This document shows, piece after piece, positions 1-64,000 of a stretch of 64,000 bases of DNA (positions are counted from its first letter, which is position 1; the number at the start of each line of letters is the position of its first letter). The translations under genes and the position numbers were made by a program. The notes beneath the pieces are model-generated. The model made no database searches, had not been told where the DNA came from, and saw only the letters and a list, made by a program, of their open reading frames with translations. Origin of the DNA: Eledone cirrhosa (Eukaryota); NCBI GenBank assembly GCA_964016885.1, contig OZ024750.1, positions 40,300,001 through 40,364,000 of the forward strand, in the 5' to 3' direction.

Positions 1-385
1 AAGTTTCCAGACGTTGGAAGTATTACGGCCGCGCTGCCCAAAAAGGGGCGTACACAGCTATTAGTCTAAGGGCTCCACTTTCACTACTGCCGACGTCTAA
101 AACCACCAGTCGACCCTCCGGGTCCAGGTGCACCTTCTGTATGACGAGGCCCAGGTGTTTTCGCAGCAGAACGACAACTCCACCCCCACCCCCCGGTTGA
201 CAGAGAGATGCGAAGATCTCAAAGTCGTCGAAGAGGGGCGCCAGTTGGTGCTCGCTGCTGATCCTGGACTCGCAAATAGCCATTACATCCATTCTATGTG
301 ACCTGAGATCGTTTAAAAGTTTGCCTTGTTTCCAAGACAGTCCCAGGCCACGTACATTCAGAAACCCAACTCTTATATCAGCCAT
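1..385 (-). pseudogene. ORF2 N-terminus (APE endonuclease) of LINE copy A, premature stop
   Basis: MADIRVG.LNVRGL...VYAP as in copy B, but codon GAA (Glu, copy B ~7944) is TAA here (23-25); homology continues past the stop to the window edge. Confidence 0.9.
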
Positions 386-406
386 GTTGGTTAAAAGAGG
401 AAGGAC

Positions 407-2149
407 CTACCTGTTCGGCTCCTGAGGAGCAGGTTGCACAATATCCATGGGCGTATTGGAGGGGTTGTTTGGTGGGGTGTTGTTCTGTGGTGGAGTGGGG
501 GTGTTTGGTGAGGTGTGGGTGGGGAAACGTTTCAAGAGGACGCGGTTATAGGGTCGAGTACATGTTTTCCCCACGTCCTCAGGAAAGTTCTCTCTTAGTT
601 TTGCATAGGTGTCCATTGGGAGTCTTATCATTTTTAAATGCGGTTTGTTGGCCGCGCTTGCAAAGAATTGCCCTTCAGTTTCCACCAAAGGGTCTTTGTG
701 TATTGTTTTTACTAGCTCTTTGTTATTTGTGTTAATGTATGTATACTGTTTTATTTGTGTTGTGTTTGTTTGTTGTTCTTGTGTGTGCTTACGTTTTGTT
801 GTATGTGTTATGTTTTGGGGTGGGGCGGATTTTGTTTGTTCTGTTTGTTTTGTTTTTGTTGGTGGTTGTGTGTTTGTTTCGTTTATGTTCGAGTGGTGCT
901 TTCTTTTTTTCCTTTTTACAGGTTGGAAGGGTTCCCCCTCTTCGTCACTAGGTGCCGTTTCCGCTGGGTCCTCGTCCGTGCTGTCGGGTAGTGGTGTATT
1001 TTGGGGTTTTGTTGTATTTGTGTGTGTTTTGGGAGTTGTTTTGGGTGGGGCCGTGTCTTGTGTTATTTTTCCCTGTTGTTTTTGTTGTTGTTGTGGTGGT
1101 GGTGGTGGAGGTGGTGGTGGTGGTGGTGGTGGCGGTGGTGGTGTGTGGGGTGTAGGCAAAAGAGCCTTTTTTTTTGTCAATTGAGGACAAGCAGCCCTTA
1201 GATGACCCCTGCTTGAACAGTAGTAACATATGGGCCTCCTACCCTCGGCTGAAATATATATAAATGTTTCTCCATCGAGGGACACCCTCTGTGGTATTCT
1301 AGCGATTCGTTCTGGTCTCATTTGGACCAGAACCTCCACGCTCAAACCGCCGAAAACGTCTGTGGTGACTTCTCCTACTGAGAGGATTCCGTCCTCGTCT
1401 TCTAAAAATCCTGTTAGTACCCAGGAAATGCATGCATTTGGCCGGATTCCGGAGACCCTTATCTTCTGCGTTCTTTTCCCTAAATATGTGGGGAAAAATG
1501 TATATATCTTGGAAACAATTGGTGCCACAGAGTATTTCCTGGCCGTCAATTGATCCTTCATTAGGACCGTTATATTCCCATAGAGTGGCCCTTTTTGTAT
1601 GAACGATATATCACTCCACACATTTTTTAGGACCAGCTCAATCTCTTTTTGGGATAATTGAGTTGGTTTCCTTGTTATGTTGGAAATTGTTCTGAAAGAT
1701 ATCGTTCTTAGCGTCGTGTCTCTTTTGATTTCTTGTGGGGAGGTGATTGTGAAGTCTCCTCCTTCTTTGAAAGTTACATACTGTTTCGCTTCCTTCATCT
1801 TTTCTCTCAGAGTTGTAATGTCCAGTTGCTTGCAGGTTTGTGTTTTCCGGACCGCCTGTGCAAAGGAGGTACCAGTAGTGGGTTCACTTTGTTTGGTGTT
1901 ATCGTTATTTTTTCCTTGGTTGGTGTTGTGACTATTGCTGTTATTGTCGTTGATGTTTTTGTCTGCGTTTATGTGACTTTCTGGGTTTTCACCCATTTCT
2001 ACAAATTTTTCTTTTAATTCCGTGTTCCATGTTTCTTTTGCAGAAGTGAGGAGGGAAGACTTAGAGCCTTGTGCTTCTAGCTTCTCTGTATCACCTTTCT
2101 TAGGGGGCGTGGCTTTCACGTTAGGATGAGATGTGAAAATTCCGTCCAT
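407..2149 (-). CDS. LINE ORF1 (gag-like, CCHC zinc knuckle)
   Basis: First ATG at 2149 (the track start at 2242 is TTG); CYYCSSRGHLRAAC = CX2CX4HX4C; poly-Pro/Gln linker; basic KRKKRK motif; directly upstream of ORF2. Confidence 0.9.
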   Translation of the reverse strand: MDGIFTSHPNVKATPPKKGDTEKLEAQGSKSSLLTSAKETWNTELKEKFVEMGENPESHINADKNINDNNSNSHNTNQGKNNDNTKQSEPTTGTSFAQAVRKTQTCKQLDITTLREKMKEAKQYVTFKEGGDFTITSPQEIKRDTTLRTISFRTISNITRKPTQLSQKEIELVLKNVWSDISFIQKGPLYGNITVLMKDQLTARKYSVAPIVSKIYTFFPTYLGKRTQKIRVSGIRPNACISWVLTGFLEDEDGILSVGEVTTDVFGGLSVEVLVQMRPERIARIPQRVSLDGETFIYISAEGRRPICYYCSSRGHLRAACPQLTKKKALLPTPHTPPPPPPPPPPPPPPPPQQQQKQQGKITQDTAPPKTTPKTHTNTTKPQNTPLPDSTDEDPAETAPSDEEGEPFQPVKRKKRKHHSNINETNTQPPTKTKQTEQTKSAPPQNITHTTKRKHTQEQQTNTTQIKQYTYINTNNKELVKTIHKDPLVETEGQFFASAANKPHLKMIRLPMDTYAKLRENFPEDVGKTCTRPYNRVLLKRFPTHTSPNTPTPPQNNTPPNNPSNTPMDIVQPAPQEPNR

Positions 2150-2360
2150 TTCTATTAGTTTGCCGTAATAAATTTTTAACTGGAAAATTCGCCCCAAAAA
2201 GGGGCGAAAATAAATAAACTCAAAGTTTGACGACCAAGGCAAGGGGTTAACGTATATTACAGTATAAAAAAATTAATCAAAACTCACTTTTTGAGTAAGT
2301 AAATCCGACTCGGTAGCCGAGCTTGTTCACACACGTCAACACACGTCTCTCGTATACGAG

Positions 2361-2587
2361 ATGTTATGTGAGATATTATGTGAGGTAAAGCCTTTACTGT
2401 GAAAATACAATAGTATATATAGAGTAATATAAATGTTATGTGAGATATTATGTGAGGTAAAGCCTTTACTGTGAAAATACAATAGTATATATAGAGTAAT
2501 GTAAATGTTATGTGAGATATTATGTGAGGTAAAGCCTTTACTGTGAAAATACAATAATATATATAGAGTAATGTAAATGTTAAAGGG
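2361..2587 (+). mobile_element. Terminus of piggyBac-type MITE hosting LINE A (about 3 x 72-bp units + TIR)
   Basis: Three 72-bp units, then GTAAATGTTAAAGGG followed by TTAA (2588-2591), the same end as the empty MITE at 61161-61371. Confidence 0.85.
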
Positions 2588-2846
2588 TTAAACAATCCTC
2601 ACCGACATTGAATTTTCTTGTCTACATCTCTTCTTTGATATACATTAAAAACACAAGTTAATATCAAACATCAATTATATTGATCTCATATCAAACATCA
2701 ATTGTATTGATTTCATGTCAAACATCAATTATATTGATTCCATGAGGACCTGTAAAGGTTATTGGAGTTACTGCTCCACCTCCAACTAAATATGAAAAAA
2801 AGATTATCTTTGCTTCTAAGGATTTGTTTAAAACTTTTATCTTCCA

Positions 2847-3252
2847 GGGTGGTGGATTGACAGAATCAGTAGAGTGTCGGACAACATGCTTTGTGGCATA
2901 TAGTTATGGCCCTTTACCTTCTGAGTTCAAATCCCGCCGAGGTTAGCATTACCTTTCATCCTTACGGGGTCAATAAATTAAAGTACCAGTAATGCACTGG
3001 GGTCAATTTAATCAACTTTCTCCTCCCCCCAAATTATTGGCCTTGTGCCTAAATCAGAAATCATTTGGATTGGCAGTATCGGTAGAGAGTCGAACACCAT
3101 GCTTTCTAGCATAGAGTTACGTCCCTTTATGGTCTGAGTTCAAATCCCGCCGAGGTTAACTTTGCCTTTCATCCTTACGGGGTCGATAAAATAAAGTACC
3201 AGTAATGTACTGGGTAATTGCTGGCCTGGTGCCAAAAGTAAAACAATTATTA
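2847..3252 (+). mobile_element. Two adjacent copies of tRNA-derived SINE family 1
   Basis: A-box-like TGGCAGTATCGG, B-box GAGTTCAAATCCC, central TTTGCCTTTCATCCTTACGGGGTCGATAAAATAAAGTACCAG (resembles the Meta/MESC SINE domain), 3' GGCCTTGTGCC..GAAACAATTATT. Confidence 0.85.
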
Positions 3253-3411
3253 GTTACATTCAAATAATTTCACTTATAAATTTCACAAGGGCGGTGTCCA
3301 GCATGGCCTCAGCTGCAACAAGTAATAGAGTAAAAGAGTAAACTGAGAAAAGGCAAGTTATATTCTATTCATTGTTCTGAGTAGGAAAAAGAAAACATGT
3401 CTATGGCTTCT

Positions 3412-3549
3412 TTAACACTTTTGCATTTAAACCAAGCCATATCCTGCCTCACCTCTTCCTGTTCAAACTGGCTGTAACTGACTGCTTATACCAACATTAA
3501 GGTATTGTTCTTAAAATAAACAATGTCACCTTAAATAAACAATGTCACA
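3412..3549 (+). mobile_element. Degenerate left part of the same piggyBac-type MITE family
   Basis: TTAACACTTTTGCATTTAAACC...CTCACCTCTTCCTGTTCAAACTGGCTGT...GGTATTGTTCTTAAAATAAA aligns by eye to 61157-61265 and 38769-38890. Confidence 0.65.
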
Positions 3550-3560
3550 GTAACCCTTTA

Positions 3561-5617
3561 CCATTTACATTACTCTATATATACTATTGTATCTCACATA
3601 CCATTTACATTACTCTATAAATACTATTGTATTTTCACAGTAAAGGCTTTACCTTACATAATATCTCACATACCATTTACATTACTCTATATATACTATT
3701 GTATTTTCACAGTAAAGTCTTTACCTCACATAATATCTCACATAACATTTACATTACTCTATATATACTATTGTATTTTCACAGTAAAGTCTTTACCTCA
3801 CATAATATCTCTCATAACATTTATATTACTCTATATATACTATTGTATTTTTACAGTAAAGGCTTTACCTCACATAATATCTCACATAACATTTATATTA
3901 TTCTATATATACTATTGTATTTTCACAGTAAAGGCTTTACCTCACATAATATCTCACATAACATTTACAATACTCTATATATACTATTGTATTTTCACAG
4001 TAAAGTCTTTACCTCACATATCTCTCATAACATTTATATTACTCTATATATACTATTGTATTTTTACAGTAAAGGCTTTACCTCACATAATATCTCACAT
4101 AACATTTATATTACTCTATATATACTATTGTATTTTTACAGTAAAGGCTTTACCTCACATAATATCTCACATAACATTTACAATACTCTATATATACTAT
4201 TGTATTTTCACAGTAAAGGCTTTACCTCACATAATATCTCACATAACATTTACAATACTCTATATATACTATTGTATTTTCACAGTAAAGTCTTTACCTC
4301 ACATAATATCTCTCATAACATTTATATTACTCTATATATACTATTGTATTTTTACAGTATAGGCTTTACCTCACATAATATCTCACATAACATTTATATT
4401 ACTCTATATATACTATTGTATTTTCACAGTAAAGGCTTTACCTCACATAATATCTCACATAACATTTACAATACTCTATATATACTATTGTATTTTCACA
4501 GTAAAGTCTTTACCTCACATAATATCTCTCATAACATTTATATTACTCTATATATACTATTGTATTTTTACAGTAAAGGCTTTACCTCACATAATATCTC
4601 ACATAACATTTATATTACTCTATATATACTATTGTATTTTTACAGTAAAGGCTTTACCTCACATAATATCTCACATAACATTTACAATACTCTATATATA
4701 CTATTGTATTTTCACAGTAAAGTCTTTACCTCACATAATATCTCTCATAACATTTATATTACTCTATATATACTATTGTATTTTTACAGTATAGGCTTTA
4801 CCTCACATAATATCTCACATAACATTTATATTACTCTATATATACTATTGTATTTTTACAGTATAGGCTTTACCTCACATAATATCTCACATAACATTTA
4901 TATTACTCTATATATACTATTGTATTTTCACAGTAAAGGCTTTACCTCACATAATATCTCACATAACATTTACAATACTCTATATATACTATTGTATTTT
5001 CACAGTAAAGGCTTTACCTTACATAATATCTCACATAACATTTACATTACTCTATATATACTATTGTATTTTTACAGTAAAGGCTTTACCTCACATAATA
5101 TCTCACATAACATTTACATTACTCTATCTATACTATTGTATTTTTACAGTAAAGGCTTTACCTTACATAATATCTCACATAACATTTACATTACTCTATA
5201 TATACTATTGTATGTTCACAGTAAAGGCTTTACCTCACATAATATCTCACATAACATTTACAATACTCTATATATACTATTATATTTTTACCGTAAAGGC
5301 TTTACCTCACATAATATCTCTCATAACATTTACATTACTCTATATATACTATTGTATTTTCACAGTAAAGGCTTTACCTCACATAATATCTCACATAACA
5401 TTTATATTACTCTATATATACTATTGTATTTTCACAGTAAAGGCTTTACCTCACATAATATCTCACATAACATTTATATTACTCTATATATACTATTGTA
5501 TTTTCACAGTAAAGGCTTTACCTCACATAATATCTCACATAACATTTATATTACTCTATATATACTATTGTATTTTCACAGTAAAGGCTTTACCTCACAT
5601 AATATCTCACATAACAT
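3561..5617 (+). repeat. 72-bp tandem repeat, about 28 copies
   Basis: Unit CATTTACATTACTCTATATATACTATTGTATTTTCACAGTAAAGGCTTTACCTCACATAATATCTCACATAA; about 2 more units at 11259-11392. Confidence 0.97.
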
Positions 5618-5828
5618 CTCGTATACGAGAGACGTGTGTTGACGTGTGTGAACAAGCTCGGCTACCGAGTCGGATTTACTTACTCAAAAAGTGAGTTTTG
5701 ATTAATTTTTTTATACTGTAATATACGTTAACCCCTTGCCTTGGTCGTCAAACTTTGAGTTTATTTATTTTCGCCCCATTTTGGGGCGAATTTTCCAGTT
5801 AAAAATTTATTACGGTAAACTAATAGAA

Positions 5829-7562
5829 ATGGACGGAATTTTCACATCTCATCCTAACGTGAAAGCCACGCCCCCTAAGAAAGGTGATACAGAGAAGCTA
5901 GAAGCACAAGGCTCTAAGTCTTCCCTCCTGACTTCTGCAAAAGAAACATGGAACACGGAATTAAAAGAAAAATTTGTAAAAATGGGTGAAAACCCAGAAA
6001 GTCACATAAACGCAGACAAAAACAACAACGACAATAACAGCAATAGTCACAACACCAACCAAGGAAAAAATAACGATAACACCAAACAAAGCGAACCCAC
6101 TACTGGTGCCTCCTTTGCACAGGCGGTCCGGAAAACACAAACCTGCAAGCAACTGGACATTACAACTCTGAGAGAAAAGATGAAGGAAGCGAAACAGTAT
6201 GTAACTTTCAAAGAAGGAGGAGACTTCACAATCACCTCCCCACAAGAAATCAAAAGAGACACGACGCTAAGAACGATATCTTTCAGAACAATTTCCAACA
6301 TAACAAGGAAACCAACTCAATTATCCCAAAAAGAGATTGAGCTGGTCCTAAAAAATGTGTGGAGTGATATATCGTTCATACAAAAAGGGCCACTCTATGG
6401 GAATATAACGGTCCTAATGAAGGATCAATTGACGGCCAGGAAATACTCTGTGGCACCAATTGTTTCCAAGCTACATACATTTTTCCCCACATATTTAGGG
6501 AAAAGAACGCAGAAGATAAGGGTCTCCGGAATCCGGCCAAATGCATGCATTTCCTGGGTACTAACAGGATTTTTAGAAGACGAGGACGGAATCCTCTCAG
6601 TAGGAGAAGTCACCACAGACGTTTTCGGCGGTTTGAGGGTGGAGGTTCTGGTCCAAATGAGACCAGAACGAATAGCTAGAATACCACAGAGGGTGTCCCT
6701 CGATGGAGAAACATTTATATATATTTCAGCCGAGGGTAGGAGGCCCATATGTTACTACTGTTCAAGCAGGGGTCATCTAAGGGCTGCTTGTCCTCAATTG
6801 ACAAAAAAAAAGGCTCTTTTGCCTACACCCCACACACCACCACCGCCACCACCACCACCACCACCACCACCACCACAACAACAACAAAAACAACAGGGAA
6901 AAATAACACAAGACACGGCCCCACCCAAAACAACTCCCAAAACACACACAAATACAACAAAACCCCAAAATACACCACTACCCGACAGCACGGACGAGGA
7001 CCCAGCGGAAACGGCACCTAGTGACGAAGAGGGGGAACCCTTCCAACCTGTAAAAAGGAAAAAAAGAAAGCACCACTCGAACATAAACGAAACAAACACA
7101 CAACCACCAACAAAAACAAAACAAACAGAACAAACAAAATCCGCCCCACCTCAAAACATAACACATACAACAAAACGTAAGCACACACAAGAACAACAAA
7201 CAAACACAACACAAATAAAACAGTATACATACATTAACACAAATAACAAAGAACTAGTAAAAACAATACACAAAGACCCTTTGGTGGAAACTGAAGGGCA
7301 ATTCTTTGCAAGCGCGGCCAACAAACCGCATTTAAAAATGATAAGACTCCCAATGGACACCTATGCAAAACTAAGAGAGAACTTTCCTGAGGACGTGGGG
7401 AAAACATGTACTCGACCCTATAACCGCGTCCTCTTGAAACGTTTCCCCACCCACACCTCACCAAACACCCCCACTCCACCACAGAACAACACCCCACCAA
7501 ACAACCCCTCCAATACGCCCATGGATATTGTGCAACCTGCTCCTCAGGAGCCGAACAGGTAG
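5829..7562 (+). CDS. LINE ORF1 (CCHC zinc knuckle)
   Basis: First ATG at 5829; CYYCSSRGHLRAAC knuckle; Pro/Thr-rich C-terminal half. Confidence 0.92.
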   Translation: MDGIFTSHPNVKATPPKKGDTEKLEAQGSKSSLLTSAKETWNTELKEKFVKMGENPESHINADKNNNDNNSNSHNTNQGKNNDNTKQSEPTTGASFAQAVRKTQTCKQLDITTLREKMKEAKQYVTFKEGGDFTITSPQEIKRDTTLRTISFRTISNITRKPTQLSQKEIELVLKNVWSDISFIQKGPLYGNITVLMKDQLTARKYSVAPIVSKLHTFFPTYLGKRTQKIRVSGIRPNACISWVLTGFLEDEDGILSVGEVTTDVFGGLRVEVLVQMRPERIARIPQRVSLDGETFIYISAEGRRPICYYCSSRGHLRAACPQLTKKKALLPTPHTPPPPPPPPPPPPPQQQQKQQGKITQDTAPPKTTPKTHTNTTKPQNTPLPDSTDEDPAETAPSDEEGEPFQPVKRKKRKHHSNINETNTQPPTKTKQTEQTKSAPPQNITHTTKRKHTQEQQTNTTQIKQYTYINTNNKELVKTIHKDPLVETEGQFFASAANKPHLKMIRLPMDTYAKLRENFPEDVGKTCTRPYNRVLLKRFPTHTSPNTPTPPQNNTPPNNPSNTPMDIVQPAPQEPNR

Positions 7563-7583
7563 GTCCTTCCTCTTTTAACCAAC

Positions 7584-10500
7584 ATGGCTGATATAAGAGT
7601 TGGGTGTCTGAATGTACGTGGCCTGGGACTGTCTTGGAAACAAGGCAAACTTTTAAACGATCTCAGGTCGCATAGAATGGATGTAATGGCTATTTGCGAG
7701 TCCAGGATCAGCAGCGAGCACCAACTGGCGCCCCTCTTCGACGACTTTGAGATCTTCGCATCTCTCTGTCAACCGGGGGGTGGGGGTGGAGTTGTCGTTC
7801 TGCTGCGAAAACACCTGGGCCTCGCCATACAGAAGGTGCACCTGGACCCGGAGGGTCGACTGGTGGTTTTAGACGTCGGCAGTAGTGAAAGTGGAGCCCT
7901 TAGACTAATAGCTGTGTACGCCCCTTTTTGGGCAGCGCGGCCGGAATACTTCCAACGTCTGGAAACTTTTCTGGGAACGTCCCGCTCCTTGCTTTTAGTA
8001 GGGGACTGGAATGGTATCCTGGATGCACGTTGGGACTATGTAGGGGCATGTGCCAATAGAAGGGGGTGTAAAAGCCTCAAAAGGTTAATCGGCCGATTTG
8101 ACCTGGCCGATAGATATCGACTAGATTTTCCGACTGTACCACTATGGACGTGGACCAATCGCAGTGGAACATCTAGGTCGTACCTAGATAGGGTCCTAGT
8201 TAGAGAGAAGGATAGGGACACATTTAGCTGTCCAAAAATGTTCATGGTTGACTATTCGGATCACAAGTTAGTGACCTGCATAGCCAACCTTGATAGAACC
8301 CATAGACAGGGACCCGGTTACTGGAAGCTGAACTTGTCCTTACCGAGAAGCAAAGCTTACAGTAAACGGATTAGCACGTTAGTTAAGCAGAGTTTGACAG
8401 GGGCAATTGTCAACAACAGGTGGTGGAGCTCTCTTAGGAGAGCAATTAGAATAGAATCGATAGGTTTTAGTCAGGAATTAGCAAGGGATAGGAACAAGAC
8501 GGAAAGGGAATTAGTAGATAGAGTAGAAGAGGCAATTAGGAGTGGCAATGTAGCCGGCGTGCTGGTATCAAGAATGGCCTTAGACCAGTTCTTTGAGGTG
8601 AAGCATGAAGGCTGCGCTGTCAGGAGTAAAATACGTGCTCTGGGTAATGAGGGAGCCAAAGCTGTGAGCTGGGCCCGAGTGACAGAGGCAAAAAGTGGGA
8701 ACAAGTCCACGATTCGGTCTTTGAAGGACCAGGATGGGCGTGTGATCCTTGAACCTGGGCAGATGTGTGCGGCCTTTCAGCGGCACTTTGCACGACTGTT
8801 CGAGAGGGGCGGCGCGCCGGGTGAGACTATGGATTTCAATCCATACCTCTACGGTCTGCCGCGCCTCTCGGACGCGGAGGCGAAGTCCTGCGAAAGGACG
8901 ATTTCAGCTGCTGAGATAGGGGCGGCGTTGAGCCAATGCGGCAAACGCAAATCCCCGGGTCTCGATGGTCTACCATACGAGCTATATGTAGCGATGCCGG
9001 ACTTGTTCTCCGATATCCTCGAAGCGGTCTACTGCAACTGGCAGCAGAACGGGAGAATTCCCAGTTCTGTGACCAAGGGCGTAGTTACGCTGGTGAGGAA
9101 GGATGAGAACAAGGGGGATGACATAAGTAACTTCAGGCCCATAACTCTGCTAAATACAGAGTTAAAGATTTTGGCCAAGGTGTTAGCGAATAGGTTGGCG
9201 CTTGTCGTTGGAAACCTGGTGGGAGAAGCGCAGACATGCGCAATCCCGTCCAGGTCCATTCACGACAATCTCCACCTTATGCGATACATCATAGAGAGGG
9301 TAGGGAATGAACCCGGCTTTGGTGGGGCCCTGATCAACTTGGATCAATCTAAAGCTTTCGATAGGGTTGACCATCGTTACCTGGATGCAGTGCTCGCGGC
9401 GGCAGGCTTCGGACCCGTTTTCAGGGGTTGGATTGCTGCGATGCACAGCAGCAACGTCTGCTCAAGGGTCAAGGTGAACGGCCACCTCTCGGAGCCGTTC
9501 CAAATCATGCGATCCATCCGACAGGGATGCCCTCTCTCCTCCCTACTGTATGTGCTGGCTCTTGAGCCACTACTGCGGAAGTTGGAGCGGTTGCAGGGCA
9601 TCCCTTTGGAACCGGGATTGCAGAAAGCGGCGTCGGCCTACGCCGATGACGTGACAGTAATGGTGTCGAAAACCTCGCAAATCGGTGAGATCGGCACCTT
9701 ACTGGAGGAATATGAAAGGTTTACAGGAGCCAAGCTGAACCGGGACAAGTCCGTCGGTTTGCAACTCGGAACATGGAGAGGCAAACCGATGCCCGCCAAC
9801 GACGTCGTCGGACGCTGGACGGAGGGCCCGGTGAAGCTGCTTGGGGTCTGGTTCGGACCAGACCTCCAGGTGGAGAAAAACTGGAACGAGGTAACGGCCA
9901 GGGTGTTTGCACTCACCCAGAAGTGGGCCCAGTGCAAACTATCCCTGAAAGGTCGAGCGGAGGTGGCGAATACTTATATAGCATCCGTCATCTACTACCG
10001 CTTGACCGTCGTGCCTTGCCCAGTGAAAAGACTCGCCAAAATGGAGTGCGCGCTGTTCCAATTTCTTTGGAACAAGCGGACCCCTTTGGTGAGGAGATCC
10101 ATCTGCTGTCAACACCCTTCGAAAGGAGGGCTGGGGATGCCGTGGCTACAGATGCGTAAACACGCATTAAGGCTACGGCACCTCCAGGTATTCCTCACCG
10201 GTCAACCGGTGTGGGCCCCGTTTGTGAGGCGAGCCTTTCCCAGACTCGTCTCACTCACCGAGCTGCAAACCTGGGTCAAGCAAAGACCGAGAAAAGTGGG
10301 CGACTGGTACATTGAATGTGCCCAGGCGCTCACGGCCCTCTGGAAAGCGGACCCGGCAATCAGTGGAGACTCCACCTCGACATTCTATAGAGGGTTGGTA
10401 CGCAGCAGGTGCGACGATGCTCTCGGAGAAGCTCTAGGCATGGAGGAAGATGAACTGGCCAGTCTGTTCGGTAGGACGTTTGGCCCTGGACCGATGGACA

Positions 10501-11021
10501 ACTTCCAAAAGTCCCTGGCTTGGCAGTGCTACCGAGGGGCTCTACCCGTTCGAGACAAGCTCCACAGGCATGGGAGCCTGGGTAGAGATCCTTTGAATAA
10601 GATCTGTCCGAGATGCGTGCATGATGACGAAAACGTTGCGCACGCATTCGTACACTGCCCAGGCATTGCTGACCTGCGTGGCTATGTGGAACGACTACTG
10701 TCGAGGGTGGGACCAATCCGGTTGACCACCGAGTCCATTGTCACGATCAAACCGCCTCCCCCTTTCAAAAACGAAGGAGAGGCGGTTTTTCTCTGTGTGA
10801 TAGCCATGGCTAAAGAAGTTGTATGGTGGACGAGGCTGAAAGGGCTGAGGTCAGACACCTTTCTCTCCGGCCAACAACTGGTCCCCTTTTTCAAATACCA
10901 TTTTAAAAGAAGGATCAGAATGGAGAGAGAGGTGCTCTACCCCAGCAAGTTTTATGAAAGGTGGGTGAAAGTAGGGAGAATGGCCAGAGTGAATGGGTCT
11001 TCTCTCTATATCAGCCTGTAG
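7584..11021 (+). CDS. LINE ORF2: APE endonuclease + reverse transcriptase + C-terminal zinc finger
   Basis: APE motifs NVRGL, GDWN, YLDR, SDH; GYWKLN; RT motifs KSPGLDG, RPITLLN, KAFDRV, QGCPLS, YADD; GGLG; CPRC..E...HAFVHC. Confidence 0.97.
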   Translation: MADIRVGCLNVRGLGLSWKQGKLLNDLRSHRMDVMAICESRISSEHQLAPLFDDFEIFASLCQPGGGGGVVVLLRKHLGLAIQKVHLDPEGRLVVLDVGSSESGALRLIAVYAPFWAARPEYFQRLETFLGTSRSLLLVGDWNGILDARWDYVGACANRRGCKSLKRLIGRFDLADRYRLDFPTVPLWTWTNRSGTSRSYLDRVLVREKDRDTFSCPKMFMVDYSDHKLVTCIANLDRTHRQGPGYWKLNLSLPRSKAYSKRISTLVKQSLTGAIVNNRWWSSLRRAIRIESIGFSQELARDRNKTERELVDRVEEAIRSGNVAGVLVSRMALDQFFEVKHEGCAVRSKIRALGNEGAKAVSWARVTEAKSGNKSTIRSLKDQDGRVILEPGQMCAAFQRHFARLFERGGAPGETMDFNPYLYGLPRLSDAEAKSCERTISAAEIGAALSQCGKRKSPGLDGLPYELYVAMPDLFSDILEAVYCNWQQNGRIPSSVTKGVVTLVRKDENKGDDISNFRPITLLNTELKILAKVLANRLALVVGNLVGEAQTCAIPSRSIHDNLHLMRYIIERVGNEPGFGGALINLDQSKAFDRVDHRYLDAVLAAAGFGPVFRGWIAAMHSSNVCSRVKVNGHLSEPFQIMRSIRQGCPLSSLLYVLALEPLLRKLERLQGIPLEPGLQKAASAYADDVTVMVSKTSQIGEIGTLLEEYERFTGAKLNRDKSVGLQLGTWRGKPMPANDVVGRWTEGPVKLLGVWFGPDLQVEKNWNEVTARVFALTQKWAQCKLSLKGRAEVANTYIASVIYYRLTVVPCPVKRLAKMECALFQFLWNKRTPLVRRSICCQHPSKGGLGMPWLQMRKHALRLRHLQVFLTGQPVWAPFVRRAFPRLVSLTELQTWVKQRPRKVGDWYIECAQALTALWKADPAISGDSTSTFYRGLVRSRCDDALGEALGMEEDELASLFGRTFGPGPMDNFQKSLAWQCYRGALPVRDKLHRHGSLGRDPLNKICPRCVHDDENVAHAFVHCPGIADLRGYVERLLSRVGPIRLTTESIVTIKPPPPFKNEGEAVFLCVIAMAKEVVWWTRLKGLRSDTFLSGQQLVPFFKYHFKRRIRMEREVLYPSKFYERWVKVGRMARVNGSSLYISL

Positions 11022-11652
11022 GTGAAAGAAGAGGAAAAAGAGGAGACGAGGGAAGCACCTACTCTTTGTGCTCCTGAGGAGAAGGGCTGCACATTTTTTC
11101 CGGGGTGTGTGCGACCCATGTTAATGCCCCCTCCCTATTGAGGACTTCGTTTGTTGTTGTTATTTCATTGTTATATTTTTGTACTCGTTAATTATATGTA
11201 AACTTCCCCCCTTGTATCTGTCCCTACCTTTTGTGCCCTAGTGGCAAATAAAGAAACCACTCTATATATACTATTGTATTTTCACAGTAAAGGCTTTACC
11301 TCACATAATATCTCACATAACATTTACATTACTCTATATATACTATTGTATTGTCACAGTAAAGGCTTTACCTCACATAATATCTCATATAATAATGAAT
11401 CTATGACATTTTGATATTATTTATTTTGAGGACAATACCTTAACATTAGTATGAGCAACTGGTTACAGCTGGTTTGAACAGAAAGAGGTGAGAGAGTTCT
11501 GGCTGGATACAACTGGTTTAAATGCTAAAGGGTTTAAACTATTGCTAATATTTAATTCTACCCAACTTTTGAATAAATATGTAGGACACAAAAATTCCAC
11601 CAAGTATTACAGAATATACATAAAATATATATTATATATTATACATTATACA

Positions 11653-11928
11653 ATGTTACAGAAATAAAGCACACACAACTGGTATTCTTTATGCTTTTTG
11701 CTCTGTTTACACCGAGAAAACGACTGAGCCAGCATTTTCCCCTCTATATCCCACATACACCCATACCAAACAATTGAAACAGGTTGCATAATTATGTTAC
11801 AGAAATAAGACACAAACAACTGGTTTCCGTTATGCTTTTTGCTCTGATTACACTAAGAAAACGACTGAGTCAGCATTTCCCACTCTACAGTCCACATTCA
11901 CCCATTCTAAACTATGTGATAGGTTGCC
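11653..11928. repeat. Diverged tandem duplication of about 140 bp
   Basis: ATGTTACAGAAATAA...GAAAACGACTGAG...AGGTTGC occurs twice in succession. Confidence 0.8.
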
Positions 11929-12300
11929 CCAACGTACCAGTGTCTGCTCTATTCTAGGAATGACCTCACATTCTTTCTTAATTACTAAGATTTCCCATTT
12001 TGTTTTTGTTGGATTAAAACATTTTATCTTAGTTATTCACCCTTTGTGAGGTGGTCCCTAATCTTATAGCCCAAGGCAAGGCAATCACCTAGTTTCCCCT
12101 CATACATAGCGCCGGTCCTGCATATATCTATGTAATTAAATATCTCCAAATCTCATGAATATTCATAAATACATAAATATATTTGTAAACATCACATAAT
12201 TAGAAAGTATCAGTGAAATTTGAAAACTGAATTAAATTAATTATTTTGTCATATTTTTTTAATTACAGAAAATAGTCAAATAACAACAGCATATATAAAC

Positions 12301-12832
12301 CAGAGGTTCTTAAACTTTTGAGGTCACCGCCCCCTCACGGCCACATAATACCCTCAGCCCCCCCCCCATATTTCCAGAGAGACCTACCTACACACAAATT
12401 GTAAATAATATATAATAAATAAGATCATTAATTTATATATAATAAATAATATAATATATATTATATATAAATAAATATATATTTATTTTTACTATATTTA
12501 TATATAATTGTTTATACTTTGAGGACAAGGCCATCAATTATCCCAGTGCATTACTGGTAGTTTATGCTATTGACCCCTCTAAGGATGAAAGGCAAAGTTA
12601 ATTTCAGTGGGATTTGAACTCAGAACATAAAGGGCCATAACTCTATGCTGCAAGTATATTGTCTGACGCTCTACCGATACTGCCAATCCCGCTTATTTAT
12701 ATTTATATATATGTATTATTTGATATCTAATATACTGTTATATCATCTCTACTGCCCCCTTAGGCCCAGTGCCCCATGGACCTTCTCAACAAGCCCCGGG
12801 GGTGGCAGTAGCACCCAGTTTGAGAACCTCTG
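12301..12832 (+). mobile_element. hAT-type MITE with nested SINE (12505-12692, minus)
   Basis: TIR CAGAGGTTCTTAAAC / GTTTGAGAACCTCTG; 8-bp TSD ATATAAAC / ATATAAGC. Confidence 0.88.
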
Positions 12833-13059
12833 ATATAAGCCATTAGAAGGGAATAAAAGGTCATTAGCACACCTGTAATTTTCACAAAAATAAGAGGTGT
12901 GGGATCAATTCGCATGCACACTAATGCCCACTTTTCCCCCTCCCAGGGGCTTATATACTCTCTATTCTGTTATTATTAAACTATTTTCTGTAGTAAAAAA
13001 ATAAAGAAGTTACTAATTCAATTCAATTACAGAACAATCTTATTATTTCGTTATTTTTA

Positions 13060-13160
13060 CCGAGGTTGACTTTGCCTTTCATCCTTACGGGGTCGATAAA
13101 ATAAAGTACCAGTAATGCACTGGGTAATTGCTGGCCTTGTGCCTAAAGTAGAAACAATTA
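13060..13160 (+). mobile_element. 5'-truncated SINE family 1
   Basis: CCGAGGTTGACTTTGCCTTTCATCC...GTAGAAACAATTATT. Confidence 0.85.
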
Positions 13161-13421
13161 TTTACATTACTACATATAAACTGAAATATATTTAAGTACA
13201 TATAAACCTCTTATAAATGTACTATTAAACTTTATTTGACCTACTATCTAATAAGTTCACTTTCCTTACCATCAGCCAACACTTGCAGCAAGCTTGTAAT
13301 ATTTGCTTCACTTATCTTTTACAGTTTAGGAAATAAAATGTTTCCCCCACTTTTTATATAAATTGAACAGGTATTGGGTTATGTATATTGAACAGGTATT
13401 GGGTTTTATATAAATTGAATA

Positions 13422-15929
13422 GCACTAACACTTTACAGAGTATACTGGGTGTATTTTATCATAGTATCCCTGCACTAACACTTTACAGAGTATACTGGGT
13501 GTATTTTATCATAGTATCCCTGCACTAACACTTTACAGAGTATACTGGATGTATTTTATCATAGTATCCCTGCACTAACACTTTACAGAGTATACTGGAT
13601 GTATTTTATCATAGTATCCCTGCACTAACACTTTACAGAGTATACTGGGTGTATTTTATCATAGTACTCCTGCACTAACACTTTACAGAGTATACTGGGT
13701 GTATTTTATCATAGTACTCCTGCACTAACACTTTACAGAGTATACTGGGTGTATTTTATCATAGTACTCCTGCACTAACACTTTACAGAGTATACTGGGT
13801 GTATTTTATCATAGTATCCCTGCACTAACACTTTACAGAGTATACTGGATGTATTTTATCATAGTACTCCTGCACTAACACTTTACAGAGTATACTGGGT
13901 GTATTTTATCATAGTATCCCTGCACTAACACTTTACAGAGTATACTGGGTATATTTTATCATAGTACTCCTACACTAACACTTTACAGAGTATACTGGGT
14001 GTATTTTATCATGGCACCCCTGCACTAACACTTTACAGAGTATACTGGGTGTATTTTATCATGGCACCCCTGCACTAACACTTTACAGAGCATACTGGGT
14101 GTATTTTATCATAGTACTCCTGCACTAACACTTTACAGAGTATACTGGGTGTATTTTATCATAGTATCCCTGCACTAACACTTTACAGAGTATACTGGGT
14201 GTATTTTATCATAGTACTCCTGCACTAACACTTTACAGAGTATACTGGGTGTATTTTATCATAGTATCCCTGCACTAACACTTTACAGAGTATACTGGGT
14301 GTATTTTATCATAGTACTCCTGCACTAACACTTTACAGAGTATACTGGGTGTATTTTATCATAGTATCCCTGCACTAACACTTTACAGAGTATACTGGGT
14401 GTATTTTATCATAGTATCCCTGCACTAACACTTTACAGAGTATACTGGGTGTATTTTATCATGGCACCCCTGCACTAACACTTTACAGAGTATACTGGGT
14501 GTATGTTATCATAGTACTCCTGCACTAACACTTTACAGAGTATACTGGGTGTATTTTATCATAGTATCCCTGCACTAACACTTTACAGAGTATACTGGGT
14601 GTATTTTATCATAGTACTCCTGCACTAACACTTTACAGAGTATACTGGGTGTATTTTATCATAGTACTCCTGCACTAACACTTTACAGAGTATACTGGGT
14701 GTATTTTATCATGGCACACCTGCACTAACACTTTACAGAGTATACTGGGTGTATTTTATCATAGTACTCCTGCACTAACACTTTACAGAGTATACTGGGT
14801 GTATTTTATCATAGTACTCCTGCACTAACACTTTACAGAGTATACTGGGTGTATTTTATCATAGTATCCCTGCACTAACACTTTACAGAGTATACTGGGT
14901 GTATTTTATCATAGTACTCCTGCACTAACACTTTACAGAGTATACTGGGTGTATTTTATCATAGTACTCCTGCACTAACACTTTCCAGAGAATACTGGGT
15001 GTATTTTATCATGGCACCCCTGCACTAACACTTTACAGAGTATACTGGGTGTATTTTATCATGGCACCCCTGCACTAACACTTTACAGAGTATACTGGGT
15101 GTATTTTATCATAGTACTCCTGCACTAACACTTTACAGAGTATACTGGGTGTATTTTATCATAGTACTCCTGCACTAACACTTTACAGAGTATACTGGGT
15201 GTATTTTATCATAGTATCCCTGCACTAACACTTTACAGAGTATACTGGATGTATTTTATCATAGTACTCCTGCACTAACACTTTACAGAGTATACTGGGT
15301 GTATTTTATCATAGTATCCCTGCACTAACACTTTACAGAGTATACTGGGTGTATTTTATCATAGTACTCCTGCACTAACACTTTACAGAGTATACTGGTG
15401 TATTTTATCATGGCACCCCTGCACTAACACTTTACAGAGTATACTGGGTGTATTTTATCATAGTACTCCTGCACTAACACTTTACAGAGTATACTGGGTG
15501 TATTTTATCATGGCACCCCTGCACTAACACTTTACAGAGTATACTGGGTGTATTTTATCATAGGACCTCTGCACTAACACTTTACAGAGTATACTGGGTG
15601 TATTTTATCATAGTACTCCTGCACTAACACTTTACAGAGTATACTGGGTGTATTTTATCATAGGACCTCTGCACTAACACTTTACAGTGTAGACTGGGTG
15701 TATTTTATCATAGCACTCCTGCACTAACACTTTACAGAGTATACTGGGTGTATTTTATCATAGGACCTCTGCACTAACACTTTACAGAGTATACTGGGTG
15801 TATTTTATCATAGTACTCCTGCACTAACACTTTACAGAGTATACTGGATGTATTTTATCATAGGATCCCTGCACTAACACTTTACAGAGTATACTGGGTG
15901 TATTTTATCATAGGACCTCTGCACTAACA
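13422..15929. repeat. 50-bp minisatellite, about 50 copies
   Basis: Unit TGCACTAACACTTTACAGAGTATACTGGGTGTATTTTATCAT + a variable 8-mer (AGTACTCC, AGTATCCC, GGCACCCC, AGGACCTC). Confidence 0.97.
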
Positions 15930-16691
15930 TGTTAACTGATGTGAAATATTATCTCAGTTTCTTGACTGAAAGATGTACTTCTCCGTAGGGGTTGAGAGGA
16001 ACAACAACAACAACAACAACAACAACATAATAATAATATGACCACATGTTTAATGACTGGAGAAAACAGTTTAGTCTAAAGAAGAAGAAGAAAGACACAA
16101 ACTACTTCCCTGACAAGAGGTTGTCCCTTAAAAACTAGCTGCTTACCCAGCAGCCATTGAAAAGGAGCTAGAAAGAGAAGGGGAACTAAAATGAGTCTGA
16201 CAGGTGCTGGCTCAAGAGACCTCAATGTAGTTCATTGTTATTCAGAGTAGGGAGTTCTGTTCAGCTGATGAAAGGAACCAGAAACTATCTAACTGAAATT
16301 TGAGCTTAGTAAAATGGGTTTTTATTAAATAAAAAGGAATGTACATTAAGGGTTTTAGAATTTTCTTTATATGGGGTTTGAAAGCTTTTTATCTATTTAT
16401 CTTTCTATTTTACTACCTCTACTTTTTTTTTTTTTTATATATTTACCATGTGACCTTGTTTAAGAAAATGTGTTTCAAAGAGAGGACAGAACAGTCCCAT
16501 AGTTTCCCATGTGAATGATAGAGTCTATAGGAGATAGATAAAGGGTTTTAAAGGGTATATATAAATATATATATATATATATATAAATATATTCCTGTAC
16601 TTTTGCAGGATTTATTTTCTTTTATATGAGTGTGTTGGTGCTGAAAAGCTTTATATATATATGTGTGTGTATGTGTGTATATATATATATA

Positions 16692-19600
16692 TAGTTTTGC
16701 GAGGTTTTTTATATGAAATCGTGTGTCGAAACAGATATTGTTATATTTGGGGAGGGTCATATTTGCGTAATATTGCCAGAATTAATAACAGAACACACTC
16801 ACTGTTTGGTTGGTTTTCGCTTCTCGCTGTCTTTTATATATATATATATATCTGCGATCTAACTTACTCGGTCCTCAATGTTGCCATTGACTGACCGGCG
16901 GTCAAAAATAATACAGATACAATATAGACAAACACATATATATATAGTTTACATAATTTACATAAATCTTTCGTTGCACATCTGCAACATCGTCAGTGGT
17001 GTTATATTCATTGTTCCTCCTGTTGTGTTGTATGTCTACGCCATTTTTTTGTTCAGTCTGTCTATATATTTATTTATTTGCTTGTTTGTTTATCTTATTT
17101 TATTTTGTCTTCTTTGCGCATGCGTTTGCGTGTGTGTATAGTGTTATGTGTGATGTGTGACTAGTGTGTATAGTGTTGTGTCTGCTGGGTGACTAGTGTG
17201 TGTTTATGTGCTTGTGTATGTATTTATTTATCTTATTTTATTTTATTTTATTTACTTATTTATTTATACTTCTCTTAGGTCAGTGTTGTTTGTTTGGGTG
17301 TTGTTGTTGTTCCACTCATTCTTTCTGTTTAGCTTTGGTCTTCTAATTTCTATTTCACTGGCCTCTCTGATTTGCCTATCTGCTGGGTCATTCCTATGTT
17401 TAGATATTATTCTAATTTCTATGTTGTCTATGTTACCGTCATGTTGTTGCCTAGCATGTTCGTATAGTACTGACCCATTTTTTCGTCCTTTTAGTTCCCC
17501 CCAGTGTTGGTCTATCCTTTCACCTATGCTACGAGCTGTCTCACCTATGTATGTTGTTGTCGTGTTTCTGCAAGTACCCTCTGTACATCTTATGCTATAG
17601 ACTACGTTTCTAGTTTTACAGTTTATCCGGGGGTTCACCTTACATATGATACATTTCCTATTGGTACAGTGGGTTTTCTTAAAAGGGTAGGTTTTGCTGA
17701 TCAGGGATTTTATGGTGGTTCCTGGCTTTTCTACCACCTTTATTTTTAAGTGGGTCTTTCTCAGGGCCTTTCTACACTGGTTAGCTAATTTCCCTCCAGG
17801 GGTGGCGTCCACAAACATGACACTCTGATATCTCTGGTTGTCGTACCATGATGTGGCCTTCCCTATCTTATGTCTAGCCCTATCTAAGCTATTCCATGAT
17901 TTGCTCCTGTATAGTGGGCAAATTCCTTTCATGTCCAGTTCTATGAGGGTCTTATACTTTTCCATGGCTCCTTCGTATACTCTGACTCTGTCTCTTTGGT
18001 TGTAGCCAGAGAACTGCATGCGGTTGATGAAGTGTTGGATGTGTCCTTCCATTTCTGTTGGGTCGCACATGCTGGACACATTCTTCATCACTCGTACCAA
18101 ATCTGCGATCAGAATATTAAACTTAGCACTACTGGACATTGCTGAGTTTTTGAGTATCAGGTATTTGGAGGCCATGGGTTTAGCATAGTGTGAGTGGAGA
18201 ATTTGGGCTCTCTCGTCTATAGTGTTAATCCAGAGTTCTGTGTCTAATACAGGTAGTCTATTGTTAGGGTGTTTGGAAGGGAAGTCTATAGTTACAGTTA
18301 TACTCTGGTGTATGGAATTAGCTATCTGCTGGATGCTTTCCATCGTGCTACGTTCTAAATCAAACTTGTTAGTGCTCTCTAGTGGGGGTGTTCTTATAAC
18401 TATATTGATATCGTCTACATAACGAGAGTACATGATGAGGTCTATGGAGCTTTCATTAAGGAGATCTTTAAGTCTCCTTTCCCACCATACCATGAAAAGG
18501 TTGGCAACATCACCAGCTATGCTGACGCCGATGGCTGCTCCCTCATTTTGGGTGTAGATTTTCTCATTGAACTTAAATATGTGGCCCTTTAGGGTAGTTT
18601 TGATACTAGCCCCTATTGCATGTGCGACCATTTTTCTTACCTGATCAGTGTTTTGGGGGGTCCGTATAGCTTTGGTCCACCCAATCCACCTTCCTATGGG
18701 AGTCTTTTTAGCCATTGAGGTTATGGTGGGGGGTCTACCTCTTATAGGTCTACTAGGGCAGAAACATCTAAGGTCATGGCAGTCTAGGTAGTCAGTGTCG
18801 TAGGTAAGTCTAAGTAGGAGGCCCAGTTCGTCTGTGTCGACGTCGCAGAACTCCACCTCACTCTCAATGATCATCTCCACACATCTTTTCACAGCAAAAT
18901 CAATGTTAATGGATGGGTACAGTGACACCACATCCATGCTGCCTATTATGCAGTTGGATAGGCTCCTGTTTTTGTTGCACTCACTGATTCTGCTGAGGAG
19001 GTCCTCTGTACTTTCACATACATCTGGGGACATCTTGATTATGGGGCGTATAACCATTGAGAGGAAGTAGGAGATCCTGTAGTTGCTAGCTATATTAGCT
19101 CCGCATACGGGTCTTGTTGGTGGTCCTGTTGTCGGGTCGTCGACTGTCTTGTGGTCTTTGCGGAGCCCATACAAGGGTGGTATGCCATTGTTAGACGCCT
19201 GGAAGTTGTTGGCAGTGCGTCTGCTTGGCTTTAGGATGTCAGTCCACATCATCATGTGAGCGTTGAGGATTTTTTCTCTCCCATCGTGTGTTAGTTGTGC
19301 AACTTCGCTCGTGTTGGTGATGTGGGGTTGCATTGCCTCGATGTAGTTCGGCATGCTATCTATTGACATCCTACCGGACTTATCTGTGGGTAGACACACT
19401 ACCTCACCATCCCTTGTGCGCTGCTTGAGGCTAACCAAGCCTTCTACAGGTTTTATCCCAAGTTGTTGGGCCTCTGGTCTGCTCTGTCTCATAGTGTACC
19501 TGTCTACTACTTGTCTAATCTTATTTCTAGCTATGGTGAACTGTGCCTCCGTCTCGTCATCTATTTGCTGTGGTATGCAAACTCTTTTATTAAAGGGTAA

Positions 19601-21430
19601 CCTCGTAGGATAGATATTACCCATCTTATATGTTTTGTCAGCTGGGTTGAAAAATAGTTTCTCTAAGGGGTTGTCGTTATTTCTCTCGTCATAGTTGTGT
19701 GTGTTGCTATTATTGTTATCATGGTGGTTGTTGTTGTTTCTATCATTAGCATTAATATTATTATTGTTATGATTGCTAGATGTATTGTTGTTTACTTCAC
19801 CGTTATTGTTGTTGTTGTTACTGCTATTTCTACCATTGTGGTTGTTACTATTATTATGTTTCTTGTTTTTGTTGATGTTGCTACATGTACTATTTCCATT
19901 ATTACCACTGTGGTTATTGTTGTTGTTGTTGTTCGTATTGTTACCGTTATTACTACTGTGGTCACTGTTGCTGTGTCTGTGGTTAACGTTTCTATTATTA
20001 TTATTATTGTGGTTGTTGTTGTTCTGTCTATCGCTAGTATTATTACCATTATCACTATTTCTCACTTTCCTGCCATTGTTATGGTTATGGCTGTTATTTC
20101 TATACCCAGAGTTATTGTTTATATTACTACTACCGTTATTATTGTTGTTGTTGTTTACCTTTGCATTCCAACGTATTTTTGTGAAACACTTTTCCAGCTC
20201 CGTTTTGCATTCCATAGGGTTAATCTTTTTGTAGATGGCAAATTTTGGTGGTAACTTTAGGATTTGTTGTTCTTGTTCACTGATTAAAGTGTTCCCATAG
20301 ATATTTACTGTGTGGTCATTGGTAAATTCTTCCGGTAGTTTTACATCACTCATACGGATGTTGTCGATGTTATCTGGGTATTTTTGAGAATATTCGATTT
20401 TCCTTTCTTGTAGTTTTTTCTTATTCATCCATTCTAATTTCTTCTTGAAATGCCTACAGCATTCGTTTTGAGTATATTTCGTTTCGCGTCGGATGACGCT
20501 CATGAAGTCATCTCTCTCGTTTGCTGTGATGAGATTTCGGATTTCCTTACCGTTGATGCGTTTTTGTCTGTAGAGTGCGTTGACTTTTGTGTATGTTGTT
20601 CTTTTCATATTAACTGTTATTGTGTGTTTTAGCCGTTCAGCTTGTGTTTTGTTCAATAATAAATTATTTACTTGTTTTGATATGTTTGTTGTGTGTGTTT
20701 TGGAGGAAACACAGTGTTTTAAGAAGCGGATTTGTTCTGTTGTTATTGTAGTTTTTATATAACAGAAAACAGTGTCTTTCAATAACCTTTCAGCTTGGCA
20801 CAAGCTAATGCCATAGCGGCGATGAATTAGTTTTGCGAGGTTTTTTATATGAAATCGTGTGTCGAAACAGATATTGTTATATTTGGGGAGGGTCATATTT
20901 GCGTAATATTGCCAGAATTAATAACAGAACACACTCACTGTTTGGTTGGTTTTCGCTTCTCGCTGTCTTTTATATATATATATCTGCGATCTAACTTACT
21001 CGGTCCTCAATGTTGCCATTGACTGACCGGCGGTCAAAAATAATACAGATACAATATAGACAAACACATATATATATAGTTTACATAATTTACATAAATC
21101 TTTCGTTGCACATCTGCAACATCGTCAGTGGTGTTATATTCATTGTTCCTCCTGTTGTGTTGTATGTCTACGCCATTTTTTTGTTCAGTCTGTCTATATA
21201 TTTATTTATTTATTTGCTTGTTTGTTTATCTTATTTTATTTTGTCTTCTTTGCGCATGCGTTTGCGCGTGTGTATAGTGTTATGTGTGATGTGTGACTAG
21301 TGTGAATAGTGTTGTGTCTGCTGGGTGACTAGTGTGTGTTTATGTGCTTGTGTATGTATTTATTTATCTTATTTTATTTTATTTTATTTACTTATTTATT
21401 TATACTTCTCTTAGGTCAGTGTTGTTTGTT
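16692..21430 (-). mobile_element. Penelope-like retroelement (Naiad-like) with direct pseudo-LTRs
   Basis: About 600-bp direct repeats 16692-17294 and 20828-21430 overlapping the ORF end and start (partial tandem); 3' end abuts (TA)n. Confidence 0.92.
17264..20896 (-). CDS. PLE polyprotein: reverse transcriptase + GIY-YIG endonuclease
   Basis: LKLPPKFA, PTDKSGR, YGLRKDHK, TRPV, SMDVVSLYPSI, QNEGAAIG, RYVDD, LPVLD; linker CX4CX2C..C; VVYSIRC...YIGETARSIGERIDQH; Asn-rich insert. Confidence 0.95.
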   Translation of the reverse strand: MTLPKYNNICFDTRFHIKNLAKLIHRRYGISLCQAERLLKDTVFCYIKTTITTEQIRFLKHCVSSKTHTTNISKQVNNLLLNKTQAERLKHTITVNMKRTTYTKVNALYRQKRINGKEIRNLITANERDDFMSVIRRETKYTQNECCRHFKKKLEWMNKKKLQERKIEYSQKYPDNIDNIRMSDVKLPEEFTNDHTVNIYGNTLISEQEQQILKLPPKFAIYKKINPMECKTELEKCFTKIRWNAKVNNNNNNNGSSNINNNSGYRNNSHNHNNGRKVRNSDNGNNTSDRQNNNNHNNNNNRNVNHRHSNSDHSSNNGNNTNNNNNNNHSGNNGNSTCSNINKNKKHNNSNNHNGRNSSNNNNNNGEVNNNTSSNHNNNNINANDRNNNNHHDNNNSNTHNYDERNNDNPLEKLFFNPADKTYKMGNIYPTRLPFNKRVCIPQQIDDETEAQFTIARNKIRQVVDRYTMRQSRPEAQQLGIKPVEGLVSLKQRTRDGEVVCLPTDKSGRMSIDSMPNYIEAMQPHITNTSEVAQLTHDGREKILNAHMMMWTDILKPSRRTANNFQASNNGIPPLYGLRKDHKTVDDPTTGPPTRPVCGANIASNYRISYFLSMVIRPIIKMSPDVCESTEDLLSRISECNKNRSLSNCIIGSMDVVSLYPSINIDFAVKRCVEMIIESEVEFCDVDTDELGLLLRLTYDTDYLDCHDLRCFCPSRPIRGRPPTITSMAKKTPIGRWIGWTKAIRTPQNTDQVRKMVAHAIGASIKTTLKGHIFKFNEKIYTQNEGAAIGVSIAGDVANLFMVWWERRLKDLLNESSIDLIMYSRYVDDINIVIRTPPLESTNKFDLERSTMESIQQIANSIHQSITVTIDFPSKHPNNRLPVLDTELWINTIDERAQILHSHYAKPMASKYLILKNSAMSSSAKFNILIADLVRVMKNVSSMCDPTEMEGHIQHFINRMQFSGYNQRDRVRVYEGAMEKYKTLIELDMKGICPLYRSKSWNSLDRARHKIGKATSWYDNQRYQSVMFVDATPGGKLANQCRKALRKTHLKIKVVEKPGTTIKSLISKTYPFKKTHCTNRKCIICKVNPRINCKTRNVVYSIRCTEGTCRNTTTTYIGETARSIGERIDQHWGELKGRKNGSVLYEHARQQHDGNIDNIEIRIISKHRNDPADRQIREASEIEIRRPKLNRKNEWNNNNTQTNNTDLREV

Positions 21431-21570
21431 CGATGGCTAATTCTGGACTAAATTTAGTCCAGAATTAGCCGTCGAAACGGCTTGAGCTCGTCGTCGGGGT
21501 CCTACTCGTTCCTATTACCCACTCTACTACCCTAAGTATTGAGTACTTGGTGCATTCCACATTTCCTTCG

Positions 21571-21572
<2 letters not shown>
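21431..21572 (+). mobile_element. Short (TA)n-associated PLE-type fragment (family P) fused to the PLE 5' end
   Basis: GTCCAGAATTAGCCGTCGAAACGGCTTGAGCTC...CCACATTTCCTTCGTTA also occurs at 27021, 41960 and 53668; begins with a palindrome. Confidence 0.75.
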
Positions 21573-21612
<40 letters not shown>

Positions 21613-22125
21613 AGGAGGTGACGGATCCAGCATAATTACCAATGCCAGGACCAGTTGTATCTCAGCGTACTCAATAGGCAATGTAAGATACATTCCCAGA
21701 GTATATATATATATACACACACACACATATATATATATATGTGTGTATCCAGCAAACTTCAATCGTTAAGGTTGTCTTTTTTACGGGTATGTCAATATTT
21801 ATTTATAAAACAAATCTGTATTTTATCTGATGAAAGTGCACCATAATTTTCCTTGGTTGCCTTTGAAATATATATAATAAAATAATTATGGTTTTATAAA
21901 TATAGTTTCCATTTATTAATATATTGAATATTTACTCCACCATTGTTGAGTGCTTTATATCAGTTATAAAATTTTTAAGCTTGTTGAATCCCAACAAATT
22001 AAATATAACCTCTGCATATATATATATATATATATAATAGTTATAATAATAAATTTGAAGACTAAAATCCAAAGAGGGCTCGATAAGGATAAATATATAT
22101 CGAATATATAAGAACCGTAGAGCAA

Positions 22126-22272
22126 ATATTTATTAAAATAACAGATTAAAGTTTAAGCAAAGAATCGCTGCTTTCACCCTTAACGGGATCTTCTGAAACT
22201 CAAGAAGATTCCGTTAAGGGTGAAAGCAGCGATTCTTTGCTTAAACTTTAATCTGTTATTTTAATAAATATA
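22126..22272. repeat. Near-perfect long palindrome (about 70-bp arms)
   Basis: ATATTTATTAAAATAACAGATT...CCCTTAACGGGATCTTCT / AGAAGATTCCGTTAAGGG...AATCTGTTATTTTAATAAATAT. Confidence 0.9.
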
Positions 22273-22285
22273 TATATATAATACA

Positions 22286-22395
22286 TATATAGAAAGGATA
22301 AAAAGGACGATTGATTATCCCTTCATTGCATTTATTGATAGGTGATAAATGCAATAAAGGAATATACAATCATCCTTTTTATCCTTTCTATATAT
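22286..22395. repeat. Imperfect hairpin in TA context
   Basis: ATATAGAAAGGATAAAAAGGA...ATTGCATTTAT / ATAAATGCAAT...TCCTTTTTATCCTTTCTATAT. Confidence 0.8.
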
Positions 22396-22619
22396 TACAC
22401 TCTGTATAGCTCTACACATCATCACAGAAGTGAACCTAAACATCGAGTGCTCACCCGAGTGAACCTGCAGTAACTCCTAGTTACACCCACTGTATATAAT
22501 ATATATATATAGAAAAAGAAAGAGAAAAGGTGAAGTTGGAAATAGCACGGAAAATATGTTTTAGGGTCTGTTTTTCTTTTTTTTCCCTTTTTTTGATTCG
22601 TCGAAGATGAGAGAGTAAC

Positions 22620-23190
22620 TTCAGGTAAAACCACTACTTCTCTGAATTGAGAGACCATAGCTCTGATATTACGGACATGTGGTTAGAATGTCTCAGGAAA
22701 GAATCACTAGAGAGTCACTTCAGGTAGAGTTGCTACTTCTCTGAATTGAGAGACCACAGCTCTGATACTATGGATATGTGGTTAGAAATGCCACAGGAAA
22801 GAATAGCTGGACAGGTCTACCAAATATAAACAAAATCTTTGAGTACATGGAAGCTACAAAAAGATTCAACAACAGAAACTTCTAACTGTTTTACAGTTTC
22901 CCTTGTTTCTTCATAATCTGCCTCCCATTGGCCTTCAATATTTGAAATTTAATTTAAATTTTATTTTATTTTTTTCCCCTTAATCCTTTTGATTAAGGTA
23001 AAAACCAACCGGCAGGAGACCCAGAGGTAGAACCCCGAGCAAGATGGTTGGATAATATCCATGGGCTAGGCAGGTCATGTTCGGGGATCCAGCCAGATTA
23101 ATTGGAAACAGTTGCTTCTGACAGGACCCTTCTCTGGAAGGCATGCTTGAGGACTCTGCTTTTCACAACACTCCCAGAAATAAAGAGCTT
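22620..23190 (+). pseudogene. Decayed RTE-like LINE 3' fragment with an internal ~99-bp duplication
   Basis: Frameshifted YG(H/Y)VVRM.QER-like and KPTGRRPRGR..RWLDNI-like motifs typical of RTE C-termini. Confidence 0.5.
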
Positions 23191-23337
23191 ATCAGCAAAG
23201 TTTTTCAGACAATTATTTGATGGGCCGTCCACCACCGACCTTTTTTGAAAGATGGTAGAGGGCTGATTGAGGAGAATTTGGTTGCTATTTCTAGCAGGAT
23301 AAACGACTACGTGAATGGTCTTTTATTATCTCTGTCA

Positions 23338-23527
23338 GGCGGTGGATTGGCAGTATTGGAAGAGGGTCGGACGCCATGCTTTGATGCATAGAGTCACGGC
23401 CCTTGCCATTCTGAGTTCAAATCCCGCCGAGGTTAACTTTGCCTTTCATCCTTACGGGGTCGATAAAATAAAGTACCAGTAATGTACTGGGTTATTGCTG
23501 GCCTTGTGCCTAAAGTAGAAACAATTA
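23338..23527 (+). mobile_element. Full-length SINE family 1
   Basis: All SINE motifs present; flanking direct repeat ATTATCTCTGTC. Confidence 0.9.
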
Positions 23528-23599
23528 TCTCTGTCTGGCCACCCACATGCAGCGTCTATAACTAGGACAGACTGAGGAAAGAGAACAATATATATATAT

Positions 23600-23983
23600 G
23601 TGGGGGGAGAGGGTCTGTGTGTGTGGTGTGTGGTGTGTGTGTTGAGAGTGTGTGTGTGTGGTGTGTGGGTGGGTGTCTGGTGTGTGTATTGTGTGTGTGG
23701 GGGGGTAGTGTCTGTGTGTGGTGTGTGTGTGTGGGTGTCTGGTGTGTGTAGTGTGTGTGTGTGTGTGTGGTGTGGGTGTGCGTGGTGAGTGTGGAGTGTG
23801 TGTGTGTGTGGGTGTCTGGTGGGTGTAGTGTGTGTGTGTGTGGCGTGTGTGGTGTGTGGTGTGTGTGTATGTGTGGTGTGTGTTGTGTGGGTGTGTGTAG
23901 CGTGTCTGTGTGGGTGGGTGTGGTGTGTGGTGTGTGTGTGTGTGTGGTGTGTCTGAGTGTGTGTGTGGTGTGTGTGTGGTGTG

Positions 23984-24014
<31 letters not shown>

Positions 24015-24284
24015 TATATGTATGGGGTGTGTGTGTGTGTGTGTGGTGTGTGTGTATGTATATGTGTGTCTGTGTGATGTGTGGGTGTGTATATGTATAT
24101 ATATGTGTGTGTGTGTGTGTGTGCGTCTGTGTGTGTATGTATGTGTGTGTGTTAGAGAGTAATATAAGTTGTATGGTGCTGGATGTGATATCAAGTGGTA
24201 GTGGAATGAAGTTAGATGGTAGAATAGATTTTGATGGTGGTTGTATTGGTGGTGGTAGTAGTAGTAGTAGTAGTAATGGTGGTG

Positions 24285-24338
<54 letters not shown>

Positions 24339-24347
24339 ATGGTGGTG

Positions 24348-24401
<54 letters not shown>

Positions 24402-24410
24402 ATGGTGGTG

Positions 24411-24470
<60 letters not shown>

Positions 24471-24476
24471 ATGATG

Positions 24477-24507
<31 letters not shown>

Positions 24508-24572
24508 TGGTAGTAGTAGTAGTAGTAATGGTGGTAGTGGTAGTAGTAGTAGTAGTAGTAGTAATGGTGGTG

Positions 24573-24608
<36 letters not shown>

Positions 24609-24620
24609 GTAATGGTGGTG

Positions 24621-24680
<60 letters not shown>

Positions 24681-24686
24681 ATGATG

Positions 24687-24718
<32 letters not shown>

Positions 24719-24779
24719 AGTAGTAGTAGTAGTAGTAATGGTGGTAGTGGTAGTAGTAGTAGTAGTAGTAGTAATGGTG

Positions 24780-24826
<47 letters not shown>

Positions 24827-25062
24827 AGTGGTAGTAGTAGTAGTAGTGGTGGTAGTGGTAGTAGTAGTAGTAATGGTGGTAGTGGTAGTAGTAGTAGTAG
24901 TAGTAATGGTGGTAGTGGTAGTAGTAGTAGTTATTAGTAGTAGTAATGGTGGTGGTGGTAGTGGTAGTAGTAGTAGTTATTTGTAGTAGTAATGGTGGTA
25001 GTAGTAGTAGTAGTAGTAGTAATGGTGGTGGTGGTAGTAGTAGTAGTTATTAGTAGTAGTAA

Positions 25063-25120
<58 letters not shown>

Positions 25121-25196
25121 GCTGATGTTGGTAGTAGTAGTAGTTGTAGTAGTAGTGGTGATGGTGGTGGTGGTGGTAGTTGTAGTGGTGATGGTG

Positions 25197-25249
<53 letters not shown>

Positions 25250-25260
25250 TGTAGTAGTTG
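23600..25260. repeat. Compound simple repeats: GT-rich (23600-24152) and (AGT)n/(GGT)n (24230-25260)
   Basis: Direct inspection. Confidence 0.95.
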
Positions 25261-25371
25261 TGTCCTTCGTTTGTATTTTTATTTTTTTAAAATAATTTTT
25301 TAAAAGTTTCCTCTTGAAAAATTGTTTTACGTTTTGTTTTGTTTTGTTTCCGTTCTTCGTCTTGTCTCCAA

Positions 25372-26445
25372 GAGAGCTTTGGCCCGGGCAAACATCCCCT
25401 CAATCCAGAATTGATGGGAAAACATCTGACGGTCTTACCCTGTGCCCCTGGTCAAGAGGCAGGTGTCTTATCTGGGACCTCACAGTTAGTGCCTCTTTTG
25501 CTTCTTCCCAAATCCTGGATGCTGCGGTTAAGGCGAGAGTCACAGCTTCCGCAACCGAACGGAGCAAAATCCTAAAATACCGTGATCTGTCGGTTAACTA
25601 CATTTTCTAGCCTATAGCGTTCGAGACATTTGGGGGAGTCGGGCTACTGTCCGTGAGATTTTTATCTTCACTGAGGTAACTTCACTATCTAACAGAGGTA
25701 CCTGATGAAGCTCGTGAGGGCGCTTGGTTATTCCAGCACCTCAGCCTCGCCATCCTCCGAGCTAACGATGCGAGCGTGCTGGCTTGCCTAAAAAAATCAT
25801 TAGAGAGGTTTTTCAGTGTTCCTCGCGTTACTGTTATCTTTTACTCTGGTAGTAGCTCGTTTGCCCACCCCTTTCGCCCGCCTTTCGTTGTATGTGGTCC
25901 CAGATGTATGTATTACCTGCTTGTGTGTTGTATGTGGTCCTAGATGTGTGTATTACCTGCTTGTGTGTTGTATGTGGTCCTAGATGTATGTATTACCTTC
26001 TTGTGTGTTGTATGTGGTCCTAGATGTGTGTATTACTTGCTTGTGTGTTGTATGTGGTCCTAGATGTGTGTATTACCTGCTTGTGTGTTGTATGTGGTCC
26101 TAGATGTGTGTATTACTTGCTTGTGTGTTGTATGTGGTCCTAGATGTGTGTATTACTTGCTTGTGTGTTGTATGTGGTCCTAAATGTGTGTATTACTTTC
26201 TTGTGTGTTGTATGTGGTCCTAGATGTGTGTATTACTTGCTTGTGTGTTGTATGTGGTCCTAGATGTGTGTATTACCTGCTTGTGTGTTGTATGTGGTCC
26301 TAGATGTATGTATTACCTGCTTGTGTGTTGTATGTGGTCCTAGATGTGTGTATTACCTACTTTGTATGTATTATATGCGTTTGTCTTTTCGTTCTGTAAT
26401 CATTATATTATTATATTTTTTATTCAACTGTGAATAAAAGATTTT
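25372..26445 (+). pseudogene. 5'-truncated CRE-like retrotransposon 3' end (RLE endonuclease) with 3' UTR
   Basis: RIDGKTSDGLTLCPWSRGRCLIWDLTV...KILKYRDL...F*PIAFETFGG...LFQHLSLAILRAN resembles the CRE-clade RLE C-terminus; in-frame stops; AATAAA near 26433. Confidence 0.7.
25887..26358. repeat. 40-bp minisatellite, about 12 copies
   Basis: Unit TATGTGGTCCTAGATGTGTGTATTACCTGCTTGTGTGTTG. Confidence 0.95.
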
Positions 26446-26761
26446 CAATTAATATAATAGATAGATACACGTACTTCAACGATGACAACTGACAACTTGA
26501 TAATATCAAAAGTAATATCGGTTGTCGTTATTGTTTAATTCAAAGTCAGCTCTGATTGAAATACATTTATGATCAAAAGTTTCCATCTTGTAGCCATAAT
26601 GACTACATTATCCTATATAACTGTTTCGTTTCTTAAGATGCTAGGGTGTATGTGTGTGTGTTTGTGTGATTTGAGAAATATTTGTCTGTTATTTATAGCA
26701 GGTTGAGTGATCATGTAGCTGTAGTGTAGTCATGGGCAATCAGCAATTATTATTATTATCA

Positions 26762-26963
26762 GGGCGGTGGATTGGCAGTATCGGTAGAGGGTTGGATGCC
26801 ATGCTTTGATGCATAGAGTTACGATCCTTGCCATTCTGAGTTCAAATCCCGCCGAGGTAAACTTTGCCTTTCATCCTTACGGGGTCGATAAAATAAAGTA
26901 CCAGTAATGTACTGGGTAATTGTGGTCTTGTGCCAAAAGTAGAAACAATTATTATTATTATTA
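26762..26963 (+). mobile_element. Full-length SINE family 1 with (ATT)n tail
   Basis: SINE motifs; preceded and followed by (ATT)n. Confidence 0.9.
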
Positions 26964-27227
26964 TATAGTGCGGCTCACCTTTATGTATGACGAAACATAT
27001 CTCATATATATATATTATATACGCGTTCAGAGATAGCTGTCGTAACGGCTGGAGTTCAGCCGTTGGGGTCCTGACTCTTTTCCTGTTACCCACTCTACTA
27101 CCCATAGTATCGAGTACTCTGGTGCGTTATGGTCCACCTGGTTCCTTACCACACTTCCTTCGTTATATATATATTATATATATATGAGATATGGTTCGTC
27201 ATACATAAGGGTGAGCCGCACTATATA
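26964..27227. mobile_element. Family P fragment (27021-27164) bracketed by ~45-bp inverted repeats
   Basis: TATAGTGCGGCTCACC...CATATCTCATATA and its reverse complement TATATGAGATATG...GGTGAGCCGCACTATA. Confidence 0.75.
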
Positions 27228-27335
27228 TAAATATACATCTCACTGCTGGAATTAGATTGCCCATGCCTATATAGTGCCTCCCTTACTACGAGGGAACTAC
27301 AAACAGAACTTATCGAGGTTATATAGTCCTCTTAA

Positions 27336-27522
27336 GGGCGGTGGATTGGCAGTATCGGTAGAGGGTCGGACGCCATGCTTTGACGTATAGAGTTACGGCC
27401 CTTGCCATTCTGAGTTCAAATCCCGCCGAGGTTAACTTTGCCTTTCATCCTTACGAGGTCGATAAAATAAAGTACCAGTAATGCACTGGGTAATAGCTGG
27501 CCTTGTGCCAAAAGTAGAAACA
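27336..27522 (+). mobile_element. Full-length SINE family 1
   Basis: 16-bp TSD GTTATATAGTCCTCTT (27318-27333, 27523-27538). Confidence 0.92.
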
Positions 27523-27894
27523 GTTATATAGTCCTCTTCTCTCTCATGTATGTGGTATAGTGGTTAAGAACCTCTAGACTCGAGACAAACTCCCACAAAA
27601 GAATAACAACAAAATGGCCGTCAGTCTGGCTGACATATGTTGTAAACTATCTTTTGTCTGTTTTAAGAAAATGGAGGAAAATAAGATGAAAGGAAAACAG
27701 TGAGAGTAGAAAATTGAAGGGAACAGAAGAGGTTGAGAACAATAGACATACAGTGTAGTAAAGGGGGTATAGATAGTGCTGGGGGTTAGTAATAGTGGTA
27801 GTAGATTAAATAAGGGAGATTAATAGATAAATGGATTATTTTAAGGGGTTATAGTTTTGAATATGTATCAGACCCCTTAGCAAATAAACTGAAA

Positions 27895-28612
27895 TTGTTG
27901 TTGTGGTGGTGGTTGTTGTTGTTGTTGTTTTGATGGTTGTTGTTTTTTTGGTTGTTGTTGTTGTGGTGGTAGTGGTGGGGGTTGTTTTGATGGTTGTTGT
28001 TGTCTTGGTTGTTGTTGTGGTGGTGGTGGTTGTTTTGATGGTTGCTGTTGTTTTGGTTGTTGTTGTTGTGGTGGTGGTTGTTTTGATGGTTGTTGTTGTC
28101 TTGGTTGTTGTTGTGGTAGTGGTGGTGGTGGTTGTTTTGATGGTTGTTGTTGTCTTGGTTGTTGTTGTTGTTGTGGTGGTGGTTGTTGTTTTGGTTGTTG
28201 TTGTTGTGGTGGTGGTGGTGGGGTTGTTTTGATGGTTGTTGTGGTTGTGGTGGTTGTTGTTGTTGTTTTGGTTGTTGTTGTTGTGGTGGTTGTTGTGGTG
28301 GTGGTGGTGGTCGTTGTTGTTGTTGTTATTTGGGTGGTTGTTGTGGTGGGGGTTGTTTTGATGGTTGTTGTTGTCTTGGTTGTTGTTGTGGTGGTGGTGG
28401 TCGTTGTTGTTGTTCTTGTTTTTACTTTGGTGGTTGTTGTGGTGGTGGTGGGGGTTGTTTTGATGGTTGTTGTTGTCTTGGTTGTTGTTGTGGTTATGGT
28501 TGTTTTGATGGTTGTTGTTGTTTTGGTTGTTGTTGTGGTGGTGGTGGGGGTTGTTTTGATGATTGTTATGATGGTGGTCGTGGTTGTTGTTGTTGTTGTT
28601 GGTGGTGGTGGT
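27895..28612. repeat. (GTT)n/(GGT)n compound microsatellite
   Basis: Direct inspection; recurring TTTTGATGGTTG submotif. Confidence 0.95.
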
Positions 28613-28618
28613 ATTTTT

Positions 28619-28811
28619 TAGGCCTGTTAACTCTCCCGCCCGACGAGGGGGGAGGGAGATCTCTCACCAACTTTAGGGTGGATAAGAGATGTCTTCTCTT
28701 GTAAAAACGGGTATAGCTTTCATTATGTAAAATTGGCCACATCTTCTCCCCGTTTTGGGGTACTTTTTTTATGGTGCCCCCCATTTGGGTCTTTAGAAGT
28801 TGGCAGGTCTG
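28619..28811. mobile_element. Putative small MITE
   Basis: Imperfect TIR TAGGCCTGTTAACT / AGTTGGCAGGTCTG. Confidence 0.4.
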
Positions 28812-29227
28812 TGAATACCATAAATAATATTCTCTAAAATATTCTCAATTCTCTGCAGTTTTCCTCTTAGAAAGAAAACAAAGTCCAACAGCAATTGGTA
28901 GCAATTTTCAAGAGAAAGGGAGATATTTCAAGAAATTATTTTTCAAAGTAAATTTACATGCTTAGGAGAAAAAAAAATGCAATCTTTTTTTGCAGTCAAA
29001 TTTCAATTATGGGCATGTTTCAGTCTATTGGACCTCATCAAGATAGTTTAGTGTAAGCAATCTTGAGAAGTCGACAGAGATCTTTACATAGAGAAAAAGA
29101 GTTATGTATGATTTTTTTTACCAGTATAATTTGCATAATTAGAACACAAAATTTGCATAATTAAAAACACAAAACAGCTAAGAGAAATAACTCAAATGAG
29201 CCAGTGGCATGTATTTGGATAATTATA

Positions 29228-29365
29228 TTAACCCTTTCAGTACCATATTTCTAATGAAAGACACTGTCTATGTCTTTAATCCTTTCATTACCATATTTCT
29301 AACGAAAGACACTGTCTATGTTTTAACCCCTTCATTACCATAGTTCTAATGAAAGACGCTGTCTA
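29228..29365 (+). repeat. Triplicated ~47-bp TTAA-CCCTTTC terminus of a second piggyBac-like MITE
   Basis: TTAACCCTTTCAGTACCATATTTCTAATGAAAGACACTGTCTATG occurs three times with variants. Confidence 0.6.
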
Positions 29366-30282
29366 TTATTTTCAAATAGTTTTGAAAATAATCAAGAATT
29401 TGGAGAGATTTGGTAAAACGACAAATTTCTTCGTTGTTTATTTAGTGTCTGGTTCCTGTCAGGAAGCACCATTTTTAACGCCTAATAACAAATGGTTTCG
29501 TCTTGAAACATTTTGAACATGTGAAACATGTGACATGATTTTTGACCAATCAGAAGACAACTTTTAGCTTCAAAGCTGTAATAAATATAACTCCTTTTTT
29601 TATCTTATTTAGTATGGAACAGAATATACCGTATTTAACGGCCTATAAAACACTCTATTTTAAAAAAATGTCCCAGAAAATTACCCTGTGTCTTATAAAG
29701 TCAGGGGCCAGTTTGGGTTACTAGCAAGTGGAGTTCTAGTACTGCAGTGGCTCTGCAAATGTAAACAAGGTGGTGATCGCTTCTACACCAACAATGGTAA
29801 CTCTTGTCCAAAGAAAAAAAATACAATTTTAATAAATTTTATGAATGAAATAAATTTATTTTCACTTTCTTTTGTCACTGACTAGTGGAGTTCAAGTGCT
29901 GCAGTGGCCTTTAAATTAAACCGCAAACATATCCGTTTATATAAATCATCATCATCACCATCATCATAATCATCATCATCGTTTCAACGTCCCTTTTAAC
30001 GTCCACTTTCCCAGTACAGTGTACACTGGGTGCGTTTTTCTTGTAGGTCACCTCACCAACACTAGGAAGGCTATCATGTCCTTGACACAACTAAAGTGCC
30101 CTCCCAGCCATTGGTTTTAGCAAGTTTTCTATCACCAACCACTTTACAGCGTGTACGAGGTGGGTTTATCGTGTAAATCACAAAACACGGGAAACTGTCA
30201 TGTCCTTGACACGACTGAAAAGTCTTCTTACCCTTTGTTTGGCAAGGACTCTACGGCTAGATGCCCTTCCCATCACCAACCA

Positions 30283-30314
<32 letters not shown>

Positions 30315-30419
30315 CTTTGATGATTGTATTTATTTACTCAATTATATTAGCTTCTTTGGGCGTTTTGAAAAATAATAATTATTATGATTGAATTATGTAG
30401 TCGAATGTATAGTCTTGTA

Positions 30420-30453
30420 CCTCTCTCTCTCTCTGTCTCTCTCTCAACACACA

Positions 30454-30541
<88 letters not shown>

Positions 30542-30557
30542 TGTGTGTGTGTGTGTG
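30420..30557. repeat. (CT)n-(CA)n-(GT)n microsatellite
   Basis: Direct inspection. Confidence 0.95.
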
Positions 30558-31131
30558 TTGTGTAACAAATAGTTTATCACTCTACATGGCTGAATACAAT
30601 AAATGTAATCTGAGTTTTTCGAATATTAATAATATTCGATTCGTTTGCAATTATGCAAACATGCCTCATTTTTAAAGTAGTAGTAGTAGTAAAGCCATGT
30701 CAGTAGAATGAGCCCCTCATTCTTGCTCTTGTGTTGGCATGTAGATAGAACTGTAGACACTAATGTTTCTGGGTGATTACCCTTAATCAGTACAGTATGT
30801 TGCTTACCTGCCAACTGTGAGAGCTAGTGAATATATATGATATTTTCTAAAATATACAGTGACTGATCAGCCTGATTTTTATATTAGCAGATTATCTGAT
30901 CAGTCTGATCTGCATATTAGCAGATTATCTGATCAGTCTGATCTGCATATACATCAGTGTGACATATATATCGGTCTTATAGACTATTTACTAATTGGTA
31001 GCTGGGGCTGCTTGTTTAACCCCAATCAGTAAACCATAGTGTATCTTAGAAAAAGTACCCAACGTCCATTGTATCTTTTCAATTCTGATGTGGTATTGTA
31101 TGGGCAGTAAAAGTCGGAACTTACATAAGAT

Positions 31132-31516
31132 AATAATTGTTTCTACTTTTTTGGCACAAGGCCAGCAATTACCCAGTACATTACTGGTACTTTATTTTAT
31201 CGACCCCGTAAGGATGAAAGGCAAAGTTAACCTCGGCGGGATTTGAACTCAAACCGTAAATGGACGTAACTATGCTGGAAAACATGGCGTCCAAGATAAC
31301 AATGGTTTCTGATTTAAGCACAGGCCAGCAAATTTGAGGCGAGGGAAAAGACAATTAAATCGACCCAAGTGCATTACTGGTACTTCATTTTATCGATCTC
31401 ATAAGGATGAAAGACGACAAAGCTAACTTCGGCGGGATTTGAATTCAGAACGTAAAGGGCCACAACTATATGCCACAAAGCATGTTGTCCGATGCTTCAC
31501 CGATACTGCCAATCCA
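31132..31516 (-). mobile_element. Two SINE family 1 copies
   Basis: Reverse-complement SINE motifs (GGATGAAAG...CGGCGGGATTTGAA) occur twice. Confidence 0.85.
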
Positions 31517-31547
31517 ACTCTGTCATAAATGTGTGTATGTGTGTAAA

Positions 31548-31587
<40 letters not shown>

Positions 31588-31618
31588 CACACACACACAG
31601 TCACACACACACACACAG

Positions 31619-31690
<72 letters not shown>

Positions 31691-31720
31691 GGAAGTAGAA
31701 GGAACATTATTGTGTAAAAA

Positions 31721-32297
31721 GGCGGTGGATTGGCAGTATCGGTAGAGGGTCGGACGCCAGGCTTTGCAGCATAGAGTTACGGCCCTTTATGATCTGAGTT
31801 CAAATCCCGCCGAGGTTAACTTTGCCTTTCATCCTTACGTTGTCGATGAAATAAAGTACCAGTCACGCACTGGGGTCAATTTAATCGATTTTACCTTCCC
31901 CCAAAATTGCTGGCTTTGTGCCTATATAAGAAACCATTATTGTGTAAAAAGTTACGTCCCTTTACGGTCTGAGTTCAAATCCCGCCGAGGTTGACTTTGC
32001 CTTTCATCCTTACGGGGTCGATAAAATAAAGTACCAGTAATGCACTGGGGTAATGGCTGGCCTTGTGCCTAAAGTAGAAACAATTATTGTGTAAAAAGTT
32101 GGATTGGCGGTGGATTGGCAGTATCGGTAGAGGGTCGGACGCCATGCTTTGACGTATAGAGTTACGGCCCTTGCCATTCTGAGTTCAAATCCCGCCGAGG
32201 TTAACTTTGCCTTTCATCCTTACGGGGTCGATAAAATAAAGTACCAGTAATAGACTGGGTAATTGCTGGCCTTGTGCCAAAAGTAGAAACAATTATT
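31721..32297 (+). mobile_element. Three tandem SINE family 1 copies
   Basis: 31721-31935, 31951-32082 (truncated) and 32106-32291, each bounded by ATTATTGTGTAAAAA. Confidence 0.9.
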
Positions 32298-32337
32298 GTG
32301 TAAAAAGTTGGGGAGCACCACTAACGATCTTCTAGGT

Positions 32338-33017
32338 CCTAGGTTCTCAAACTGGGCTCTACCACCCCCACCCCAGGTGGTGCTGGGGCCTCAGGTGCCT
32401 GTGGGGGAGGTAGAGATGATATAAAAGTATATTAAATATCAAATGATACATATTACATATAAATATAGTAAAATAAAAAAATACATATTTATTTATATAT
32501 AGTATATATTATATTATTTATTATATATAAATTAACGATTTTATTTATTATATATTATTTACAATTTGGGTGTAGGTAGGTCTCTCTGGAAATAGGGGTA
32601 GGGGGACTGGGGGGTATTATGTGGCTGTGAGGGGTGGGGGGGCGCTGAGGGCAGTACGTGGTCGTGGGGGAGGTAGTACCGTGTCGTGAGGGGGGTAGTA
32701 GGTGGTCGTGAGAGGTGGGCGTTGAGGGTAGTACGTGGCCGTGAGGGTGGGTGGGGGTACGTGGTCGTGAGGAGGGGGGAGCTGAGGGTAGTACGTGGTC
32801 GTGAGAAGGGGGGCGCTGAGGCTAGTAGGTGGTCGTGAGAAGGGGGGAGCTGAGGGTAGTACGTGGTCGTGAGAAGGGGGGCGCTGAGGCTAGTAGGTGG
32901 TCGTGAGAAGGGGGGAAGGGGGGAGCTGAGGCTAGTAGGTGGTCGTGAGAAGGGGGGAGCTGAGGGTAGTACGTGGTCGTGAGGGAGGGGTTCATTCAAA
33001 AAGTTTGAGAAGCTCTG
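32338..33017 (-). mobile_element. hAT-type MITE (same family as 12301) with internal G-rich minisatellite (32640-32985)
   Basis: AGGTTCTCAAAC / GTTTGAGAAGCTCTG ends; TSD TTCTAGGT / TTGTAGGT; shared internal TAGGTAGGTCTCTCTGGAAATA. Confidence 0.8.
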
Positions 33018-33398
33018 TTGTAGGTATTGAGACATCAATATTTAGGAGGTGAGAATTAAATGGTCTGTGTGTAGTGTGTAGTGTGCTATGATTACTGGCT
33101 TGTTTACAGATGATGGTGGATAAGTATGGCTAACAATTAACTAAATACTGTACTTACAATGTCAATCTCCTCGTGTATGTATGGTGTATGTATGTATGTA
33201 TGTTAAAATGTATGTATGTGTGTGAGTATGTGTGCATGTATGTTTGTGTGTATGTATGTATGTTAAAATGTATGTATGTGTGTATGTATGAATGTATGTT
33301 TGTGTGTATGTATGTGGGTATGTATGTATGTTAAAATGTATGTATGTGTGTATGTATGTTTGTGTGTATGTATGTATGTATGTATGTATGTTAAAATG

Positions 33399-33429
<31 letters not shown>

Positions 33430-33581
33430 ATGTATGTATGTGTGTATGTATGTGTGTGTGTATGTATGTTAAAAGGTATGTATGTATGTGTGTATGTATG
33501 TATGTATGTGTGTATGTATGTATGTATGTATGTTAAAATGTATGTATGTGTGTATGTATGTATGTATGTGTGTATGTATGT

Positions 33582-34680
33582 TATCTCTTTCTCTTAATTT
33601 CGAGTATATTTTTTTGACCAGCCACTTCCTGGTGGCAAGGTTGTAAAAGAAAAGAAATTGTCATCCCTTGAATCGCAAGAATGTTTTGCAAATTTTGAAG
33701 GTGCCAGCTATCGCAGCCATTTGTAGACTATGAATTAGGGAGCTGCGCTCTTTGTCCGCAAATCCAAGTTCAGTTATACATTGGTCCAAGCGGGTTGGTA
33801 TATAACCCGTAGCTCCAATAATGATGGGTATGAAGCTAAAGGTGTATCTTGGATACTGGATTTGTAAACTCCTCATCAATGGTCCATAGATGTCCTCCTT
33901 CTGTATTTTTCTGACAACGTTTACATCAAGTGGGCAGCTGATCTCCACAACAGAACACGTTTTCAATGTGTGGTCCCAAACAACAATATCAGGCAGGTTG
34001 TGTTTTAATTTGGTGGCAGTTTTTATTTTCAGGTTCCACCAGTATTCCTTAGTGCGATCTGTCTCAATATATTCTTCCTCGTTTGTTGTTAATTTTGTTT
34101 TCCGAAGTGCGTTCCAGATGGTTCTAGCTATCCCATCGTGTCTCATGGGGAGGTAGTAGCGAGATAACATTCTTTCGCAGCTGGCAACAATGTGGCTTAC
34201 ATCTTCGATCTTTGTTTTACATAGCCTACATTTATTGTCAGCTGATGGCCCTCCTCTTTTGTGCAGCAGATATTTGGTAGGGAGTTCTTGTTTCTGTATT
34301 GCATAGTGATATGCCTCAAGGTGTGATGTCATAAACTTGTCGGAACTCCATGCCAGGTTTTTGAGTGGTTTATCCCCTCTATGGTCTGTGTTTTACATCT
34401 CGAGTATCCATGCACAACTTTTTCTGTAAATTGGTCAATTTTTTCATTTTGTTTGAACATTGAATAGGATCTTCCGATTTCTCTGGGTGAGAGATTTATA
34501 TGATGCTTTATTCCATATCTCTCCTCCAGATCAGTCGCTATCCTAATGATATTTTTTTCTTCATGCTCATAAACCTGGGCAAGATGGTTGCCAACCTTTT
34601 TCCTCTGTTGAAGATGTTGCTTCAGTGTTACTATCCGGGTCTCATATGATGTTAATATGGATTTTAGACCCTGGCCACCT
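33582..34680 (-). pseudogene. 5'-truncated R4/Dong-like retrotransposon (CCHC + RLE), ORF remnant 33661-34332
   Basis: AIQKQELPT, CRLCKTKIEDVSHIVASC, Y..RHD, PDIVVWD..VEISCP, IPIIIGATG; flanked by (TATG)n-rich DNA. Confidence 0.85.
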
Positions 34681-34786
34681 TCCTATGTATGTATGTGTGT
34701 ATATATATGTATGTATGTATGTTAAAATGTATATGTGTGTATATATGTATGTATGTGTGTATGTATGTATGTGTATATGTATGTAT

Positions 34787-34966
34787 GTTTCTCTTTCTCT
34801 TAATTTTGAGTACAATTTTGACCGGCCACCTTCCTGGTGGCAAGGTTGTAAAAGAAAAGAAATTGTCATCTCTTGAATCGCAAGAATGTTTTGCAAATTT
34901 TGAAGGTGCCAGCTATCGCAGCCATTTGTTGTCTATGAATTAGGGAGCTGCGCTCTTTGTCCACAA
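34787..34966 (-). mobile_element. Second short 3' fragment of the same R4/Dong-like family
   Basis: Near copy of 33584-33762, again between (TATG)n tracts. Confidence 0.85.
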
Positions 34967-35077
34967 ACATGTATGTATGTTAAAATATATGTATGTATAT
35001 ATGTGTGTATGTATGAATGTATGTATGTATGTAAGCATGTATGTATGTATGTATGTATATATGTATGTATATATGTA

Positions 35078-36380
35078 AGTCTCTTGGTGAGGAGGGTGAC
35101 TTTGAACATCCTGCAGGATGTGCTACTGGTGCTACAGGATGTGCTATTGGTGCTACTGGTAACATGTATCCCAGTACAACCTGACCCATGGTCGGGTCGT
35201 TGGCGACTAAACTGGCAACCCCACCAAGGTTTCTTGGTGAGGAGGGTGACTTTGGACATCCTGCAGGACTAAAAACAAAACCTGTCAAAGGGCAAAAGAG
35301 CTCTTAAGAGTCAATGGCCATCCAAAATCACCAGGAGAGATGACCCTTAGCCTTTGTCAAGGCAGAATTCTAGGAGAAGGAAAACTCTGATGTAACACCT
35401 GCAACCCTGATGGTATTCAATGATGTTGACTTGTTCTTCTTTTTGGTAAATATCATCTTGGTTAAGAGAGTGGGACTGGCTTTGTGCAGTGCCTTTGCTC
35501 ACTATAAAAGCTTCACGGCACAGGCATTGCTTTATATCTGGAGATCTCTCTGCACTTGTCGTCACATGGTACCATGGGCCCAGCACTATGTGTCAATAAT
35601 TGTCACAAGTGTAGTGTTTGTACCAGAGTTTTCAAGTCGCTGGCTGGACTGAAAAGTCACACTCGTTCAGCGCATCGGTAGGGGTTCTCCTACATGGATA
35701 TAAAGTAGTGGCCGTACTCGAAAACGAGTTGGCAGCCACCATATATGTAAGTATGTATATGAGTACATACAGTCAGAACCGAGCAGTGTAAAGTCCTAGA
35801 GGAGTCTACAGTTGTCATGTATGTGCCAGAGGGTGCAAATCTTTGGCTGGTTTAAAGAGCCACATTCGTGCCTCACATTTTTAGCACTTTATCAGACGAT
35901 GGCAATGCTCGAACACGAGTTTTGCAGCCATCATATATATATGTATGTATGCATGTTATGTCGGGTCACTCTTGAGTGCTACTGGTAACATGTAACCCAG
36001 TACAACCTGTCACATGGTCGGGTCGTCGGCGACTAAACCGACAACCCCACCAAGTTTACTTGGTGAGGCGGGTGATTTTGGACACCCTGCAGGACAAAAA
36101 ACAAAACCTAACAAAGAGCGGAAGAACTCATAAGAGTCAACGGCCATCCGAAAGTGTGTAAATATGTATATAGACATGTACCGCGCGGTTAAACCACTGG
36201 GAGTGAAGGACCCCTAGCCTTTGTCAGGGCATTTTTCTAGGAGAAGGCAACTCAGGAAACTGGCAAAACTCCGATATAAAACCTGATGTTGATAGCTACT
36301 GTCGCTCAGAGAGTGAGATTGGTTCAGTACACAGTCTTTCCTCACTTTAAAAAATATCTTCACGCACAGGCATTGCACGA
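35078..36380 (+). mobile_element. Two diverged copies of an unclassified interspersed repeat (RTE 5' UTR-like)
   Basis: GTGCTACTGGTAACATGT...CATGGTCGGGTCGT.GGCGACTAAAC...CTAGGAGAAGG..AACTC at about 35150-35400 and 35976-36285. Confidence 0.55.
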
Positions 36381-36389
36381 TTGAATTAA

Positions 36390-36575
36390 TTAATTGTTTC
36401 TACTTTTGGCACAAGGCCAGCAATTACTCAGTGCATTACAGGTACTTTATAATATCGACCCTGTAAGGATGAAAGGCAAAGTTAACCTCGGCGGGATTTG
36501 AACTCCGATTGGAAAGGGCCGTAACTCTATGCATCAAAGCATGGCGTCCGACCCTCTACCGATACTGCCAATCCA
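36390..36575 (-). mobile_element. SINE family 1
   Basis: Reverse-complement SINE, flanked by GAATTAATTAAT on both sides. Confidence 0.88.
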
Positions 36576-36675
36576 TAGAATTAATTAATAATTATTAATA
36601 ATGGTATATCGTGCAATGGCCATACTCGATAACGAGGGGGAAACCATCATGTATGTATGTATGTATGTATGTATG

Positions 36676-36706
<31 letters not shown>

Positions 36707-36722
36707 GTATTATGTATGTATG

Positions 36723-38586
36723 TTGTTCTGGTTTTATAATTTCACAAATTTTTTGCCACTAGAGAGAGAGTCGGTTTCTAACATAGACACAAGGCTCTCT
36801 CATTGGAATTTACACAACATCAACTAGGTAGATATGTCTGCATGTCTATATGTATGCATGCATGTGTAGATATGGATGTTATTGTATGTGTGGATGTGTA
36901 TGTTGTGAGTTGTATGTGTGCATCTGTATATGCAGTTATTAGATGCAACATTTTTGGAATGTTTTACATATTTTTACTGTTCCATTATTGGATTGTACTT
37001 GCAATTTCCTAACTAGTTGTGTTCTTTCTGTTTCTGTGAAGCCTAGCTTCTCAAGATTTGTATTGAGGCAGTTACTAACATACCCCAGTGCCCCGATAAT
37101 CACAGGCATAAATCTGAAGGTATAATCAGGGTGAAGTATCTGCAGATTTCTCATGAAGCCCAGCTTCTCAAGATTTGTATTGAGGCAGTTACTAACATAC
37201 CCCAGTGCCCCGATAATCACAGGCATAAATCTGAAGGTATAATCAGGGTGAAGTATCTGCAGATTTCTCATGAAGCCCAGCTTCTCAAGATTTGTATTGA
37301 GGCAGTTACTAACATACCCCAGTGCCCCGATAATCACAGGCATAAATCTGAAGGTATAATCAGGGTGAAGTATCTGCAGATTTCTCATGAAGCCCAGCTT
37401 CTCAAGATTTGTATTGAGGCAGTTACTAACATACCCCAGTGCCCCGATAATCACAGGCATAAATCTGAAGGTATAATCAGGGTGAAGTATCTGCAGATTT
37501 CTCATGAAGCCCAGCTTCTCAAGATTTGTATTGAGGCAGTTACTAACATATCCCAGTGCCCCGATAATCACAGGCATAAATCTGAAGGTATAATCAGGGT
37601 GAAGTATCTGCAGATTTCTCATGAAGCCCAGCTTCTCAAGATTTGTATTGAGGCAGTTACTAACATACCCCAGTGCCCCGATAATCACAGGCATAAATCT
37701 GAAGGTATAATCAGGGTGAAGTATCTGCAGATTTCTCATGAAGCCCAGCTTCTCAAGATTTGTATTGAGGCAGTTACTAACATACCCCAGTGCCCCGATA
37801 ATCACAGGCATAAATCTGAAGGTATAATCAGGGTGAAGTATCTGCAGATTTCTCATGAAGCCCAGCTTCTCAAGATTTGTATTGAGGCAGTTACTAACAT
37901 ACCCCAGTGCCCCGATAATCACAGGCATAAATCTGAAGGTATAATCAGGGTGAAGTATCTGCAGATTTCTCATGAAGCCCAGCTTCTCAAGATTTGTATT
38001 GAGGCAGTTACTAACATATCCCAGTGCCCCGATAATCACAGGCATAAATCTGAAGGTATAATCAGGGTGAAGTATCTGCAGATTTCTCATGAAGCCCGGC
38101 TTCTCAAGATTTGTATTGAGGCAGTTACTAACATACCCCAGTGCCCCGATAATCACAGGCATAAATCTGAAGGTATAATCAGGGTGAAGTATCTGCAGAT
38201 TTCTCATGAAGCCCAGCTTCTCAAGATTTGTATTGAGGCAGTTACTAACATACCCCAGTGCTCCAATAATCACAGCCATAAATCTGAAGGTATAATCAGG
38301 GTGGAGTATCTGCAGATTTCTCATGAAGCCCAGCTTCTCAAGATTTGTATTGAGGCAGTTACTAACATATCCCAGTGCTCCAATAATCACAGGCATAAAT
38401 CTGAAGGTATAATCAGGGTGGAGTATCTGCAGATTTCTCATGAAGCCCAGCTTCTCAAGATTTGTATTGAGGCAGTTACTAACATATCCCAGTGCTCCAA
38501 TAATCACAGCCATAAATCTGAAGGTATAATCAGGGTGGAGTATCTGCAGATTTCTCATCAGTTCTGCATAAATATTCTCCTTTTGC
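36723..38586 (-). mobile_element. 3' fragment of another R4/Dong-like element with internal 117-bp tandem amplification
   Basis: KENIYAELMRNLQILHPDYTFRFMPVIIGALG...GTVKICKTF is homologous to the C-terminus of ORF 33661-34332; flanked by (TATG)n. Confidence 0.85.
37038..38558 (-). repeat. 117-bp (39-codon) tandem repeat, 13 copies
   Basis: 13 x MRNLQILHPDYTFRFMPVIIGALGYVSNCLNTNLEKLGF in the ORF track. Confidence 0.97.
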
Positions 38587-38772
38587 ATGTATGTATGTGC
38601 AATCTGTAAGAGATTCTGCTTCAGCAAGGCTGGTAAGAAAAGCCATCTTGGCAGAGTCATGAATAAAGAACTCCTGCAGATTACCACAACGCCATTGCCG
38701 GAAATACAACGCACACACATAGAACCTGTGTCAAAGAGTGCAGATCAGCTGGTGGCCTAAAATGGTACATTA

Positions 38773-39194
38773 ACCCCTTCTGGCATTTAAACCAGCTGTA
38801 TCCAGCCAGAATTCTCTCACCTCGTTCTGTTCAAATCGGCTACAACCAGCCCCTCATACTGATGTTACGGTATTGTTCTCAAAATAAATATCAAACTCTC
38901 ATAGATTCGATATTATGTGAGATAAAGACTTTATCGCGAACATTCAATAGTAAATATAGAGTAATGTAAATGTTGTGAGATATTATGTGAGGTAAAGCCT
39001 TTACTGTGAAAATATAATAGTATATATAGAGTAATATAAATGTTATGTGAGATATTATGTGAGGTAAAGCCTTTACTGTGAAAATACAATAGTATATATA
39101 GAGTAATGTGAATGTTATGTGAGATATTATGTGAGATAAAGACTTTATCGCGAAAATTCAATAGTAAATATAGAGTAATGTGAATACTAAAGGG
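38773..39194 (+). mobile_element. piggyBac-type MITE, LINE-free, with about 4 internal 72-bp-type units
   Basis: TTAA|CCCCTT ... TAAAGGG|TTAA; internal units match the reverse complement of the 3561-5617 array. Confidence 0.88.
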
Positions 39195-39848
39195 TTAACG
39201 TGGATAATAACCCTCACGAGGCCGATAATGTTATATCGAGAGCATTCCATACTTGCCATATCTGTACAAAACCCTGTAAGTCACTTGCAGGCCTAAAAAG
39301 TAGTATCTGTTCACAAAAACCAGGGTAATGCTGAGGGCGTGTTTACTTGTCTCATCATTTTCTGTTGGCCCTTGTTGTGTGTGACCGATTGCAGACTTGT
39401 CAACTCTCCCCGTCGGGTGGGTGAGATATGTCTGCGATTGACGCACGTGGTGGTGAATTGAGGGTTGCTTTTGTTTGTTTATTTCTTTATTTGTTTTCTT
39501 TCCTCTTCTTTTTCTCTCGCTTTTGTAATATACGTTCGTACATTACATTTGTGAAGTTCCTAGCAATAATCCATGTCGGTAAAGATATGTTTGATCATCG
39601 CATCTTTGTTTAATTCCAGGGAGTATTTTGTCCAATATAACCTTCGGGTGATTTGAGGAAAATTTATTAGTTATTTCAAGTAGGTTGAGTGTCCACGTGG
39701 ATGTCCCCTAATTAGCTGGCAACTAACTTAGTAATCAGTCTGTAGAGTGTTTCCGAGTCGGAAGCCATGTTGTTCAGCTCCCAGTAAACGAGTTCCTGTC
39801 TCAAATATCTAAGTTGACTGCATATCTCTCAATCAGGTTTATTATCTT

Positions 39849-39960
<112 letters not shown>

Positions 39961-40603
39961 CATACATTATTTCTTTTTCGTCCTATGACTTCCGTCTGGC
40001 CTCCTGTTTCACGTTCCCTACTTCGTAGTGTTGTAAGATTATGTGGTGTCAAAGTTCACAGACTGACGTTATTTTGTAGAGGGAGTCTCTAATGGGGACT
40101 AGAGTCCCTCCTCTCCCATCACTTCTGAAGTCATCAAGTCATTAAAAACAAATATACCTCACTATTTCTTCCGGCTCACTAGTTTCTGATTTCAAATCCC
40201 AGCTTGATCAATTTTGGTTTTCATCTTTTTGAGGTCGATAAATAAAGTTCCAGTCCACTCCAGTCCAGTCCAGTCCAATATTAGAGTTGGTTCTTCTTCT
40301 CCCCTCCCTTACCCTTTTTCTCTTTCGAAATGACAGTCTGTGGTCTGTGGAGAGGGAGCCACGTAAGGTGGGATGGCTGTTGTAGCGAGTGTCTCTGGCA
40401 ATTCTCTGCGGTAACGCCTTTACCATTTTGTCTGCGGGGTGTGACTGAGGCATCGCCCAGACTGGAGGGTAGTGCCCCCCCCCCCATCTCCCTTCCCTTC
40501 ACTACTTGGTTATTTTTTCTTTTTCTTTTTTTCATTTCATTTTTTTTTCGTCCTCTTTAATAGTGTTTTTGTTTTTGTATAAACAACTTTGTAAAATCGA
40601 CAG

Positions 40604-40735
40604 TTATTTTATCGATCCCGTAAGGATGAAAGGCAAAGCAAACCTCAGCGTAATTTGAATTCAGAATGTAAAGGTCCGTAACTATATGCCACAATGTATA
40701 CCCAGCACTCTAGCGACTCAGCTAATCCACCGCCA
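40604..40735 (-). mobile_element. Partial SINE family 1
   Basis: TTTTATCGATCCCGTAAGGATGAAAGGCAAAG...AATCCACCGCC. Confidence 0.75.
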
Positions 40736-40789
40736 TGAGCAGATTTATAGTAAAAAGCAGCATTGTCGTAACCATCTATTCTTTATATA

Positions 40790-41716
40790 TCTATCTAGGG
40801 CGGGGAAAATTTCCGAGATCCATCGACGAGTTCTCTCCAGCGGTCTCTGTCCCTCATCATCGTTGCCATGTCCTGCGTCTCCAAGAGACCAGTGTCTGTC
40901 CTTAGGGCATCAACATACGTCAACCTCGGTCTCCCTCTTCCAGTGTGTCCATTCAGGGGCTCCCACAGGAGCACTGAGTGTAGTGTCAACTCTGGATGTC
41001 GGTGATCATGTCCAGCTAACCTCAGTCTCTTCTGTGTCACTCTCGAGCTGACTTTTGGGAGGCTCCGTACAGCTCTGAGTTCTTCATCCTCAGTGTATAC
41101 TGATTAATGTTCAGAGCCATCCCCAGCATTCTCGTGTAGCACCCATCCACCATCTGAGTGAGTTTCTTGGTCAGTGTCCAAATCTCAGACCCGTACAGCA
41201 GCACAGACTCTACTACAACAACGAAGAGACGTATCTTCAGGTGTTTACGAAGGTCCGACTTCCACACCGATCTCAAACTGTGGCATGCCGCCCAGGCTTT
41301 GCTCTTCCTCTCGACCACATCATCTTTCATCTTCTGTATTCCCAATCTTTGCTCCCAGATACAGGAAGTCCACAACCAATTCTAGAGGAAAATGTGGCGG
41401 AATACTGTTCTGAACACAGAACCATACAACTATTTCAGTACACTGGGCAGTGGCCACCGGCTTGTTATGAGTGTGGTCCGGGTGAGCTTAAGAAAGAGCA
41501 AAGCTCAGCCCCGGAGAGCAATCTATGACTGGGGAGCTTTCAAGGAAGATGATAAGTTACAGGAGAGGTCCACAGTAGAAGTGAGGAACAGGTTCGGTGC
41601 TCTGTGTGAAGAGGCAGAGGACAGAGAGATTGGAGGGACAGAGAAGAGTGTGACGAGGAGGTACGGGTACTTCACAAATGCAGTGGCAAAAGCAAGTGAG
41701 ACCCTGGTGCCGAGGA
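40790..41716. pseudogene. RTE-group LINE remnant: 3' RT end on minus (40790-41375) joined to an inverted APE-end fragment on plus (about 41440-41716)
   Basis: VESVLLYGSEIWTLTK, RLRLAGH..HPE, GRGRPRLTYVDAL..DRDRW on minus; SGHRLV(=SDHRLV)...VEVRNRF on plus. Confidence 0.75.
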
Positions 41717-41825
41717 GCCTCTTCCTGCTATATCAAGCGTTAACCTAATATATCCCTTCCATATACTGTACCGATTGTGTTGTTATTTCTGTTTAACTTT
41801 TACACACATATATATATATATATAT

Positions 41826-42159
41826 GGAAAAGAATGAAACGAAATTTCATTTCTCACTCTTAGTACGGCTGATACCTAAATATAAGTATGTATACGTACA
41901 TACATATATGTGTACAGACATACAGTAGTATGTATATATATATATATACATATATATATAGGAACGAGTAGGACCCCGACGGCTGAGCTCAAGCCGTTTC
42001 GACGGCTAATTCTGGACTAATGCGTCCAGAATTAGCCGTCGAAACGGCTTGAGCTCAGCCGTCGGGGTCCTACTCGTTCCTATTACCCACTCTACTACCC
42101 TAAGTATTGAGTACTTTGGTGCGTTATGGTCCACCTGGTTCCTTACCACATTTCCCTCG

Positions 42160-42221
<62 letters not shown>

Positions 42222-42694
42222 GCACACATATATATATATGTACGTATGGGTTTACCGAACATTTATTATAATGCTCGGTTTGCTTGTAAACAAACACCCC
42301 GAATTACGCCGTACAGTGCTCGGCAACCATCGTCGCCCTTTTGTTCAACACTGACACAGGAACAATGTACTAGTTTCAAGCTTATTAGCTATCGTCAGCA
42401 TCGTATACCTTTCTGTCAGAATGATTAAACGTTTGAAAGTATGTACTTTCCTTATGCATATTAATGGCTGAGCAGCCTAATCTGCATATCGAGTGAGTTA
42501 GTCGGCCGAACAAAAAGGTGACGTGGTTGCCTAAACACTGTACGGCGTAATTCGGGCTGTTTGTTTGTTTACAAACAAACAAACCGAGCATTATAATAAA
42601 TGTTCGGTAAACGGATACGTGCATATATATATGTGTGCATGTGTGTATATATATACATACTACTGTACGTCTGTATACATATATGTATGTACGT

Positions 42695-42700
<6 letters not shown>
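41826..42700 (-). mobile_element. Hammerhead-bearing non-autonomous element (family H) with terminal inversion (42508-42700), interrupted by family P insertion (41960-42162)
   Basis: Homologous to 52630-53215; 42508-42700 is the reverse complement of the family's left part. Confidence 0.8.
42351..42419 (-). ncRNA. Type I hammerhead ribozyme
   Basis: Minus strand: ACGAUG-CUGACGA-U-AGCU-AAUA-AGCU-U-GAAA-C-UA-GUA^-CAUUGU; stem I extended by CUGACA/UGUCAG; palindromic ACUAGU stem III. Confidence 0.8.
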
Positions 42701-42752
<52 letters not shown>

Positions 42753-43303
42753 AATTAATTACATTATCTCTATATATATATATATATATATCCAATTAAT
42801 TACATTATCTATCAGTAGAGTAGAATTTGAAGGAGATTTGGCTGCTATTTCTAGTAGTCGAGCTACCACGACGAAATCCTGGCCACTTTCAAATCTGAAA
42901 TCGCCCTCATCCCTAACGAAATCACAAAGACCCGACCAAAACAGTGATCTAATATAAGTGACATATCTATAAATGTCACCAGAGAAATACTCTCGGGTCT
43001 CCAATAACCCCCCCCCCCCCCCACTCCATCACTTATTCATTTTTGCTAATCTATCTCCGGCGAAATTTTATTTTATGTGGTAGCATTCTTGAGGCAATTT
43101 ATTTTCTTTATATATTACATGACAAAAAAGTAGATTACTACAAATACCATACGTTGTAAAATAATAATTGTTTCTACTTTTGGAACAAGCCAGCAATTAC
43201 CCCGATGCATTACTGGTACTTTATTCTATCAACCCAGTAAGGATGAAAGGGAAATTTTTGTAAAATAATAAATATGTAAACTAAATGACTAATTCTGTTT
43301 TTT

Positions 43304-43336
<33 letters not shown>

Positions 43337-43978
43337 GTTTATTAAAAATCAACGGAGACAGACAACCTGGAAAAATTACCGATTTTCCAGCCTCCACTTA
43401 TTTCACACTCCCCCCTATTAGTTGGGACCCGAGAGTACAACATGGAAGTGAAGAAGTGAATGGTACATGGGGGGGGGGGGTCTCAGTGTCCCTTAGTTTG
43501 GAAGGAACAGGAAGTGTTTTCTAGTGTATACCCTGTAATTTCCAGCAACCTATCTGACCGACAACTTCCATATGGATGTTAAGACAGTTATATTTCCTGC
43601 CTGCTGAAATAATTAAATCACCTCTTTAGCTTCTCTCTGTTTTTAGAGCCCGGATTTAATAAGGGTTTCTTGTTGTTGCTTTTTAATAGCTTAGTCAGAA
43701 AGAAGGGGCTGTATTTCTGACCTTTGCAGGTTCCCTGAAACTGGTGAGACTGATGTGGTTTATATTTAGCTTGAAATATATCTAGGGAAAAGGTGGGCGG
43801 GAAGGGAACTCCAGAAAGTTGACATTCTGAAGTAGAATATTTGAACGAAGTGGTTAGTACGGAGTGAGTGTATGATGAGACGCAAGGGGTGGAAACACTG
43901 ATGGTATAGGTAGGTTTGTATAGAACTGATGTGTTTAGTTAAGAGCTACAGTGACTGTAGTAGAAGTAGAATAGCCAG

Positions 43979-44332
43979 TGAAGGCTCATGGCTTAGGGGT
44001 TAGAGCATTGGGCTTGCAATCGGAAGGTTGTGAGTTCGATTCTCGTCTCGGACCGGGTGATGTGTTGTGTTCTTGACCAAGACACTTTATTTCACATTGC
44101 TCCAGTTTACTCAGCTGTAGAAATGAGTTGTGATGTCACTGGTGTCAAGCTGTATCGACCATAGCCTTTCCCTTGGACAACATCGGTGGAGTGAAGAGGG
44201 GAGGCTGGTATACATGGGTGACTGTTTGTTTTCCACAAACAACCTTGCCTGGACTTGTGCCTCGGGGGGGGGGGGGGGGACTTTCTAGGTGTAAATCCCG
44301 TGATCATTCGTGAGCGAATGGGGTCTTTACCC
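43979..44332 (+). mobile_element. tRNA-derived SINE family 2 (CORE-like central domain)
   Basis: A box TGGCTTAGGGG, B box GAGTTCGATTC, TGTGTTCTTGACCAAGACACTT; 12-bp TSD TAGAATAGCCAG (43967-43978, 44333-44344). Confidence 0.85.
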
Positions 44333-44959
44333 TAGAATAGCCAGAAGGAGGAGGAAAGAATTATGTGAGCCAGAGGTTATTGTGTCCTAAGGAGTTCTCT
44401 TGTCTGGAAGCTGATGAGTACAGGGGCGGTGGAAGCATTTCTGAATGGGGGTGGGGCTGGAAATTTGGTCAATTTAATTGTAGTGATTAGTATAGCTCTT
44501 TGCGAGTGGTCAGAAAACTTCGATATGCGATCGATGAACATAACATGTACATAAATTGTAGTCCATATACAAATAGATGTGTGTTTTGGTAGTTTGGTGA
44601 GAAAAATATAATTATTGGATGGTGTAGGGCCCCCACCCCCCACCCCCACCCCCGTTCCACCGTCCCTGGAGTAGGTTATCTCGTGACCCTAGAGGACAGA
44701 ACGGAGTCAACGTTACCCCGGGGAGATGGCGAGGGAGACGCGTTAGACTAGCCATTCCAGGGCTCGCTTCTAGTAAGGAGTAAGAGGGATGGTCCGTGGC
44801 GGCAGGGGTCTCTCAAATCCTCAGAAATTTCTACTGCTACGGATTCAACCCCAAACGTATCGCATAAGCTGCTGGTATTTCGACAGTTTGACTGCCTTTA
44901 GCGTGAGGTGTAGTGTGAGGTGTAGTGAGGCCTGGATGTAGGAGAAAGTGTCACTTGAG

Positions 44960-45813
44960 AAGAAGGTGGTGGTGGTGGTGATGGGTGTTTGTTTTGCAGG
45001 TGTTTTAAGTCATGCTTTTTATGTACACAGCAATGGAATTCACATGGTGGTGGTGGTCGCCGTCGTCGTGTTGATGGTGGTGGTGGTGGTGGTGGTGGTG
45101 GTGGTGGTGGTGGGTCTTCGTGATAGTGGTCGTGGTTGTGGTGGTGGAGGGCCTTGGTGGTGGTGGTGATGGTGGTGGTGGTGATGTGGTGGTGGTGGTG
45201 GTGGTGGTGGTGGTGGTGATGGGTCTTCGTGATAGTGGTGGTGGTGGTGGTGGTGGTGGTGGTGGTGGTGGTGGTGGTGGTGGTGGGTCTTCGTGATAGT
45301 GGTCGTGGTTGTGGTGGTGGAGGGCCTTGGTGGTGGTGGTGGTGGTGGTGGTGGTGATGTGGTGGTGGTGGTGGTGATGGGTCTTAGTGGTGGTGTTGGT
45401 GGTGGTGATGTGGTGGTGGTGGTGGTGGTGGTGGTGGTGATGGGTCTTAGTGGTGGTGTTGGTGATGGTGATGTGGTGGTCGTAGTGGATGGTGTGTGTG
45501 TGTGTGTGTATGGGGGGGGGGTTGTATTTGTGGTTGTGGGCTTTGAATGTGTGAGGAATTTAAATATGGCGGCCCATTAAGATCTCAAATATCGAACGTG
45601 GTCATCACAACAAAATGACATGCAATAAAAGCCGAAAACCCCGCACAAAAAAAACAACAAAAAAATAGTTAATTGTTTTAGTTTGAAGAAAGGTAACTGT
45701 GTGGTTCTCACCTCTGTTTCAGTCAAGTTCCCTCCTACTCCTACTCCTCCCCCTCCTCATCGTCATCATCATCATCGTCATCATCATCATCATCATCGTC
45801 ATCATCATCATCG

Positions 45814-45850
<37 letters not shown>

Positions 45851-46170
45851 TGCCGTCATCATTATCATCATCATCATCATGTTGACTCGCTTCCATGTTG
45901 TTTACAGGTTGTATTGTAGGTAGAAGATTGATTGCAGAGAGGAGTGAGGGGGGGGGGAGAAGATGTGGTGATAGATAGATAGATAGATAGATAGAGAGAT
46001 AGAGAGATAGAGAGAGAGAGAATGAGTAAGTGAGTCCCGGAAAGAAAGAGTGAGAGAAATAGCGAGAATGAGTAAGTGATAAATATAGAGAGAGTAGCAG
46101 AAGTGTTGAGAGAGAGAGAGATAGATAGATAGATAGACACACAGATAGATAGATAGATAGAGAGAGAGAG
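44960..46170. repeat. Simple repeats: (GGT)n 44960-45490, (CAT)n 45757-45880, (GATA)/(GA)n 45970-46170
   Basis: Direct inspection. Confidence 0.92.
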
Positions 46171-46481
46171 ACCTTGAATGATGTTTTCTGAGACTATGTT
46201 TACGATAAGACAGACTGTTTGATAGTGAAATAGATAAATATAGAGATATATAAAATGATACATTGGAGTTAGTGTGGAAGTAGATAAAAGATAATACAAG
46301 TGATAGTACTTAACTAAATATTAACAGCACCGAACTCTCCAGCCTGAGAGGTTCTGAAAAAGCCACGATGACACGGCCCTCCTCTATATTTACCCCGTCA
46401 CACATGACTGGACATTCACATGCTGAGACCCCTATTTAAAAAAATTGTAATAATTATTTTTTAAATTAATGTTAATGATAG

Positions 46482-46524
<43 letters not shown>

Positions 46525-46781
46525 TTTCATTTATTGGCCACAAGGGCCGACATATAGGGGACAACACAATAGACAGGGACAGTGGGGGTTTACATAGAGA
46601 TCGAGTAAGTATAAATAACAAAAAAACAAAAACAAAATAACAATAAAAATACAACAATGAAAGTTCCCCAATAAGAGGGATCACCACCCAGGGTTGACTC
46701 AAGCACCCCACCAGTCCTGAGCCACCCGACGCTCCTAGGGCACCCGGGAAGGGCACCCCTCTCCTTCTCGAATTCACCAGC

Positions 46782-49700
46782 CTACAGGCGCATGATCAGA
46801 GTAGGCCCACTCACGCGGGCCATTCTCGCCACATTCACCCACCTTTCAGTAAATGTACTGGGGGGCAGCACTTCTCTCTCCACCCTCACCTTCCTTTCCA
46901 AGTGAAACTTGAAGAAGTTGATGAGGGATTGGCCGAAGAGAAAAGTGTCTGTCTTCAGTCCTTTCAACCTGGTCCACCATGCAACCTCTTTCGCTACTGC
47001 CACCAGGCAGAGGAAAATTGCCTGCCCTTCCTGACCAAAAGAAGGCGGCGGGTCAATCTTCACTATGGACTCGGACGATAGCCGGATCCGTTCTACACGC
47101 GACAATAGCTGTTCGACATAACCCCACAAGTCAGCAATGCACGGACACTGGACGAGTGCGTGCAGAACGGTTTCGTCGCTCTGCGCGCATCTCGGGCAGG
47201 TTCGTCTGACAGCACTTCCGTGCCTGTAGAGTTTATCCCGAACCGGCAGCGCCCCCCGGTAGCACTGCCAAGCGAGGGATTTCTGGAAGTTATCCATCGT
47301 CCCCGGCTCGAAAGTCCTCCGGAACATACTGGTCAGTTCTACTTCGTTGACGCCCAGAGCCTCTCCTAGTACGTCATCGCACTTGCCCTCCACTAATCCT
47401 CTATAGAAATCTTGAGTGGAAGTTCCACTGACCGCATTGCCCACCTTGCAGAGTGCAGTGAGCGCCTGGCAACATTCCAGATGCCAGTCGCCCAGTCTCG
47501 GTCTCTTCTTGACCCAGGACTGCAGCTCAGTCAAAGAGATGAGCTGCGGAAAGGCCCGTCTAACAAACGGCGACCACACCTGTTCACCGTTTAGGCAAAA
47601 TATCTGGAGATGTCGCAGCCTCAGCGCATGTCTGCGCATCATTAGCCACGACATGCCCAGCCCTCCACGAAGAGGGTGCTGGCAGCAGATGGACCGCCTC
47701 ACCAACGGGACCCGTCCCCTCCACAAAAATTTGAAAAGAAGCCGTTCCAAATTGGCGAGGCGTGGACGGGGGCAAGGCACGACGGTCAGGCGGTAGTAGA
47801 TGACGGACGCGATGTACGCGTTCGCCACCTCCGCCCGCCCTTTCAGTGATAGCTTTCTCTCAGCCCATTTCTGGGTGAGGTTGGCTATCCTGCTCGTCAC
47901 CTCGTCCCAATTCTTATCCACCTGGAGGTCTGGTCCGAACCAAACCCCGAGCAACTTTACCGGTCCGTCTGTCCAGCGCCCAACGACGCTGTTGGACGGC
48001 ATGGACTTGCCTCTCCAGGTGCCGAGCTGCAAGCCCACCGACTTTTCCGGGTTAAGTTTTGCTCCCGTCAACCTTTCATATTCCTCCAAATGGGTGCGGA
48101 TCACCTCGATTTCCGAGGTGTCCGACACCATCACGGTGATGTCGTCCGCATAAGCGGACGCAGCCTTTCTGCGTCCCGGTTCGAGCGGGATGCCCTGCAA
48201 CAACTCCAGCTTCCGCAGTAGAGGCTCAAGAGTCAATACGTACAGAAGTGAGGAGAGAGGGCACCCTTGACGGACCGATCGAGAGATCTGAAACGGTTCC
48301 GAGAGGTGGCCATTAACTTTGACCACCGAGCGGATGCCGCTGTACATTGCAGCGATCCAGCTTCTGAAGACGGGGCCGAAGCCAGCCGCCTCGAGGACAG
48401 CCTCCAAGTACCGATGGTCGACCCTATCGAATGCTTTCGATTGATCTAAATTGATCAGAGCCCCACCGAAGCCAGGTTTGCACCCAACCCTCTCTATGAT
48501 GTATCGCATGAGGTGGAGGTTGTCGTGTATGGACCTGGTCAGGATTGCGCAAGTTTGCGCCTCCCCAACCAAATCTTTGACGACAAGCGCCAACCTTTTC
48601 GCTAACACCTTGGCCAAAATCTTAAACTCTGTGTTGAGCAGGGTTATGGGCCTGAAATTATCTAGTGTGTCCCTCTTGTTCTCGTCTTTCCTTATCAGCG
48701 TCACTACGCCACGGCTCACAGAACTGGGAATGCTCCCGTTCTGCTGCCAGTTGCAGTAGAGCGCTTCGAGGAGATCGGAGAACAAGTCTGGCATATTTAC
48801 GTAAAGCTCGTAGGGCAGACCATCCAAACCGGGTGACTTGCGACTCGAGCAGCCGACAAGGGCGTCCTGAATTTCGACTGATGTTATCGGCTCTTCGCAG
48901 CGCTCAGCGTCGGCCGTCGAGAGGCGTGGCAAGCCGTCGAGGTAGGGACTGAAGTCCGCCGCCGTCTCCGACTCACCCATCCTCCCGAACAATCGAGCAA
49001 AGTGCTGGCGAAAAGCCTCACACATCTGCTTGGAATCGCTCAGTTCGTGTCCATCTCGATCCGTCAAAGACCGAATTGTGGTTTTATTTCCACGCTGCGT
49101 CTCTGCAAAGCGAGCCCATCGGGCAGCTTTGGTTCCCTCGTTCCTCAGAGCACGCGCCTTAGCTCTGACAATGCAACCTTCGTGTTTCGCATTGAAGAAA
49201 TGGTCTAGTGCCATTCTCGCCGCTAGCACGTCTGTTGCAATGCCACTACAAATAGCCTCGTCTAACTTAGCTATCAGCCCCTCCTCCTTTCTATTTTTCT
49301 CTATTGCTACTTCTTTGCTAAATCCTATCGAGGTTGCTCTAATCTCTCTTTTGAGTGCCCCCCACCACCTGTTGTTGACAACCCCCCCTGTCAACTTTTG
49401 CTTAACTAAGTTGTTGACCCGGTCCCTGTAAGCTTTACGTGCCGGAAACGACATGTTTAGCTTCCAGTAGCTAGGTCCTAACCTACGTGTCTTATCTAGG
49501 TCGACCATACAGATCACAAGCTTGTGATCTGAATAGGCAACCGTTTTAAAATGTGGACATCCTACACTATTTCTATCTCTTTTCCTAATGAAAATCCTAT
49601 CTATGTACGATCTAGATGACCCTATGCGATTGGTCCAGGTCCATACTGGCGCATTAGGGAAATCTAGTCGGTACCTGTCAGACAGTTGAAACTGGCTGAT

Positions 49701-50201
49701 CAGGTACTTGAGGCTTTTGCACCCCCCGCTCCTATCAGATACTCCCACACAATCCCAGCGTGCTTCTAAGATGCCATTCCAATCCCCTATTAACAGTAAA
49801 GGGCGAGACGTAAGCAGAAAGTTTTCCAGGCGCCTAAAGAAGTCCGGCCGACCGGCCCCAGTAGGGGCGTAGACGGCCACCAGTCTAAAGGCACCACCTT
49901 CGCTATTGCTCACGTCCAGGACCACCAACTTTCCGTCAGGATCCCGGAAGATTGACCTTACCTCGAGATCCAGACATTTCCTAAACAGCACAGCCACTCC
50001 ACCTCCCATTCCCGGCCGACTAACAGATGCAAAGATCTGATAATCGTCGAAAATCGGCGCCAGTGCGCGTGTGTCGGAAATTCTGGTCTCGCTGATGGCA
50101 ATTACATCCATTCCTAGTGACCTGAGGTCGTTGAGCAAGTGACCTTGCTTCCAGGGCGACCCCAGGCCACGAACATTTAAACTTCCTACTCTTATGGCCA
50201 T
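46782..50201 (-). CDS. LINE ORF2: APE + RT + zinc finger
   Basis: NVRGL, GDWN, YIDR, SDH, KSPGLDG, RPITLLN, KAFDRV, QGCPLS, YADD, CPRC..ETVLHALVQC. Confidence 0.97.
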   Translation of the reverse strand: MAIRVGSLNVRGLGSPWKQGHLLNDLRSLGMDVIAISETRISDTRALAPIFDDYQIFASVSRPGMGGGVAVLFRKCLDLEVRSIFRDPDGKLVVLDVSNSEGGAFRLVAVYAPTGAGRPDFFRRLENFLLTSRPLLLIGDWNGILEARWDCVGVSDRSGGCKSLKYLISQFQLSDRYRLDFPNAPVWTWTNRIGSSRSYIDRIFIRKRDRNSVGCPHFKTVAYSDHKLVICMVDLDKTRRLGPSYWKLNMSFPARKAYRDRVNNLVKQKLTGGVVNNRWWGALKREIRATSIGFSKEVAIEKNRKEEGLIAKLDEAICSGIATDVLAARMALDHFFNAKHEGCIVRAKARALRNEGTKAARWARFAETQRGNKTTIRSLTDRDGHELSDSKQMCEAFRQHFARLFGRMGESETAADFSPYLDGLPRLSTADAERCEEPITSVEIQDALVGCSSRKSPGLDGLPYELYVNMPDLFSDLLEALYCNWQQNGSIPSSVSRGVVTLIRKDENKRDTLDNFRPITLLNTEFKILAKVLAKRLALVVKDLVGEAQTCAILTRSIHDNLHLMRYIIERVGCKPGFGGALINLDQSKAFDRVDHRYLEAVLEAAGFGPVFRSWIAAMYSGIRSVVKVNGHLSEPFQISRSVRQGCPLSSLLYVLTLEPLLRKLELLQGIPLEPGRRKAASAYADDITVMVSDTSEIEVIRTHLEEYERLTGAKLNPEKSVGLQLGTWRGKSMPSNSVVGRWTDGPVKLLGVWFGPDLQVDKNWDEVTSRIANLTQKWAERKLSLKGRAEVANAYIASVIYYRLTVVPCPRPRLANLERLLFKFLWRGRVPLVRRSICCQHPLRGGLGMSWLMMRRHALRLRHLQIFCLNGEQVWSPFVRRAFPQLISLTELQSWVKKRPRLGDWHLECCQALTALCKVGNAVSGTSTQDFYRGLVEGKCDDVLGEALGVNEVELTSMFRRTFEPGTMDNFQKSLAWQCYRGALPVRDKLYRHGSAVRRTCPRCAQSDETVLHALVQCPCIADLWGYVEQLLSRVERIRLSSESIVKIDPPPSFGQEGQAIFLCLVAVAKEVAWWTRLKGLKTDTFLFGQSLINFFKFHLERKVRVEREVLPPSTFTERWVNVARMARVSGPTLIMRL

Positions 50202-50230
50202 GCTGGCAGGATGAATGGGAGAGGAAAGGT

Positions 50231-52141
50231 TTACTTACCTTCCGGGGTCTTGTGAAGGTCGGGTGGTTCGACCTCCATGGTTTGTGGGGTTTCTTTTGGG
50301 AACCCCTTTAATAGTCTTGACGTGGGTTTTACGTTCGGGGTTCCCACATCCCGAGGAAAGCTCTTTCGAATTTCTTTGTATGAAGCGAGCGACATTCGCA
50401 TCAGAAGCAAATTATCTGGTACGCGAAATGTGCTCGCTTCAAATGTTTCCCCGTCTTTTTCGATGTTTGTGCTTCGTGCTACATGGGCCATCAATTCCTT
50501 GTTGGCCCTTCTGGCAAGCACGAAGTTTTTAATGTTTTGTTGCTCGGGTTTTATTTGTTCGTGTGATTGTGGTGGTGATAGCTTTGTTAGTGTTGTTTCT
50601 ATTGTGTCTGCGTTTGTTGTGGGTGGGGTGTCTGTAGTTTCTGATGTTTGTGTGTCTATTTGTTCTTGTGTCTGTTTAGCTTGTTTGCGTTTGGGGGATT
50701 TTGGTGGTTGTGTTGGTGATGCTGTGGGGAAAATGTTTGTGTGGGTGATGTGTGTATTTTTTTTTGTGGGGGTGTCTGTGCTTTGTGGATTTCTTTTTTT
50801 TTTGTGTTTTGTTTTTTGTATTTTGGGGGACTTTGGTTTTCCCTCATCTTCACTGCTGGAGGATGAGGGGTCTGTGGCTGTGAGCGTGTTTGTGTCTGAG
50901 TGAGTGTTTATGTTCTTGTTCGTGTGTGTATTTTGGGGGGGAGGGGGAATGGGAGAGCTTTCCTCGTTTCCCCCCTGGGTGTGCAATTTTGGTGGTTCCA
51001 TTGTTGACGGTGTTGCTGGTGGTCCTTGTCCCGGCGTCGCCAGCAGTGGAATCTTTCGACCCCTTGCGCTTTTCGGCAGTTGAGGGCAGAAGGCTCGCAA
51101 GTGTGTCGTTTCCCCACAAAGGAAACAATGCGGCCTTTTGCCCTCAGTCATTATATGCAACACCCTCCCGTTTTGGAGGCGGATGTGGTCCGGGATTGCT
51201 TTTACGTTTTCGGGTCTGATTTGGAGCAGTATCTCCAGATCAACCCCGGACCAGTCGTCCCTGGCAGTTCTCGTTGCCTCTACCGGGACTGTATCCGTTC
51301 CTTCCACGATTACGCAACCCAGGAGCCACCACATATCAAGTCCTGGTGGAATCCTGGGAATGCGCACACGTGCTATTCGTTTTCCCATGTGGGAGGGGTA
51401 CATTATAACCTTGCTGGTTTTGCAAGGGGTCATTGAATGCTTCACAGCGAGGGCTTCAGACTTGAACAGCACCGAAACGGTGCCGTATTGCCTGCCCCTC
51501 TCTATGAAGTCTGTGTCCTCTCTGATGTATTTCAGTGCGGCTTCTATGTCAGCTTGGGCGATTATCGCTGCCCTCTTTGTCTCTACTGAGATGCATCTGA
51601 AATGCACCGTTCTTTTTTCCACTGCCTCAATGGCTTCTGCCGGGACAGTTAAGTTTGCCCAGGTCTGCTCTTGATTTATGATTTTCCAGGCCTGGGCCAA
51701 CTTTTCCTCTCTGTTGGTTAAGTCGATGCTGTAGCATGGTCTCCTTTTAGCCGCTGCCACAGCAGCGAAGGTGTTCTTGTTGGTGTTGTCACTGTTGTTG
51801 TTCTTGTTGGTGTTGCTGCTGCTATTGCTGTTGTTGTTCTCCCCTGTGTCGTGGTTACCCTCTGTGTTGTTGGCCTTGTTGGTGCTGTTGCTGTCGCTAC
51901 TATTACTCTCTGTGCTGTTCGTTTTGTTGGTGCTCTCGCTATTACCACCTTCTGCGCTGTTCGGCTTGTTGGTGTTGGTGTTGTCGCTGTTACCACCTTC
52001 CGCGCCGCTCGGCCCGTTGGTGCTGGCACTGTCGCTGCTCACATTCGTGCTGGTGGCGCTCCTCACCTCACCTCTCCTCTCAACGCTCAAGTCGCCGTTG
52101 CACGACAGCAGACCCGCCTCTAGGGGGCGTGGCTCCGCCAT
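50231..52141 (-). CDS. LINE ORF1 (CCHC zinc knuckle)
   Basis: First ATG at 52141 (MAEPR); CFLCGETTHLRAFC; Asn/Ser-rich N-terminus. Confidence 0.92.
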   Translation of the reverse strand: MAEPRPLEAGLLSCNGDLSVERRGEVRSATSTNVSSDSASTNGPSGAEGGNSDNTNTNKPNSAEGGNSESTNKTNSTESNSSDSNSTNKANNTEGNHDTGENNNSNSSSNTNKNNNSDNTNKNTFAAVAAAKRRPCYSIDLTNREEKLAQAWKIINQEQTWANLTVPAEAIEAVEKRTVHFRCISVETKRAAIIAQADIEAALKYIREDTDFIERGRQYGTVSVLFKSEALAVKHSMTPCKTSKVIMYPSHMGKRIARVRIPRIPPGLDMWWLLGCVIVEGTDTVPVEATRTARDDWSGVDLEILLQIRPENVKAIPDHIRLQNGRVLHIMTEGKRPHCFLCGETTHLRAFCPQLPKSARGRKIPLLATPGQGPPATPSTMEPPKLHTQGGNEESSPIPPPPQNTHTNKNINTHSDTNTLTATDPSSSSSEDEGKPKSPKIQKTKHKKKRNPQSTDTPTKKNTHITHTNIFPTASPTQPPKSPKRKQAKQTQEQIDTQTSETTDTPPTTNADTIETTLTKLSPPQSHEQIKPEQQNIKNFVLARRANKELMAHVARSTNIEKDGETFEASTFRVPDNLLLMRMSLASYKEIRKSFPRDVGTPNVKPTSRLLKGFPKETPQTMEVEPPDLHKTPEGK

Positions 52142-52359
52142 GTTTTTTTGAGAAAAAAAGTTTTTTTTTTTCAAAATAAAGTTCAAATATTTGGGCCAAA
52201 AGGCCCAAATATTATGAGTTATTCCTTCACAGGATACAAATTAATGTCTTATAATGCTTCAGCGGTACAAAAAATAAACAATTCTCTACAATTAATCCTC
52301 AAAAATTGCTTACTCACGGAGCTTCAAAAAACGTACATCCACTTTCGTCAATAATAATA

Positions 52360-52580
52360 ATAATAATAGGCGCACTAGGTACTATCTCAAAGAGTTTCCA
52401 AGGATGGTTAAAGAAAATTGGTCCCGCCCCGCTTTTTGGAACACTTCAAAAGGCATGCTTGCTGGGAACAGCAAGAACCCTCCGATACGTCCTGAATATC
52501 TGAGGCTGCAGGTAGTGGCTTGATATTCATTTCAACAAACTTTCCAGTTAAATAACATCAATGACTGAGACTCAAAGAAC
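52360..52580 (+). pseudogene. Short 3' fragment of a Dong/R4-like retrotransposon in (TAA)n
   Basis: IIGALGTISK...LQKACLLGTARTLRYVL* is the typical R4/Dong C-terminus; (AAT)n on both sides. Confidence 0.8.
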
Positions 52581-52589
52581 AATAATAAT

Positions 52590-52629
<40 letters not shown>

Positions 52630-53215
52630 GTATGTATGTATGTATACGTACATACATATATGTATACAGACGTACAGTAGTATGTATATATATACACACA
52701 TGCACACATATATGTATGCACGTATCGGTTTACCGAACATTTATTATAATGCTCGGTTTGTTTGTTTGTAAACAAACAAACGGCCCGAATTACGCCGTAC
52801 AGTGTTTAGGCAACCACGTCACCTTTTTGTTCAACACTGACACAGGAACGATGCACTAGTTTCAAGCTTATTAGCTATCGTCAGCATCGTATACCTTCCT
52901 GCCAGATGGTTGAACGTCTGAAAGTATATACTTTCCTTATGCATATTAACGGCTGAGCAGCCTAATTTGCATATGGAGTGAGTTCAGTCGACCGGGCACA
53001 CCGAAAACGATAAATGGAATAGAATGAAACGAAATTTCATTTCTCACTCTTAGTACGGCACTTACTTAAATGTAAGTATGTATGTATACTTACATACATA
53101 TATGTATACAGACGTACAGTAGTATGTATATATATATACATACATGCACACATATAGATATGCACGTATCGGTTTACCGAACATTTATTATAATGCTCGG
53201 TTTGTTTGTTTGTAA
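52630..53215 (-). mobile_element. Family H element, about 1.3 units of a ~445-bp monomer
   Basis: 52630-52772 is repeated at about 53075-53216; contains the hammerhead copy. Confidence 0.8.
52837..52905 (-). ncRNA. Hammerhead ribozyme copy, probably inactive (GUG at cleavage triplet)
   Basis: ACGAUG-CUGACGA-UAGCUAAUAAGCUU-GAAA-CUAGUG-CAUCGU. Confidence 0.7.
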
Positions 53216-53265
53216 ATATTGTTTGTTTGTAAATATTGTTGTACTTGGGGAGCGTCATATTTGTG

Positions 53266-53631
53266 TAATAATTGTTTCTACTTTAGGCACAAGGCCAGCA
53301 ATTACCCAGTACATTACTGGTACTTCATTTTATCGACCCCGTAAGGATGAAAGGCAAAGTTAACTTTGGCGGGATTTGAACTCAGACCGTAAAGGGACGT
53401 AACTATGCTAGAAAGCATGGCGTCCAACCCTCCACCGATACTGCCAAATGCGGTGGATTGGCAGAATTGGTGGAGGGTTGGACACGCTTTCCAGCATAGT
53501 TACGTCCCTTTACGATCCGAGTTCAAATCCCGCCATGGTTAACTTTGCCTTTCATCCTTACGAGGTCGATAAAATAAAGTACCAGTAATGTACTGGATAA
53601 TTGCTGGCCTTGTGCCGAAAGTAGAAACAGT

Positions 53632-53633
<2 letters not shown>
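53266..53633. mobile_element. Head-to-head inverted pair of SINE family 1 copies
   Basis: Minus copy 53266-53447 immediately followed by plus copy 53450-53633. Confidence 0.88.
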
Positions 53634-53917
<284 letters not shown>

Positions 53918-54371
53918 GGGCGGGAAGAATTTTAAAGATTCCTGGTTAACTTTCCTGGTGAAATTTCTCGCATTCGTCGGTGGCGATTGTCAAACTGAGA
54001 TCAGGTTGTGTTGTGATGTGTGACTCTATATATAAGAGAGATTTTCATGTGTCTAGGGGTGATGTGGGGGTGTTAATGAGTGTGGGAGTGATGGAGTGTT
54101 GATGAAGATTTAAAGGAATTAAAGCATATATATATATATACAGACATACATATATATATACATATACACATATATATTCATTCAGGTTTGAGGTTCACCA
54201 CTGTATAGAGCTGGTCTATTCCGTATGGTCAATCGTAATGCAATAATATAGAGAGTACTCAACGTAAAGCAGTTCAACCGTCTTTGTTTTTGTAGTTGGT
54301 GGTGCTATTACGGAGTTAAATATTATAATGAAATGACAGGAGGCTGGATTTGTGTAAATCCTTGAAGACAT

Positions 54372-54439
54372 ATATTGTTATACTTGGGGAGGGTCATATT
54401 TGTGTGATATTGCCAGAATTAATAACAGAACACACTCAC
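54372..54439 (-). mobile_element. Solo fragment of the PLE pseudo-LTR (ORF start MTLPKYNN)
   Basis: Matches 16735-16803; similar fragments at 53233-53268 and 62140-62240. Confidence 0.75.
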
Positions 54440-54941
54440 ATACACAGAAAATAGTGAATGGTAACAGCAAGATAATTGATAGGGTGTGGTGTTGGGGCTG
54501 TTTAAAGAGTGTTTAAGAAAGGGACTGTAAAAGTGCCCTCCTGCAGGTTCCATTTCAATAAATGACCTTTCATGAATATAATGGCAGGATGTTTTACAAA
54601 TTCTTTTCTTATAGCTGAATCAACTATCTTAAATTTATAAAGAACACATTCAACAACTTCCTATATTAAAGATGAATTTAGGTGTATGTCTGGTGGTGGT
54701 GGTGGTGGTGGTGGTGTGTGTGTGTGTGTGTGGTGGGGTGGGTGGGGGGTTAATGATGTGTAAGATACATGTCTTTTGATAAGAATGGGATGACAGCAAA
54801 GAGAAAAATAAGGATAGTTTTGGAATATTTGTCAGAAATGTATGTTGTAGAGGCCCCAAGAAATATGAAATTTAAGGCCCTTCTCTATAAAAATATAATT
54901 ATTATATTTTACATTAATGTTAATGATAAAGAATAAATAAT

Positions 54942-54972
<31 letters not shown>

Positions 54973-55619
54973 TACACATACACACATACATACACACACA
55001 CAGACACACATACAAACACACGCCCGCGCGCACGCACGCACGCACGCACACATACACACACATAATTTGTTATGATTTAGTGTTAAAGAAAAAAAAATGA
55101 TAAACTAAAAATATATTTTTAAAAAATGAAGCCCCCCCCCCCCCCCCCCTCTGAGTGTGTGTGACCCTAAGTTGTATTTTATTTAGCTTATAGATAAACC
55201 CACCACTGCTTTCACCTCTAAAACAACAACACATTGCTTTGCAGAAGGCATCATGCCGCATGCACGCTTCCGGAATTTTGGGTAGCAGCAAAATGTAACC
55301 TTAAAACCTTCGAGTTAGACCAGCCTGTCCTGTTATATATAAACAGAGACCTGGAAAGCCTCCTACAATGAATACATAACAACCTGTCTCTTTTGTTAGG
55401 ACCAAAACATACACTCAGTACACAATTTCATATCTTTAAGTCGCTTAACCGGAATAAGCCCCAATCTGATGAGCCTTCTGGCTTGAGACACACTTTAGAC
55501 TAGACAGGAACCTAAGTGCCTTGTAGGGGCTAGGCGAAATCCGTCATTTTTTTTTTTTTTTTTTTTGCTGTAGTGGGGTGAAAGATTGAAGTGCTTTAGT
55601 ATGTTGGTTAAATACCTGA

Positions 55620-55960
55620 AAACCTTGGAATGTTTGAGAACTACCTACCAATACCTATCGATTGATCTCTTTTTAATTTACTTTGATTTTTAATTGTTTA
55701 TTGTTTAATTTCACTGAAAAGGACGTCGTTCCAGACTACCACCTCTAAAGAACGTATGAGAAGGAGTGTGGTTACAAGTCCCAGAAGGACATCTAAGACA
55801 AATTTGAGGTATATTGCAAGAGTCACCCATGCTCATACTTTCTTTAAAGGTGGTAGTCTGGAACGACGCTCTTTTATGTCAAGTTAAACAGTAAAAATCA
55901 GAAAATAAAAGTAAACAAAGACTGATCAATCCTTAAATTTTTCTAAAACATTCCAATTAC
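55620..55960. mobile_element. Foldback MITE-like element with >100-bp imperfect inverted arms
   Basis: CGTCGTTCCAGACTACCACCTCTAAAGAACGTATGAG / CTCATACTTTCTTTAAAGGTGGTAGTCTGGAACGACG, extending outward imperfectly. Confidence 0.7.
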
Positions 55961-56359
55961 TTTTAGTTAAAAGATTTTACATTCTTTAATGATTTTCCTA
56001 CCCAATGAATTTCTATAAGATTTATTTTATTTTATTTTTATTTATTTATTTTGATTAGGCTACAAAACTTCATGGTTTTAGACTGGTAGCTTGTATTCAG
56101 CTTTGTGTATTCAGGAGGGTGGGTACAATTCTGAAAATAATTTTTGGAAAAATATTAAGTACATGGTTTATGAGTAAAAAACGGTATAACAGTATAGATA
56201 ACAGAAGGGGAATAGGGCGAACATATCGGGTTGACTTGGTACTTAAAATATGGAGTTTGTGTGTGAGAAGAAGTAGTATAGATGACGGGAGGGGCAGAGG
56301 CGAACATATCGAGTTGACTCGGTACTTGAAATATGGAGTTTATGTGTGAGAGTTAAAGC

Positions 56360-56667
56360 CAGTGGTTCCCAACCATTTTTAGCTCATGGCTCACTTTGAA
56401 CTTAGAATTTTTCTGTGACCCATGAAATTATTATAGTGTAAAAAATTACTTCCATTTTACATAGTTGTATCTTTATTGGATATATTCTATGTCTATTTAT
56501 TGGACAAACAATTTCACAAGCATAATTTCATTAATTTAAGGCCTAGTTGTCAATGAAAGCTCTATGGACCATTCAATAAACTGTGGACCAGTAAAAATTA
56601 TAAAATTTCTGTGGCCCACCTGAATTTTGCTCATTTTAGCCATGTGGTCATAGGTTGGGGAACATTG
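56360..56667. mobile_element. Old hAT-type MITE
   Basis: TIR CAGTGGTTCCCAACC / GGTTGGGGAACATTG; no clear TSD. Confidence 0.55.
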
Positions 56668-57014
56668 ATATTGATAACGGAAGGAGAAGAGGAGAACATA
56701 TAGGGTTGGCTTGGTTCTTGTAGCTTGCTATTTGAGAGAAAAACCAGAAATACATGTTATTCACTTCTGGTATAAGATCGTGTGTTGATTGTCACACTTT
56801 GGAGGCCATGAGTTGATGCCATTGCAGATCTGAAGGTCAAACAAAGCATCAGCTTGCTAACTTTGTTTTTCATTCGTAATTGTTACATGGAATAAAAGAA
56901 GACCCCCCCCCCCCTACACACACACTGTTGGCAACATGGGTTTGAAAGGTGGAGGTTTCGTTTAGAAGTCACAATAATCATTTGTCCTTTACACAACATC
57001 TATGATACAGAGAG

Positions 57015-57875
57015 GGGAGACTGGTATACAGGGAGACTGGTACACACGGGAGACTGGTACACACCGGAGACTGGTAAACACGGGAGACTGGTACACACGG
57101 GAGACTGGTACACACGGGAGACTGGTGCACACGGGAGACTGGTATACACGGGAGACTGGCATACACGGGTGACTGGTATATACGGGAGACTGGTATACAC
57201 GGGAGACTGGCATACACGGATGACTGGTATATACGGGAGACTGGTATATACGGGAGACTGGTATACACGGGAGACTGGCATACACGGGTGACTGGTATAT
57301 ACGGGAGACTGGTATATACGGGAGACTGGTATACACGGGAGACTGGCATACACGGGAGACTGGTATACACGGGAGACTGGCATACACGGGTGACTGGTAT
57401 ATACGGGAGACTGGTATATACGGGAGACTGGTATACACGGGAGACTGGCATACACGGGTGACTGGTATATACGGGAGACTGGTATATACGGGAGACTGGT
57501 ATACACGGGAGACTGGTATACACGGGTGACTGGTATATACGGGAGACTGGTATACACGGGAGACTGGCATACACGGGTGACTGGTATATACGGGTGACTG
57601 GTATATACGGGAGACTGGTATACACGGGAGACTGGCATACACGGGTGACTGGTATATACGGGAGACTGGTATGTACGGGAGACTGTTATACACGGGAGAC
57701 TGGCATACACGGGAGACTGGCATACACGGGTGACTGGTATATACGGGAGACTGGTATATACGGGAGACTGGTATATACGGGAGACAGGTATATAAGGGAG
57801 ACTGGTATACACGAGAGACTGGTATATACGGGAGACTGGTATATATGTGGGAGACTGGTATATAAGGGAGACTGC
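57015..57875 (+). repeat. 17-bp minisatellite (about 50 copies) inside a truncated SINE family 2 copy (about 56981-57973)
   Basis: Unit GGGAGACTGGTATACAC; flanks ACAACATC and CAAACAACCTTGCCTGGACTTGTGCCT...GGGGTCTTTAC match 44177-44330. Confidence 0.93.
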
Positions 57876-58158
57876 TGGTCTTCCTCAAACAACCTTGCCT
57901 GGACTTGTGCCTGGGAGGAGAACATTCCAGGTGCAAATCTTCTGATCATTTGTGATCGAAAGGGGTCTTTACACAACCACGGCACCCCAGGTGTCTATAA
58001 AAAAAGAGAAAAAATAACGAAAAAGAAAAGAAAAAAAGGGTTAAAGTAGAAAATAAAGTGGAACCTTTTTTCTTTTTAGAAAGTTGAATTTTTTATTACA
58101 TTTATATCAGATAAAAATACATATTATCAATTAATTATTGCTAGGGTCCTTATAAATA

Positions 58159-58265
58159 TAATTGTTTCTACTTTTGGCACAAGGCCAGCAATTATCCCAG
58201 TGTATTACTGCTACTTTATTATATCGACCCCGTAAGGATAAAAGGCAAAGTTAACCTCGGCGGGA
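58159..58265 (-). mobile_element. Truncated SINE family 1 (another at 43163-43250)
   Basis: TAATTGTTTCTACTTTTGGCACAAGGCCAGC...GTTAACCTCGGCGGGAT. Confidence 0.85.
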
Positions 58266-58639
58266 TAAATATAATACGCAAAAATATATACAAACAAAGA
58301 AAAAAAAACCCCATCAACTCACACTAAGTGCGTCAATCGGTCACACATGACAAGGGTCAGCGGAAATTACCCAGAAGAAAGAAAAATATTAAGACTATGA
58401 ACAATAGCAATGGTTAAGACAATAATAATTATAAGGACAGTTGTTTTACGATAGGGTTTATAAGACTGATGCTCCTGATATAGGCCAAGTAGTAATACAA
58501 CGATGATACAAATACCACAGCACAACCTGCAGTATCAGGTTTAGCAAACCAGACACTTTAACGTCATCTTGGCTTTAATAACATTGACAAGAAAATAAAT
58601 ACAAATAAATTAATGAATTAATTTGAATATAAACTAAAA

Positions 58640-58924
58640 TATCTCCCCCTCTCTTTCTCTCTCATATCTCTTTCTCACATCTCTCTCTTTTTCTCCCTCT
58701 CTCTCTTTCAACTCTCTATTTCTCGCCCCCTCTCTCTCTCTCAACTCTCTATCTCTTTTTCTCTTTCGTTCTCAACTCTCTCTTTCTCTCTCAACTATCT
58801 CCATCTCTCTTTCTCTCAACTCCCTCTCTCTCTCCCCCCTCTCTCTCTCTCTCTCTCTCAACTCTCTCCCTCTCTCCCAATTCTCTCTCTCTCCCAACTC
58901 TCTCTCTCTCTCTCTCTCTCTCTC

Positions 58925-58980
<56 letters not shown>

Positions 58981-59113
58981 ATCTCACCCTCACCAACTAT
59001 TTATTGGCCTCGTCTTGACCTAAATTACTTCTATATGGGGTAACAAAGACACAAGTTTTGAAGTTCTTTCTGACAGTGTCACGTCACTCACTCTCATTAA
59101 ATCAACTCAGTAT

Positions 59114-59169
<56 letters not shown>

Positions 59170-59170
59170 T
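58640..59170. repeat. (CT)n-rich tract and (ACT)n microsatellite
   Basis: Direct inspection. Confidence 0.9.
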
Positions 59171-59649
59171 TGTCAGTAAAAGAAAACATAAAAGATGAAG
59201 TTTCACTTTCAACGGAGATCATATATTATGGTGCTTCTGTCTGAGAAAGAGAGAGGGAGAGAGAGAGAAAGTGTGAGGGGGAGAGAGAAGGGGATAGATA
59301 GATAGATAGAGCAGGAGAGAGAGACAGAGACATGATGAGGGGGGGGGGAAGAAGGGCATAGATATATAGATAGAGCAAGAGAGAGAGACAGGGTGAGAAA
59401 GAAAGTAGTGACGTAGCTAGAGTGTGTGCAGCCCGGAGCAGTCCTTGAATATGCTCCCACCACCACTACTACCACCACACCACTACTACTATCCCCACCA
59501 CTACTACCCCCACCACCACCGCTACTACTATCCCCACCACTACCACTACCTCCCACTACCACTACTACCCCACCAACACCCACCTCAACACCACCACTAT
59601 CCCCACCCAATACAACATGCAACATACTCCACATTGACACCAGACGTAC

Positions 59650-59715
59650 GTGTGCCGCCCCCACAAAAGTGACCTGGTGATATCGTAGATCAGTCCATCC
59701 TAACATCACTTGAGT
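59650..59715 (-). CDS. Candidate 66-nt host exon (TQVMLGWTDLRYHQVTFVGAAH), unassigned
   Basis: Minus strand CTAACTAACTTTCAG| acceptor and |GTACGT donor, open in phase 0; no protein family recognised. Confidence 0.25.
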
Positions 59716-59739
59716 CTGAAAGTTAGTTAGGGCATCTTC

Positions 59740-60302
59740 TTGGAGGTAAATACCATGGAAACTGAGGTTAACTACCATATTGGAGGTAAATACCATGGAT
59801 CTGAGGTTAACTACCATATTGGAGATAAACCACCCGAAATAGAGGTTAACCACCATATTGAAGGTAAACCACCTGATAACTGAGGTTAACCACCACATTG
59901 GAGGTAAATACCATGGAAACTGAGGTTAACTACCATATTGGAGGTAAACCACCTGAAAACTGAGGTTAACCACCATATTGGAGGTAAATACCATGGAAAC
60001 TGAGGTTAACTACCATATTGGAGGTAAACCACAAGAAAACTAAGGTTAACCACCATATTGGAGGTAAACCACCTGAAAACTGAGGTTAACCACCATATTG
60101 GAGGTAAATACCATGGAAACTGAGGTTAACTACCATATTGGAGGTAAACCACAAGAAAACTAAGGTTAACCACCATATTGGAGGTAAACCACCTGAAAAC
60201 TGAGGTTAACCACCATATTGGAGGTAAATACCATGGAAACTGAGGTTAACTACCATATTGGAGGTAAACCACAAGAAAACTAAGGTTAACCACCATATTG
60301 GA
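59740..60302. repeat. 40-bp minisatellite with 120-bp higher-order repeat
   Basis: TGGAGGTAAA..../TGAGGTTAAC.ACCATAT units; 59941-60300 is three copies of a 120-mer. Confidence 0.95.
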
Positions 60303-60795
60303 GAAGCGTTTATACTCGTTGGAATGCAAAAATAAAACAAAACAACAACAGCCTAATGTTTCTTTATCTATGGAGAACATATTGATATGTATCTGCCAGG
60401 CCAGGACTTGGAGGTTCTGTTCTAGTTAACAGGTTGAATGGGGAAAGAGAAAGAGAAAGAAAAGAAGGAAAAAGAAATTAAACAATGAAACTAAGGAAAA
60501 GGGGAGAGTGACAGACTCGAACCCCCAACCTGAGCGGCATATTACAGCTGGACAGAATGGTGAAGGCATTACCGGGGGAAATGGTCAGCGAAACACGCTG
60601 CCACAGTCTTCTCACCTCAAGGGGCTTTCTTTCCGATTTTACGGAGGAAAACAGCAGCTCGAGAACCGACGACCCCTGATGTCTCGGCGGCGTCCGATAC
60701 GATAAGGAAGCGGTCGGTGAAACCCTGGTGGAGACCAAGCTAACAGCGGTGTGCTCAAAGCAAACTAGAAATTATAGAACACCGGCTTTCTAAAC

Positions 60796-61120
60796 CAGTG
60801 GTCGCCAACCTTTCGGACCCCACGGACCACTAACTTAATAATTTTAAATCCCACGGACCACTAATATGAATTAACGAATGGTCAAAACAATACTGAAGTG
60901 TACGTGTGTCATATTGTCGATAGATGACAAATCTGTAAAATTCTTTCATGGAAGTTAGTTCTTTACTGAGGAGAAACATTTTTAGGGGTGTTATAAAATA
61001 TATTTTACCCGAATATTATTTTTGTTTTATTATTAATAAAACATAAAAATTGCAAATAATATCCACATTTTTCTGCGGACCTCCAAAATTTTCTCTCGGA
61101 CCTCCAGTTGGTGACCGTTG
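60796..61120. mobile_element. hAT-type MITE
   Basis: TIR CAGTGGTCGCCAAC / GTTGGTGACCGTTG; subterminal CGGACC repeats. Confidence 0.65.
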
Positions 61121-61160
61121 ATTTAAATAGATGTGTCTAAGGGTCTTTTCAATTTTTTAA

Positions 61161-61371
61161 CCCTTTAGTATTTAAACCTTCCGTATCCGGCCAGAATACT
61201 CTCACCTCTTTCTGTTCAAACTGGCTGTTCATACTTATGTTAAGGGATTGTCCTCAAAATAAATAATATCAATATCTCATAGATTCGATATTATGTCAGA
61301 TAATTATGTAAGATAAAGACTTTACCATGAAAATACAAAAGAAAATATAGAGAAATGTAAATGTTAAAGGG
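61161..61371 (+). mobile_element. Minimal piggyBac-type MITE with a single diverged 72-bp-type unit
   Basis: TTAA|CCCTTTAGTATTTA ... TAAATGTTAAAGGG|TTAA; body homologous to 38773-39194. Confidence 0.88.
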
Positions 61372-61765
61372 TTAAAGTTTGACATTCTTCTAACTGACAG
61401 TTTATAAAATATTTACCTATTACATTGATAAAGGATATGACAGAGAACTGATAAATTGACTCCCTTTCCTAAGCAGTAAACATTAATATAGGCTGCCATC
61501 TATGTATTTCTGACAAAAAAATGTATTGTTCCACAGAAAATATATTCTAAACACTCAATCGTAGTTAAGGACTTTTTACTGCTATAAATTAAAAGTTTTG
61601 TTGAAATATTTCAAAATTCTTAACGCTGGAACGTCGGGTAACATTGCATTTATAACGGGTACACGCTCTAAACAAATCAAAATAAAACTCCCGTGTTGTT
61701 GATATTGTTGTTGCAGTTGCTGATGGTATTGTATATGTTTATGTGTACCTGTATATGTATATATG

Positions 61766-61868
<103 letters not shown>

Positions 61869-62053
61869 TAGCGAGAATCGTATTTCAGCACAGGAATTAA
61901 CGAAAATCAACATCCGATATGTGTGGCAAGCGCTCGATGATTCATGTGAATCAGAGCTACAACATACGTTAAGGGCCAAACACACTGAGATGGTGGTTAA
62001 ACATATCATCCCCACAGCCAAAACAAACGACCAAGTAATTCGGGTCAAACAAT

Positions 62054-62128
<75 letters not shown>

Positions 62129-62273
62129 ATATATATATTTCGTTTCTGAATTTGTTTAGCATGATTCTTTATCTGAAATCGTGTGTTGAAACCGATATTG
62201 TTATACTTTGGGAGGGTCATGTTGCCAATAAGAAACACACGCACCAGTTGCTTTCACTTCAATTTATTATATA

Positions 62274-63494
62274 CTAGCAGTAAAGCCCGGCGTTGCTCGG
62301 GGTCGCTCAGTAGCTGTGTTAAAGTTACAATGTTAAGTTTCTTTTTTGGCTTAAAAACTGTAGTGTCTACTGTGCAGACTTGCATGTGGTGTTTTTGATT
62401 AATGTTCCCTCAACCAACAATATGCCTTATGAAGTTAAGAAAACATAACGATAACCCGAATGTTATAACAAAAGAGGATGCTGGGGATAAAAACTGCACT
62501 GGTTATTTATTAACAAAGATCGAAAATGTAAACACTGCAACGCAGAGAAAAACATTAGCGTAACCAAATTATCAGTTATGTCTGTCTGCACGCCTATATC
62601 ACCTCTCTGCACGACTGTCTGTCTGCACGCCTATATCACCTCTCTGCACGACTGTCTGTCTGCACGCCTATATCAACTCTCTGCACGACTGTCTGTCTGC
62701 ACGCGTATATCACCTCTCTGCACGACTGTCTGTCTGCACGACTGTCTGTCTGCACGCCTAACAAAATTTACAGATACATATATTTTAAATAAACTTATAT
62801 AATTTTTGCTTTTTTTTACGAAATATTTGCTTGTTTTACGTAGTCTTTAAATAGACTTGTTTTCAAGTAAAAATATTGTTTTAAAAGGCTTTTAAATGGA
62901 AATGAAGCAAAACGGAAGCTTAGTGTTCGAACTGATGAATTTTGCAGGTCCAAATTTTGCTGGCTCGACAACTGTTCGTGTATTGTGTTAATGTCATTTT
63001 AAACGCTGAAAAAGCCAGCGTAATTTTTTTAATTTTTGCCAGCGTAATTTTTTTTATTTTTGCACGCAGAAAATGTAAACAGAACGTAAGACGCTACGCT
63101 GAATGTAAACAGAACAAAGGGAAATCATTTTTTTAATTTTTGCACGCAGAAAATGTAAACAGAACGTAAGACGCTACGCTGAATGTAAACAGAACAAAGG
63201 GAAATCATTTTTTTAATTTTTGCACGCAGAAAATGTAAAGAGAACGTAAGACGCTACGCTGAATGTAAACAGAACAAAGGGAAATAACTGATCACTTACG
63301 CTCAAAAATCGATACATTATATTCGATTTCGTCAGATAGGGCGGGTCAATTTGAAATATTTTTTTTCCGATGTCTTCGCTAGGGCTCAATGTACAAGTAT
63401 AGCAATTTCGGTGCAATTCCGTGAGAGATTGTAAGAGGAGATGTGTGCCAAAAATCGATAGACAGACAGACAACCTCAGTTTTATATATATAGA
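62274..63494 (-). mobile_element. Non-autonomous Helitron
   Basis: Minus strand A|TCTATATATATAAAA...(CTGT)n... hairpin CCCGAGCAACGCCGGG then CTAG|T; internal ~37-bp (62579-62760) and 80-bp (63050-63284) tandem repeats. Confidence 0.8.
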
Positions 63495-63670
63495 TTTATA
63501 AATTTACAAATTTATAAATTTCTGGTTGGTTGGTTGGTTCCACAACCAGATAGCTGTTTATATATAGTCATAGTTCTTTCGTCACACACTCTGTGACCTC
63601 TTCAGTGACTGGGGATTCCTTTCTTTGTTTCTGTGCCTCTCCTTTGTTCTGTCCTACGCCATTTTGTTTC

Positions 63671-64000
<330 letters not shown>

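Follow-up and report, generated by a model that had tools for sequence, protein, structure and literature searches.

We wanted to understand how a full-length LINE came to lie inside the internal tandem array of a small DNA transposon (MITE), and whether this arrangement arises because the LINE chooses its target or because both elements travel together. The first-pass annotation of the window, that is, the whole stretch of 64,000 nucleotides analysed here, had named the locus a composite transposon, likened it to Xenopus Tx1, and left both mechanisms standing side by side: a LINE that targets the MITE repeat, or a piggyBac transposase that moves the composite as a unit. In the Xenopus system Tx1L is inserted within a repeat internal to its host transposon, the target duplication is short, and the composites are named Tx1C/Tx2C. 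According to passages of PMC4494074, PMC1950540 and PMC6719617, which cite Christensen et al. 2000, Tx1 (Tx1L) of Xenopus laevis inserts in Tx1D, a non-autonomous piggyBac element. Two copies of the LINE, A and B, stand at the left end of the window.

5618–11258, forward strand: complete LINE copy B (5,641 bp), with a structured 5' UTR of 211 nt and a 3' UTR of 237 nt ending 6 nt past AATAAA, no poly(A)
5829–7562, forward strand: ORF1 of LINE B, 577 aa, with a single CCHC knuckle (weak Pfam match, E 0.007) and, as a lead, a ZCCHC3-like RNA-binding region
7584–11021, forward strand: ORF2 of LINE B, 1145 aa, intact, with APE endonuclease, RT and C-terminal zf-RVT
1–2360, reverse strand: 5' portion of LINE copy A, with the 5' UTR, ORF1 (2149–407) and the start of an ORF2 that has a stop at codon 121; it continues off the window edge

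LINE B has the organization of the L1 group of non-LTR elements, with two ORFs, the second of which carries an N-terminal APE domain, an RT and a C-terminal Cys/His finger. For ORF2, PF03372 and PF00078 exceeded the Pfam cut-off, PF13966 gave a weak zf-RVT match below it (E 5e-5), and the endonuclease could be aligned to human L1-EN structures. In the Tx1 clade, ORF1 bears RNA-binding domains and a CCHC knuckle. The zf-CCHC match of our ORF1 falls under the Pfam cut-off, and its atlas neighbours are zf-CCHC and ZCCHC3-type proteins at 0.90–0.92. No named Tx1 reference appeared among the protein matches listed (91, 104 and the best 120 of 990), and the nearest named protein to the RT of LINE B, among the best 120 of 990 matches, came from Argonauta hians (67%). 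LINE B is an L1/Tx1-type element, and its assignment to the Tx1 clade is plausible. The hairpin loop of the Tx1L endonuclease has 11 residues, according to a passage of PMC1950540. Aligned to 2v0r, in which that loop is grafted, LINE B showed two gaps in its own loop, and it showed none against human L1-EN; since its loop thus matches the human L1 length and is two residues shorter than that of Tx1L, LINE B is not Xenopus Tx1L itself. Outside the window, protein scans for the LINE returned distant loci only (4 of 37 candidate stretches at 24–38% and 3 of 21 at 28–30%), and the LINE 3'-end pattern had 0 matches in metagenome contigs. Part of the LINE was contained in 8 of 12 listed sequencing runs (shares 0.22–0.68; five coded organisms, 4 studies), and the four runs with at least half of it belong to one organism and one study; this search was not taken as evidence.

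To describe the host element, we used two empty members of the same MITE family, E1 and E2, together with the pieces that surround the LINEs.

38774–39194, forward strand: empty MITE E1, TTAA on both sides, unit order Y-X-X-Y
61161–61371, forward strand: empty MITE E2, TTAA on both sides, one Y-type unit
2361–2587, forward strand: short end of MITE A, three X-type 72-bp units; the terminal inverted repeat (TIR) ends at 2587, with TTAA at 2588–2591
3554–5617, reverse strand: short end and array of MITE B; TIR at 3554–3567 preceded by GTAA, about 28 X-type units, of which 2 are deleted, showing 14 different substitution variants
11259–11395, reverse strand: X-type units on the 3' side of LINE B, 1.9 units; 7 nt of the unit are absent between both junctions
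11396–11532, reverse strand: long arm of MITE B with its TIR (11519–11532), TTTAA next
3416–3549, forward strand: orphan long arm belonging to this MITE family, older and diverged (70–75% to the other arms), preceded by TTAA; a 16-bp direct duplication adjoins the end of B

The empties give the layout of the family: flanking TTAA, 14-bp TIRs starting CCC, a unique long arm of about 135 bp and at least one 72-bp unit, the last unit running straight into the TIR at the short end. The TIRs start with CCCTTT and the two ends of B match at 13 of 14 positions; the TTAA target duplication flanks E1 and E2 at either end and is also present at the visible end of A. Elements of the piggyBac type have short TIRs starting CCC or CCY. 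TTAA is also the piggyBac specificity (PMC3064801), and TTAA plus CCC ends would fit a piggyBac-type MITE. A further TTAA MITE family with repeats inside it may be represented at 29228–29366, where an element starts with TTAA-CCCTTT and contains a 48-bp unit repeated 2.9 times. The 72-bp units make up 4.4% of the window, have 25% GC and fall into two types. The X type comprises every unit of A and B as well as the middle pair of E1, and units of this type have mismatches at 0–3 of 54 nt if one deleted unit is disregarded; the first and last units of E1 and the sole unit of E2 are Y-type, with 7–12 mismatches in 54 nt. Within E1 itself (38909–39194), the middle two units differ from those of A and B at 0–1 position and the outer two at 7–8 of 54. 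Neither prokaryote genomes nor viral contigs contained a match to the pattern of the unit (0 in each).

LINE B lies within such an array. With its MITE shell it spans 7,979 bp, from CCCTTTA at 3554 to TAAAGGG ending at 11532, and Tandem Repeats Finder counted 28.2 units on its 5' side (3590–5617), 1.9 on its 3' side (11259–11392) and 3.1 beside LINE A (2361–2582). A and B stand head-to-head, their MITE ends separated by 966 bp, and their homology stops 3 bases past the short MITE end, after which the DNA is unrelated. Over about 2,350 bp, 17 substitutions and one 9-bp indel distinguish the two LINEs (99.3% identical, 0.7% different). The first-pass annotation had described the units on both sides of B, the terminal bounds, 3 units at A against about 28 at B, unrelated DNA beyond the TIR of A, and a 5' junction and orientation common to both copies, and all of this was recovered. 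It had also seen the composite twice, which holds for the 5' half, the 3' junction of A being outside the window; both of its empty members exist, E2 with the limits it gave and E1 starting at 38774 instead of 38773.

We then looked at the junctions to define the target. The 12-mer that opens the LINE was found only at 2349–2360 and 5618–5629, each time after CACATAACAT of the unit. Read in the orientation of the LINE, the unit runs ...CACATAACAT TTACATT ACTCT..., and LINE B starts after CACATAACAT and ends before ACTCT, so that the unit has either lost 7 nt or had 65 nt duplicated. Identical 65-mers flank the LINE at B, but since the 65-mer occurs 7 times in the array of B and is also present next to copy A, these two outcomes look alike. 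If both insertions were independent and random, A and B would share unit phase and orientation by chance at about 3e-4. At the 3' end, B and a sibling LINE described below, C, both join at ATT^A. We infer a first nick at AGAGT^AAT on the opposite strand.

The explanation that we prefer, with a confidence only a little above even, is that the LINE enters pre-existing arrays site-specifically and that the composite is a by-product. The address of this young L1/Tx1-type LINE would be one site of the 72-bp unit. Its APE endonuclease would cut at AGAGT^AAT in the opposite strand, and the 3' end released there would prime reverse transcription starting at the last base of the RNA. The LINE 5' end would then be attached either 7 nt upstream or, indistinguishably in a tandem array, 65 nt downstream. 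The MITE shells would have been there before, providing a many-copy, harmless landing site. The second copy would have arisen either by a separate retrotransposition event in the array next door or by recombination that copied it from one facing array to the other, and in either case each shell would retain its own ends. Recombination between facing arrays would explain the adjacency of the copies, their identical junctions and their own shell ends, all three.

It is seen directly that A and B share their 5' junction and that the 3' end of B joins 7 nt on, with no poly(A). For targeting count this shared junction, the lesions in the shell of B set against a young LINE, the greater age of the MITE family, sibling C and the known target choice of Tx1-clade elements. 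Against it count the number of copies, two with one of them half visible, and their kind, none being 5'-truncated in the window by tblastn, in which the LINE matched A, B and C only. Independent insertion is ordinarily proved by truncated copies (PMC4494074, section 14), and the same paper counts a Tx1 family as target-specific when one repeat borders over 20% of its copies, 5'-truncated ones included. Here 2 of the 2 visible copies lie in the 72-bp unit, but they are adjacent, and since they are head-to-head only 966 bp apart, A and B are not securely independent events. The O. vulgaris annotation lists 421 insertions in 13 families of recently active L1-Tx1 elements in Octopus vulgaris (PMC13282606, Table 1); in such a low-copy family, two separate insertions within 3 kb of each other would be uncommon, should the numbers here resemble those. 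The dN/dS between A and B was 0.44 (9 N, 6 S), a value for which a neutral DNA copy gives P 0.10–0.23, so that retrotransposition and neutral copying are not separated by it. Targeting is the most likely reading, and it rests on two neighbouring copies that cannot prove it.

The alternative is that a transposase carried the LINE about. In this case, the LINE entered one MITE, a piggyBac-type transposase moved the whole 6–8 kb unit locally, and the arrays later changed length. The adjacency of A and B, the end of their homology at the TIR and the perfect TIR plus TTAA at the visible end of A would all fit this, as would the unit types, both LINE-bearing shells being X-type only and both empties having Y-type terminal units. 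For piggyBac, mild local hopping has been reported, although the same paper notes its low tendency for local hops (PMC3064801). The ends of B count against it. They read GTAA|CCC on the left and GGG|TTTAA on the right, the TTAA being shifted by one base, so that neither end of B has TTAA directly next to it, whereas the end of A, E1 and E2 have clean TTAA. The short TIR of B carries a T>G change, also seen in two adjacent units, and its last unit has lost 23 nt; A is intact at both places. At the divergence of the LINEs, at least two lesions in the 8 target-duplication bases of B have a P of 4e-4 to 1.4e-3. Non-TTAA targets make up 3.3% of piggyBac insertions (PMC3064801), and one of these lesions could be an original non-TTAA target. 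Perfect TTAA at both ends of a LINE-bearing element was not found in B, and A shows one end only. Since A does not have the derived terminal changes of B, it was not copied from the present state of B. In addition, no autonomous piggyBac element or transposase-like frame was apparent by eye among the 39 ORFs of at least 150 aa in the window. We therefore consider local transposition of the composite unlikely.

The age of the shells points the same way. Because of its lesioned ends, the orphan older arm and the 16-bp duplication, the shell of B appears older than its LINE. Likewise the MITE family is older than the LINE, because the three long arms in view are 85–88% alike, a comparison of B with other copies and not with A, whose long arm lies beyond the window, against a difference of 0.7% between the LINEs. 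As judged from these sequences, MITE B looks like an old shell and not like a recently cut-and-pasted composite. For the orphan arm at 3416–3549, no matching continuation was found on the other side of B. The flank just past the short end of B (within 3416–3553) resembles the unit's own TTACTGTGA.

Scars of this kind can also be read in favour of plain chance. A T^AA-nicking LINE with no specificity would have hit a long AT-rich array once, and repair, by array conversion or inverted duplication, would have copied it next door. This fits two adjacent, inverted copies, the repair-like 16-bp duplication and orphan older arm adjoining the short end of B, the dN/dS, which is compatible with neutrality, and the share and low GC of the units in the window. 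The Y-X-X-Y order of E1 also speaks for it by showing unit sequence moving between loci; indeed, X units differ at 0–3 positions across three loci though the visible arms differ by 13%, and such near-identical units in divergent shells mean that unit sequence does move. A plain segmental duplication, however, would not be expected to end at the TIR, and the sibling LINE lying in (ATT)n, like the missing poly(A), agrees with a lineage that chooses its targets. A single chance hit copied by repair thus seems to us improbable.

The movement of units raises a further scenario, to which we give little credence, in which LINE and MITE feed each other. The LINE would target the unit, bring or copy X units, write new sites into old shells and lengthen arrays; its loss between flanking units would leave Y-X-X-Y shells like E1, and a transposase may carry LINE-bearing shells. 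In such a cycle, X units might be brought as a 5' passenger of the LINE or, in a homing-like way, through endonuclease-started recombination between arrays. The 0–3 mismatches of X units in divergent shells fit it, as do two adjacent LINEs in shells with different ends, but ordinary gene conversion between arrays explains this pattern too.

Returning to site-specific entry, the window holds a third LINE that bears on how such a target might be chosen.

46523–52349, reverse strand: sibling LINE C, intact, between (ATT)6 and (ATT)13; its 5' boundary is inferred

Another ATT tract near 52580 offers an alternative 5' boundary for C. Compared with B, LINE C has 70% aa identity in ORF2 and 30% in ORF1, a 5' UTR of 208 nt (211 in B) and an AATAAA..GAAA(T/C)C end resembling that of B, again with no poly(A). 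By eye, the endonuclease hairpin loops of B and C differ at only two positions. The position of C in (ATT)n, with the T^AAT nick core of B, suggests a target-choosing lineage whose address may have changed, and C is a candidate for an (ATT)n-targeting family, represented by a single copy. The (ATT)n at its 3' side could be a tail instead.

Some features of the untranslated regions were also noted. The 5' UTRs of B (5618–5828) and C (52349–52142) fold better than shuffled sequences (z -2.9 and -3.6); though different in sequence, each has a GC hairpin with a U-rich loop about 35–45 nt upstream of the ATG. LINE B begins with a 12-bp palindrome. An Rfam search of its 5' UTR gave no convincing match, and a ribozyme at this end was rejected, the only candidate being a twister match on the opposite strand (E 2.2, 16.8 bits vs 39.9). 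A self search found a 43-nt inverted similarity between the end of ORF1 (7529–7570) and the 3' UTR (11051–11093) of B (79%, E 0.002), absent from C, which is possibly a long-range RNA pairing or chance near a shared palindrome. Elsewhere in the window, 13 copies of a 117-bp unit (99%) at 37037–38558 keep an open frame and resemble by eye the C-terminus of the ORF at 33661–34392, which we take to be the end of a restriction-like endonuclease LINE. On the reverse strand, a 1,217-aa open frame at 17264–20917 has an Asn-rich insert and, by eye, a GIY-YIG-like end; it had no Pfam match at 1e-3 and is presumably Penelope-like. A 50-bp satellite (50 copies, 95%) occupies 13422–15929.

How do these results compare with known systems? 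The title of composite transposon given by the first-pass annotation was not supported, and the statement that A and B share the same MITE end is true only roughly, given the terminal changes of B. Between its two mechanisms, target choice came out as the better supported, by the degraded ends of B against a young LINE and by a sibling in (ATT)n with the same nick core; transport of the composite by a transposase is the less supported of the two. The annotation had not taken up the head-to-head placement of A and B. The Xenopus analogy is apt: in both cases a non-LTR element of the APE-RT kind occupies one fixed position in a piggyBac-type DNA transposon that is non-autonomous and has TTAA. 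Unlike Tx1L/Tx1D, the host here is octopod-like, the target of LINE B shows a 7-nt truncation or a 65-nt duplication, and the specificity is a presumed one. The novelty of the locus is lower than that analogy implies, because similar targeting of DNA transposons by Tx1-type LINEs is known in crocodilians as well.

In passages of PMC4494074 and PMC4640811, many Tx1-clade elements are described as choosing targets, which include piggyBac, Mariner and Harbinger transposons and microsatellites. Crocodilian Tx1-Mar prefers Mariner-N4_AMi and Tx1-9_AMi a Harbinger, other families preferring LTR elements or microsatellites, as described in PMC4494074. As is proposed for our LINE, the Tx1-type elements Tx1-Mar and Tx1-9_AMi have a preferred site within a non-autonomous DNA transposon that is abundant and older than they are; unlike it, they use other host superfamilies in vertebrates, with no tandem-unit target described, and have dozens to hundreds of copies versus 2 here. 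In sections 14–15 of that paper, hitch-hiking versus targeting was settled with 5'-truncated copies. Kibi, Koshi and the crocodilian microsatellite-targeting Tx1 families use (TC)n, (TTC)n, (TTCC)n and (TTTC)n (a passage of PMC4494074). They offer a model for sibling C, which also lies in a simple repeat, but C is in (ATT)n and was observed in a single copy. U2 genes are the target of Keno, in lancelet and cnidarians too (same paper). No cephalopod Tx1 LINE with a described target was found among the openly accessible papers searched or in passages of the O. vulgaris annotation (PMC13282606). Figure 3 and the supplements of PMC4494074 give further Tx1 targets, satellites among them, and may include invertebrate LINEs aimed at transposons. 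Passages of PMC5753468 and PMC10294476 gave no target information. The 3,666,023 bp reported for 474 piggyBac insertions in the table of PMC13282606 (7.7 kb each, composite-sized) was rejected as a misprint, as it exceeds the TIR total in that table and subtraction gives 366,023.

Altogether, the arrangement at this locus is genuine and clean. Its kind is known, its lineage and its target are new, and the case for it rests on two adjacent copies. If the specificity were true genome-wide, it would be an independent, probably cephalopod repeat of Xenopus Tx1L/Tx1D, with an intact young element, and targeting versus hitch-hiking in Tx1-type composites would become countable in a long-read assembly. 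LINE B and its 70%-identical sibling C in (ATT)n would then make a natural pair for studying how APE endonucleases change address.
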